Source of the DNA: Eledone cirrhosa
Taxonomy: Eukaryota
DNA: 64,000 bases
Direction: 5' to 3'
Assembly (NCBI GenBank): GCA_964016885.1
Contig: OZ024743.1
Span: 94,054,001-94,118,000, forward strand
In this document: one piece after another, positions 1-64,000 of the stretch
Position numbering within the stretch: position 1 is the stretch's first letter
Layout of the letters: every line of letters starts with the position of its first letter
Notes under the pieces: model-generated
What the model was told of the DNA's origin: nothing
The model's input: the letters and a program-made list of their open reading frames with translations, nothing else
The model's database searches: none
Made by a program: the position numbers and the translations under genes

Positions 1-1096
1 GCTCAGTATGTAGGAAAGGTGTAGGTAGGAACTCCATTCTTTGCTCCAAATGCAAACAATGGGTACACAAGAGATGTAGCGGGATCTCAGGAAGCTTAAT
101 TAAGAATGTAGGATTCACATGCAGCAGCTGTGCTGAAACAGCAAGCAAACAGCCACAGGAAACAAGTACCACCAATCTCTGGGAGGGCCCTGTAGAAACA
201 GTAGACAGCTTCTGCTACCTAGGTGACCGAATTAGCAACGGAGGTGGGTGCTCAGAAAGTACAATAACTAGGGTAAGAACGGGATGGAAGAAGTTTAGGG
301 AACTACTACCACTGCTAGCTGCAAAAGGCTTCTCCCTCAGAATGAAAGGCAGACTGTATGATGCGTGTATCCGAACAGCGATGTTGCATGGTAGTGAGAC
401 CTGGGCGCTGAAGGTGGAAGACTTACGTAGATTAGAGAGAAACGAAGCCTGCATGCTCCGATGGATGTGTAACAGTAATATACGTGAACGACAAAGCATA
501 AATGAATTGAGAGAGAGACTGAGCATAAGAGGAATCAAATGCTGCGTGCAGGAGAGGCGGTTACGCTGGTATGGACATGTGATGCGTATGAAGGATGACA
601 GCTGCATAAAAAGGTGCAGAGCACTAGAAGTTGATGGAAACCGCGGAGTGGGGAGACCCAAGATGACTTGGGATGAGGTGATAAAAGCCGACCTTACCCA
701 ACTACACCTCTCAAAGTCAATGACACACGACCGTGACTTCTGGCGTCACGCAGTAATACAGGGTACCCGACCTCCCATGGGTACATGCTGAAGCATATAA
801 ACAATATGCCCCCCCCCCCCCCCCACCGCAAGGTGGTCGTGGAGGTGCCACGGCAAAAAAGCACCCAGCCCACACTGTAAAGTGGACGTGTAGGCGCCAC
901 GAAAAAGCACCCAGCACTCACTGTAAATGAGGTTGGTGTTAGGAAGGGCATCCAGCTGTAGAAATCAAGCCAGATCAGTTCCTGTATGAGCAAGGCATGG
1001 TCAGCCGACCAGACACTGCCCACAACAGGACAACCCGTCTAACCCATGCTAGCGTGGAAGAACGGACGTAAAACGGTGATGATGATGATGATGATG
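1..1096 (+). mobile_element. RTE-clade LINE, 3' part (end of ORF2, 3'UTR, (GAT)n tail)
   Basis: ORF to 791 with KGRLYDACIRTAMLHGSETW, RRLRWYGHVMR and GRPKMTW. 3'UTR has the GGTTGGTGTTAGGAAGGGCATCCAGC motif and ends in a GAT-repeat tail. Confidence 0.9.
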
Positions 1097-1134
1097 CTAA
1101 TTAAAGTATGTAACCATAGCAACAGAATACTTAC

Positions 1135-1266
1135 TATTAATGAATATAAGTGAACATCTTCATATAAGTACTCTTTTGGCCAAAATGACTGACGAAACTT
1201 TTCAGCTTCACTTTTCTTACAAGTGAAGAGGTAAGAACTAAGATGAGACAACCGGATACGAAGTAG
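1135..1266 (-). CDS. PLEKHM1: PLEKHM1-like exon 14 (RH domain); gene continues beyond position 1
   Basis: ttccag|CTA...ATA|gtaagt; 132 nt, phase 0->0. LLRIRLSHLSSYLFTCKKSEAEKFRQSFWPKEYLYEDVHLYSLI matches the RH pattern LR..L..L..YL.TC....YL....HLYS. Confidence 0.93.
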
Positions 1267-1457
1267 CTGGAAATAGAAGAAAGAACTGTTTAGAAAAGTA
1301 CACTGACCACTGGTTAACCCTTTCCTTACATTATTTTTAATGAAAGACACTGCCTATAATTTCCAAATAATTTTGAAAATAATACAAAATTTGGAGAGAT
1401 TTAGTAATATAATTAATGTTTTAATTAAGGTCATGTTTATAGCATTATGATACAATG

Positions 1458-1600
1458 ACGCATAGAGTTACGGCCCTTGCCATTCTGAGTTCAAATCCCG
1501 CCGAGGTTAACTTTGCCTTTCATCCTTACGGGGTCGATAAAATAAAGTACCAGTAATGCACTGGGTATTTGCTGGCCTTGTGCCAAAAGTAGAAACAATT
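1458..1600 (+). mobile_element. tRNA-derived SINE family 1 (Meta/Nin-like core), 5' truncated
   Basis: B-box GAGTTCAAATCCC, core GCCTTTCATCCTTACGGGGTCGATAAAATAAAGTACCAG and tail GGCCTTGTGCCAAAAGTAGAAACAATT. Near-identical to 29221-29393 (-). Confidence 0.8.
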
Positions 1601-1826
1601 ATGATACAATACCATTGACATTAAGTAAAATATGACAATTTTTTCAAATTTTTCTATAGCAGTCTTTTGTTTCCTCTAAAGAATTTCCTCTCACATACAT
1701 TCAAAGATGACACCACACACACACACACACACACACACAAAGAGCTATTTTGACCATGAAAGAACATACAAAAACTAGGCTATGAGCAGCAATAGAGAGT
1801 CTCAAACCATATCTCTTCTGCCTCAC

Positions 1827-1939
1827 CTTTACATCTCTCATATCAGAAATGTAGTTATACAATTCAGGATTAACCTTTCCAATGTCAATCAATGGATATT
1901 CTTGGATTTCCTTCAGGAATTCCAAATTCTTTACAGAGA
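1827..1939 (-). CDS. PLEKHM1: PLEKHM1-like exon 13 (RH domain)
   Basis: tttcag|TCTCT...GTAAAG|gtgagg; 113 nt, phase 1->0. VSVKNLEFLKEIQEYPLIDIGKVNPELYNYISDMRDVK. Confidence 0.93.
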
Positions 1940-2074
1940 CTGAAAGAAAAAAAATAAAGTGTTGTTATTTGTTCAAACAATTTAGACTGGTGTAGATAGC
2001 CTAAGTGTGCATATGTGAGTGAATTGATGTGTTAATGTGTGTATATATGGAAAAAGGATGATGATAAATAAATA

Positions 2075-2425
2075 TGATCATCATGATCATCATTGATTAA
2101 CGTCTATCTTCCACGCAAGCATGGGTTAGATGGGTTTGTCCTATTTAGAGGCAAGTTGGGTTGGATGACCGTGTCTCACTTATATAGGAGTGTTTCTGGC
2201 TGGTTTTCTACGGCTGGATGCCCTTCCTAATGCCACCCACATTTACAGTGTGTGCTGGGTGCTTTTTGCCATGTCTTTTACATGTCCACTTTACAGTGTA
2301 GGCTGGGTACGTTTTGTCATGACACCTACACGATCACTTTACAGTGTGGGCTGGGTGTGATTTGTCACGACACCTACATGATTCCTTTACAGCGTGGGCT
2401 GGATGTTTTGTGGTACCAGCATTTA
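2075..2425 (-). mobile_element. RTE LINE 3'UTR fragment with ~48-bp internal repeats
   Basis: (ATC)n tail, reverse complement of the RTE 3' end, and repeated TTTACAGTGTGGGCTGGGTG units. Confidence 0.8.
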
Positions 2426-2717
2426 AATATACCATGACTCTCTATCATTTTTCCTCTACTATAATCTTCTTACACCACCTTCTTCTTCTCACTCCCACCC
2501 TAATACCTGCAACATGTCCAATCTCAAATCTTTTTTAAGACATTTTTTTCCAATTCCACCCCGCCCATCCCTTCAATCTATCTTATTTCTCATTCTTTCT
2601 TCTTATGACCCTCTTCCTGCTATTTCAAGCGTTAACCTAATATATTCCTCCATATACTGTACCGATTGTGTTGTTATTTCTGTTTACCTTTTACATACAT
2701 ATATATATATATATATA

Positions 2718-3400
2718 GAATAGCAATGCTGCAGGGCAGTGAGATGTGAGTCTTGAATGCAGAAGATTTGTGGTAGCTAAAAAGTGTTCGTGAATGAATG
2801 AGAACAAGTGAGAGAAAAGCTGAATTTAAGTGGAAATGAATGTAATATACAAAAGAGATGATTGCAGTGGTATGGATATGTGATGTGTAAGGAGGGTGAG
2901 ACAAATATAAAAAAGTGGATGGAACCTATGAAAGAGAGAGACCAAGGAAGATATCTGAGGAAGTTGTGAAGAATGACCTCCTGACTGATGATATGCTATA
3001 ATACAACAGACCTGTCAACATGCACTGGGATGCTAAAAGTAAATGTGGTGAAAGATCAGAGGCTGAAGTGTTTTGTAATCAAATGGAGACAATGTAGCAT
3101 TTGAGAGGACTCTTTAGTCTGGCCTAGCATGTAACAACCTCTCAAGTGCTGGCACCATTGTAAAATACATCCAGTATATCCTGTAAAGTGTTAATGTTGA
3201 TGCCATGATAAAATACACTTAGTCCACCCTGTAAAGTGTTAAATTTGGTATCGCGCAAAGTGCACCCAGTACAACCTATAAGGTGCTTGGCATTAAGAAA
3301 GGCATCCAGCTGTGGATACCATGACAAATAGAGGATGTAACAAGCAAAATGGGTTGCTGTTCAAACCTGTTTGGTCTCAGACCATGACAGCCCATCCAAC
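2718..3400 (+). mobile_element. Decayed RTE ORF2/3'UTR fragments
   Basis: Degenerate AMLQGSE and WYGYV codons, minisatellite-like units and AGAAAGGCATCCAGCTG. Confidence 0.55.
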
Positions 3401-4377
3401 TCATATATGTAGATAGATAGATAAGAAAAATCAACATAAAAAAAAAACAATGCAAGAGAACAAAATGATACAACAATGGCATGTTAATATAATGCTTAAT
3501 AGAGTTGGAAAAGAGTCTAAACATTTTGGATGCTAATCCTTCACCAGAAAATAGAAACAGAGATGATGTTCATATGAGAATAGAAAAAAGAAGGCAGACA
3601 AGAATACAAGAAAATGAAAACGGGGAGGAGAAAACATATGTTGTTGCAAGTTAGACATCTTTAGAAAAACAAAAACTATAGACAAGTATATATGAAATTT
3701 TACAACTAGTTCCATAGAAAAAGGCAAAATAAGAAATTTCTAACAAGTATATGGTGATATTTTATATTAAAAAATTGTATAGGCTGTGAATTGATAGATT
3801 TGTTAGGTCATTGGATACAGCGCTTTGCAGTATTCTTTCTGGATCTCTGCTCGCTGAGTTCAAATCCTGCTGAGGTCAACTTTGCCTTTCATCCATGGAG
3901 TTAAGTGAGGATTTCAATTTCTTTGTTAACATAATATACACATATCCATTCTTCTTTAAATATAAACAATTCTCTGTTTTGATTGTTATTATCACTGTAT
4001 AACAACGTTGGAGAAGTGTAATAACATTAATACCTTTTTACTTAATATACAAAATCTCATGCCATGAAATGTCATTGACATTATATAAAAATAATTGAGC
4101 AGTATCTAATAAAAACAAAACACACTACTAAAGAGAACAGAAAAGGAGAAAAAGAAAGAAAGGATCAAGCTGTAAAAGAAGTGGAGGGGGGGGGGGGGGG
4201 GCAGTCACAACACTCCAGTCTGAGCAGTGCCTCAGCCATGCCCTGGGGACAAAACAGTTGTAGAGGGTGATTCATTGAAATAAATGGGGTCCTTGGTAAT
4301 GAAAAGGTTTGGAAACCACTGATATAGTGGGGAAGGAGTTGTCATATGGTATTAATTAGTTATATAGTGATTTACAT

Positions 4378-4606
4378 TTAACCCTTTAGCATTTACATTA
4401 TTCTATATTTACTATTGTATTTTCACCATAAACGCTTTATTTCACATAATTATCTCATATAATATCAAATCTATGAGATCTTGATATTAGGTATTTTGAG
4501 AACAATACCTTAACATAAATATGAGTAGCTGGTTACAGCCAGTTTGAACAGAAAGAGGTGAGAGAATTCTGGCTGGATATGGCCGGTTTAAATGCTAAAG
4601 GGTTAA
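4378..4606. mobile_element. TTAA-flanked MITE family A (piggyBac-like ends)
   Basis: TTAA-CCCTTTAGCATTTA...TAAATGCTAAAGGG-TTAA terminal inverted repeats. Other copies at 20669-21342 and 30646-30846. Confidence 0.8.
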
Positions 4607-4650
4607 AGATATAGAATGATGTTAGAACATGATGACAATGTTAAACTTAC

Positions 4651-4773
4651 CTTTGTATTTGCTAAAATCCCAGTTGAATATAATTTTTGCTGGAATATAG
4701 AACTCTCCATTGTGGTGACAGTCAGAGCAGTAATAACAACCATCATAGGCACAGACTAGAGGTTTACCAAATA
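4651..4773 (-). CDS. PLEKHM1: PLEKHM1-like exon 12 (RH domain)
   Basis: tgacag|TATTT...AAAG|gtaagt; 123 nt, phase 1->1. [40 protein letters not shown] carries the RH signature YYC..CH....IPARI..NWDF. Confidence 0.96.
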
Positions 4774-4984
4774 CTGTCAAAAACATTATACAACATTAAT
4801 AGTAATTATATGATGACAAACAACTCACTAAAGAGTATAAACACCCTTTTATCTTTTAAGATGTAGTGTCTACATCTGATTCTTCTGAGTTCAAGGTTTT
4901 GTAGATTGAAGCTGCGAGAGCATCGGCTACTGATAGCCAGGTTGTTTATGGAATCTTGTGAAGTCGTCTGAGCCAAGTAATGAC

Positions 4985-5945
4985 TTACACCCAGTTTTTC
5001 TCTCAGTTCATCCATGTCACATTGTTTCTGCATACCAACATTACACATCCAACAGACCATGCTGACTTCATTTTTCCCCAGCCTTCATATATCCTCTGCA
5101 TTTAGGCTCACGTCTCACTGTCATGCAACATTGCACTTCTCACACAAGCATCATACAATCTATCCTTTGCTCTTAGAGAAAATCCCTTTGTTGTCAACAA
5201 CAGTAGTATCTCCCTGAAATGTTTCCAGTTTGTTCTTATTGTAGCTATTATGCTTTCAGAGCAACCTCCTCCACTGTTAATTAGATCACCTAAGTAACAA
5301 AAATTATCAACTACCTCTAAGGTACCTTCCCACCATTAGGAAAGGTTTATTTCTATCCACTATTCCAGAGCATCAGCCACATCTATCATCTATCTTTTCT
5401 GTTAGCCTGCTTACAATCCCACAACACCTCTTGTGTACCCATATTTTATTTACATTATGAATATCATATAAACTTTCTATTTACTACTTTATATATATAT
5501 AGCAAGGTCACTTGACTGGTGATATCAGAGTTGTGTTCTCTTTCCTACTTACTAAAACTTTGGTCTTTGCTAGGTTTACTCTGAGCCCTTTTGATTTTAA
5601 GTTGTTTCCACAACAGGAATTTCTTCTCAAGCTCTTCCAGATTTGGCTAACCCTACCCTCTCTTTTAGCTACTTGGTATCATTCTACCCTATTTTCTGAG
5701 AGCATGAAATCAACTGAGCCTCAATGAACACCTGCCCCCTGCACACTGAATTCCTCACAAAACTCATTACATACTCTCACTTAACTGACACCACTTCTGT
5801 ACATAGCTTGTACTGCTTTCATGAATCACTCATCTATATCCAATTTTCTTAAGGACCACCAGATAACAGATCATAGTACTCTGTCAAAGGCCTTTTCCAG
5901 ATTAACAAAAGCTAGATATAGCAGCTTACACTTAGTTTGGAACTT
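4985..5945 (-). mobile_element. Decayed RTE LINE ORF2 fragment
   Basis: Reverse strand gives YLAFVNLEKAFDRV, NLAKTKV, FCYLGD and ELREKLG remnants with frameshifts. Confidence 0.8.
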
Positions 5946-6224
5946 TCTTGTAATTGTCTCACTAAAAAGAAGGAATACGTGGTGTTCCTTCCTATATACT
6001 TGTGTTATAGGGCATTTCTTAATTGGTAGCTGGGGCTGTGATTATGTTGCTATAATCACCAAAACCATGGTATAATAAGGAAAAAGCACTCAATTTCATA
6101 TGTATTCTACCAATTTTTATATGATATTGCATGGGCAGCGCAGGACAGAGTTAAATACATTAATAATACAACACAAAGGCTAGATTTCATAACTTCTTTA
6201 ATTATGCAATTAAGCATAATAAGT

Positions 6225-6415
6225 TAGATTTTACGGGCAAAACCAACTGGCAGGAGAAGCAGACCCTGAGCAAGATGCTTGGATAACAGCCAAGAGCTTG
6301 GTTGGTCTTGCTTTGGGAGATGGTTGCTTATAACAAGACCTGCTGCAGAAGTGTTTGAGGACTCTGCCCATATGACTCTCTTAGGAATAAGTGGATGAAG
6401 AAGAAGCAACAGCAT
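6225..6415 (+). mobile_element. Rex3/Expander-like RTE 3' fragment
   Basis: Shares AGATTTTACGGGCAAAACCAACTGGCAGGAGA...GTGTTTGAGGACTCTGCC with 39640-39960. Confidence 0.6.
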
Positions 6416-6688
6416 AAGTAATTTTGCAGAGAAATGGTTACGTCATGATATCATGACACAATCCATGACATGATGTATTCAGATGGCCCTTTAGGTAATC
6501 CATTTGTAAGGTACTGTAATGTATTGATATGGAGACAACTGCATTTGATGATGTTATTCTAATGACTTCATTATTGAAATATTAAATAGTAACACCATAT
6601 GGCCTCACTATTTAATATTTCAAGTCCAGAAAGTTCACTAAATACATTACATGCAGATTTTCATGCTTAGTCTTTATATTATCTATGA

Positions 6689-6726
<38 letters not shown>

Positions 6727-6982
6727 AGTACACACTGTAAAACGGTAGTGCTGATACCACATTAGAATGTACTTAGGAAGGGCATTGCCAAAATATAGAA
6801 TATATATGCAGCACTGGGTCATCTGACCTGTCTAGTTTCAGACCTTGCTGACCTGTCCAACCCTTGCCAACATGGAAAATGGACATAATATGATGACAAG
6901 ACAAGACACACACAAATAGATTACTTTTATTGAGTTTCTAAAGACTGAAGCTAAATAGAGACAGGATAAAGTAGAAACTTAC

Positions 6983-7085
6983 ATAAACCAACAGGTGATG
7001 GGCAGTTCTTACATCGGTAGTTTTGAGAAGCAATACCTTTTTCATTACAAATTCGCATCAAGTTTGCAATCCGCACTTTAGAATC
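6983..7085 (-). CDS. PLEKHM1: PLEKHM1-like exon 11 (start of RH domain)
   Basis: ttccag|GAT...TTAT|gtaagt; 103 nt, phase 0->1. DSKVRIANLMRICNEKGIASQNYRCKNCPSPVGL matches EKGL.SQ...C..C of PLEKHM1/DEF8/Rubicon. Confidence 0.93.
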
Positions 7086-7932
7086 CTGGAATGTATTCAA
7101 AATATACATGACACCAACACTGTCAACATTAGTGTGTTTGTGTATATGAAAACAAATATGTAAAGTAGTCAACAGTGGTAAAAAATATAAATTTTGTTTT
7201 AATATTTTATCACCATATTATGCTAATCCCTCAGTTCACATAGTTTATGAAATAGAATAAGTCAAACCAAAATCCAATTTCAGTTTATCATTAAAAAATA
7301 TTTTTGTATTAATATACATTTATAAAACATAAGAATTCAATGAGAAATATCGTTAAAAATCATAAAAAACACAGTGACAACAAAAGGAAAGGAAAAAATG
7401 ATCAATCATTACATTGGATGAAGAATTTATGTCTCCATTAGTCTTTCTATTGTTAATACTATCTGCTGGTCACAACTTCTGGCAGAGGGAGCCAGGATTG
7501 AATTTAGGAAATTATGTTTCCATTGCTCTTTCTATTGCTGATACTATCTGTTAGTCACAACTTCTGGCAGAAGGAGCTAGGATTTGAACTCATAATACAC
7601 AGTGTTGGATCAGGTACTGCAAAGAATCCCAGTCAACTGTTTAACAATTTTACCAATCCATCACCACTGGATTGGTATTTATAAATTCCGAAAAGATGAA
7701 AGGCAAATTGACCATGTCAGGATTTGAATTTAGAGCACAGAGAGCCAAAATAAATATTGAGATATTTAATCAGAGACTCTAATGACTCTGCTAATTTGTC
7801 ACAAAAAAAAAAAGCAAGAGTACAAAAGAATTGTTCTTTACATATATAACCTCAAATAGATAAATACAGATAAATATAATTACACATAAGCATAGATAAA
7901 CAGATTACATATAGTCAGAGGTAAACTGACAT

Positions 7933-8381
7933 AAACCCTTTTGTTACCATATATCTAATGAAATACATTGTATTCGAATAAATTAATGAAAAATTTGGAT
8001 GGATCTATTTACTCTTAACATCTTGTAATGAGTCAGCAGAGGATATCTAAAACAGGACCTGATAATTTAAATGTTTAAAGTATATATATATTAGTGGATA
8101 GATTGTTGTGAAAATTTCTAATATTAGACTAAATATTAATTTTTAATGTTGAGTCATAGAGATATTTAGTACTTTTCAGTAATGTTTGTTAATGCAGTTT
8201 CATGTGGTATAGGATGTTAATAGTTTAAATTATTAATAATTTAATATTAAGATGGTATATTTAGTATACTGAAACAAATTATGTTGGAAGATTTTAATTT
8301 AAACAGGAACCTTTTAAAATGAATGGTTTTGTTTAATAGAACCAGGGGAAGTTTTGGGGGAAACTGGTATCAAAAGGGTTC
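7933..8381. mobile_element. AT-rich MITE-like family B
   Basis: AACCCTTTTGTTACCA...TGGTATCAAAAGGGTT inverted ends. Related segments at about 1315-1440, 14335-14520, 20580-21460, 25880-26470, 29165-29480, 35000-35320 and 38905-39225. Confidence 0.6.
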
Positions 8382-9020
8382 AATACATGATTCTATGTCA
8401 TTCCATTCAAATATTAATCTGAACAAATTGTGTTGGATCACCATCATTCCGATGACAAGTGTTCTTATTCAATCAATGGAGCAGCCTGTTCCTGAAATGT
8501 GTAACTGGCTGTTCACTCCCTTATAGTTCTTGGGAAGATTGAGGGTCATACAGTGTGTAGTAAAGCTGGCCCTATGAATTACAGGTACAGTCTATCTTGT
8601 ATTATAGTATAACTAACTACACTCTTAATATAGTTCTCAGGGAGATTCAGCTTGACACAAACACAGGTCATTTTTGCCAGCTGAGTGGACTGAAGCAACA
8701 TGAAATAAAGTGTCTTGCTCAAGGACAAAATGCATGGTTGGGAATACATTTTATGACATTATAATTGTGAGCTGAACACGAACAACAAAGCATGCTTTCA
8801 CAAGTTAATATATGATAAATATTAAAAACAAAAAAAAACAATTAAAATAATAAAACGAATAAAATAAAATATAAAAAATATTACAAAAGTAGAAAACAAT
8901 AATTAGAGTAATTAGAATGTTTGTTAATATAATAAATTAAAATAAAATAATATTAGACTATCAGTTGGTGTTATAAGTACAAATATAATAGTATCTATCT
9001 ACCTAGTTACTTACCTAACC

Positions 9021-9065
<45 letters not shown>

Positions 9066-10345
9066 GTTGAAAACAAAGTAAGGTTTCACATTAAGGTCTT
9101 TATTGATTATACAGACGGGTGGCCCAGGATCTGTATAAATGCTATAGATCTGACTCCAACCCGATCTGCTCATCAGAGCAAAGCAAAAATCTATACATAC
9201 ACATACACGCATGTGTATATCTTCTTCATTTTACATGTTTTTCCCCCCTGGCATTTGTTGGATGGGTTATTACAGATGAAGTTAATACTTAATTGGAGCT
9301 ACAGTCTTCCGAGATGGGTTGGGAGATTACATCTCTTCCAGATATGGTCCATTTGGTTTCAATGACTAAATGTCTTTTCTATCATCAACTATTTTACAGA
9401 GTGTACTGGGTGCAGTTTATCATGACACTAAAACTAGAATCTTGTTATCAGCATTGTTTCCAAAACTAGATTCGCCTTTTTAATAAAACATGATTAGCCA
9501 GATGCCAATTATTCAGACGACAAACATCACTGTTATGTCGATGTATACATTCAATATTTACATTTACACTTACCACTGAGTTAATACTATTTAAAACAAA
9601 AGGTTAGTAGCAAGAAGGGCAATCAGCAGCACAACACTACTTCAAAAAAGTCCTGTCCAGCCCTGGCCAGCATGGACAAACAGACATAAAAAATATGATG
9701 ATGATCATCATGATAATGATAACTGTTTTGATCAATTGATATCAATTGCAACATCAAACCAATCAGGAATGTTCTTTGTCGACTGAGATGGTTTGGCCAC
9801 GTACTTCGGTGTCAACTGGGTGAATCATCCGCAAAGCAGTTCAAGGATGGTGCAAATGACGTGGTGAACAGCTGAAAACTTGGTTGCACACTGAAAAGCT
9901 ATGTCAAAATCCACCCAGCCCCAAGTGTGTTCGATACCCACCATTGGAATCACAATCGGTTGTTCCTCACTGATTCAACTGCTTCCAATCATCGTGCATG
10001 GTCTGCATTTGTGAGGGACACTGAATTCCTTCGATGGAGCTGGCTCAACCTACCCCAGGTGAACGCTGTCACAAGTACAAGTAGTAAGTAAATACCTATT
10101 CTGTCCCAATTTTGAATTTGAACCAAGAACCGTTACTTCTAAATGGACAGTACCAGTAATTCAATGAACCAGCCTTATCACACACACTGTATCAAGCTGA
10201 ATCTCCTTCAGAATTACGTTAAGGGTACACATGTTTGTAGAATGTTTAGCTATTTGCAGATGGACTTCAGGTCTTTGATTGAATAATTGGAACACTTGCT
10301 GAAACTGATGGAACATTATATTTCATGACATTTTGAGGCTATGAC

Positions 10346-10347
<2 letters not shown>

Positions 10348-10416
<69 letters not shown>
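10348..10416. repeat. (CT)n(TA)n compound microsatellite
   Basis: Directly visible; abuts the Tc1/mariner left end. Confidence 0.95.
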
Positions 10417-10420
<4 letters not shown>

Positions 10421-10422
<2 letters not shown>

Positions 10423-11705
10423 GGATGTGAATGATATTTGTTCGCAATTTTCAACTGCTAATTTTATGCAAATTTTTTTTACTTCCATTGTCACTCTTGT
10501 CTTCATAAAAACAGTGACTATATTTCCATTATTTATTTTCAGAATAATTGATTATGAATAATTTTGAACCTCCAAATTTGTGGAAGAGACACGGAGTTCT
10601 TCTTGTAATCCGCACCGGGAGGACAAATAAGGAAATTTCAGACTTTCTCACCGTCAGCAGGAGAATGGTGGAAAAGGTCAGAAAGGAATTGGAAGATTCA
10701 GGATTCGACTACGAAGCAACATCAGAGAGGAAAACACATGATCAACGATCTGACGCCTTCAGAACGCCCGAGTTTGTCGCTGAAGTTCAGGATATCATCA
10801 ACAATGAACCTAGCAAGTCGATGCGTGCCATTGCAAGGGAGAAAGACGTGGATGAAAAGCCCATTAGGCTGGTGGTACATGAAGACATTCGCTACGTTTC
10901 ATACAAGATGAGGAAAGGACAATTTCTGTCAAAGGCGATGCAAGAAAAGCGACTGAAGCATGCAAAGAAGCTGATCAACAAGTTGAAACACCCATTGGAG
11001 CCAGACATGCTGTGGTTTTTCTCCGACGAGAAAAACTTCTGCCAAGAACAGAAGATCAACTTCCAGAGCAACAGGTGGCTCGCTGTCTCATCCAAAGACG
11101 TGCCCAGAGTCATGCAGACAAAGTTTCCAGCGACAACATTGGTCTTAGGTGTTATCAGCAGTCAAGGTGATGTCATGCCACCTCATTTCTTCCCTGAGGG
11201 CCTCAGCTGAACACCGATAGCTACATCCATGTTCTGAGCGAGGCAGTAAAGCCCTGGATCGACAAGGTAGCTGCAGGTAGGCCATATGTGTGGCAGCAAG
11301 ACTCAGTGCCCTGCCATACCAGCCGAAAGACCCAAGCCTGGTTGTCAGAAAACTTCGTCGACCACACTTCACCTGACATCTGGCCTCCCAGCTCGCCTTC
11401 TTTGTATGGGGCGCAGTGGAATGAGACACCAACATATCTAGCTGCAATACGAAAGACGATCTGAAGGCCAGGATCACAAGTGCCTTTAGGGGCCTAAGTC
11501 GGGGGACAGTGACGAAGGCCTGTAGCCGGTTCCGAGGCCGCCTTGAGGCCGACATCAAATCCAATGGCGGGTTTATCGAGTGAGATCGAAAGAACAAGTC
11601 ATGAAGACAAACTGACCCAAGTTTGATAAATATATCTTAAAAAATAAAACTAGTGTTATTTTTTCCTAGACAGTAATCTTGCAAACAAATATCTTCCGCA
11701 CCCTG
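10421..11705 (+). mobile_element. Tc1/mariner transposon, maT (DD37D/Bmmar1-like) type, inactive
   Basis: Imperfect ~27-bp TIRs CAGGATGTGAATGATATTTGTTCGCAA / TTGCAAACAAATATCTTCCGCACCCTG, with TA on the right. Transposase from ~10554 has FFSDEKNF, a frameshift near 11205, then VWQQDS and WPPSSP. The NPLD motif carrying the third Asp is deleted. Confidence 0.9.
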
Positions 11706-11754
11706 TATATATACATATATACGTGGAATGTAGAAAAGTAACACGCGAGTTGAT

Positions 11755-12314
11755 ATATATATAAATAAATAGTAAAAAGTAAAAAAATTCAGTAGAAAAT
11801 GCTGGAGAGATTTTTTTCAGTATAATATCAAAACATTTATTTATAAAGTGGGTATTTCTGCATTTAATAGTGGTACCGGTTTCAGCATTATATGTATTGT
11901 CAACTGCGGATGTGCATGGTGCAGTTAAGTTGCATTTTTATACAAATGATAAAAAAAGGAAGAAAAATTATTAGTTTTTACATACATATTTAGAGAGGAG
12001 AGTTCATATCTCTGTTCATATCTCATCTGTTAGCTATCTAATAGAGAATGAAGGACAACCATGGACAGAGATATGAACTCTCCTCTCTAAATATGTATGT
12101 AAAAACTAATAATTTTTCTTCTCCTTTTTTATATTTGTATAAAAATGCAACTTAACTGCACCATGCACATCTGCAGTTGACAATACATATAATGCTGAAA
12201 CCGGTACCACTATTAGATGCAGAAATACCCACTTTATAAATAAATGTTTTGATATTATACTGAAAAAAATCTCTCCACCATTTTCTACTGAATTTTTTTA
12301 CTTTTTACTATTTG

Positions 12315-12325
<11 letters not shown>
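11755..12325. repeat. Long fold-back inverted repeat (~260-bp arms, ~41-nt loop) in a (TA)n tract
   Basis: 11761-12019 is the near-perfect reverse complement of 12061-12320. Confidence 0.95.
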
Positions 12326-12353
<28 letters not shown>

Positions 12354-12356
<3 letters not shown>

Positions 12357-12482
12357 GATATTAACAAATGGAAACTATATTTATAAAACTATATTTATTT
12401 CATTATACATATTTCAAGGACACCCAGTTAAATTATGGTGTGCTTTCATCAGACAAAATTTGTTCCATTTGTTAATATCGTA
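12354..12482. repeat. Short inverted-repeat element with hammerhead-like core
   Basis: TACGATATTAACAAATGGAA...TTCCATTTGTTAATATCGTA 20-bp perfect inverted ends. The minus strand carries CTGATGA-stem-GAAA. Confidence 0.8.
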
Positions 12483-12570
12483 TGTTTACTCCAAATACTT
12501 GTTGAGTGCTTTATATCAGTTATAAAAATATTTGCTTGTTGTATCCCAACAATTTAAATAAAACTTTTGC

Positions 12571-12632
<62 letters not shown>
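12571..12632. repeat. (TA)n(TG)n microsatellite
   Basis: Directly visible. Confidence 0.95.
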
Positions 12633-12635
<3 letters not shown>

Positions 12636-13049
12636 TGTCATACACAAGAATGATAGCATTAAACAAAAGATAAGATAAAAGCAACAAGCTTGTTGCAAAC
12701 AAAATTAAAATGCTTCAATAATAATAATAATATTAACCACAACATCAACATAATATAGCAGAGAAAGCTAAATATTCACAGCTTTTTTTCGAAAAACAAA
12801 AATGAAGTATAAAACCCCCCAAAAAACAAAAAAAAACACAAAGAAAAATATAAAAAAATATCCACCTATGTACACCAGTTTTGTGTTGAAGGCATGTGCA
12901 TTAGTGCTACCTATGGTTAAAGTCCCAAATAGTGTAGTGTAAAGCAAGAAGATTATAACATCAAAAAACACACTGTACGTTATTCACTGAATTAGTTAGC
13001 AACAACAACAAAATTAAAGGAAACAATTTGAACTTAGAAAGTAGAGGTA

Positions 13050-13862
13050 GATCAGACACTGCATAGCACCGCATCCAACTCAACATTTCTGTCAATCCAC
13101 TGTTCCCAGACAGGTACTTGATTTTTCAACCCTAAGACCCCGAAAGGATGAAAGGCAAAGTTGACTTTGGTGGGACTTGAACTCAGAATATACAGAGCTG
13201 GGTCAGACACTGCAAAACATCTCATCCAACTCATCCCTAATTCTGTCAATCCACTGCTCCCAGACAGGTATTTTATTTTTCTACCATAAGACCCCGAAAG
13301 GATGAAAGGCAAAGTTGACTTTGGTGGGACTTGAACTCAGAATATACAGAGCTGGGTCAGACACTGCAAAACATCTCATCCAACTCATCCCTAATTCTGT
13401 CAATCCACTGCTCCCAGACAGGTATTTTATTTTTCTACCATAAGACCCCGAAAGGATGAAAGGCAAAGTTGACTTTGGTGGGACTTGAACTCAGAATATA
13501 CAGAGCTGGGTCAGACACTGCAAAACATCTCATCCAACTCATCCCTAATTCTGTCAATCCACTGCTCCCAGACAGGTATTTTATTTTTCTACCATAAGAC
13601 CCCGAAAGGATGAAAGGCAAAGTTGACCTTGGTGGGATTTGAACTCAGAATGTACAGAGCTGGATCAGATATTGTAAAACATCCTGTTCAACTTTTTAAC
13701 AATTCTGTCAATTCACCACCACCTGGATAGATACTTTATTTATCAACATCTAAAAGGATAAAAGGGCAAAGTTAACCTCAGTGGGATTTGAAATCAGAGT
13801 GCAGTGAGCTGAAATAAATGCCCAAGGCATTTAATCCAAGACCGTAACAACCCTGCCAATTC
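13050..13862 (-). repeat. Tandem array (154-bp period) of SINE family 1 head and core
   Basis: Identical ORFs start at 13312, 13466 and 13620 (154-bp spacing). Each unit has GAGTTCAAGTCCC and GCCTTTCATCCTTTCGGGGTC on the minus strand. Flanking units are diverged. Confidence 0.9.
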
Positions 13863-13971
13863 AATGTAGAAGATATTGGGCCATCGCTAAGCAGTGATAA
13901 GCAACAAGAACTACTACAACAAAAATAAAGAAGACAACAAGCATGACATGAGGAAATAGGAGGGAACTCAC

Positions 13972-14037
13972 AGGATCCAGAACAAAAAAAGAAGCAGCAT
14001 TCAGTACTTCAAAGCCAGCATAGTTATCTATGCTTTC
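13972..14037 (-). CDS. PLEKHM1: PLEKHM1-like exon 10 (LIR-like FEVL motif)
   Basis: tttcag|GAA...CCT|gtgagt; 66 nt, phase 0->0. ESIDNYAGFEVLNAASFFVLDP. Confidence 0.75.
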
Positions 14038-14799
14038 CTGAAAGAGGTCAATGAGTACACAACACTTTAGGCTTACATACAAACATACATGTGCAGCTAA
14101 CTTGTGTAAAGCACTGCACAGATTATTTACTGGGAACTGGAATACATTATAGAATCCTGAAAAATATTTTTTTGTCCACAGGAACTCGTCCGTATGTGAG
14201 ATAGGGTAAAAATAAATTATTAAAAACAATACTTTTTGGCTGTTTTACATCCACTTTTCTTTTCACATTTGCATGGGTGTGACGGTTTATAAGCTACAGA
14301 AATTGTTCTTAAAACTGTAAAAGTATGTTCCTCTTAACTTTCTTATTAAATTTCTAATGAAAGACACTGCCTAGGATTTTCAATAAATCTTGAAAATAAC
14401 CAAGGATTTGAAACAATTTGGTTCAACTCTTCCTAGCAGAAAAAATGGACATTAAAAAATGTTGTAAGTATATTTTTTAATGAAAGACACTGTTTATGAT
14501 TTTTTAATTATTATAGAACTAGGGGGGTAGTTTCCAGGGTATTGGCACCAAAAGAGTTACATAATGATGATAATGATGAAAGTAGAAAAATTATAGAACC
14601 CTGAACAACACACTATTGTTAGCTGGATGACCCTTGTGATGTGCAGCCAATTGTCACACTTGATGGTGAATTGATGGTTGTTTTTTGTTTTTGTTTCTTT
14701 TTTCCTTTCTCTTGTTTTGATTATATATTTTGATGTGTTGTATTTATAAGGTTCTTAGCAATAGTTAATTGTATTTATAGAAAATAAATTCTGATTATA

Positions 14800-15620
14800 G
14801 AAACTGAATTTGGAATCAAAAGGTCTGAGAGTAAACTTTGCCAAAACTTAAGTGCTAGTGAGTAGGGAAGAAGATAGAACTCTGATCCGTTCAGGGAAGT
14901 GGCCTTGCTCAATATGTAGAAAGGGAGTAGGCATAAACTCCATACAATGTACACAATGTATATCTTGGGTACACAAGGGATGTAGAGAGATGACAGGTAG
15001 ACTAACAGGAAAGGAAGCCTTTGTATGTAGAAGATGCACAGGAGAAATCAAGAGGAAGAGTGCCAATGATATAAACCTTTTCCAGTCACAGGAAGGATCT
15101 ATAGCCCCTGCTATCTAGGTGACCTAATTAGCAATGGGGGGCGGGTGTACCAATAGTATAATAGCTAGAAAAAGGATAAGATGGAAGTTTAGAGAATTAC
15201 TCCCACTTTGTTGATAACAAAAGGTTTCTCCCTACATACAAAAAGAAGGCTGTATGACACCTGTGTGCAGTTTGTGATGCAGCATTGTAGTGAAATGAAG
15301 CAATCAAGCTTCGTTGGATGTGCAATGTAAGTGTAAGAGAAAGGCAGAGCTTGGATGAGTTGAGGGAGAAGCTGTGTTTAAGAGAAGATTGTATTGGAAT
15401 GTACATGGACCGATAGGTGAAGAAGTGGAAGGAAATCACAATAGAGGAAGACCAAGAAAGACCTGGGCAGAGGTTGTGAGAACTGACCTCAAATCGCTAA
15501 AATTGGCAGAGGAGATGATGAAAGAACACTACAAGTGGAGAGATGCCATGCTGAGAAGGACCCATCCAACCCATGCAAGCAGGGAAAAGCGGACATAAAA
15601 ACGATAATGAAGATGACATC
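14800..15620 (+). mobile_element. Decayed 5'-truncated RTE LINE
   Basis: ESKGLRVN, GKWPCSICRKGVG, RGRPRKTWAEV and 3' end CCATGCAAGCAGGGAAAAGCGGAC. Confidence 0.88.
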
Positions 15621-15910
15621 TGTTTATATTTCCATCCTGAAATAATTGTGAACAATTTGTAACATTTATACAACTGTGAATAAAAATTGTTTATATATTG
15701 TTTATGAAAAAAAAAACACAAAAAAAAACCTATTTCATTTGAACTTCAGCATTTTTAAATTTTTTGTTTTATACCTATTTTCTTTTTTAAGCTTACAAAG
15801 GTAGTTTATGAGTGAAATTATTCTTATAATATCATTGAATTTCTCTTTACTCTTTGTTTTTGTCCTTATAATATTAGTGTTAGTGCCATTATAAATACAC
15901 CCAGTACACT

Positions 15911-17661
15911 AAAAGTAAACCCCTCTACTTAGCTTTCGTCGACTTGGAGAAAGCCTTCGACAGAGTCCCCCGTTCCATTATCTGGTGGTCTCTTAGAAAA
16001 CTAGGTGTTGACGAATGGCTTGTGAGAGCTATACAAGCCATGTATAAAGAAACAGTCAGTAAGGTTAGAATTAACAACGAATATAGTGATGTCCAAAGTT
16101 GGTGTCCATCAGGGCTCTGTTCTTAGCCCCCTACTATTTATTATTGCCCTTCAGGCTATAACAGAGGAGTTCAAGACCGGCTGCCCATGGGAACTCCTAT
16201 ACGCAGATGATCTAACGCTTATAGCTGAATCAATGACCGAACTAGAGAAGAAATTCCAAACATGGAAGCACGGCCTAGAATCAAAAGGCCTTAAAATTAA
16301 CCTGGCTAAGACTAAAGTTCTAGTTTGTAGGAAAGAAAATAAGGCGGCGGTCCCTTCTGGGAAATGGCCATGCTCAGTGTGTAGGAAAGGCGTAGGTAGA
16401 AACTCCATTTTATGTCCCAAATGCAAAGTATGGGTGCATAAAAGATGTAGTGGGATCACAGGTAAGCTAACCAAGAACATAGATTTTACATGTGGCCGGT
16501 GCTCTGGTGCAATAAGTAGCAGCAAGTGCCCACAAAATACTAGCTCCTTCAACTGTGCAGAGGGTTCTATAGAAATAGTGGACAGCTTCCGTTACCTGGG
16601 TGACAAAATCAGCAGTGGGGGAGGGTGCTCTGAAAGTACAGTAGCTAGAGTCAGAACTGGATGGAAAAAGTTCAGAGAGCTTATACCACTATTAGCCGCT
16701 AGAGCGTTCTCCCTAAAAATGAAAGGCAGGTTATACGATGCCTGCATACGAACAGCAATGCTGCATGGCAGTGAGACCTGGGCATTGTGTGCAGAGGATA
16801 TACGCAGACTAGAGAGGAACGAAGCTTGCATGCTCCGCTGGATGTGCAATAGTAATATACGTGAACGGCAAAGCATAAACGAACTAAGGAATAAATTAGA
16901 AATAAGAGGGATCAGATGTTGTTTACTCGAGAGAAGGCTACGTTGGTACGGTCACGTGATGCGCATGAAAGATGACAGCTGTATAACAAAGTGCAGAGCA
17001 ATAAAGATAGACGGTAGCCACGGAGTAGGCAGACCCAGAAAAACCTGGGACGACATGATAAATTCCGACCTCACACGCTTACACCTCTCCAAGACAATGT
17101 CACTGGACCGAGACCTTTGGCGGTACTCAGTAATAGAGAAGACCCGCCTTACCTAAATACATAGTAAAACCTACTACAGTCAGTAGGCATCTCTATCAAA
17201 ACACACCCCCGTCCCACCACCTCCACCCCATCCACACCGCCCCTTTCAATGTAAAGTTATGTTGGTCCCACAACATCCAGGCCAAAACAAATGAGATCGT
17301 GTAGGTGTCACGACAAAAAAACACACAGTCCATGCTGTAAATGTGGCCATGTAGGCAACACGGTAAAAACCTCCCAGCCTCACACTGTAAATGTGGTTGG
17401 TGTTAGGAAGGGCATCCAGCTGTAGAAAACCCGCCAGACAGTCCACGCTGTAATGTGGCCATGTAGGCAACACGGTAAAAACCTCCCAGCCCCACACTGT
17501 AAATGTGGTTGGTGTTAGGAAGGGCATCCAGCTGTAGAAAACCCGCCAGACAGTCCTATGCGAGCAAGACAACCACTCTTGCCTCAAGTGGGAAAACCCC
17601 CGTCCAAACCCATGCAAGCGTGGAACACGGACGCTAAACCTGATGATGATGATGATGATGA
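15911..17661 (+). mobile_element. Young 5'-truncated RTE LINE (RT, PHD-like insert, C-terminus, 3'UTR, (GAT)n)
   Basis: AFVDLEKAFDRVP, GVHQGSVLSPLLF, LLYADDL, FRYLG and RLRWYGHVMR; one frameshift near 16090; stop at 17156. Possible TSD TACACT on both sides. Confidence 0.96.
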
Positions 17662-17985
17662 TACACTCTGCAAAGTGTTAATGCTGGAGTCATAAATACT
17701 CCCAGTACACTCTGTAAAGTGTTAGTGCTGGTACCATAAACACACATCTAGTACACTTTGTAAAGTGTTAGCGTTGGTGCCACAATAAAATGCACCCAGT
17801 ACTTGCTGTAAACATGGTAGTGTTGGAACAATGATAAAATGCTTTCAATATACTCTGCAAAGTAGTTGACATTAGAAAGGGCTTATGTCCTTCATACATA
17901 CGAGCAAGATGTGATTCTGTGACCTGTTTAGTCTTAAACTGTGATGACCCATCCAACCCATGCCAGTATGATGATAATGATGATT
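17662..17985 (+). repeat. Old RTE-3'UTR-like minisatellite (~45-bp units) interrupted by the LINE
   Basis: Repeated CCCAGTACACTCTGTAAAGTGTTAGTGCTGG. The same unit precedes 15911. Confidence 0.65.
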
Positions 17986-17989
17986 TCTA

Positions 17990-20165
17990 CAATCATCATC
18001 ATCATTTAACGTCCGCTTTTCCCTGCTTGCAAGGGTGGGATGGGTCCTATTCAGCACATCATCTCTCCACTTGTCACAGTCCTTCGTCATCTCCTCCGTG
18101 AGTTTCAGCGATCTTAGGTCTTCTCTCACCACCTCCGCCCATGTTTTCCGTGGTCTTCATCTGCTGCATCTTCCTTCTACTGGGATTTCTTGGCACTTCT
18201 TTACCCAGTGGTCATCCTCCATGTGCATCACATGTCCATACCATCTCAGTCTTCTCTCCTGCACACCACAACTTATTCCTCTTATACCCAGTTTCTTTCT
18301 CAACTCATCTATGCTTGGTCGTTCACGCACATTGACATTGCAAATCCAACGGAGCATGTTTGCTTCATTTCTCTCCAGCCGTCGCATATCCTCTGCAGTT
18401 GCTGCAAATGTCTCATTACCATGCAGCATCGCGCATCTCACACAGGCATCATATAACCGTCCTTTCGTACACAGGGAGAAACCCTTCTTTGTCAACAGAA
18501 GAAGCAGCTTCCTAAACTTCTTCCAACCCGTCCTTATTCTAGATACTATGGCCTCGGAACACGCCCCTCCCATGCTAATCTGATCACCTAGGTACCGGAA
18601 GCTATCAACCACTTCTATAGACCCCACCTGCATTGGAAAAATTTGTCTATCACTGCAATTACTAATGCCAACTTTCCCTGTACATCTACTGCATACATAG
18701 TTTTCTCGACCTGTTAGTTTGCCTGCTATCCCACTACATCTCGTGTACCCAAGATCTGCATTGTGTACATTTTATGGAATTTATGCCAGTTTTTTTCTAC
18801 ATATCGAACATGGCCATTTCCCGCGATGGAATCAGTGTATTGTCCTCTCTTCTACTTATCAACACTTTTGTCTTAGCTAGGATCACTCTTAGTCCTCTTG
18901 ATTCCAACTGCTGTTTCCATAGCCAGAATTTATTCTCTAGCTCCTCTACTGATTCTGCTATAAGAACCAGATCATCAGCATAGAGAAGTTCCCATGGGCA
19001 GCCAGTCTTAAACTCCTCTGTTATGGCTTGGAGGACTATAATGAACAAGAGCGGGCTGAGGACCAAACTCTGATGTACACCTACTTGTATCTGGAATTCC
19101 TCACTAAACTCCATTCCTACTCTCACTTTACTGACAGCATCTCTGTACATAGCTTGCACTGTCCTCACAAGCCATTCCTCTACACCTAGTTTCCTTAGGG
19201 ACCACCAGATGACATATCAGGGTACCCTATCAAAGGCCTTCTCTAGGTCAACAAAAGCTAAGTATAGTGACTTATTCTTCTCTAAGAACCTCTCTTGTAG
19301 TTGTCTCACTAAGAAGAGGGCATGTGTTGTACTTTTCCGAGGCACAAAACCAAACTGCATCTCATCTAATTTGACCCTTTCTCTAATCAGTTGTGCTAAC
19401 ATTCTCTCTGCCACTTTCATAACCTGATCCATCAGCTTTATGCCCCTATAATTGCTCCTCTCCAGAGCACCCCCTTTACCTTTGTAGCAATTGATGAGAA
19501 TACTGCTGCACCAGTCTTTGGGTATGACACCACCATATATAGCTTGATTGATGATGCGTGCAACCAGTTTAGTGCCTACTTCTCCTGATGCCTTCAGCAT
19601 CTCAGCAACTATCTCCGACGGTCCAGCAGCCTTACCATTCTTCATTTCCTTAATTGCCTCTTGTACCCTATATTCGTCAATCTCAATAGCTGGTCCCTCT
19701 GTTGGGTCTACAGGGGGTAATTTCTCTCTCTCCCATTCGTTCTCCACCTTCATCAGTCTCTCATAATGACATTTCCAAGCCTCCATTTTTTTATCATTTG
19801 TGACACTAAGTACACCAGCATCATTCCGGACACACTTATCTCCAACAACATCCTGATTTGCACTGACACACTGCTTTGCAATGCGGACACCGCACATCTC
19901 TGATCTTCCGTCGCAGAATATTGGCAAACCTCCTACTCTCAGCCTCCCTTCGTACTAAGTACAACTGACGTCTAGCTTGTTTCTTAGCGGCTGTATATCA
20001 TTCTCTACTCCCACCATTTTTCCAAGCATTCCATGCCAGTCTTTTGTCTCTAATGACCCTATCTACCGTGCTGTTCCACCACCAGGTCACTTTCTGTCTG
20101 GTTGAAGCTCTGTCCCAGCCACAAGTTTCTTCAGTAGCCTGCAGTAAGTTGTCACGTAAAAAATT
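17990..20165 (-). mobile_element. RTE LINE (second subfamily), 5' truncated and frameshifted
   Basis: NGKAAGP, NYRGIKL, QFGF, AFVDLEKAFDRVP, LLYADDL, FRYLGD and RLRWYGHV; short 3'UTR and (ATC)n tail. Confidence 0.95.
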
Positions 20166-20668
20166 CCAGTTATCATACTTCAGAAATCTCAGTTACACAC
20201 TCATTTGTAATTCTATCATATATATGTGGGTGTGTGTGTATGTGTACGTGTACATGTGTGTATTTAATGTTTATTTATGCCCCCCCCCCCCCCGCCTCAT
20301 AACATAGCAGTTTGACAAACAAGAATAAGATAAGATAAGTTTTGGATTAAAAAAACAAAACAAAAGCAACAACAAAGAAATAAGTACTGGGGTTGATATG
20401 ATAATTGAAATCCCTTCAAGGCAGTGTCCCAGCATGGCCATAGTCAAATGATTAAAACCAGTATAAGAATAAAAGAATATACCCAATGCTGTCTTCCGGA
20501 GTTTCATATAAAGCAAGGATGAAAATAAAGCCACAAAACGAGAAAATCAACCAAAATTGAACCAAATTTAGGATACCAATTCTTTCATTACCATATATCT
20601 AATGAAAGACACTATTTGTAATTGTGAAAATCATCAAGAATTTTGAAGGATTTAGTAATATAACTAAC

Positions 20669-21342
20669 TTAACCCTTTAGCATTTATATTACTCTATCTG
20701 GACCGAGACCTTTGGCGGTACTCAGTAACAGAGAAGACCCGCCTTACCTAAATATATAGTAAAACCTACTCCAGCCAGTAGGCATCTCTAACAAAATACA
20801 CCCCGTCCCACCACCCCCACCCGATCCACACCACCCCGTTCTATGTAAAGTTATGTTGGTGCCGCGCCATCGAGGCCGAAACAAATGAGATCGTGTAGGT
20901 GTCACGACAAAAAAACACACAGTCCACGCTGTAATGTGGCCGTGTAGGCAACACGGTAAAAACCTCCCAGACCCACACTGTAAATGTGGTTGGTGTTAGG
21001 AAGGGCATCCAACTGTAGAAAACCTGCCAGACAGTCCTATGCGAGCAAGACAATCACTCTTGCCTCAAGTGGGACTACCCCCGTCCAAACCCATGCAAGC
21101 GTGGAACACGGACGTTAAACGTTGATGATGATGATGATGATGATGATTACTATTATATTTTCATGGTAAAGGCTTTACCTCATATAATTATCTCACATAA
21201 TATTGACTCTATGACATTTTCATATTTATTTTGAGAACAATACCTTAATGTAAGTATGAGCAGCTGGATATGGCCAATTTGAACAGAAAGAGCTGAGAGA
21301 ATTCTGGCCAGATATGACCAGTTTAAATGCTTAAAGGGTTAA
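20669..21342. mobile_element. MITE family A copy interrupted by an RTE 3' end
   Basis: TTAACCCTTTAGCATTTA left end and AAAGGGTTAA right end, split by 20700-21146. Confidence 0.8.
20700..21146 (+). mobile_element. RTE LINE 3' end (same subfamily as 15911-17661)
   Basis: Near-identical to 17103-17661 but with a single copy of the 3'UTR module; (GAT)n tail. Confidence 0.92.
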
Positions 21343-21478
21343 GATAGTGTTTGGAACATAAAATTATGACGGAAGGCTTTTAAATATAAATACTTTAAAA
21401 CAAACAGCCTTTTGTAGAAAAATGGGCAGTTTCAGGTGGTTTGGTATCAAAAGGGTTAAACTAGAAACTTTAGAATAC

Positions 21479-21606
21479 CTTCTCAGATCTTTCTCCCGTC
21501 CTTTCTTCTTTTTGTTCTGGAGAATTCTCAGCAATTTCTCCAAATGGAATTGGTGATAGGGATTGCTCACCATGATAGTTATTGAGGAGAGTTTCAAAAC
21601 TTTCAG
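21479..21606 (-). CDS. PLEKHM1: PLEKHM1-like exon 9 (linker)
   Basis: tgtag|CTGAA...GAGAAG|gtattc; 128 nt, phase 1->0. AESFETLLNNYHGEQSLSPIPFGEIAENSPEQKEERTGERSEK. Supplies the phase change needed between exons 8 and 10. Confidence 0.78.
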
Positions 21607-21934
21607 CTACAATGGAAATACAAATAATATTAATATTAATTTCTAATGTAGGTAGGTACATGAAAATGGCTCAGGGGATGAGTGGAGTATCACAAAGAGA
21701 GAGGGTGGTAGGGAATGAACTGCAGAGAAGTGATGGGAATAGAGCCAGTGATGACTGTTGTGAAGAGAAATGAATGAGATGTTTGGGTCATGTGTTGAGG
21801 AAGGATGAAAGTGACTGGTTGAGAAGAATAGAGCCAGTAATGAATGTTGTGAAGAGAAATGGAATGAAACGGGGTCATGTGTTGGAGAAGGATAAAAGTG
21901 ATGGAAATAGATGTGAAAGGCTGTGTGCTGGAAC

Positions 21935-22140
21935 AAATACCAAGAGATTTCGTTCAATGCACTATTCAGTTCTGCCAATCCACCATGCCAATAATAACAA
22001 CAATTTCTTATATAGGCACATGGCAAGAAAATTTTGGGCAAGGGGTTTGTCAATAAAATCATCTCCTGCACTCCACTGGTATTTCATTTTATCAAAGCTC
22101 TGAAGGATGAAAGGCAAAGTTGACATGGACAGGATTTAAA
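21935..22140 (-). mobile_element. Decayed SINE family 1 fragments
   Basis: GAAGGATGAAAGGCAAAGTTGAC core and GGCACATGGC tail remnants. Confidence 0.55.
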
Positions 22141-22540
22141 CATAACTTTATAAACATCATATATTTATACATACAGCATTTATTTTAGAAAGAAATGCTT
22201 AACCTTTCCCAATGAAACATTGTCTAATTTTCAAATATTAAAAAAAAAAAAAATCCAGAATTTGATAAATTTAGTAATATAATTGACTTCATTATAAAGC
22301 TGGTGTTTGGAATTTAAAATAAACAGCTTAGTATTGTCGAACCAGAGACTGCCATAAAATCATCACAAAATTCAGTTGTTGCACTTTCCAGACTTTTTAA
22401 GGTCTGTTGTATTTGGTTAAGTTCTTGGAATTGCAAACCAAACCCTTTACTTAAACCACTGGAGTAGATAGTTTTTATTTCATTGTTCATTCCTTGGGTA
22501 TCTTCATACTAATTAGTTACTTGTGATGTTGTAATTAAAG

Positions 22541-22575
<35 letters not shown>

Positions 22576-22599
22576 AGTTTCTCTCTCAGTTCATTTACA

Positions 22600-23695
22600 G
22601 CAAAGCATAAATGAACTGAGAAAGAATTGTGCATAAAAGGGGATAGAGGCAGTGAGCAGGAGAGGAGATTGTGGTAGTATGGAGATGTATGCGTATGAAG
22701 CATGACAGCTGCATAAAAAGGTGAAGGGCACTCAAAGTTGATGGAAGCTGTGAAAGAGGAAGACCTAGGAAAGCTTGGGATGAGGTAATAAAAGCTGACT
22801 TCACACAATTACATCTCTCAAAGGTGATGACACAAGATCAAGATCTCTGGCATTATGCAGAAGACCCGCCTTCCCATGTGTATGGGATGAAGCAACATCT
22901 AGTGGTCTCTAGTATGCACTTCTCCCCTTCTGCCTTCCATACACCAACCACGTCTTAACACACCACACTCCACCAGCTAAGTACCCACCCTAGACCTACC
23001 TCTACAATACCCCCCTACCCCCCCTTTTCACATCTGAAGCACCTCTCTTGACCAGCCCATGTATACAAGCTCTCAGTAAGGTGGTCATACTGGTGACAAA
23101 ACAAAAGTCCCTAGTCCACCATGAGAGGTGCTCATGTTGGTGCCATGATAAAAGAGCACCTAGCCCTCCCTGCAAGGTGGTCATGCTGACGACATGACAA
23201 ATAAGTACCCAGTCAAACCTGTAAGGTGGTCATGTAGCTGACACAACAGGAGGCACCCAACCTACCCTGTAAAATAGTCGTGTTGGTGGCACGACAGGAG
23301 GTGCCTGGCCTGCCCTGTAGAGAGGTCATGCTGGTGGCACAACAGAAGGCATCCGGTCGGTCCTCTGAAGTGATCAGGCAAAAAGCACCTAGACCACCCT
23401 GTAGAGTGGTCATGTTAGCGGTATAAATGTCCAGTCCACATTATAAAGAGGTTATGAAGGTGCCATAAAAATAGCGCCGAGTCCACACTGTAAAGCGGCT
23501 GTGATGATATAAATCATCCAGTCCACACTGTAAATGTGGTTGGCATTAAGAAGGGAAAGCAACCGTAGAAACCAAGCCAGAAAACGTTCTTTATGAGCAA
23601 GATATGGTCATCTGATCTGACTTGTTTCATAACAGGACAATTCATTTAACCCAGGCTGGTCTGGAAAAATGGACATTAAATGGTGGTGATGATGA
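22600..23695 (+). mobile_element. Decayed RTE 3' end with expanded ~45-bp minisatellite in the 3'UTR
   Basis: RGRPRKAWDEVIKAD remnant, about 10 diverged CCCTGTAAGGTGGTCATG units at 23085-23540, and a GAT tail. Confidence 0.8.
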
Positions 23696-23713
23696 TATAT
23701 ATATATATATATA

Positions 23714-23885
23714 TGGAGGCACATAGCTTGGTGGTTAGAGCATTGGCCTTGCAATTGAAACCACCCAGCACTCACTGTAAATGAGGTTGGTGTTAGGAAG
23801 GGCATCCAGCTGTAGAAATCAAGCCAGAATCAGTTCCCGTACCACCCTTTCAAGCAGGGAAAAAATGGACGTAAAATGATGATGA
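23714..23885 (+). mobile_element. SINE family 2, internally deleted copy
   Basis: tRNA-like head TGGAGGCACATAGCTTGGTGGTTAGAGCATTGGCCTTGCAA fused directly to an RTE-like tail. Matches 31015-31363. Confidence 0.75.
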
Positions 23886-24799
23886 TATAATTCAAAATTC
23901 AATAAGACCAAGGATTAATATTATTATTTATTTATACATCTACGAATGTTTCAGCGAGACCAGAATATTTCATCAATTGTGGAGAAACTAGTTAACTATT
24001 ACACTGTAATCTCATAGAGAGAGAGAGAGAGAGAGAGAGAGCGCTAGATAGATACACTAACCCAGGATTTGAACTCACAACCACCAACACATAAACAACA
24101 ATTATTTTTACTATGAATAAATCAATTTATACTAATGGTAATTCCTTGTCTCATAAATTCAGTCAGAAATTCAAATAAATCAACATTTAAGTTTACAATA
24201 TTTAACACACTGTGTCCATTTCCAAGTATAGCACTGATATTATTTGACCTTTGATATAGAAAAAGACAGTTCTAATGTGGTTTTACTCAACAAACTTGAC
24301 CACACAAACAATCTGTAGTAAATGTTTCCAAAATATCAATCAGTGATGATAATGTATTAAATATTTTAGCTTCGTAATATTATTGTTGCACTGATTAAAT
24401 TGTGAAAAGGTTTACTAGCTTGTTTGCATTCTTATAAAACAACACAGCAATGGCACCATACAACCACTCATCTTAGGATATTATGTGAAATCCTACTAGC
24501 ATACATATGTCAGAATAATAAGTCTCTTAACTCCTTTGTAGTCTGTCAAAGTTGATGATAATATTCCTCTTCATGGCAGCTGACAATGGGTACGTACACA
24601 GACAAAAAGTTCAATATGTGACTCACAAACTTGACCTCAGATGTTCACTGCTGCTACTGCTGAGCCACAAGCCTATCTCTGCTTGCAGAGACCAGGGAGA
24701 TAGTTAGATGGAAGAGAGCACCAGCATAGTTGGTCTTTTGCAGCATCTTCCACAAACTCATGATATTACTATCATCTTGCTTGCACGAGTTATACAGGA

Positions 24800-25185
24800 C
24801 TTCTTCAGTAGAGCATCTCAAAATTTGTTACAGTCATTTGATATCTCATTTATGAAGTTCAACCTTCTTCTGAGATCATCTTTCATCACTTCTTTTCATG
24901 TTTTCCCTTGGTTTTCCTCTTCCACAGCTTCCTTCTACTTAGATCACTTGACCCTCCTTTACCCAACTGTCATCTGCCATATGCATCACAAGTCTATACC
25001 AGCACTGTCAGTCACTTCTCTTATACATGAGATATACATATTGCAGCTGATTTCTCTTACACCTAGTTTTTCTTTCAACTCATTTGTACTTTGTTGTTCA
25101 TGCACACTAACAGTACACTTCCAGAAGTGCATACTTGCTTCATTTCTTCCTAATCTTCATACATCTTCTGCATTCAATGGACATA
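24800..25185 (-). mobile_element. Decayed RTE ORF2 C-terminal fragment
   Basis: Reverse strand shows NELKEKLGVREISC and GKPRKT remnants. Confidence 0.65.
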
Positions 25186-26654
25186 TTTCTAATAAAATAT
25201 GTGAGTGCAGCAATAGCAGCTGTAGCAGCAAGTGTTTTAATGCCATTTTCCTATGCTAAAAGCAAAAGTTTACCATGCAGGATTCATGTTCATCATCAAG
25301 TTCTTTTTGAAGAAATATTTTACAGCTGGATTCCCTTCCTCAGTGCTCAAGCTTTTTTAATTGCCTCTTATGACATAACGAAGATTACAGTATACCTATT
25401 TTAAACTGGATGCACAGAGCACCAAAATCATATATGAGTGAGAACAGAAATATGTTTTTACATAGCTTACCAGTTATACCACGTTTTACTGCTTCTTTTG
25501 ATCCTGTGGTAGAAAGATGCAAGACTAGAAATAATTTTGATAAGCGTTCAGTGCCTTGTCTTAACACTTAACAAACTGTACTGCATGGAACTGCATTAGC
25601 AAATCATTTTTGAAAAGTACAAAACACCACTATGACTACATCTCAAAAAATTATAGTATAATATTGCAATTGTCACAATAATTTGTCCACCATTAAAAAT
25701 ACTATAAACATTTGAATTAACAAACCTATTTTAAAATATTTTCTGCTGAATCATTATGGGATGTTAAGAGTAAAATTAATCCCTTCTTCACCCTGGACTG
25801 GTTTCTTTCAACAATTTAGAATACTAAATTTATTCTGTTCTGTTTTACATAAAGTTATTTCTGATACTCTTAATGCTTGATTTTAACCTTTTTGTAGCCA
25901 TATTTCTAATGAAAACACTGTTTATGGTTTTCAAATCATTCTAAAAATAAAATATTTGGAGGAATTTAGTAATATAACATCCTCTTTAAGTTGAAAGTAA
26001 TAAAGAAAATTTGGAAGGATTTTAGTACTATAACTAACTTTCACATGATTAAGTTAGTGTCTGGAATATAACTTAAAGAATTATGATGGAAAGTTTTTAG
26101 ATAAAATTATTTTAATTATAATCTTTTCATTACTATATTTCTAATGACAGATACTACACGTTGACTTACAAATAATTTTGAATAAAAAAATTTGGAGGGA
26201 TTTATTAATATAAATAAGATAGATTTTTGATAAATATAAACACTTTAACACTTGTTACTATATTCTAATGAAAAACATTGCCTAAAATTTTGAAACCATT
26301 TTGAAAATGATCAAGAATATCTCATCAACTATTATTTGGATCATAACTTAAAGGTATTATATAAAATTTTGATGAAAGGTTTACATATAAATATACTACA
26401 CTTTCATCTTAGTCAAAATACAAAATCTTAAAAACAAACATTTAAAGTGGTTTGGTTTCAAAAAAGTTAAATAACAGACACAATTAACAAGTTTGTCTAT
26501 GAATATAGATTATATTATTACTTATTTAATTAGATCATTTGTATATTTTCATCTTAATAAATTCAATTTTGAATGTTTCATGATTAGCCATGCAGATTAC
26601 TTAAAAATGTAACATCTTATGAGAAATTCCTATAAATTTAGAATAACAATACAA

Positions 26655-27448
26655 TACAAGGTCTGTACACAAAGTATCCAACTTGAGGTCGGTGGGGTTT
26701 CATTGCTAATCTCCTTCGAAGTAGGCCACTTGCGCTTTCACACACTTGGCTCAAATGTTTGAAGTATGTCTGGAATGTTACTTCTGGAATGGCTCTCATC
26801 TTCATTGTCATATTTGCTATGATGTCCTCTCAGCTATCAAAAAAGTCAAATGGAGCCTTGTCTGGAGTAGGAGCCTGATAAATAAGCAAAATGACATTCC
26901 TTTGCCAAGAAACTTTGGATTAACTGTGATGAATGAGCATTGTCATGATGCAGCTACCAGTTTTATGAGGCCAACAGATCCGGTCTCTTGTGCTGAACTG
27001 CATCACAAAGATGTCGGAGGATTTCCTGACAGTACTTTTTTCTAACCGTATGTTAGAAAAGATGTTTTTAATGCATAATGCCTTGGTAGTAAAAACAAAG
27101 CCACAGTCAACATCACTTTCATTTTGCTCTGAACTGATGTGCTTTTGTGGACCATAGCAACATTTGATGCTTCTACTGAGATGTGTGAACTTTGGTTTCC
27201 GGGTCGTACCCATATGCTCATCTCCAATTCAGGATCCTTGTTGGCAGTATAGAGTGAAATGAAAATGTAAAGAGTAAGTTGTATAGCACTTCAATTGTTG
27301 GCTGTTTGACAGCAACTGATGCGTCCAGTGAGCTCGCCAAAAGCCACACAGACACACACACAAATGTATGCGGCTCCATTCAGTAAACTTTTGTTTTGCC
27401 AATCCCACAGAAAAAATTAAGTCAGATAATTTTTCAACAGACCTTGTA
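26655..27448 (-). mobile_element. Internally deleted mariner (DD34D-type) relic
   Basis: TACAAGGTCTGT...ACAGACCTTGTA inverted ends. Minus-strand remnants YGYDPETK, SKMKVMLTV, LHHDNAH and C-terminal YFEGD*. Confidence 0.85.
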
Positions 27449-27475
27449 TTGTATTTGTTTATATTTTATCATATA

Positions 27476-27670
27476 TATATAAAGAGTGGTGTGCTCATAC
27501 ACAAAGATGCTATAAAACAGCTTATAAAATAGGGTGAAAACCCTTAAAGACAGAAAAAGAAGTTGTCATCGGCCGCTGATAGCAAGTTCCTTTTTCATCT
27601 AAAAGTCTTCACCATATCTTATAAGCTATTTTATTGCATCTCCATGCATGAGCACACCACTCTTTATATT
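27476..27670. repeat. Fold-back inverted repeat (~90-bp diverged arms)
   Basis: ATATAAAGAGTGGTGTGCTCAT...ATGAGCACACCACTCTTTATAT, with complementarity continuing inward; next to (TA)n. Confidence 0.85.
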
Positions 27671-27849
27671 AACTTTATCTTCTCAATGTTTCATAAAAGT
27701 CCAATAGATTGGCTAAGTATGTGTGTGTGTATAAATTAATTCAGTAATTTTGTTGATTACTGGAGGTGACATCAATATGACCACTCGATGCTCTAGCTGA
27801 GTGTATATATTATGTTTGAGATGAAGTTTCACTTTAAAATATTTTCATA

Positions 27850-28065
27850 TTGAATGTCATGTTTCACAGATGATTGGCTCAAGGTCTTTATCGATGTGAT
27901 AGACCTAACTCCAGTATTGGTCTGCTCATCAGATGTGGATGCAAATCAAAATATTTCCATCTCTGACCCTAGAGTCCACACATCTGATGAGCAGATCAAT
28001 ACTGGAGTTAGGCCTATCACATCAACAAAGATCGCAAGCAAAACATATGACATTGATATGCAATA
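27850..28065. repeat. Fold-back inverted repeat with CTGATGAG hammerhead-like motif in both arms
   Basis: GATGTGATAGACCTAACTCCAGTATTGGTCTGCTCATCAGATGTG pairs with CACATCTGATGAGCAGATCAATACTGGAGTTAGGCCTATCACATC. Confidence 0.85.
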
Positions 28066-29220
28066 AAAAACATTTTAAATTGTAACTTTGTTATCTCATG
28101 CATAATAAGATGCAACTAACTGAGACTAATAGGCCCTAATTCAACTTAATACACCATATTTAAAAAAAAAGAAGTAAAATACATGATATTTAAAGGCCTT
28201 ATGGTTAAGCTTAAACCATTTTGATATGGAAAACGGATGTTAAGTGATGATGGTGATGATGAGAGGATTTATATGTCTTTAAATGATATCTATATATATT
28301 GATTAATTATAAAATGGGGAAGCAGTAAACAGTTAAACAAGGCAGATTTGAAGAATATAATTGTTCAGGTATTGACATGCATTGGTGGTCTAGTGTATAA
28401 GAACATTATTACATTTAGTTTAGGTATATGGGTTCCAAGTTCCAATCCAACCTCATACTGACGTAATAATGTGCTAAAAATGTTTTACTGTGAAAAATGC
28501 AAGTGCCTTTTGTGGTTATGAAAACGGAAAGGGAAGGAAAAGGCAAGGGCTCTAGGGTCAGAGAAAAATAGGAGGGGTGAGGGGAAGGTTGATGGGTTTT
28601 AGGTTTAGGGTACAGCAGTGTTGGGGCTGCATCCCGTGGACAAGACTGCAAAAACTAACCCACCTCGTGGGGCTCCTTACGTTCCAATCTTGCAGAGGAG
28701 CTCGACAGTATTATAAAGTTTTTAAAAAAAATGAAATTTAAGGCTCACACCCATGTAGTCTTCACTGGCCTCCTAGGAGGTTGTACCTCATAGGAGCTTT
28801 CTTAGGTATTTTAATGATAGCGTTTCCAATCCTATTATGAAAAAGCAATGTGAAATGATGTGTCTTGGTCAAGAACTCAATATGCTTCCTGATCCAAGAA
28901 TTGAACTCTTCACCTTATGATCATGAGTTCAACAGCCTATCCATTAGGCCATGGACCCTGAATATGTACACAACCTGGTGATGATTAAAGATCAAGCCAT
29001 ATAAAACCATATATGTGTAATTGTGGGGGTGGGGTATCCATCATCTCTAAAGATGAGGTTAATAGTATAAAAACTTATAAATCTTATTTACATCTCAGTT
29101 ATTTAGTCAATGCAGAGCTGTCTCTTACCAAAAGCTCAGTAAAATTGTTATGTAATAGTGTATATTAACCCTTTTGTAACTGTACTTCTAATGTAATGCA
29201 CTGTATTTCAATTAATTAAT

Positions 29221-29393
29221 TGTTTCTACTTTTGGCACAAGGCCATCAATTACCCAGTGCATTACTGGTACTTTATTTTATCGACCCCGTAAGGATGAAA
29301 GGCAAAGTTAACCTCGGTGGGATTTGAACTCAGACCGCAAAGGGACGTAACTATGCTGGAAAGCATGGCGTCCGACCCTCTACCGATACTGCC
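29221..29393 (-). mobile_element. Full-length SINE family 1 inserted in MITE family B
   Basis: A-box-like TGGCAGTATCGG, B-box GAGTTCAAATCCC, Meta/Nin-like core and tail. AATTAATTAAT on both flanks (TSD-like). Confidence 0.85.
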
Positions 29394-29457
29394 AATTAAT
29401 TAATGAAGAATTTGGAAGGATTTGCATAAAGTAATAATTATTCCATTACTTAAATAG

Positions 29458-29677
29458 TATTTGTAATATAACTTAATAGGTTTTTATATAAAATTATAAT
29501 AATTGTTTCTACTTTATGCACAAGGCCAGCAATTTGAAGTAAAGGGGAAATTCAATTCGATCGACCCCAGTGTCAATCGAATTTCCCTTTCCCTTCAAAT
29601 TGCTGGCCTTGTGCATAAAGTAGAAACAATTATTATTATAATTTTATATAAAAACCTTTTAAGTTATATTACAAATA
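29458..29677. repeat. Fold-back inverted duplication of a SINE tail plus flank
   Basis: TATTTGTAATATAACTTAATAGGTTTTTATATAAAATTATAATAATTGTTTCTACTTTATGCACAAGGCCAGCAATTTGAAG is mirrored at 29592-29677. Confidence 0.9.
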
Positions 29678-29819
29678 ATAATAATAAACATTATTGTGTT
29701 CGGGTGCACTACAACTCATCAAAGATGCATGTATAGTTGATAGAATAATGTACAAATGTCAGAAAGGTGAACAGTGTATGAGTCATGATATATACATACA
29801 CACACATGCATGCATGCGT

Positions 29820-30025
29820 ATGTATGGAGGGGGATATCAGGTGTAGTATTGGCGAATTTCGGGAAGCATGGAAGCTTTGAAGGATACAGTGTCCCGACAG
29901 CTAACAACTGATGCAGGTATTCTGTTCCATGTTTCAGCAACTCTGAGCGTAAAAAAGTGTTTCTGAAAGTCATGGAAGGTGTATTGTTTTCTGATTTTGT
30001 TACCATGTCCATGGGTGTTAAACAT
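29820..30025 (-). mobile_element. CR1-clade LINE 3' fragment
   Basis: THGHGNKI...KHFFTLRVAETWNRIPASVV...SFK matches the CR1 ORF2 C-terminal TRGH..FF..RV...WN.LP..VV motif. Confidence 0.85.
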
Positions 30026-30645
30026 ATGTTGTAACCTTTAACTCTTTTGATATCAACCTGGCCAAAATCAGCTCTCATTTGGTATCAAAAGGGTTGTCAT
30101 GGCTGGATACAACAGATGTATTTGTTGTTTTTGTTGATAGTGGATATTAAGAATGTGTGAGATAAATTGGGGGGGGGGGGTATGGAGGCGGTGTAACAGA
30201 AGTTATAATAAAACCAAAGGTTCACCTAAATCTGTTAATTGAATTAGTTAATATTTATTCAGAAAATAAACATGCAGCATCCATAATTATTATTATTAGT
30301 GTTATTTTCATTGTGTGCTGTCAGTGTATTACTGACCACAGCTCTGGGAGCCTTGGGTACGTGTTATGTTCTGAGGTTGTTTCTATTGAAAGTACTCTTC
30401 CTAATTTGTGTGCAGAGCCAAGGAGTACTATTTCCTGTGGCATAGATTTCAAGTCCTGCGATTTTAGATATTATTATTATCATCATTATTAATATTATTA
30501 TTATTATTTACTCAGTATTTTGTTGTTCTTTTGCTGGTACTTGGGTTGCTAGATATCAAACACCTTTTATATGTTGAGAAAAGAAATTCACCTCTATATC
30601 CAACAGCTCCAAACAACCAACCATTGAAACTTGTAGCCACTGTCC

Positions 30646-30846
30646 TTAACCCTTTAGCATTTACATTACTATTATATTTGCATGGTAAAGGCTTTATCTC
30701 ACATAATATGGAATCTATGAGATTTTGATAATGATATTATTTATTTTGAGAACAATACCTTAATGTCAGTATGAGTGGTTGGTTTGATCAGAAAGAAGCG
30801 AGACAATTCTGGCCAGATATGACCGGTTTAAATACTAAAGGGTTAA
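30646..30846. mobile_element. MITE family A copy
   Basis: TTAACCCTTTAGCATTTA...TAAATACTAAAGGGTTAA. Confidence 0.8.
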
Positions 30847-31014
30847 GGGATGATAACTTAGTGGCAATTCCAGATTCTCTGCATTTCAGGTCTGTTTTCT
30901 TGCATTTTTTGTCTACCATTCCAGTATCAAATTGGCAAGCAACACTAATTAGCTCATACTCTCTTTCCTCTTTGTTGTTTATAACAATATTAGGGCATGA
31001 ATGTATCATTTGCT

Positions 31015-31363
31015 TCATCATCATCATCATCATTTCATTTTACGTCCACTTTTCCCTGCTTGCAAGGGTGGGACGTGAACTGATTCTGGCTTGATTTCTA
31101 CAGCTGGATGCTCTTCCTAACACCAACCTCATTTACAGTGAGTGCTGGGTGCTTTTTTGCCGTGGCACCTCCACGACCACTTTGCAGTGGAATGATATGG
31201 ATCCCAGTCCCTATCATCTCATTTCTACAGCTGAGTAAACTGGAGCAATGTGAAATAAAGTGTCTTGCTCAAGGAAACAACACATCTCACGGTCTGAGAA
31301 TTGAACTCACAACCTTTCGATTGCAAGGCCAATGCTCTAACCACTAAGCCATGTGCCTCCACT
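31015..31363 (-). mobile_element. Full-length SINE family 2 (tRNA head, central core, RTE-derived 3' half, (GAT)n)
   Basis: Minus strand: A-box TGGCTTAGTGG, B-box GAGTTCAATTC, core TCCTTGAGCAAGACACTTTATTTCACATTGCTCCAG, then RTE 3'UTR sequence. Decayed relatives at about 8660-8800, 28845-28955 and 40990-41135. Confidence 0.85.
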
Positions 31364-31639
31364 TCAATCTCCACATCCCACAATACTTCTACGTAGATGC
31401 TTTCATAAACACAGTCTTATTTGTGGTCATACCACTTCTTTACATACACAAATTCAAACTTTTTACACATTCACCATTATTAATAATATTATTATCATAA
31501 GTTTGTTGTTAGTTATTGCTTCAAGTTAGTAATAGTTAGTAAAAGAAGATTCAAATGAAAATAAACAAATCTCATATCACTGCAATTAAATATTTTCAAG
31601 AATATAAACTTTCCATAGATTATATAATACTATTTTATA

Positions 31640-31920
31640 TCCTCTCATGTATTGGTGTCACTATAAAATGTGCCCAGCACACTTTGTAAAGTAGTAGTAC
31701 TGGTGCCCAGCACACTTTGTAAAGTAGCAGTACTGGTGCCATAATAAAATGGCCCAGAACTCTTTGTAAAATGGTAACATTGGTGCCATGATAAAATGCA
31801 CACATTGCATGCTATAAAGTGGTTGGCATTAAGAAAGGCATCCAACCATAATGTGGTCATTTGACCTGTCTAGTCACAGTATGTGACCTGTCAAACCATT
31901 GCCAACATGGGAAATGAATG
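31640..31920 (+). repeat. Old RTE-3'UTR-like minisatellite and tail
   Basis: Repeated CCCAGCACACTTTGTAAAGTAG units, then GGTTGGCATTAAGAAAGGCATCC. Confidence 0.65.
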
Positions 31921-31939
31921 TGAGATTATATATATATAT

Positions 31940-33125
31940 ATCATCATGATCATCATCGTTTAACGTCCATCTTCCACGCTTGCATGGGTTTGGACGGGAG
32001 TTTTCCCACTTGAGGCAAGATTGGTTGTCCTGCTCGTATAGGACTGTCTGGCGGGATTTCTACGGCTGGATGCCCTTCCCAACACCAACCACGTTTACAG
32101 TGTGGACTGGGAGGTTTTTACCGTGTTACCTACACGGCCACATTACAGCGTGGACTGTGTGTTTTTTTGTCGTGACACCTACACGTCTGGCGGGTTTTCT
32201 ACGGCTGGGTGCCCTTCCCAACACCAACCATGTTTACAGTGTGTACTGGGAGGTTTTTACCGTGTTACCTACACGGCCACATTACAGCGTGGACTGTGTT
32301 TTTTTTTGTCGTGACACCTACACGACCTCATTTGTTTCGGACTGGATGTTGTGGTACCAACATAACTTCACATTTAAGGGTGTGGTGTGGATGGGGGTGT
32401 ATTTTGTTAGAGGTGCCTACTGACTGTAGGTTTCGCTTTGTACTTAGGCAAGGCGGGTCTTCTGTATAACTGTGTAGCGCCAAAGATCTCGGTCCAATGA
32501 CATTGTCTTGGAGAGGTGTAAGTGTGGTAGGTCGGAATTTATCAAGTCGTCCCAGGTTTTTCTGGGTCTGCCTACTCTGTGGCTACTGTCTATTTTTATC
32601 GCCCTGCACTTTTTTATACAGCTGTCGTCTTTCATGCGCATCACGTGACCGTACCAACGTAGTCTTCTCTCGAGTAAACAACATCTGATCCCTCTTATTC
32701 CTAATTTCTCCCTTAGTTCATTTATGCTTTGCCGTTCACGTATATTACTATTACACATCCAGCGGAGCATGCAAGCTTCGTTGCTCTCCAGTCTGCGTAT
32801 ATCCTCTGCACACAATGCCCAGGTCTCACTGCCATGTAACATTGCTGTTCGTATGCAGGCATCATACAACCTGCCTTTCATTTTTAGAGAGAAACCTTTA
32901 GCGGCTAATAGTGGTATAAGATCTCTGAACTTTTTCCATCCCGTTCTGACTCTAGCTACTGTACTTTCAGAGCACCCTCCCCCACTGCTGATTTTGTCAC
33001 CCAGGCAACGGAAGCTGTCCACTATTTCTATAGAACCATCTGTGCAATGGAATGAGCTAGTATTCTGTGGGCACTTGCTGCTACTTATTGCACCAGAGCA
33101 CTGGCCACATATAAAATCTATAAAA
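31940..33125 (-). mobile_element. Young 5'-truncated RTE LINE (same subfamily as 15911-17661)
   Basis: Protein nearly identical to 16480-17156 (CSGAISSSKCPQNTSSF...SLDRDLWRY); 3'UTR and (ATC)n tail. Confidence 0.95.
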
Positions 33126-33244
33126 TCTAAAATAAAATCTATATATTTATATATATTAGAAAGTGAGGTTTTCCTTATATATATACGTATATATATATAG
33201 AGAGAGATTATTGAGAGATGAGTACACAAAATAATGTGTGTATA

Positions 33245-34062
33245 TATTGGATGAGGTGATAAAAGCTGACCTTGCTCAATTGCACCTCTCAAAGATGATG
33301 GCACAGGACCGAGATCTCTGGCATTATGCAGTAATACAGAAGATCCACCTTTCCATGGGCACAGGCTGAAGCTGAAGCATACATATATAATATGCACCAC
33401 CCACCTCCTCCCCAATCTTCCATACATCTCTCATGAAGACAGGCTGAAGCATATATCTAGTGAAGCCTCCAGTCCACACTGTAAAGTGATCATGGTGGCA
33501 ACACAACAAAAAGCACCCAGCCCACACTGTAAAGTGGTTGTGTAGGTGTCATGACAAAAAGCACCCAGCCCACACTGTAAAGTGGTTGTGTAGGTGTCAT
33601 GACAAAAAGCACCCAGCCCACACTGTAAAGTGGTTGTGTAGGTGTCATGACAAAAAGCACCCAGCCCACACTGGAAAGTGGTCGTGTAGGTGTCATGACA
33701 AAAAGCACTCAGCCCACACTGTAAAGTGGTCGTGTAGGTGTCATGACAAAAAGCACCCAGCCCACACTGTAAAGTAGTCATGTAGTTGTCATGACAAAAA
33801 GCACCCAGCCCACACTGTAAAGTGGTTGTGACAAAAAGCACCCAGCCTACACTGTAAAGTGGTTGAGTAGGTGTCACAACAAAAAGCACCCAGTACTCAC
33901 TGTAAATGTGGTTGGCATTAGGAAAGGCATCCAGTTGTATAAACCAAGCCAAAATCAGTTCTGTATGAGCGAGACATGATCACCTGACCTGGCATTTCTC
34001 TCAACAGGACAACTCTTTTAACCCATGCTAACATGGAAAAATGGAAGTTAAACAGTAATGAT
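33245..34062 (+). mobile_element. RTE 3' end containing a 48-bp minisatellite
   Basis: WDEVIKADL remnant, about 9 copies of GTCATGACAAAAAGCACCCAGCCCACACTGTAAAGTGGTTGTGTAGGT at ~33475-33905, then the RTE terminus. Confidence 0.88.
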
Positions 34063-34336
34063 ATATATATATAACTAATATAATTAATATTGATCACCTG
34101 TATATTCAAGAGAAGTTCCAGTTATATATGGGACATCCATATGTTTGTGAAAATATGGATCTTTACCTGAGAAAAATAAAATCCTATTCTGATAGGAAAA
34201 TGAGATGCTTTCCATGCAAAGGTTTCAAGCATTAAAAAGTTGTGTATTAGTGGAAGGTGATTGGATGGTTTTCAGAAGTGCACAGATAGCAGGATAGAAT
34301 TAGAGAGGGTGAAAAATGACAAGATTGCTAACTTAC

Positions 34337-34738
34337 CATCTTGAACTTCAACTATTTCAGCAGGTTCTGTCATGACTTCTGGATTTAGATCTTCTCGGAA
34401 ATGTGATGACCAGCCTGAAGCCACATCTAAGCTGTTGCCTAAATTCAGACTATGATTACCAGGTGAGTTAGACAGCTCTAGAGTCTTTGGTCGTTGATTA
34501 ATTTTCTGATGAGTAGTCACAGATTTGTTTTGTGGTTGAGGAATAGAATCAGAATTAAGACCCATTTGCAGAGGAACATTACTGTTTGATGATAAGGATG
34601 TGTCATTGTCTTTAGTGCTGTTAGGTATATCTTTGTCTGATTTATGTAAGAGATTATCAGGAGTCAATGAGGGATTATTTATGGGGTCAGATACAGAATT
34701 GGACTTCTCTTTGGTGTTTTTCCTTGAAATGTTCTTGA
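34337..34738 (-). CDS. PLEKHM1: PLEKHM1-like exon 8 (Ser/Asn-rich linker)
   Basis: taacag|TCAAG...GATG|gtaagt; 402 nt, phase 1->1. Open frame including GNSLDVASGWSS. Confidence 0.85.
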
Positions 34739-35461
34739 CTGTTAAAAAAGAAAAAAATATTAAAAAAAAAATTAATGTGTATTCAGTTTTTTGTATATCT
34801 TGAACATGAAGAAACATCATCATTGTTTTTATGTCAACCATACCATGCTAGCATGGGTTGGACAGGTCCTTTTGAAGCAATATGTTTTACAGCTTGATGC
34901 TCATCCTGACACCAACCCTTTTAGTCACTTCTTACGACACACAAGAATACGGTGTACCTATTCTAAACCAGATCAGAAAAACAACCTTTTCCTGACCATA
35001 TTTATAATGAAATACACACTATTTTAATTAATTAAGAATTTGGAAGGATTTATTAAGCTTACTAATTATTTCATTACTAAGATAGAAACTTGACATTTAA
35101 ATTGAATTAAAACGAATTTGAACTCAGAACAAACACTGAGGCATTTAAAACCTAACATCTTGTAATGATTTAGAAGAAAATCTCTAAAAAGAGGTTTCTT
35201 AATTCAAATGTTTATAGTATCTTTATTAGCGGAAAGATTGTTGTGAAAAGTAAACTAAAGTAAGGAAGTGAAGAATTGTTTTATACTTTTTAAAAATGTG
35301 GTTTCATGCAGTATATGATATTAAGAGCTAATCCGATATCCACACAACACTGCCAATTTGCCTCACAGAACATAAAATATATTTTAGAAGAAAATTGTAT
35401 TGATGTGGGACGTCTTGAAGAGGTGGGTGGGTGGGTAGGGGGGAATAAAAATACCATTTAC

Positions 35462-35770
35462 CTTCGACTGTACTACTAGCTGATGGCTTGTCATCTGTTT
35501 TAGGATCTGAAGGCAACTTCTTAGAGACAATAACATCTGTATCTGCAAAATCTTTACTAGGAGATGTTGCTACAGAAACATCAACAGATTCTACCACCTT
35601 TCCATGAGTAACTGCAACGGGTGGAGGTCGAGCATTTCCAATCTCTTCAATACTGATGCCATCCGTTAAACCTGTTGCCCCTTCCACGCCGGCAAGCAAT
35701 AAGGGTATGTTCATCCAACTGTTCAAAACACTTGAGTTATATGGAAGTTCAAACTGGAAAGCTGTGATAC
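35462..35770 (-). CDS. PLEKHM1: PLEKHM1-like exon 7 (end of RUN domain plus linker)
   Basis: ctgcag|GTATC...GAAG|gtaaat; 309 nt, phase 1->1. GITAFQFELPYNSSVLNSWMNIPLLLAGV matches PLEKHM1 GL.SLSFELSYKSAILNEW...PL.LSG. Confidence 0.95.
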
Positions 35771-36174
35771 CTGCAGAAAAAACAAACACTATAAATAGTC
35801 AAAGTCCCCTTTAACTCTAAATATCCTGTACCACATGAAGATGCATTAGCAAAACATCCTTAAACAGTACAAATCAACACTGACTGTATCACATAAAAAA
35901 TTCAAGATATACATTTGTGTATTGCAAATTTTCAGAACAATATGTTCTCTAGTAAAGAGACTATAAACGTTTGAATTAACAAACCACATGAAATCACATT
36001 AGCAAGATATTATTGAAAAGTACAAAATAACACTATGGCTACATCACATTAAAGTCTTTACTCTAATACTGCAAATTTTGACAACGATCTATTCACTTAT
36101 AAAGATATTACAAACATTTTTAGATATCTTTAGTTAAATCATTATAGGAACTATAATATTCTATATACAGCGAC

Positions 36175-36390
36175 TATCATCATTTAATGTCTATTTTCCA
36201 CATTAGCATGGGTTAGACGGGTTGCCCCATTTCAGGCAAATCGAGTCAGATAACCATGTCTTGCTCATACAGAATTGTCTCTGGCTAGATTTCTATGGTT
36301 GAATGCCTTTCCTAACGCCAACTACATTTACAGTGTGTGCTAGGTGCTTCTTTGTCATGACACCTACATGACCACTTTACAGTGTGGACT
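36175..36390 (-). mobile_element. RTE 3'UTR fragment
   Basis: ATCATCATTTAATGTC tail and GAATGCCTTTCCTAACGCCAAC motif. Confidence 0.75.
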
Positions 36391-36652
36391 GGGGACTGGG
36401 GCAGGGGAGAAGAATGGTGTGATCAGGATGTGAGTGTGGTGTGGAAGGGAGTGGGGAGAGACTGTATTCTAAAAGTGTGAAACTTGGAAACTCAATTTCA
36501 TCATCACTATCTGTATCATATTTATATCTGCTTTTCCCTACTGTCATGGGTTGGATGGGACTTTTTGAGACAGTATTTTATGGCATGATCCCTTCCTGAA
36601 ATCAACCCATTTAATTACTTCTACAGGACGAGAAGGAAGAAAACTTATTTAC

Positions 36653-36723
36653 CTTGGACATAGGATTTCAAGATCCCAGGTTGTTCCAAATCTCGCAGAT
36701 ATGATAGTTGGTGATAATATGAA
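36653..36723 (-). CDS. PLEKHM1: PLEKHM1-like exon 6 (RUN domain)
   Basis: aaaag|T...CAAG|gtaaat; 71 nt, phase 2->1. (D)SYYHQLSYLRDLEQPGILKSYVQ matches the RUN motif YY...A.LRD.E. Confidence 0.92.
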
Positions 36724-37557
36724 CTTTTTAAAAAATTGAGGAAAAAGAACATTAGAAATGACATTAGAATACAATGAATTGTTTTAATAAAATAGCATGA
36801 ACACATATATTTAGTATTGACATTTGGTTTTAAGAGGGATTAATTAGAGTGCATAATTTTGTGTGGTGTGTCTCGATTGACTTTCTTAAAAACCAGAATT
36901 AGTCATTTAGTTTACATATTGAGACCACAACCTATCCTATTTATTTTATAATGCATGCAATTTGTAGTGATGTACTTTTTTGGTAATGTATGTTTTTTTA
37001 ATGTATAAAGAAAATTAATTGTCACAGGAATGCTACCACTTAAAATAAAATTTTGCCGGAGACAGGTTAACAAAATTTAAAATGTGTGTGGGTGGGGGGA
37101 CGATTATTCGAAAGCCAAAAGTAGATGGAAACTGTTTTGAAGCCCATCATGTAGACTATACCAGTAATTCAACTTTCCTTCTTCTGAGGTTGATAAAATA
37201 AAGAAAAAGTCAAGTACTGGGATAAATTTTATTGACTTTGCCGTTTCCATAAATTACTAGCCTTGTGCCTAAATTAGAATCAACTATTAACTGCTGAATC
37301 ACTGAAGACTGGGTCTTTGGTTTTACTTGTGTAGCATACCTGGCATTTGTTAATATCCCTTAAAGTCCTCACTTTCATTTAGTTGTAATCTCTTAAAAAA
37401 CAAAACAAAACAAAAAACAGTTGCGTTTCTTTAATTGTCAGCTATGATAGTTGACACCTCTCACTTGCAATTAGAGGAGTTTTCTACAGACAACAACCAC
37501 ATTTTAAGGCTCATGCAAGCTCCATGACAGGCTTATCATGAAATTTTCTTCACCCAC

Positions 37558-37870
37558 TTATTCCTGAGAGGGTCATGGGGTCAGAGTCCTCAAACACTCC
37601 TTCCAGTGGGTCCTGTCAGAAGCAACCATCTCCAACTGATCTGGCTGGATCCCTAAGCAAGAGCAGCCAAGCTCATGGATGTTATCCAACCATCTTACTC
37701 GGGGTCTCCTGCTAGTTGGTTTTGCCCATAAAATCTGACCAGCAATTCTTTCTTGAGACATTCTAACTCTATGCCCATAGTATCGGAGCTGTGATCTCTC
37801 AATTTAGAGAAGTAACAGCTTTACCTTAAGTGACTCTCTGATATCTGAGCTACGCACTCTATCATTATTT
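37558..37870 (-). mobile_element. Rex3/Expander-like RTE 3' fragment
   Basis: SQLRYYGH..RMSQERIAGQILWAKPTSRRPRVRWLDNIHELGCSCLGIQPDQLEMVASDRTHWKECLRTL resembles the Rex3 ORF C-terminus. Confidence 0.75.
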
Positions 37871-38187
37871 CAAAGACCCTTCACCCTTATCATGAAATAA
37901 TTTTTTTAAAGTAATGTTTTACATATTTAGACAGAAGCCCTTCATGATGCCAAACCATTTAGTTGTCTTTTACATGCAAGAATATGGTGTACCTATTCTA
38001 ACCCAGATCCTAACCCATGAGGAAATTAAACCTGTGTTATATTTCATACTCCTCATTGGGTCCTTTTTGAAGCAATGTTTTAAAACTAGATGCCAAACTA
38101 TTTATTTGCCATTTATGACATACAAGGATATCATGTAGCTATTCTTTAGGAATTTTCTATAGATTTAGAAATAAAAACAATTCTCAC

Positions 38188-38267
38188 TCTAGGGCTTGAA
38201 CATCTGCTATCATAGCATCAATGTAGCTGCCAAGAATCCCATCATTGAGGGCAAGTCTGATCCAAAC
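38188..38267 (-). CDS. PLEKHM1: PLEKHM1-like exon 5 (RUN domain)
   Basis: tgtag|GTT...CTAGA|gtgaga; 80 nt, phase 0->2. VWIRLALNDGILGSYIDAMIADVQAL matches the RUN motif AWLRLALNDG. Confidence 0.95.
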
Positions 38268-38638
38268 CTACAAAAATAAAGAGAGTTTGGTTAGATATTT
38301 TATTACACATAAATAAATGAGCAGACTATAAAAACCCCCTTAACTGGGGGTAGTGAATCTATGACATGCATGCCCAAGCTGGCATACAAAAACAGTTTAC
38401 TTTCAAACAAAGGGCTGAGAAGACTTGTCAGTTGTTTCAAGGACATGACACCCCCCCCCCCCCTAGTGTTGGTGCCATGATAAAATGTACCTAATACATT
38501 CTGTAAAGTGGTTGGTTTTTGGAAGAGTTTAGTAAGTTGAAAAAAATACTTGGGTTGATATGATCTACTTTAAGGTGATGTCCTAGCATGGCTGCAATCT
38601 AATGACTGAAACCAATAAAAGAGTAAGAGTCTACTTAC

Positions 38639-38734
38639 CCGACAATAGCCAACATCAGTTTTTATCTGTTTCAACTCTTGAATTTGAGCAATAACATTTT
38701 TGTGAGTGAATCGACTGACAAACTTCCAGAAGTT
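38639..38734 (-). CDS. PLEKHM1: PLEKHM1-like exon 4 (RUN domain)
   Basis: aaacag|AAC...CGG|gtaagt; 96 nt. NFWKFVSRFTHKNVIAQIQELKQIKTDVGYCR matches PLEKHM1 FW...THK.II......TDVGRCR. Confidence 0.95.
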
Positions 38735-39361
38735 CTGTTTGAAGAAAGATAGAAGTAGAAGAAATGGTGTGTAGGGTATATCATGATCATCATCATTTAA
38801 TCTATATTTTTCATGCTTGCATGGGTTAAACAAGCTGTCACATAGTGAGGTTAAACTGGTTGGGTGACCATGTCTTTCTCGTACGCAGAAATAACAATAC
38901 CATTTTTAACACTTTTGTTACCATATTTCCAATGAAAGACATTAACCCATTATTATTATAGAAGGTTTTTAGGTAAATATAAACACTTAACTCTTTCATG
39001 ATAGCATTTCTAATGAAATACACTATTTTAATTAATTAATGAAGAATTTCGAAACATTTTCTAAAATTATTAATAATTTCATTTGTAAGATAGTAAATTA
39101 ATGTAAGGTTCTTTTATAAAATTATGTTGCAAGATTTTAATATAAACTGGAAACCTCTAAAATGGGTGATTTTATTTCATAGAACCAGAGCTAGTTTTGG
39201 CTGGATTGGTAACTAAAGGGTTAAAATCACAAAATATAGCTGCCACAACACAAATAACTATAATAAAAGCTGATAATTATAAATAATAGTTAAATATATT
39301 GAGTAAAGCATTTTTGGTGATGAAAAAAGAGGGCAAATGAATAAAAATGGGATTTACTCAC

Positions 39362-39406
39362 AAGGGTTGTAACTTGGCCTGAAGTTTGCTGCATAAACAT
39401 CTTCAA
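39362..39406 (-). CDS. PLEKHM1: PLEKHM1-like exon 3 (45-nt exon)
   Basis: ttccag|TTGAAG...ACCCTT|gtgagt; phase 0->0. LKMFMQQTSGQVTTL. Strong splice sites, frame-preserving. Confidence 0.72.
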
Positions 39407-39639
39407 CTGGAAATAAAATAAAGACACTTAAATATCTCCATATTTCTGAACCTGGAGTTCAATCTGTTAGAAATAGCAAACTAATGTCCCCCTCAATTCA
39501 CTGTTCAATGATCAACCACTTTACTAAGTGTGTGTTCAAATTTTAATACAGCTAATATGATCATGAAACCAAGTGATTGAAATTGGGTTCCTCCAAAGAG
39601 TCTTTGGGGTAATGTTATTTGATAGAATATGTAGCTCGG

Positions 39640-39960
39640 AGGTCAGAGAGTGACTCCAGGTAGAGCTGCTACTTCTTCAAATTAAGAGATCACAGCTCTG
39701 ATACTATGGGTATGTGGTTAGAATGTCTCAGGAAAAAATTACTGGACAGATTTTACGGGCAAAACCAACTGGCAGGAGATCCAGGGGTAGACTCCAAGCA
39801 AGATGGTTGGATAACATCCATGAGCTTGGCTGGTCACGCTTGGAGATCCAGCCAGATCAATAGGAGACAGTTGCTTCTGACAGGGCCCACTGGAAGGAGT
39901 GTTTGAGGACTCTGCCTCCCCCCGACACTATCAGGAACAAGTGGCCAAAGAAGAAGAACA
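39640..39960 (+). mobile_element. Rex3/Expander-like RTE 3' fragment (inverted relative to 37558-37870)
   Basis: Colinear reverse-complement match to 37558-37850. Confidence 0.78.
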
Positions 39961-40018
39961 GTAAAGGATGAAGGACCAGAAGAACTTTCCCAAATAATAA
40001 ATATGAAGGATATTTTAC

Positions 40019-40097
40019 CTTGTGTGCTACAGGTTCTTTAAGCCCATGAAGGAATATAGCTTCAAGAATGTCACAAAGTCGGTTGGACAGTTCATTA
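40019..40097 (-). CDS. PLEKHM1: PLEKHM1-like exon 2 (RUN domain)
   Basis: tgtag|T...CACAAG|gtaaaa; 79 nt, phase 2->0. SNELSNRLCDILEAIFLHGLKEPVAHK contains the RUN block LC..LE.IF.HGL. Confidence 0.92.
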
Positions 40098-40189
40098 CTA
40101 CAATAAAAGGAATAAAATAATAAATAGCCCTGAAAGAAATATTTGTAGCATAGTTTTTCATTTAGAAACTGGTTGTATTGCATGTACGT

Positions 40190-40445
40190 ATCATCATCAT
40201 TGTTTTCCAAACTAGCTTGGGTAGGACAGGTTGTTACAGCAGGACTGGAAGGGTTAGAGAACACTGGCTTGCTTGTATGTTCAATTTTTGGCATGGTTTC
40301 TATGACAAACATTTTACAGAATCTACTATGTGCATTTTATCCTGTCACCAGCACTACTACTTTACAAACTGTACTGGGTATATTCTATTGTGGCACCAGT
40401 ACTGTCACTTACAGAGTGTACTGGATGCATTTTTTCGTCACCACC
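40190..40445 (-). mobile_element. Old RTE-3'UTR-like fragment with ~45-bp units
   Basis: (ATC)n tail and repeated TTACAGAGTGTACTGG. Confidence 0.55.
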
Positions 40446-40689
40446 ACACTAGGGTTACTGTTGCATCTCCAGCAGCATGGATGGAGAGAGAAAGAGAGGG
40501 GCAGTAATGGAGGATAGGAATGCATTCAAAATGTAGAATGCTTCTCTGTTGCCCTCTAGTCATGATTATCCATGGGTTTGCATTGAAAAAATCCCTCTCC
40601 AAAGTACAGGCCTGGGCAAAGTGTTTTGTGGAAAACTAACAGTCATCCATGCAGTCACTCAAATAAGTACAAGCAGTAGCAAGGGGTTT

Positions 40690-40820
40690 ATTTAACCTTG
40701 CAATGGACTGGCATCCTGTCCAGCGGGAAGTCTTGTACTCTCAGTCACTTAATGCTACGGAAACCGGGATAAACAGTGGCCTGATGTACCTTGAGGCCTG
40801 TGACAGACTTTAGACTTAGA
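40690..40820 (+). mobile_element. SINE body/tail fragment (third family)
   Basis: CCTTGCAATGGACTGGCATCCTGTCCAG...ATGCTACGGAAACCGG resembles a widespread invertebrate SINE body; short-repeat tail AGACTTTAGACTT. Confidence 0.5.
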
Positions 40821-41243
40821 CATGCAGACCAGTTTTCCTTCTACACACCACCAATGTTGTCCAGGTGAAGGGCAAAGACCGATACAGCTTGACATCAGTG
40901 TTGTCACAACTCATATAAACACTATATACACAATATATGATGTTATCTAAGGGAAAGGCAAAGGTTGATACAGTTTGACGCAGTGTCATTGCCAGTCATT
41001 TTTACTAGCTTAAATAAAGCTAGTAAAAATAAAGCATTTTGCACAAGGGCACAACATACAGCTCAATCCAGAAATCAAACTCATGACCTCTCGATTGTGA
41101 GCCAAACACTTCGACAACTAAAACACGTGCCTCACTAAACTCTAAATATAGACACCAATAAAAGAGGACAACCCTTGTTTATATATGTTGTTTCAAATAA
41201 ACAGAAAAAGGTTTTGTGAAAATAAACGAAGTTATTTACTGAC

Positions 41244-41346
41244 CTTTGCACTGGTTCATCAAACATCTGTGAGGCTTGTAAAGCTTTTAAAGTTTTAGAA
41301 AGTTCTTTGGTAATTTTGATTTTTCTGGCATTTTCTTTTTCTTCAT
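41244..41346 (-). CDS. PLEKHM1: PLEKHM1-like coding exon 1 of 14 in window (N-terminus, start of RUN region)
   Basis: tttag|ATGAAG...GCAAAG|gtcagt; 103 nt, phase 1->2. Encodes (D)EEKENARKIKITKELSKTLKALQASQMFDEPVQ, resembling the PLEKHM1 N-terminal IKKKL..SVKALQ helix. The ATG at the exon start is out of frame, so an upstream exon is needed. Confidence 0.8.
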
Positions 41347-41889
41347 CTAAATAGAAACAAACAAACAAAAATCTGAAAACTATACAAGGTAAACATTATT
41401 TAACACTGATGTAAATTATTAAAAGTTGTGTGAAGACCATAACTCTCTCCCTTGTGCTAGTACCAGGATAAATTATACTCAGTATACCATGTAAAGTGGT
41501 TGGTGTTAGAAAGAGCCTCCAGTTGTAGAGACCATGCTAAACAAAGGGGTAAGACAACTCATAAATTGTGTTAAAGACATGACAACCGATGCAATGCTTG
41601 CATTACACAATCCTAAAGTGCATATACTTACGGCTGGGCTTGTGAAACCAATCACCCGAAAAAACTCCATTTAAATGAACTTACACCATAAATTCCTTCG
41701 AATGGAGCCAGCTCAACCCACTCTGGGTGAATGCCGCCACAAGTAGAAGTGCAAGTAAGTAACCTCCCTACTCATGGGTGCATTTTGTAATACCAATTAC
41801 ATTACATGGTGTACTGGGTGTAATTTATCACGGCAGTAGGACTAGAAAGGTTGCCATGTATTTGACACAACCGAAGAGTCCTCTCACGT

Positions 41890-44800
41890 TACAATGACAT
41901 CACAACACTATCAACTGTCACATTACAATAACAGACATCACAAAACTATATACAGTCACATTACAATGACAGACATCACAACACGATATACACTGACATC
42001 ACAGCAATATATAGTCACATTACAATGATATCACAACACTATCAACAGTCACATGACAGTGGCACACATCACAACACTATCAACAGTCACATTACATTAC
42101 AGTAACACACATCACAACACTATCAACAGTCACATAACAGTGGCACACATCACAACACAGTGGCACACATCACAACACTATCAATAGTCACATGACAGTG
42201 GCACACATCACAACACTATCAAGAGTCACATGACAGTAACACAAATCACAACACTATAAACAGTCACATGACAGTAACACATATCACAACACTATCAACA
42301 GTCACATGACAGTGGCACAGATAACAACACTATCAACAGTCACATTACTGTGGCACACATCACAACACTATCAACAGTCACATGACAGTGGCACACTCAC
42401 AACACTATCAACAGTCACATGACAGTGGCACACATCACAACACTATCAACAGTCACATTACTGTGGGACACATCACAACACTATCAACAGTCACATGACA
42501 GTGGCACACTCACAACACTATCAACAGTCACATGGCAGTAACACACATCACAACACTATCAACAGTCACATTACAGTGGCACACATCACAACACTATCAA
42601 CAGTCATATTACTGTGGGACACATCACAACACTATAAACAGTCACATGACAGTGGCACACTCACAACACTATCAACAGTCACGATACAGTGGCACACATC
42701 ACAACACTATCAACAGTCACATGACAGTGGCACAAATCACAACACAATCAACAGTCACATTACTGTGGGACACATCACAACACTATCAACAGTCACATGA
42801 CACTGGCACACATCACAACACTATCAACAGTCACATGACAGTAACACACATCACAACACTATCATCAATCACATTACAGTAGCACACATCACAACACTAT
42901 CAAGTCACATGACAGTGGCACACATCACAACACTATCAGCAGTCACATGACAGTGGTACACTCACAAACACTATCAACAGTCACATGACAGTAACACACA
43001 TCACAACACTATCAACAGTCACTTGACAGTGGAACACATCACAACACTATCAACAGTCACATGACAGTGGCACACATCACAACACTATCAACAGTCACAT
43101 GACAGTGGCACACATCACAACACTATCAACAGTCACATGACAGTGGCACACATCACAACACTATCAACAGTCACATGACAGTGGCACATATCACAACACC
43201 ATCAACAGTCACATGACAGTGGCACACATCACAACACTATCAACAGTCACATGACAGTGGCATACATCACAAAACTATCAACAGTCACATGACAGTGGCA
43301 CACATCACAACACTATCAACAGTCACACAACAGTGGCACACATCACAACACTATCAACAGTCACATGACAGTAACACACATTACAACACTATCAACAGTC
43401 ACATGACAGTAACACACATCACAACACTATCAACCATCTCATGACATTAACACACATCACAACACTATCAACAGTCACATGACAGTGGCACACATCACAA
43501 CACTATCAACAGTCACATGACAGTGGCACATATGACAACACTATCAACCGTCTCATGACATTAACACACATCACAACACTATCAACAGTCACATGACAGT
43601 GGCACATATCACAACACTATCAACAGTCACATTACAGTGGTACACTCACAACACTATCAACAGTCACATTACAGTGGTACACATCACAACACTATCAACA
43701 GTCACATAACAGTGGCACACATCACAACACTATCAACAGTCACAATACAGTGGCACACATCACAACACTATCAATAGTCACATGACAGTGGCACACATCA
43801 CAACACTATCAAGAGTCACATGACAGTAACACAAATCACAACACTATAAACAGTCACATGACAGTAACACATATCACAACACTATCAACAGTCACATGAC
43901 AGTGGCACAGATAACAACACTATCAACAGTCACATTACTGTGGCACACATCACAACACTATCAACAGTCACATGACAGTGGCACACTCACAACACTATCA
44001 ACAGTCACATGACAGTGGCACACATCACAACACTATCAACAGTCACATTACTGTGGGACACATCACAACACTATCAACAGTCACATGACAGTGGCACACT
44101 CACAACACTATCAACAGTCACATGGCAGTAACACACATCACAACACTATCAACAGTCACATTACAGTGGCACACATCACAACACTATCAACAGTCACATT
44201 ACTGTGGGACACATCACAACACTATAAACAGTCACATGACAGTGGCACACTCACAACACTATCAACAGTCACGATACAGTGGCACACATCACAACACTAT
44301 CAACAGTCACATGACAGTGGCACAAATCACAACACAATCAACAGTCACATTACTGTGGGACACATCACAACACTATCAACAGTCACATGACACTGGCACA
44401 CATCACAACACTATCAACAGTCACATGACAGTAACACACATCACAACACTATCATCAATCACATTACAGTAGCACACATCACAACACTATCAAGTCACAT
44501 GACAGTGGCACACATCACAACACTATCAGCAGTCACATGACAGTGGTACACTCACAAACACTATCAACAGTCACATGACAGTAACACACATCACAACACT
44601 ATCAACAGTCACTTGACAGTGGAACACATCACAACACTATCAACAGTCACATGACAGTGGCACACATCACAACACTATCAACAGTCACATGACAGTGGCA
44701 CACATCACAACACTATCAACAGTCACATGACAGTGGCACACATCACAACACTATCAACAGTCACATGACAGTGGCACATATCACAACACCATCAACAGTC

Positions 44801-47800
44801 ACATGACAGTGGCACACATCACAACACTATCAACAGTCACATGACAGTGGCATACATCACAAAACTATCAACAGTCACATGACAGTGGCACACATCACAA
44901 CACTATCAACAGTCACACAACAGTGGCACACATCACAACACTATCAACAGTCACATGACAGTAACACACATTACAACACTATCAACAGTCACATGACAGT
45001 AACACACATCACAACACTATCAACCATCTCATGACATTAACACACATCACAACACTATCAACAGTCACATGACAGTGGCACACATCACAACACTATCAAC
45101 AGTCACATGACAGTGGCACATATGACAACACTATCAACCGTCTCATGACATTAACACACATCACAACACTATCAACAGTCACATGACAGTGGCACATATC
45201 ACAACACTATCAACAGTCACATTACAGTGGTACACTCACAACACTATCAACAGTCACATTACAGTGGTACACATCACAACACTATCAACAGTCACATGAC
45301 AGTGGCACACTCACAACACTATAAGCAGTCACATGACAGTGGCACACATCACAACACTATCAACAGTCACATGACAGTGGTACATATCACAACACTATCA
45401 ACAGTCACATTACAGTGGCACACATCACAACACTATCAACAGTCACATTACTGTGGCACACATCACAACACTATCAACAGTCACATGACAGTCACACACA
45501 TCACAACACTATCAACTGTCACATTACAGTGGCACATATCACAACACTATCAACAGTCACATGACAGTGGCACACGCACAACACTATCAAACAGTCACAT
45601 GACAGTAACACACATCACAACACTATCAACAGTCACATTACAGTGGCACACATCACAACACTAGCAACAGTCACATGACAGTGGCACATTTCAAAACACT
45701 ATCAACCGTCTCATGACATTAACACACATCACAACACTATCAACAGTCACATGACAGTGGTACATATCACAACACTATCAACAGTCACATTACAGTGGCA
45801 CACATCACAACACTATCAACAGTCACATGACAGTGGCACACATCACAACACTATCAACAGTCACATTACTGTGGCACACATCACAACACTATCAACAGTC
45901 ACATGACAGTGGCACATTTCAAAACACTATCAACAGTCACATGACAGTAACACACATCACAACACTATCAACAGTGACATGACAGTGGCACACATCACAA
46001 CACTATTAACAGTCACATGACAGTGGGACATATCACAACACCATCAACAGTCACATTACAGTGGCACACGCACAACACTATCAACAGTCACATGACAGTA
46101 ACACACATCACAACACTATCAACAGTCACATGACAGTGGCACACATCACAACATTATCAACAGTCACATTACAGTGGCACACATCACAACACTATCATCA
46201 GTCACATGACAGTGGCACACATCACAACACTATCAACAGTCACATGACAGTAACACACATCACAACACTATCAACAGTCACATGACAGTGGCACACATCA
46301 CAACACTATCAACAGTCACATTACAGTGGCACACGCACAACACTATCAACAGTCACATGACAGTAACACACATCACAACACTATCAACAGTCACATTACA
46401 GTGGCACATATCACAACACTATCAACAGTCACATTACAGTGGCACACATCACAACACTATCAACAGTCACATGACAGTGGTACATGCACAACACTATCAA
46501 CAGCCACATGACAGTAACACACATCACAACACTATCAACAGTCACATGACAGTGGCACACATCACAAGACTATCAACAGTGACATGACACTGGCACACAT
46601 CACAACACTATCAACAGTCCCACAACAGTGGCACACATCACAACACTATCAACAGTCACATGACAGTAACACACATCACAACACTATCAACAGTCACATT
46701 ACTGTGGCACATATCACAACACTATCAACAGTCACTTTACAGTGACACACGTCACAACACTATCAACAGTCACATGACAGTGGCACATATCACAAGACTA
46801 TCAACAGTCACATGACAGTGACATACATCACAACACTATCAACAGTCCCACAACAGTGGCACACATCACAACACTATCAACAGTCACATGACAGTGGCAC
46901 ATATCACAACACTATCAACAGTCACATTACTGTGGCACATATCACAACACTATCAACAGTCACTTTACAGTGACACACATCACAACACTATCAACAGTCA
47001 CATGACAGTGGCACATATCACAACACTATCAACAGTCACATGACAGTGGCACACATCACAACACTATCAACAGTCACATTACAGTGGCACACATCACAAC
47101 ACTATCAACAGTCACATTACTGTGGCACACATCACAACACTATCAACAGTCACATGACAGTAACACACATCACAACACTATCAACAGTCACATTACTGTG
47201 GCACATATCACAACACTATCAACAGTCACTTTACAGTGGCACACATCACAACACTATCAACAGTCACATTACAGTGGCACACATCACAACACTATCAACA
47301 GTCACATTACTGTGGCACACATCACAACACTATCAACAGTCACATGACAGTAACACACATCACAACACTATCAACAGTCACATGACAGTAACACACATCA
47401 CAACACTATCAACAGACACATGACAGTGGCACACATCACAACACTATCAACAGTCCCACAACAGTGGCACACATCACAACACTATCAACAGTCACATAAC
47501 AGTAACACACATCACAAAACTATCAACAGTCACATGACAGTAACACACATCAAAACACTATCAACAGTCACATGACAGTGGCACATATCACAACACTATC
47601 AACCGTCTCATGACATTAACACACATCACAACACTATCAACAATCACATGACAGTGGCACATATCACAACACTATCAACAGTCACATTACAATAACACAC
47701 ATCACAACACTATCAACAGTCACATGACAGTGGCACACATCACAACACTATCAACAGTCACATTACAGTGGCACACATCACAACACTATCAACAGTCACA

Positions 47801-50800
47801 TGACAGTGGCACACGCACAACACTATCAACAGTCACATGACAGTAACACACATCACAACACTATCAACAGTCACATTACAGTGGCACATATCACAACACT
47901 ATCAACAGTCACATGACAGTGGGACACATCACAACACTATCAACAGTCACATGACAGTCGCACACTCACAACACTATCAAACAGTCACATGACAGTAACA
48001 CACATCACAACACTATCAACAGTCACATGACAGTCGCACACTCACAACACTATCAAACAGTCACATGACAGTAACACACATCACAACACTATCAACAGTC
48101 ACATGACAGTCGCACACTCACAACACTATCAAACAGTCACATGACAGTAACACACATCACAACACTATCAACAGTCACATGACAGTGGCACATATCACAA
48201 CACTATCAACAGTCACATGACAGTAACACACATAACAACACTATCAACAGTCACATGACAGTGGCACACTCACAACACTATAAGCAGTCACATGACAGTG
48301 GCACACATCACAACACTATCAACAGTCACATGACAGTGGTACATATCATAACACTATCAACAGTCACTTTACAGTGACACACATCACAACACTATCAACA
48401 GTCACATTACAGTGGCACACATCACAACTCTATCAACAGTCACATGACAGTGGCACACATCACAACACTATCAACAGTCACATGACAGTGGGACACATCA
48501 CAACACTATCAACAGTCACATGACAGTGGGACACATCACAACACTATCAACAGTCACATTACTGTGGCAAACATCACAACACTATCAACAGTCACGTGAC
48601 AGTGGCACACATCACAACACTATCAAGAGTGACATGACAGTAACACACATCCCAACACTATCAACAGTCACATTACAGTGGCACACATAACAAAACTATC
48701 AACAGTCACATGACAGTGGCACACATCACGACACTATCAACAGTCACATGACAGTAACACACATCACAACACTATCAACAGTCACATGACAGTAACACAC
48801 ATCACAACACTATCAACAGTCACATTACTGTGGCACACATCACAACACTATCAACAGTCACATTACTGTGGCACACATCACAACACTATCAACAGTCACG
48901 TGACAGTGGCACACATCACAACACTATCAATAGTCACATGACCGTAACACACATCCCAACACTATCAACAGTCACATGACAGTGGCACACATAACACTAT
49001 CAACAGTCACATGACAGTAACACACATCACAACACTATCAACAGTCACATGACAGTAACACACATCACAACACTATCAACAGTCACATGACAGTGTAACA
49101 CATCACAACACTATCAACAGTCCCACAACAGTGGCACACATCACAACACTATCAACAGTCACATGACAGTAACACACATCACAACACTATCAACAGTCAC
49201 ATGACAGTAACACACATCACAACACTATCAACAGTCACTTGACAGTGGAACACATCACAACACTATCAACAGTCACATGACAGTGGCACACATCACAACA
49301 CTATCAACAGTCACATGACAGTGGCACACATCACAACACTATCAACAGTCACATGACAGTGGCACACATCACAACACTATCAACAGTCACATGACAGTGG
49401 CACATATCACAACACCATCAACAGTCACATGACAGTGGCACACATCACAACACTATCAACAGTCACATGACAGTGGCATACATCACAAAACTATCAACAG
49501 TCACATGACAGTGGCACACATCACAACACTATCAACAGTCACACAACAGTGGCACACATCACAACACTATCAACAGTCACATGACAGTAACACACATTAC
49601 AACACTATCAACAGTCACATGACAGTAACACACATCACAACACTATCAACCATCTCATGACATTAACACACATCACAACACTATCAACAGTCACATGACA
49701 GTGGCACACATCACAACACTATCAACAGTCACATGACAGTGGCACATATGACAACACTATCAACCGTCTCATGACATTAACACACATCACAACACTATCA
49801 ACAGTCACATGACAGTGGCACATATCACAACACTATCAACAGTCACATTACAGTGGTACACTCACAACACTATCAACAGTCACATTACAGTGGTACACAT
49901 CACAACACTATCAACAGTCACAATACAGTGGCACACATCACAACACTATCAATAGTCACATGACAGTGGCACACATCACAACACTATCAAGAGTCACATG
50001 ACAGTAACACAAATCACAACACTATAAACAGTCACATGACAGTAACACATATCACAACACTATCAACAGTCACATGACAGTGGCACAGATAACAACACTA
50101 TCAACAGTCACATTACTGTGGCACACATCACAACACTATCAACAGTCACATGACAGTGGCACACTCACAACACTATCAACAGTCACATGACAGTGGCACA
50201 CATCACAACACTATCAACAGTCACATTACTGTGGGACACATCACAACACTATCAACAGTCACATGACAGTGGCACACTCACAACACTATCAACAGTCACA
50301 TGGCAGTAACACACATCACAACACTATCAACAGTCACATTACAGTGGCACACATCACAACACTATCAACAGTCACATTACTGTGGGACACATCACAACAC
50401 TATAAACAGTCACATGACAGTGGCACACTCACAACACTATCAACAGTCACGATACAGTGGCACACATCACAACACTATCAACAGTCACATGACAGTGGCA
50501 CAAATCACAACACAATCAACAGTCACATTACTGTGGGACACATCACAACACTATCAACAGTCACATGACACTGGCACACATCACAACACTATCAACAGTC
50601 ACATGACAGTAACACACATCACAACACTATCATCAATCACATTACAGTAGCACACATCACAACACTATCAAGTCACATGACAGTGGCACACATCACAACA
50701 CTATCAGCAGTCACATGACAGTGGTACACTCACAAACACTATCAACAGTCACATGACAGTAACACACATCACAACACTATCAACAGTCACTTGACAGTGG

Positions 50801-53800
50801 AACACATCACAACACTATCAACAGTCACATGACAGTGGCACACATCACAACACTATCAACAGTCACATGACAGTGGCACACATCACAACACTATCAACAG
50901 TCACATGACAGTGGCACACATCACAACACTATCAACAGTCACATGACAGTGGCACATATCACAACACCATCAACAGTCACATGACAGTGGCACACATCAC
51001 AACACTATCAACAGTCACATGACAGTGGCATACATCACAAAACTATCAACAGTCACATGACAGTGGCACACATCACAACACTATCAACAGTCACACAACA
51101 GTGGCACACATCACAACACTATCAACAGTCACATGCCAGTAACACACATTACAACACTATCAACAGTCACATGACAGTAACACACATCACAACACTATCA
51201 ACCATCTCATGACATTAACACACATCACAACACTATCAACAGTCACATGACAGTGGCACACATCACAACACTATCAACAGTCACATGACAGTGGCACATA
51301 TGACAACACTATCAACCGTCTCATGACATTAACACACATCACAACACTATCAACAGTCACATGACAGTGGCACATATCACAACACTATCAACAGTCACAT
51401 TACAGTGGTACACTCACAACACTATCAACAGTCACATTACAGTGGTACACATCACAACACTATCAACAGTCACATGACAGTGGCACACTCACAACACTAT
51501 AAGCAGTCACATGACAGTGGCACACATCACAACACTATCAACAGTCACATGACAGTGGTACATATCACAACACTATCAACAGTCACATTACAGTGGCACA
51601 CATCACAACACTATCAACAGTCACATTACTGTGGCACACATCACAACACTATCAACAGTCACATGACAGTAACACACATCACAACACTATCAACTGTCAC
51701 ATTACAGTGGCACATATCACAACACTATCAACAGTCACATGACAGTGGCACACGCACAACACTATCAAACAGTCACATGACAGTAACACACATCACAACA
51801 CTATCAACAGTCACATTACAGTGGCACACATCACAACACTAGCAACAGTCACATGACAGTGGCACATTTCAAAACACTATCAACCGTCTCATGACATTAA
51901 CACACATCACAACACTATCAACAGTCACATGACAGTGGTACATATCACAACACTATCAACAGTCACATTACAGTGGCACACATCACAACACTATCAACAG
52001 TCACATGACAGTGGCACACATCACAACACTATCAACAGTCACATTACTGTGGCACACATCACAACACTATCAACAGTCACATGACAGTGGCACATTTCAA
52101 AACACTATCAACAGTCACATGACAGTAACACACATCACAACACTATCAACAGTGACATGACAGTGGCACACATCACAACACTATTAACAGTCACATGACA
52201 GTGGGACATATCACAACACCATCAACAGTCACATTACAGTGGCACACGCACAACACTATCAACAGTCACATGACAGTAACACACATCACAACACTATCAA
52301 CAGTCACATGACAGTGGCACACATCACAACATTATCAACAGTCACATTACAGTGGCACACATCACAACACTATCATCAGTCACATGACAGTGGCACACAT
52401 CACAACACTATCAACAGTCACATGACAGTAACACACATCACAACACTATCAACAGTCACATGACAGTGGCACACATCACAACACTATCAACAGTCACATT
52501 ACAGTGGCACACGCACAACACTATCAACAGTCACATGACAGTAACACACATCACAACACTATCAACAGTCACATTACAGTGGCACATATCACAACACTAT
52601 CAACAGTCACATTACAGTGGCACACATCACAACACTATCAACAGTCACATGACAGTGGTACATGCACAACACTATCAACAGCCACATGACAGTAACACAC
52701 ATCACAACACTATCAACAGTCACATGACAGTGGCACACATCACAAGACTATCAACAGTGACATGACACTGGCACACATCACAACACTATCAACAGTCCCA
52801 CAACAGTGGCACACATCACAACACTATCAACAGTCACATGACAGTAACACACATCACAACACTATCAACAGTCACATTACTGTGGCACATATCACAACAC
52901 TATCAACAGTCACTTTACAGTGACACACGTCACAACACTATCAACAGTCACATGACAGTGGCACATATCACAAGACTATCAACAGTCACATGACACTGAC
53001 ATACATCACAACACTATCAACAGTCCCACAACAGTGGCACACATCACAACACTATCAACAGTCACATGACAGTGGCACATATCACAACACTATCAACAGT
53101 CACATTACTGTGGCACATATCACAACACTATCAACAGTCACTTTACAGTGACACACATCACAACACTATCAACAGTCACATGACAGTGGCACATATCACA
53201 ACACTATCAACAGTCACATGACAGTGGCACACATCACAACACTATCAACAGTCACATTACAGTGGCACACATCACAACACTATCAACAGTCACATTACTG
53301 TGGCACACATCACAACACTATCAACAGTCACATGACAGTAACACACATCACAACACTATCAACAGTCACATTACTGTGGCACATATCACAACACTATCAA
53401 CAGTCACTTTACAGTGGCACACATCACAACACTATCAACAGTCACATTACAGTGGCACACATCACAACACTATCAACAGTCACATTACTGTGGCACACAT
53501 CACAACACTATCAACAGTCACATGACAGTAACACACATCACAACACTATCAACAGTCACATGACAGTAACACACATCACAACACTATCAACAGACACATG
53601 ACAGTGGCACACATCACAACACTATCAACAGTCCCACAACAGTGGCACACATCACAACACTATCAACAGTCACATAACAGTAACACACATCACAAAACTA
53701 TCAACAGTCACATGACAGTAACACACATCAAAACACTATCAACAGTCACATGACAGTGGCACATATCACAACACTATCAACCGTCTCATGACATTAACAC

Positions 53801-56800
53801 ACATCACAACACTATCAACAATCACATGACAGTGGCACATATCACAACACTATCAACAGTCACATTACAATAACACACATCACAACACTATCAACTGTCA
53901 CATGACAGTGGGACACATCACAACACTATCAACAGTCACATGACAGTGGCACACATCACAACACTATCAACAGTCACATTACAGTGGCACACATCACAAC
54001 ACTATCAACAGTCACATGACAGTGGCACACGCACAACACTATCAACAGTCACATGACAGTAACACACATCACAACACTATCAACAGTCACATTACAGTGG
54101 CACATATCACAACACTATCAACAGTCACATGACAGTGGGACACATCACAACACTATCAACAGTCACATGACAGTCGCACACTCACAACACTATCAAACAG
54201 TCACATGACAGTAACACACATCACAACACTATCAACAGTCACATGACAGTCGCACACTCACAACACTATCAAACAGTCACATGACAGTAACACACATCAC
54301 AACACTATCAACAGTCACATGACAGTCGCACACTCACAACACTATCAAACAGTCACATGACAGTAACACACATCACAACACTATCAACAGTCACATGACA
54401 GTGGCACATATCACAACACTATCAACAGTCACATGACAGTAACACACATAACAACACTATCAACAGTCACATGACAGTGGCACACTCACAACACTATAAG
54501 CAGTCACATGACAGTGGCACACATCACAACACTATCAACAGTCACATGACAGTGGTACATATCATAACACTATCAACAGTCACTTTACAGTGACACACAT
54601 CACAACACTATCAACAGTCACATTACAGTGGCACACATCACAACTCTATCAACAGTCACATGACAGTGGCACACATCACAACACTATCAACAGTCACATG
54701 ACAGTGGGACACATCACAACACTATCAACAGTCACATGACAGTGGGACACATCACAACACTATCAACAGTCACATTACTGTGGCAAACATCACAACACTA
54801 TCAACAGTCACGTGACAGTGGCACACATCACAACACTATCAAGAGTGACATGACAGTAACACACATCCCAACACTATCAACAGTCACATTACAGTGGCAC
54901 ACATAACAAAACTATCAACAGTCACATGACAGTGGCACACATCACGACACTATCAACAGTCACATGACAGTAACACACATCACAACACTATCAACAGTCA
55001 CATGACAGTAACACACATCACAACACTATCAACAGTCACATTACTGTGGCACACATCACAACACTATCAACAGTCACATTACTGTGGCACACATCACAAC
55101 ACTATCAACAGTCACGTGACAGTGGCACACATCACAACACTATCAATAGTCACATGACCGTAACACACATCCCAACACTATCAACAGTCACATGACAGTG
55201 GCACACATAACACTATCAACAGTCACATGACAGTAACACACATCACAACACTATCAACAGTCACATGACAGTAACACACATCACAACACTATCAACAGTC
55301 ACATGACAGTGTAACACATCACAACACTATCAACAGTCCCACAACAGTGGCACACATCACAACACTATCAACAGTCACATGACAGTAACACACATCACAA
55401 CACTATCAACAGTCACATGACAGTAACACACATCACAACACTATCAACAGTCACATGACAGTGGCACATATCACAACACTATCAACCGTCACATGACAGT
55501 AACACACATCACAACACTATCAACAGTCACATGACAGTGTAACACATCACAACACTATCAACAGTCCCACAACAGTGGCACACATCACAACACTATCAAC
55601 AGTCACATGACAGTAACACACATCACAACACTATCAACAGTCACATAACATTAACACACATCACAACACTATCAACAGTCACATGACAGTGGCACACACC
55701 ACAACACTATCAACAGTCACATGACAGTGGCACATATCACAACACTATCAACCGTCTCATGACATTAACACACATCACAACACTATCAACAGTCACATGA
55801 CAGTGGTACACTCACAACACTATCAACAGTCATATGACAGTAACACACATCACAACACTATCAACTGTCACATTACAGTGGCACATATCACAACACTATC
55901 AACAGTCACATGACAGTAACACACATCACAACACTATCAACAGTCACATGACAGTGGCACACTCACAACACTATAAGCAGTCACATGACAGTGGCACACA
56001 TCACAACACTATCAACAGTCACATTACAGTGGTACACTCACAACACTATCAACAGTCATATGACAGTAACACACATCACAACACTATCAACTGTCACATT
56101 ACAGTGGCACATATCACAACACTATCAACAGTCACATGACAGTAACACACATCACAACACTATCAACAGTCACATGACAGTGGCACACTCACAACACTAT
56201 AAGCAGTCACATGACAGTGGCACACATCACAACACTATCAACAGTCACATGACAGTGGCACACATCACAACACTATCAACAGTCACATTACAGTGGCACA
56301 CTCACAACACTATCAACAGTCACATGACAGTCGCACACTCACAACACTATCAACAGTCACCTGACAGTAACACACATCACAACACTATCAACAGTCACAT
56401 GACAGTGGCACATATCACAACACTATCAACAGTCACATGACAGTGGCACACGCACAACACTATCAACAGTCACATGACAGTAACACATCACAACACTATC
56501 AACAGTCACATTACAGTGGCACACTCACAACACTATCAACAGTCACATGACAGTCGCACACTCACAACACTATCAACAGTCACCTGACAGTAACACACAT
56601 CACAACACTATCAACAGTCACATTACAGTGGCACACATCACAACTCTATCAACAGTCACATGACAGTGGGCACAGATCACAACACTATCAAGTCACATGA
56701 CAGTCGCACACTCGCAACACTATCAACAGTCACATGACAGTAACACACATCACAACACTACCAACAGTCACATGACAGTAACACACATCACAACACTATC

Positions 56801-59800
56801 AACAGTCACATGACAGTGGCACACATCACAACACTATCAACAGTCACATTACAGTGGCACACATCACAACACTATCAACAGTCACATGACAGTGGCACAC
56901 GCACAACACTATCAACAGTCACATGACAGTAACACACATCACAACACTATCAACAGTCACATTACAGTGGCACATATCACAACACTATCAACAGTCACAT
57001 GACAGTGGGACACATCACAACACTATCAACAGTCACATGACAGTCGCACACTCACAACACTATCAGTCACATGACAGTAACACACATCACAACACTATCA
57101 ACAGTCACATGACAGTCGCACACTCACAACACTATCAAACAGTCACATGACAGTAACACACATCACAACACTATCAACAGTCACATGACAGTCGCACACT
57201 CACAACACTATCAAACAGTCACATGACAGTAACACACATCACAACACTATCAACAGTCACATGACAGTGGCACATATCACAACACTATCAACAGTCACAT
57301 GACAGTAACACACATCACAACACTATCAACAGTCACATGACAGTGGCACACTCACAACACTATAAGCAGTCACATGACAGTGGCACACATCACAACACTA
57401 TCAACAGTCACATGACAGTGGTACATATCATAACACTATCAACAGTCACTTTACAGTGACACACATCACAACACTATCAACAGTCACATTACAGTGGCAC
57501 ACATCACAACTCTATCAACAGTCACATGACAGTGGCACACATCACAACACTATCAACAGTCACATGACAGTGGGACACATCACAACACTATCAACAGTCA
57601 CATGACAGTGGGACACATCACAACACTATCAACAGTCACATTACTGTGGCACACATCACAACACTATCAACAGTCACGTGACAGTGGCACACATCACAAC
57701 ACTATCAAGAGTGACATGACAGTAACACACATCCCAACACTATCAACAGTCACATTACAGTGGCACACATAACAAAACTATCAACAGTCACATGACAGTG
57801 GAACACATCACGACACTATCAACAGTCACATGACAGTAACACACATCACAACACTATCAACAGTCACATGACAGTAACACACATCACAACACTATCAACA
57901 GTCACATGACAGTAACACACATCACAACACTATCAACAGTCACATTACTGTGGCACACATCACAACACTATCAACAGTCACGTGACAGTGGCACACATCA
58001 CAACACTATCAATAGTCACATGACCGTAACACACATCCCAACACTATCAACAGTCACATGACAGTGGCACACATCACAACACTATCAACAGTCACATGAC
58101 AGTAACACACATCACAACACTATCAACAGTCACATGACAGTAACACACATCACAACACTATCAACAGTCACATGACAGTGTAACACATCGCAACACTATC
58201 AACAGTCCCACAACAGTGGCACACATCACAACACTATCAACAGTCACATGACAGTAACACACATCACAACACTATCAACAGTCACATGACAGTAACACAC
58301 ATCACAACACTATCAACAGTCACATGACAGTGGCACATATCACAACACTATCAACCGTCACATGACAGTAACACACATCACAACACTATCAACAGTCACA
58401 TGACAGTGTAACATCACAACACTATCAACAGTCCCACAACAGTGGCACACATCACAACACTATCAACAGTCACATGACAGTAACACACATCACAACACTA
58501 TCAACAGTCACATGACATTAACACACATCACAACACTATCAACAGTCACATGACAGTGGCACACACCACAACACTATCAACAGTCACATGACAGTGGCAC
58601 ATATCACAACACTATCAACCGTCTCATGACATTAACACACATCACAACACTATCAACAGTCACATGACAGTGGTACACTCACAACACTATCAACAGTCAT
58701 ATGACAGCAACACACATCACAACACTATCAACTGTCACATTACAGTGGCACATATCACAACACTATCAACAGTCACATGACAGTAACACACATCACAACA
58801 CTATCAACAGTCACATGACAGTGGTACACTCACAACACTATCAACAGTCATATGACAGTAACACACATCACAACACTATCAACTGTCACATTACAGTGGC
58901 ACATATCACAACACTATCAACAGTCACATGACAGTAACACACATCACAACACTATCAACAGTCACATGACAGTGGCACACTCACAACACTATAAGCAGTC
59001 ACATGACAGAGGCACACATCACAACACTATCAACAGTCACATGACAGTGGCACACATCACAACACTATCAACAGTCACATTACAGTGGCACACTCACAAC
59101 ACTATCAACAGTCACATGACAGTCGCACACTCACAACACTATCAACAGTCACCTGACAGTAACACACATCACAACACTATCAACAGTCACATGACAGTGG
59201 CACATATCACAACACTATCAACAGTCACATGACAGTGGCACACGCACAACACTATCAACAGTCACATGACAGTAACACACATCACAACACTATCAACAGT
59301 CACATTACAGTGGCACACTCACAACACTATCAACAGTCACCTGACAGTAACACACATCACAACACTATCAACAGTCACATTACAGTGGCACACATCACAA
59401 CTCTATCAACAGTCACATGACAGTGGCACAGATCACAACACTATCAACAGTCACATGACAGTCGCACACTCACAACACTATCAACAGTCACATGACAGTA
59501 ACACACATCACAACACTACCAACAGTCACATGACAATAACACACATCACAACACTATCAACAGTCACATGACAGTGACACACATCACAACACTATCAACA
59601 GTCACATTACAGTGGCACACTCACAACACTATCAACAGGCACATGACAGTGGCACACATCACAACACTATCAACAGTCACATGACAGTAACACACATCAC
59701 AACACAATCAACAGTCACATGAGAGTGGCACATATCACAACACTATCAACAGTCACATGACAGTGGCACACATTACAACACTATCAACAGTAACATTACA

Positions 59801-62800
59801 GTGGCACAAATCACAACACTATCAACACTCACATGACAGTGGCACACATCACAACACTATCAACAGTCACATGACAGTGGCACACATCACAACACTAGCA
59901 ACAGTCACATGACAGTGGCACACATCACAACACTATCAACAGTCACATTACAGTGGCACACATCACAGCACCATCAACAGTCACATGACAGTAACACACA
60001 TCACAACACTAGCAACAGTCACATGACAGTGGCACACATCACAACACTATCAACAGTCACATGACAGTGGCACACATCACAACACTATCAACAGTCACAT
60101 GACAGTGGGACACATCACAACACTATCAACAGTCACATGACAGTCGCACACTCACAACACTATCAACAGTCACCTGACAGTAACACACATCACAACACTA
60201 TCAACAGTCACATGACAGTGGCACATATCACAACACTATCAACAGTCACATGACAGTGACACACTCACAACACTATCAACAGTCACATGACAGTGGCACA
60301 CATCACAACACTATCAACAGTCACATGACAGTGGGAGACATCACAACACTATCAATAGTCACATGACAGTCGCACACTCACAACACTATCAACAGTCACA
60401 TGACAGTAACACACATCACAACACTATCAACAGTCACATGACAGTAACACACATCACAATACTATCAACAGTCACATGACAGTGGCACACATCACAACAC
60501 TATAAACTGTCACATGACACTAGCACATATCACAACACTATCAACAGTCACATTACAGTTGCACACTCACAACACTATCAACAGTCACATGACAGTGGCA
60601 CACATCACAACACTATCAACAGTCACATGACAGTAACACACATCACAACACTATCAACAGTCACATTACAGTGGCACACATCACAACTCTATCAACAGTC
60701 ACATGACAGTGGCACACATCACAACACTATCAACAGTCACATGACAGTAACACACATCACAACACAATCAACAGTCACATGACAGTGGCACATATCACAA
60801 CACTATCAACAGTCACATTACAGTGGCACACTCACAACACTATCAACAGGCACATGACAGTGGCACACATCACAACACTATCAACAGTCACATGACAGTA
60901 ACACACATCACAACACAATCAACAGTCACATGACAGTGGCACACATCACAACACTATCAACAGTCACATGACAGTGGCACACATCACAACACTATCAACA
61001 GTCACATGACAGTGGGACACATCACAACACTATCAACAGTCACATGACAGTCGCACACTCACAACACTATCAACAGTCACCTGACAGTAACACACATCAC
61101 AACACTATCAACAGTCACATGACAGTGGCACATATCACAACACTATCAACAGTCACATTACAGTGGCACACATCACAACTCTATCAACAGTCACATGACA
61201 GTGGCACATATCACAACACTATCAACAGTCACATGACAGTGGGACACATCACAACACTATCAATAGTCACATGACAGTCGCACACTCACAACACTATCAA
61301 CAGTCACATGACAGTAACACACATCACAACACTATCAACAGTCACATGACAGTAACACACATCACAATACTATCAACAGTCACATGACAGTGGCACACAT
61401 CACAACACTATAAACTGTCACATGACACTAGCACATATCACAACACTATCAACAGTCACATTACAGTTGCACACTCACAACACTATCAACAGTCACATGA
61501 CAGTGGCACACGCACAACACTATCAACAGTCACATGACAGTAACACACATCACAACACTATCAACAGTCACATTACAGTGGCACATATCACAACACTATC
61601 AACAGTCACATGACAGTGGGACACATCACAACACTATCAACAGTCACATGACAGTCGCACACTCACAACACTATCAGTCACATGACAGTAACACACATCA
61701 CAACACTATCAACAGTCACATGACAGTCGCACACTCACAACACTATCAAACAGTCACATGACAGTAACACACATCACAACACTATCAACAGTCACATGAC
61801 AGTCGCACACTCACAACACTATCAAACAGTCACATGACAGTAACACACATCACAACACTATCAACAGTCACATGACAGTGGCACATATCACAACACTATC
61901 AACAGTCACATGACAGTAACACACATCACAACACTATCAACAGTCACATGACAGTGGCACACTCACAACACTATAAGCAGTCACATGACAGTGGCACACA
62001 TCACAACACTATCAACAGTCACATGACAGTGGTACATATCATAACACTATCAACAGTCACTTTACAGTGACACACATCACAACACTATCAACAGTCACAT
62101 TACAGTGGCACACATCACAACTCTATCAACAGTCACATGACAGTGGCACACATCACAACACTATCAACAGTCACATGACAGTGGGACACATCACAACACT
62201 ATCAACAGTCACATGACAGTGGGACACATCACAACACTATCAACAGTCACATTACTGTGGCACACATCACAACACTATCAACAGTCACGTGACAGTGGCA
62301 CACATCACAACACTATCAAGAGTGACATGACAGTAACACACATCCCAACACTATCAACAGTCACATTACAGTGGCACACATAACAAAACTATCAACAGTC
62401 ACATGACAGTGGAACACATCACGACACTATCAACAGTCACATGACAGTAACACACATCACAACACTATCAACAGTCACATGACAGTAACACACATCACAA
62501 CACTATCAACAGTCACATGACAGTAACACACATCACAACACTATCAACAGTCACATTACTGTGGCACACATCACAACACTATCAACAGTCACGTGACAGT
62601 GGCACACATCACAACACTATCAATAGTCACATGACCGTAACACACATCCCAACACTATCAACAGTCACATGACAGTGGCACACATCACAACACTATCAAC
62701 AGTCACATGACAGTAACACACATCACAACACTATCAACAGTCACATGACAGTAACACACATCACAACACTATCAACAGTCACATGACAGTGTAACACATC

Positions 62801-64000
62801 GCAACACTATCAACAGTCCCACAACAGTGGCACACATCACGACACTATCAACAGTCACATGACAGTAACACACATCACAACACTATCAACAGTCACATGA
62901 CAGTAACACACATCACAACACTATCAACAGTCACATGACAGTGGCACATATCACAACACTATCAACCGTCACATGACAGTAACACACATCACAACACTAT
63001 CAACAGTCACATGACAGTGTAACATCACAACACTATCAACAGTCCCACAACAGTGGCACACATCACAACACTATCAACAGTCACATGACAGTAACACACA
63101 TCACAACACTATCAACAGTCACATGACATTAACACACATCACAACACTATCAACAGTCACATGACAGTGGCACACACCACAACACTATCAACAGTCACAT
63201 GACAGTGGCACATATCACAACACTATCAACCGTCTCATGACATTAACACACATCACAACACTATCAACAGTCACATGACAGTGGTACACTCACAACACTA
63301 TCAACAGTCATATGACAGCAACACACATCACAACACTATCAACTGTCACATTACAGTGGCACATATCACAACACTATCAACAGTCACATGACAGTAACAC
63401 ACATCACAACACTATCAACAGTCACATGACAGTGGTACACTCACAACACCATCAACAGTCATATGACAGTAACACACATCACAACACTATCAACTGTCAC
63501 ATTACAGTGGCACATATCACAACACTATCAACAGTCACATGACAGTAACACACATCACAACACTATCAACAGTCACATGACAGTGGCACACTCACAACAC
63601 TATAAGCAGTCACATGACAGAGGCACACATCACAACACTATCAACAGTCACATGACAGTGGCACACATCACAACACTATCAACAGTCACATTACAGTGGC
63701 ACACTCACAACACTATCAACAGTCACATGACAGTCGCACACTCACAACACTATCAACAGTCACCTGACAGTAACACACATCACAACACTATCAACAGTCA
63801 CATGACAGTGGCACATATCACAACACTATCAACAGTCACATGACAGTGGCACACGCACAACACTATCAACAGTCACATGACAGTAACACACATCACAACA
63901 CTATCAACAGTCACATTACAGTGGCACACTCACAACACTATCAACAGTCACCTGACAGTAACACACATCACAACACTATCAACAGTCACATTACAGTGGC
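41890..64000. repeat. 38-bp satellite array (>22 kb, roughly 580 monomers, runs off the window)
   Basis: Consensus ACAGTGGCACACATCACAACACTATCAACAGTCACATG, period 38 (for example 43081 to 43119), with 37/39-bp variants. Degenerate shorter units at 41890-42050. Confidence 0.98.

Follow-up and report, generated by a model that had tools for sequence, protein, structure and literature searches.

The DNA analysed here is a 64,000-nucleotide stretch of the Eledone cirrhosa genome (contig OZ024743.1, positions 94,054,001 to 94,118,000), called the window below, with sequence past its end numbered in window-equivalent positions. It holds most of a gene carried on the minus strand, and also the larger part of a 38-bp tandem array lying inside that gene.

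The Host Gene and the Position of the Array

Homology supports the host gene as a putative PLEKHM1 orthologue, that is, a gene with a predicted RUN domain and a predicted Rubicon-homology (RH) domain. The exons of the Octopus homologue map collinearly onto the locus, the RUN domain of this homologue matches PLEKHM1 RUN with an E value of 1.4e-32 versus 3.7e-8 for PLEKHM2, and its RH domain (PF13901) is found with an E value of 4e-68, an exon match to it being also present in the window. The PLEKHM1 identity proposed by the first-pass annotation of this DNA is thus borne out by a RUN domain closest to PLEKHM1 plus an RH domain. Vertebrate PLEKHM1 has PH domains between RUN and RH, and the domain search returned no PH match on the Octopus homologue. 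At NCBI, this homologue bears the name “sorting nexin-29-like”.

The exons, all on the minus strand, were placed by homology and splice signals, and distances are counted from the ATG and not from the start of transcription. Coding exon 1 (MSFSNQ) lies outside the window at window-equivalent 84,345–84,327, and is followed by a first coding intron of ~42,980 bp (84,326–41,347 window-equivalent, with 41,347–64,000 in the window) and by coding exon 2 (41,244–41,346), which opens the RUN region and lies 550 bp from the array edge. The further coding exons extend over 1,135–40,100, with RUN at 40.1–35.5 kb, the linker at 34.7–14 kb, and RH at 7.1–1.1 kb, and the last two exons lie 1.6–2.9 kb before the window. 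Another possible start exon, at 78.6 kb window-equivalent, was discarded, as the homologues indicate the ATG exon at 84,345. The array occupies 82% of the first coding intron, in agreement with the intronic 5' position claimed at first pass, and sits 7.2–42 kb from the ATG, outside the proximity of about 200 bp to the start of transcription that characterizes CLEAR elements. One M-box-core site is found 113 bp upstream of the ATG, outside the window.

A Single-Locus Minisatellite with Nested Duplications

In the assembled sequence, the array measures 35.2 kb and contains ~930 copies of its unit, running from 41,896 to the end of the window at 64,000 and on to window-equivalent 77,122, ~13 kb beyond; neither the array nor its internal features are assigned a strand. 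TRF run on the window gave a period of 38, 577 copies, and 90% matches, and monomer parsing gave 576 units in the window and 924 in the whole array. The 38-bp unit is repeated head to tail and falls within the 10–100 bp range of minisatellites, and, as is typical of a VNTR, it belongs to a single locus: an 18-mer of the monomer has 625 matches in the genome, and every one of them (625/625) falls inside this array, as do all those listed in a repeat search of the genome. A multi-locus satellite family is ruled out by this confinement. In a sequencing-run index, which detects near-identical sequence only, the repeat was found in a single sample, in Eledone cirrhosa alone, and no RNA run containing it was listed; the remaining sequencing runs are RAD-seq, and the one examined gave zero depth on the 38-bp repeat. 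A coding repeat was also rejected: frames free of stops reach at most 169 aa on the plus strand and, on the strand of the gene, at most 46 aa. In a title-level search, no publication was found that deals with this repeat, with intronic minisatellites of cephalopods, or with tandem arrays of MiT/TFE sites.

Runs of identical monomers recur at lags of 1,590, 3,329, 4,611, and 6,216 bp, and the duplicated blocks are nested, with sizes of 1.6–6.2 kb; in the higher-order duplication at 58,868–64,000, 69 identical monomers start at 58,868 and again at 63,479, a lag of 4,611 bp. Perfect identity over as many as 69 successive monomers would fit a real array whose assembled length and long identical blocks had been inflated by misassembly. 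We consider this very improbable, given that short-read contigs span both array junctions, that the array contains no N, and that the summed contig depth on the repeat, while not a copy number, is several hundred times that of the unique flank.

The Mitf-Type Motif Within the Monomers

The 10-mer GTCACATGAC is present in 365 of the 576 parsed window monomers (63%), with 366 occurrences in the window and 609 in the whole array, so the first-pass statements that most monomers carry the motif and that several hundred sites lie in the intron are both correct. More broadly, the array contains 628 TCACRTGA sites, which match the dCLEAR or M-box sequence (TCACATGA, a CATGTG core flanked by T and A). 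In the available part of PMC10452791, TCACATGA is the Drosophila Mitf site, named dCLEAR and enriched in the first introns of V-ATPase genes, and PMC6672050, in excerpt, gives MITF specificity as a CATGTG core with a 5' T and a 3' A. A Mitf/TFE-family gene is present in this genome, with PF15951 matches above cut-off at C1:147.9 Mb. The motif identity proposed at first pass also holds.

The CLEAR palindrome GTCACGTGAC is found in only 8 of the 924 monomers, exactly where the first-pass annotation had placed them, and in none of the 13 kb beyond the window. They form four pairs: pair 1 (48,591–48,904) has its palindromes at 48,591 and 48,895, 8 monomers apart; pair 2 (54,807–55,120) is a copy of pair 1 within the block duplicated at the 6,216-bp lag; pair 3 (57,673–57,986) has near-identical flanking monomer variants; and pair 4 (62,284–62,597) lies 4,611 bp from pair 3, matching the lag at which the longest block is duplicated. 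All eight palindromes belong to a single monomer variant, which is found in two neighbourhoods that recur along the array and was spread by block duplications.

The motif is not kept better than the rest of the monomer, an outcome that the first-pass annotation had named as evidence against function. Within the array, the 8-mer ranks 21st and the 10-mer 18th of 38 windows, a comparison that concerted evolution makes weak as a test; the E-box-breaking variant GTCACATTAC occurs in 162 of 924 monomers, derived alleles are found in every motif column, and T stands at the final E-box base in 195 of 924. In seven other arrays, chosen for carrying the motif, the 8-mer was the best-kept window in two. 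At the degenerate proximal edge (41,896–42,160, the first 10 parsed units), GTCACATTAC, without the E-box, is found in 4/10 units and GTCACATGAC in 2/10; this tendency of edge units to lack the E-box fits, weakly, a founder without the site.

As to chance, shuffles of the window gave a mean of 0.86 GTCACATGAC, far below the observed count, and we dropped this null because the copies are not independent and one monomer of a tandem repeat amounts to one draw. When the monomer itself was shuffled by dinucleotides (200,000 trials), 0.6% of the trials yielded the 10-mer and 2.6% the 8-mer.

Motif Arrays Elsewhere in the Genome

Genome-wide, the 10-mer is not enriched, with 8,873 occurrences versus 10,522 for its reversed control. 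Tandem motif triples were fewer than those of the control in four comparisons (3,956 v 19,226; 223 v 1,045; 73 v 98; 111 v 1,029) and more numerous in a fifth (443 v 303), where 268 of the 443 came from the PLEKHM1-intron array itself, each control being a single reversed motif whose count abundant repeats can inflate. At least 41 loci carry 10-mer triples in tandem, the PLEKHM1 intron and at least 40 others with unrelated monomers, these counts being lower bounds for arrays with periods of 34–44 and >63; the enumeration of 8-mer arrays covered the first 21 Mb of C1. The PLEKHM1-intron array is the largest 10-mer array among those listed. It accounts for 6.9% of the exact 10-mers of the genome and roughly 0.3% of the 8-mers (extrapolated from 955 kb), which is not the large share of a factor's sites that would make a factor sink.

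Giant private arrays are common in the Eledone cirrhosa genome. Other arrays have lengths of ~78 kb, 60 kb or more, 49 kb or more, 31 kb or more, and 16 kb, and 163 arrays of at least 500 bp were counted in 1.68 Mb of sequence, a sample in which array-rich places are over-represented.

Host genes were searched for 33 other arrays (31 from among the 40 further 10-mer loci, plus two 8-mer arrays), mostly over 20 kb per side, with a home-made exon finder that misses short or masked exons. This gave 17 named hosts, 4–5 arrays with unnamed exon-like frames, and ~12 without a visible gene. Among the named hosts, 15/17 are not lysosomal. Of the scatter at unrelated loci that the first-pass annotation had set as evidence against function, the satellite itself is free, being single-locus, and the motif is not, being in tandem at 40 or more other loci that mostly lie in non-lysosomal genes or show no gene. 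An exon at C11:10.13 Mb gave only generic WD40 leads.

These hosts also bear on the idea that motif minisatellites accumulate preferentially in Mitf-regulon genes, either seeded from Mitf sites or selected as amplified enhancers, whose members here would be PLEKHM1, ORP1L, and LAPTM4A. PLEKHM1 and ORP1L are Rab7 effectors, and they hold the two largest listed 10-mer arrays, that of an ORP1L intron having at least 316 10-mers and at least 1,237 8-mers; a small array lies in LAPTM4A intron 1, and two additional hosts belong to membrane traffic, a clathrin-propeller-like gene and a MABP-domain gene, the latter presumably DENND4-like. With the index locus counted, lysosomal hosts are 3/18 (P 0.005–0.17 at assumed base rates of 2–8%), but with it removed they are 2/17, ORP1L and LAPTM4A (P 0.045–0.40 at the same rates), which is not a significant excess. 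Moreover, the 10-mer is a minority variant in the ORP1L array, and the ORP1L gene spans 676 kb and is thus a large target for arrays. In the flanks examined, no host gene was seen for the array that has the most perfect CLEAR sites (24; C24:4.595 Mb) or for the 78-kb 8-mer array (C1:20.55 Mb), and the edge units fit, if weakly, a site-less founder rather than one seeded from a Mitf site. We therefore hold preferential accumulation to be improbable, and it is scarcely less unlikely that private giant minisatellites amplify Mitf sites in lysosomal and late-endosomal introns (PLEKHM1, ORP1L, LAPTM4A) as copy-number-tuned enhancers or buffers of a lysosome regulon.

Origin and Possible Effect of the Array

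Most likely, this is an ordinary locus-specific intronic minisatellite whose Mitf-type motif is an incidental passenger, a reading we hold with reasonable though not full confidence, given that the genome is full of one-off arrays and that at least 40 other loci have the motif in tandem. The two preset grounds for refutation that were examined, motif conservation and motif arrays elsewhere, lean against function. A 38-bp piece of local sequence was likely amplified to ~930 copies, presumably by slippage and unequal exchange; the motif would have been carried along without selection, and the array would be spliced out together with the intron, with probably little effect on PLEKHM1 output or Mitf dosage.

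Even with such a neutral origin Mitf could still bind, and an array born by chance might have acquired an effect, with Mitf/USF-type dimers occupying some of the 628 TCACRTGA and making the array a length-tunable cis element of PLEKHM1 or a local decoy; we consider this possible, though unlikely. Besides the agreement of the motif with MITF specificity (PMC6672050, in excerpt) and with dCLEAR (PMC10452791, in part), it draws on the place of the array within the first coding intron, where it begins 7.2 kb past the ATG, on its poverty in CpG (108 in 35 kb), the CATG-core sites having no CpG open to methylation, and on two precedents, namely tandem synthetic decoy sites that titrate an activator in yeast (partial text of PMC3322331) and the 28-bp VNTR of human TYMS, in which an E-box alters transcription (partial text of PMC11155610). 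Against it, the array makes up only ~0.3% of genomic 8-mers by a rough estimate, dCLEAR sites lie no more than ~1.2 kb from the transcription start in the accessible part of PMC10452791 while the array begins 7.2 kb beyond the ATG, CATGTG is a minority among MITF ChIP sites in the excerpt of PMC6672050, and a single conventional site is already present just upstream of the ATG. Of the satellite enhancer or sink imagined at first pass, then, gene, position, and motif stand, and conservation, genome enrichment, and site share speak against it.

If the passenger explanation is true, the value of the locus is cautionary and descriptive: the genome would have many private 10–80 kb arrays within genes, where any 8–10-bp motif will be amplified hundreds of times somewhere, and therefore a motif array beside a fitting gene needs a genome-wide control. 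If the arrays were instead enhancers of a regulon, natural tandem repeats would supply the Mitf/TFEB lysosome programme with dose-tunable elements, and this is testable with the 41 listed motif arrays and the two further lysosomal hosts.

Comparison with Known Systems

The Drosophila kl-3 and kl-5 genes are germline genes reported to have megabase introns filled with satellite, and they share with this locus an intron that is mostly tandem repeat; in contrast, the PLEKHM1 intron is 43 kb long, with a 38-bp unit in a housekeeping-type gene. The synthetic tetO decoy arrays of yeast likewise have many contiguous, regularly spaced sites, but in the available part of the source they are foreign to their genome, whereas the present array holds ~7% of the exact 10-mers and ~0.3% of the 8-mers of its own (PMC3322331). 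With the CLEAR elements of TFEB/TFE3, the array shares GTCACGTGAC and a lysosomal-pathway host, although these are described at ~200 bp from the transcription start and the 8/924 CLEAR monomers here lie 22–36 kb from the ATG (PMC8714965, PMC6672050, both in excerpt).

The human TYMS 28-bp repeat, with its USF-1 E-box, is also confined to one locus, in the 5' part of a gene, with short units arranged head to tail, and in both cases some copies lose the E-box by point change; as partially described in PMC11155610, TYMS has few copies, in contrast to the ~930 that span 35 kb of intron here. Finally, the Drosophila dCLEAR shares with the array the identical 8-mer TCACATGA, a first intron, and a Mitf gene in the genome, but dCLEARs, in the sections of PMC10452791 at hand, are few in number, lie close to the transcription start, and are conserved between species, whereas Eledone cirrhosa has 628 of them in one young array.

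The Host Gene and Its First Coding Intron

Octopod proteins with RUN and Rubicon-homology domains match an exon of the window at 77–82% identity and align collinearly along the minus strand of the locus, and the RUN domain of the homologue used is nearest human PLEKHM1 (E 1.4e-32 vs. 3.7e-8 for PLEKHM2), in agreement with the gene identity proposed in the first-pass annotation; no PH domain was detected in the octopod homologue. In window-equivalent coordinates, which continue the window numbering past position 64,000, coding exon 1 (MSFSNQ, GT donor) lies at 84,345–84,327 and coding exon 2 at 41,346–41,244, both on the minus strand. The 38-bp array fills 82% of the 43-kb intron between them and starts 7.2 kb from the ATG, so its proposed intronic placement near the 5' end of the gene also stands; one M-box-core site precedes the ATG by 113 bp. 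The same intron holds a motif-free array of 84 bp × 15 (96% matches; 78,942–80,193), and transposon remnants, labeled by eye as a Tc1/mariner-like transposase and several damaged copies of reverse transcriptase from RTE-type LINEs, occupy PLEKHM1 introns at 10,548–11,464, 15,884–19,954, and 32,444–33,200. A gene upstream of PLEKHM1 has minus-strand exons at ~92.9–93.8 kb, which are putatively PRKRIP1-like, and an adh_short/HSD17B4-like gene lies farther beyond.

The Array and Its Internal History

TRF returned a period of 38, 577 copies, and 90% matches for the part of the array inside the window, which runs from ~41,890 to the window end as first described; with 100 kb of downstream DNA added, the whole array measures 35.2 kb (~930 copies; 41,896–77,122). 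It contains zero N bases, both junctions are spanned by short-read contigs from one sample, and the summed contig depth of the repeat, also from one sample and not a measure of copy number, is several hundred times that of the unique flank; that the assembly inflates the array is, in our judgment, highly improbable. GTCACATGAC occurs 366 times within the window and 609 times in the whole array; of the 924 parsed monomers, 608 contain it, 162 carry GTCACATTAC, without an E-box, and eight carry GTCACGTGAC. The genome-wide mapping suggested earlier confines the monomer to this one locus, as all 625 matches of an 18-mer in the 3.0-Gb genome fall inside the array; a literature search found nothing on this repeat. 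The transcribed strand is U/G-rich throughout 41,896–64,000, with 797 UUGAUAG, 109 GUGAGU, and 0 AAUAAA, and such a transcript might possibly burden the splicing of intron 1.

Identical monomer runs, the longest of 69 monomers, recur at lags of 1,590, 3,329, 4,611, and 6,216 bp, the pattern expected if unequal exchange had duplicated blocks of the array. All eight perfect CLEAR palindromes (GTCACGTGAC) of the first-pass annotation were found at their exact positions, but they are one single-change variant in two recurring neighborhoods, each present four times, and thus amount to one or two copied mutations instead of eight sites. Nor is the motif kept better than its neighbors: the Mitf-type 8-mer ranks 21st of 38 windows of the monomer (67% intact vs. 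a median of 69%), the 10-mer ranks 18th of 38, and every motif column contains derived alleles, although such within-array tests are weak because of concerted evolution. Four of the first ten units, the most diverged, carry GTCACATTAC and two carry GTCACATGAC, a weak hint of a founder without an E-box. We consider it probable that the array is a neutral single-locus minisatellite in which the Mitf-type motif is a passenger.

Possible Mitf Binding

MITF binds two cores, CACGTG and CATGTG, flanked by T on the 5' side and/or A on the 3' side; in ChIP-seq the CATGTG sites are a minority (PMC6672050). The Drosophila Mitf motif, TCACATGA, is enriched near the transcription start and in the first introns of V-ATPase genes and is conserved across species (PMC10452791). 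Since the monomer motif fits the MITF cores and the Eledone cirrhosa genome has a Mitf/TFE-family gene, Mitf could be predicted to bind the monomer in vitro. An array born by chance and yet really bound by Mitf, with some effect, is a possible but rather doubtful alternative; the PLEKHM1 array would represent roughly 0.3% of the ~190,000 non-tandem 8-mers per genome, scaled from 60 outside tandem repeats in 955 kb.

Genome Background of the Motif

The 10-mer occurs 8,873 times genome-wide vs. 10,522 for the reversed control, and the PLEKHM1 array holds 6.9% of the 10-mer copies. Tandem triples of the 8-mer number 3,956 vs. 19,226; those of the 10-mer number 443 vs. 303 in the first set (268 of the 443 from the PLEKHM1 array) and 223 vs. 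1,045, 73 vs. 98, and 111 vs. 1,029 in the others, each control being one reversed motif. Scattering had been named as evidence against function, and here the result leans against it: the monomer itself is single-locus, yet at least 41 loci, this one included, have 10-mer triples, the others with unrelated monomers. By eye, several of these monomers resemble variants of a 48-bp dispersed repeat with many copies. One 33-bp motif monomer lies on two chromosomes (C2:189.415 Mb and C3:368.90 Mb), a sharing not seen for the other motif arrays.

Private minisatellite arrays are very abundant in this genome, many within genes: 163 arrays of at least 500 bp lie in 1.68 Mb, a sample biased to array-rich places, and further big ones include two of ~78 and 16 kb and three that are no shorter than 60, 49, and 31 kb, respectively. 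Our literature search found no published account of this richness. In 27,000 trials with shuffled units of 90 non-motif arrays, 6 produced the 10-mer and 88 the 8-mer. If the genome has tens of thousands of arrays, as we extrapolate, chance would be expected to yield between several and tens of arrays with the 10-mer.

Hosts of Other Motif Arrays

The host survey covered two 8-mer arrays together with 31 of the other 40 loci that have the 10-mer; exon candidates were found by script and then named by Pfam, PDB, or homology. This gave 17 hosts or nearest genes, some being the nearest gene within ~20 kb and several resting on Pfam matches below cut-off: ORP1/OSBPL1A, LAPTM4A, a TPR/RPAP3_C gene, dynein heavy chain, polo kinase, CASC1, and clathrin-propeller-like, TIR, Ig/FN3, RIMBP2-like, WD40, BEN, furin-like, multicopper oxidase, Smr, C2H2 zinc-finger, and MABP-domain genes. 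The clathrin-propeller-like gene (C6:1.57–1.60 Mb) is divergent and resembles the N-terminal propeller of clathrin heavy chain (PDB E 5e-6).

The ORP1L/OSBPL1A intron array (C1:1,394,179–~1,455,000; 44-bp unit, at least 60 kb) is the second-largest 10-mer array among those found, in a 676-kb gene (C1:1.376–2.052 Mb) with gaps of up to ~190 kb between matched exons; a 16-kb, 52-bp array stops ~100 bp before its ATG. The LAPTM4A intron 1 array (C2:271,772,900–271,773,500) is short, with a 36–40-bp unit and seven GTCATGTGAC, and is broken by a dispersed repeat. No host gene was seen in the flanks examined of a 78-kb single-locus array (C1:20,552,149–20,629,818; 62-bp unit, 96% matches), which, like the ORP1L array, exceeds the 628 8-mers of the PLEKHM1 array (1,194 TCATGTGA in the 78-kb array, at least 1,237 in the ORP1L one). 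Two more arrays come after it, the first with a 25-bp unit over 12 kb and the second with a 45-bp unit over at least 49 kb; the 45-bp unit resembles part of a common dispersed repeat. The array found with the largest number of perfect CLEAR sites, 24 palindromes besides 22 M-box variants, has 49 copies of a 51-bp unit (C24:4,594,049–4,596,524), and the 90 kb examined there showed no host gene.

ORP1/OSBPL1A and LAPTM4A, two of the 17, are lysosomal or late-endosomal, and these two hosts are the chief result against a reading of pure chance. With assumed base rates of 2–8%, the binomial P is 0.045–0.40, or 0.005–0.17 with the PLEKHM1 locus counted; direct TFEB targets in HeLa cells number 471 (PMC8714965). 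It is unlikely that private giant minisatellites amplify Mitf sites in introns of such genes as tunable enhancers or buffers, and we hold it quite improbable that motif arrays build up preferentially in Mitf-regulon genes.

Comparison with Known Systems

CLEAR sites lie ~200 bp from the transcription start (PMC8714965), whereas the PLEKHM1 array begins 7.2 kb from the ATG, and the Drosophila dCLEAR site is conserved, in contrast to the within-array behavior of the motif. By the two features examined, the array is a locus-specific minisatellite; it resembles E-box VNTRs such as that of TYMS (PMC11155610) and decoy-site arrays (PMC3322331).
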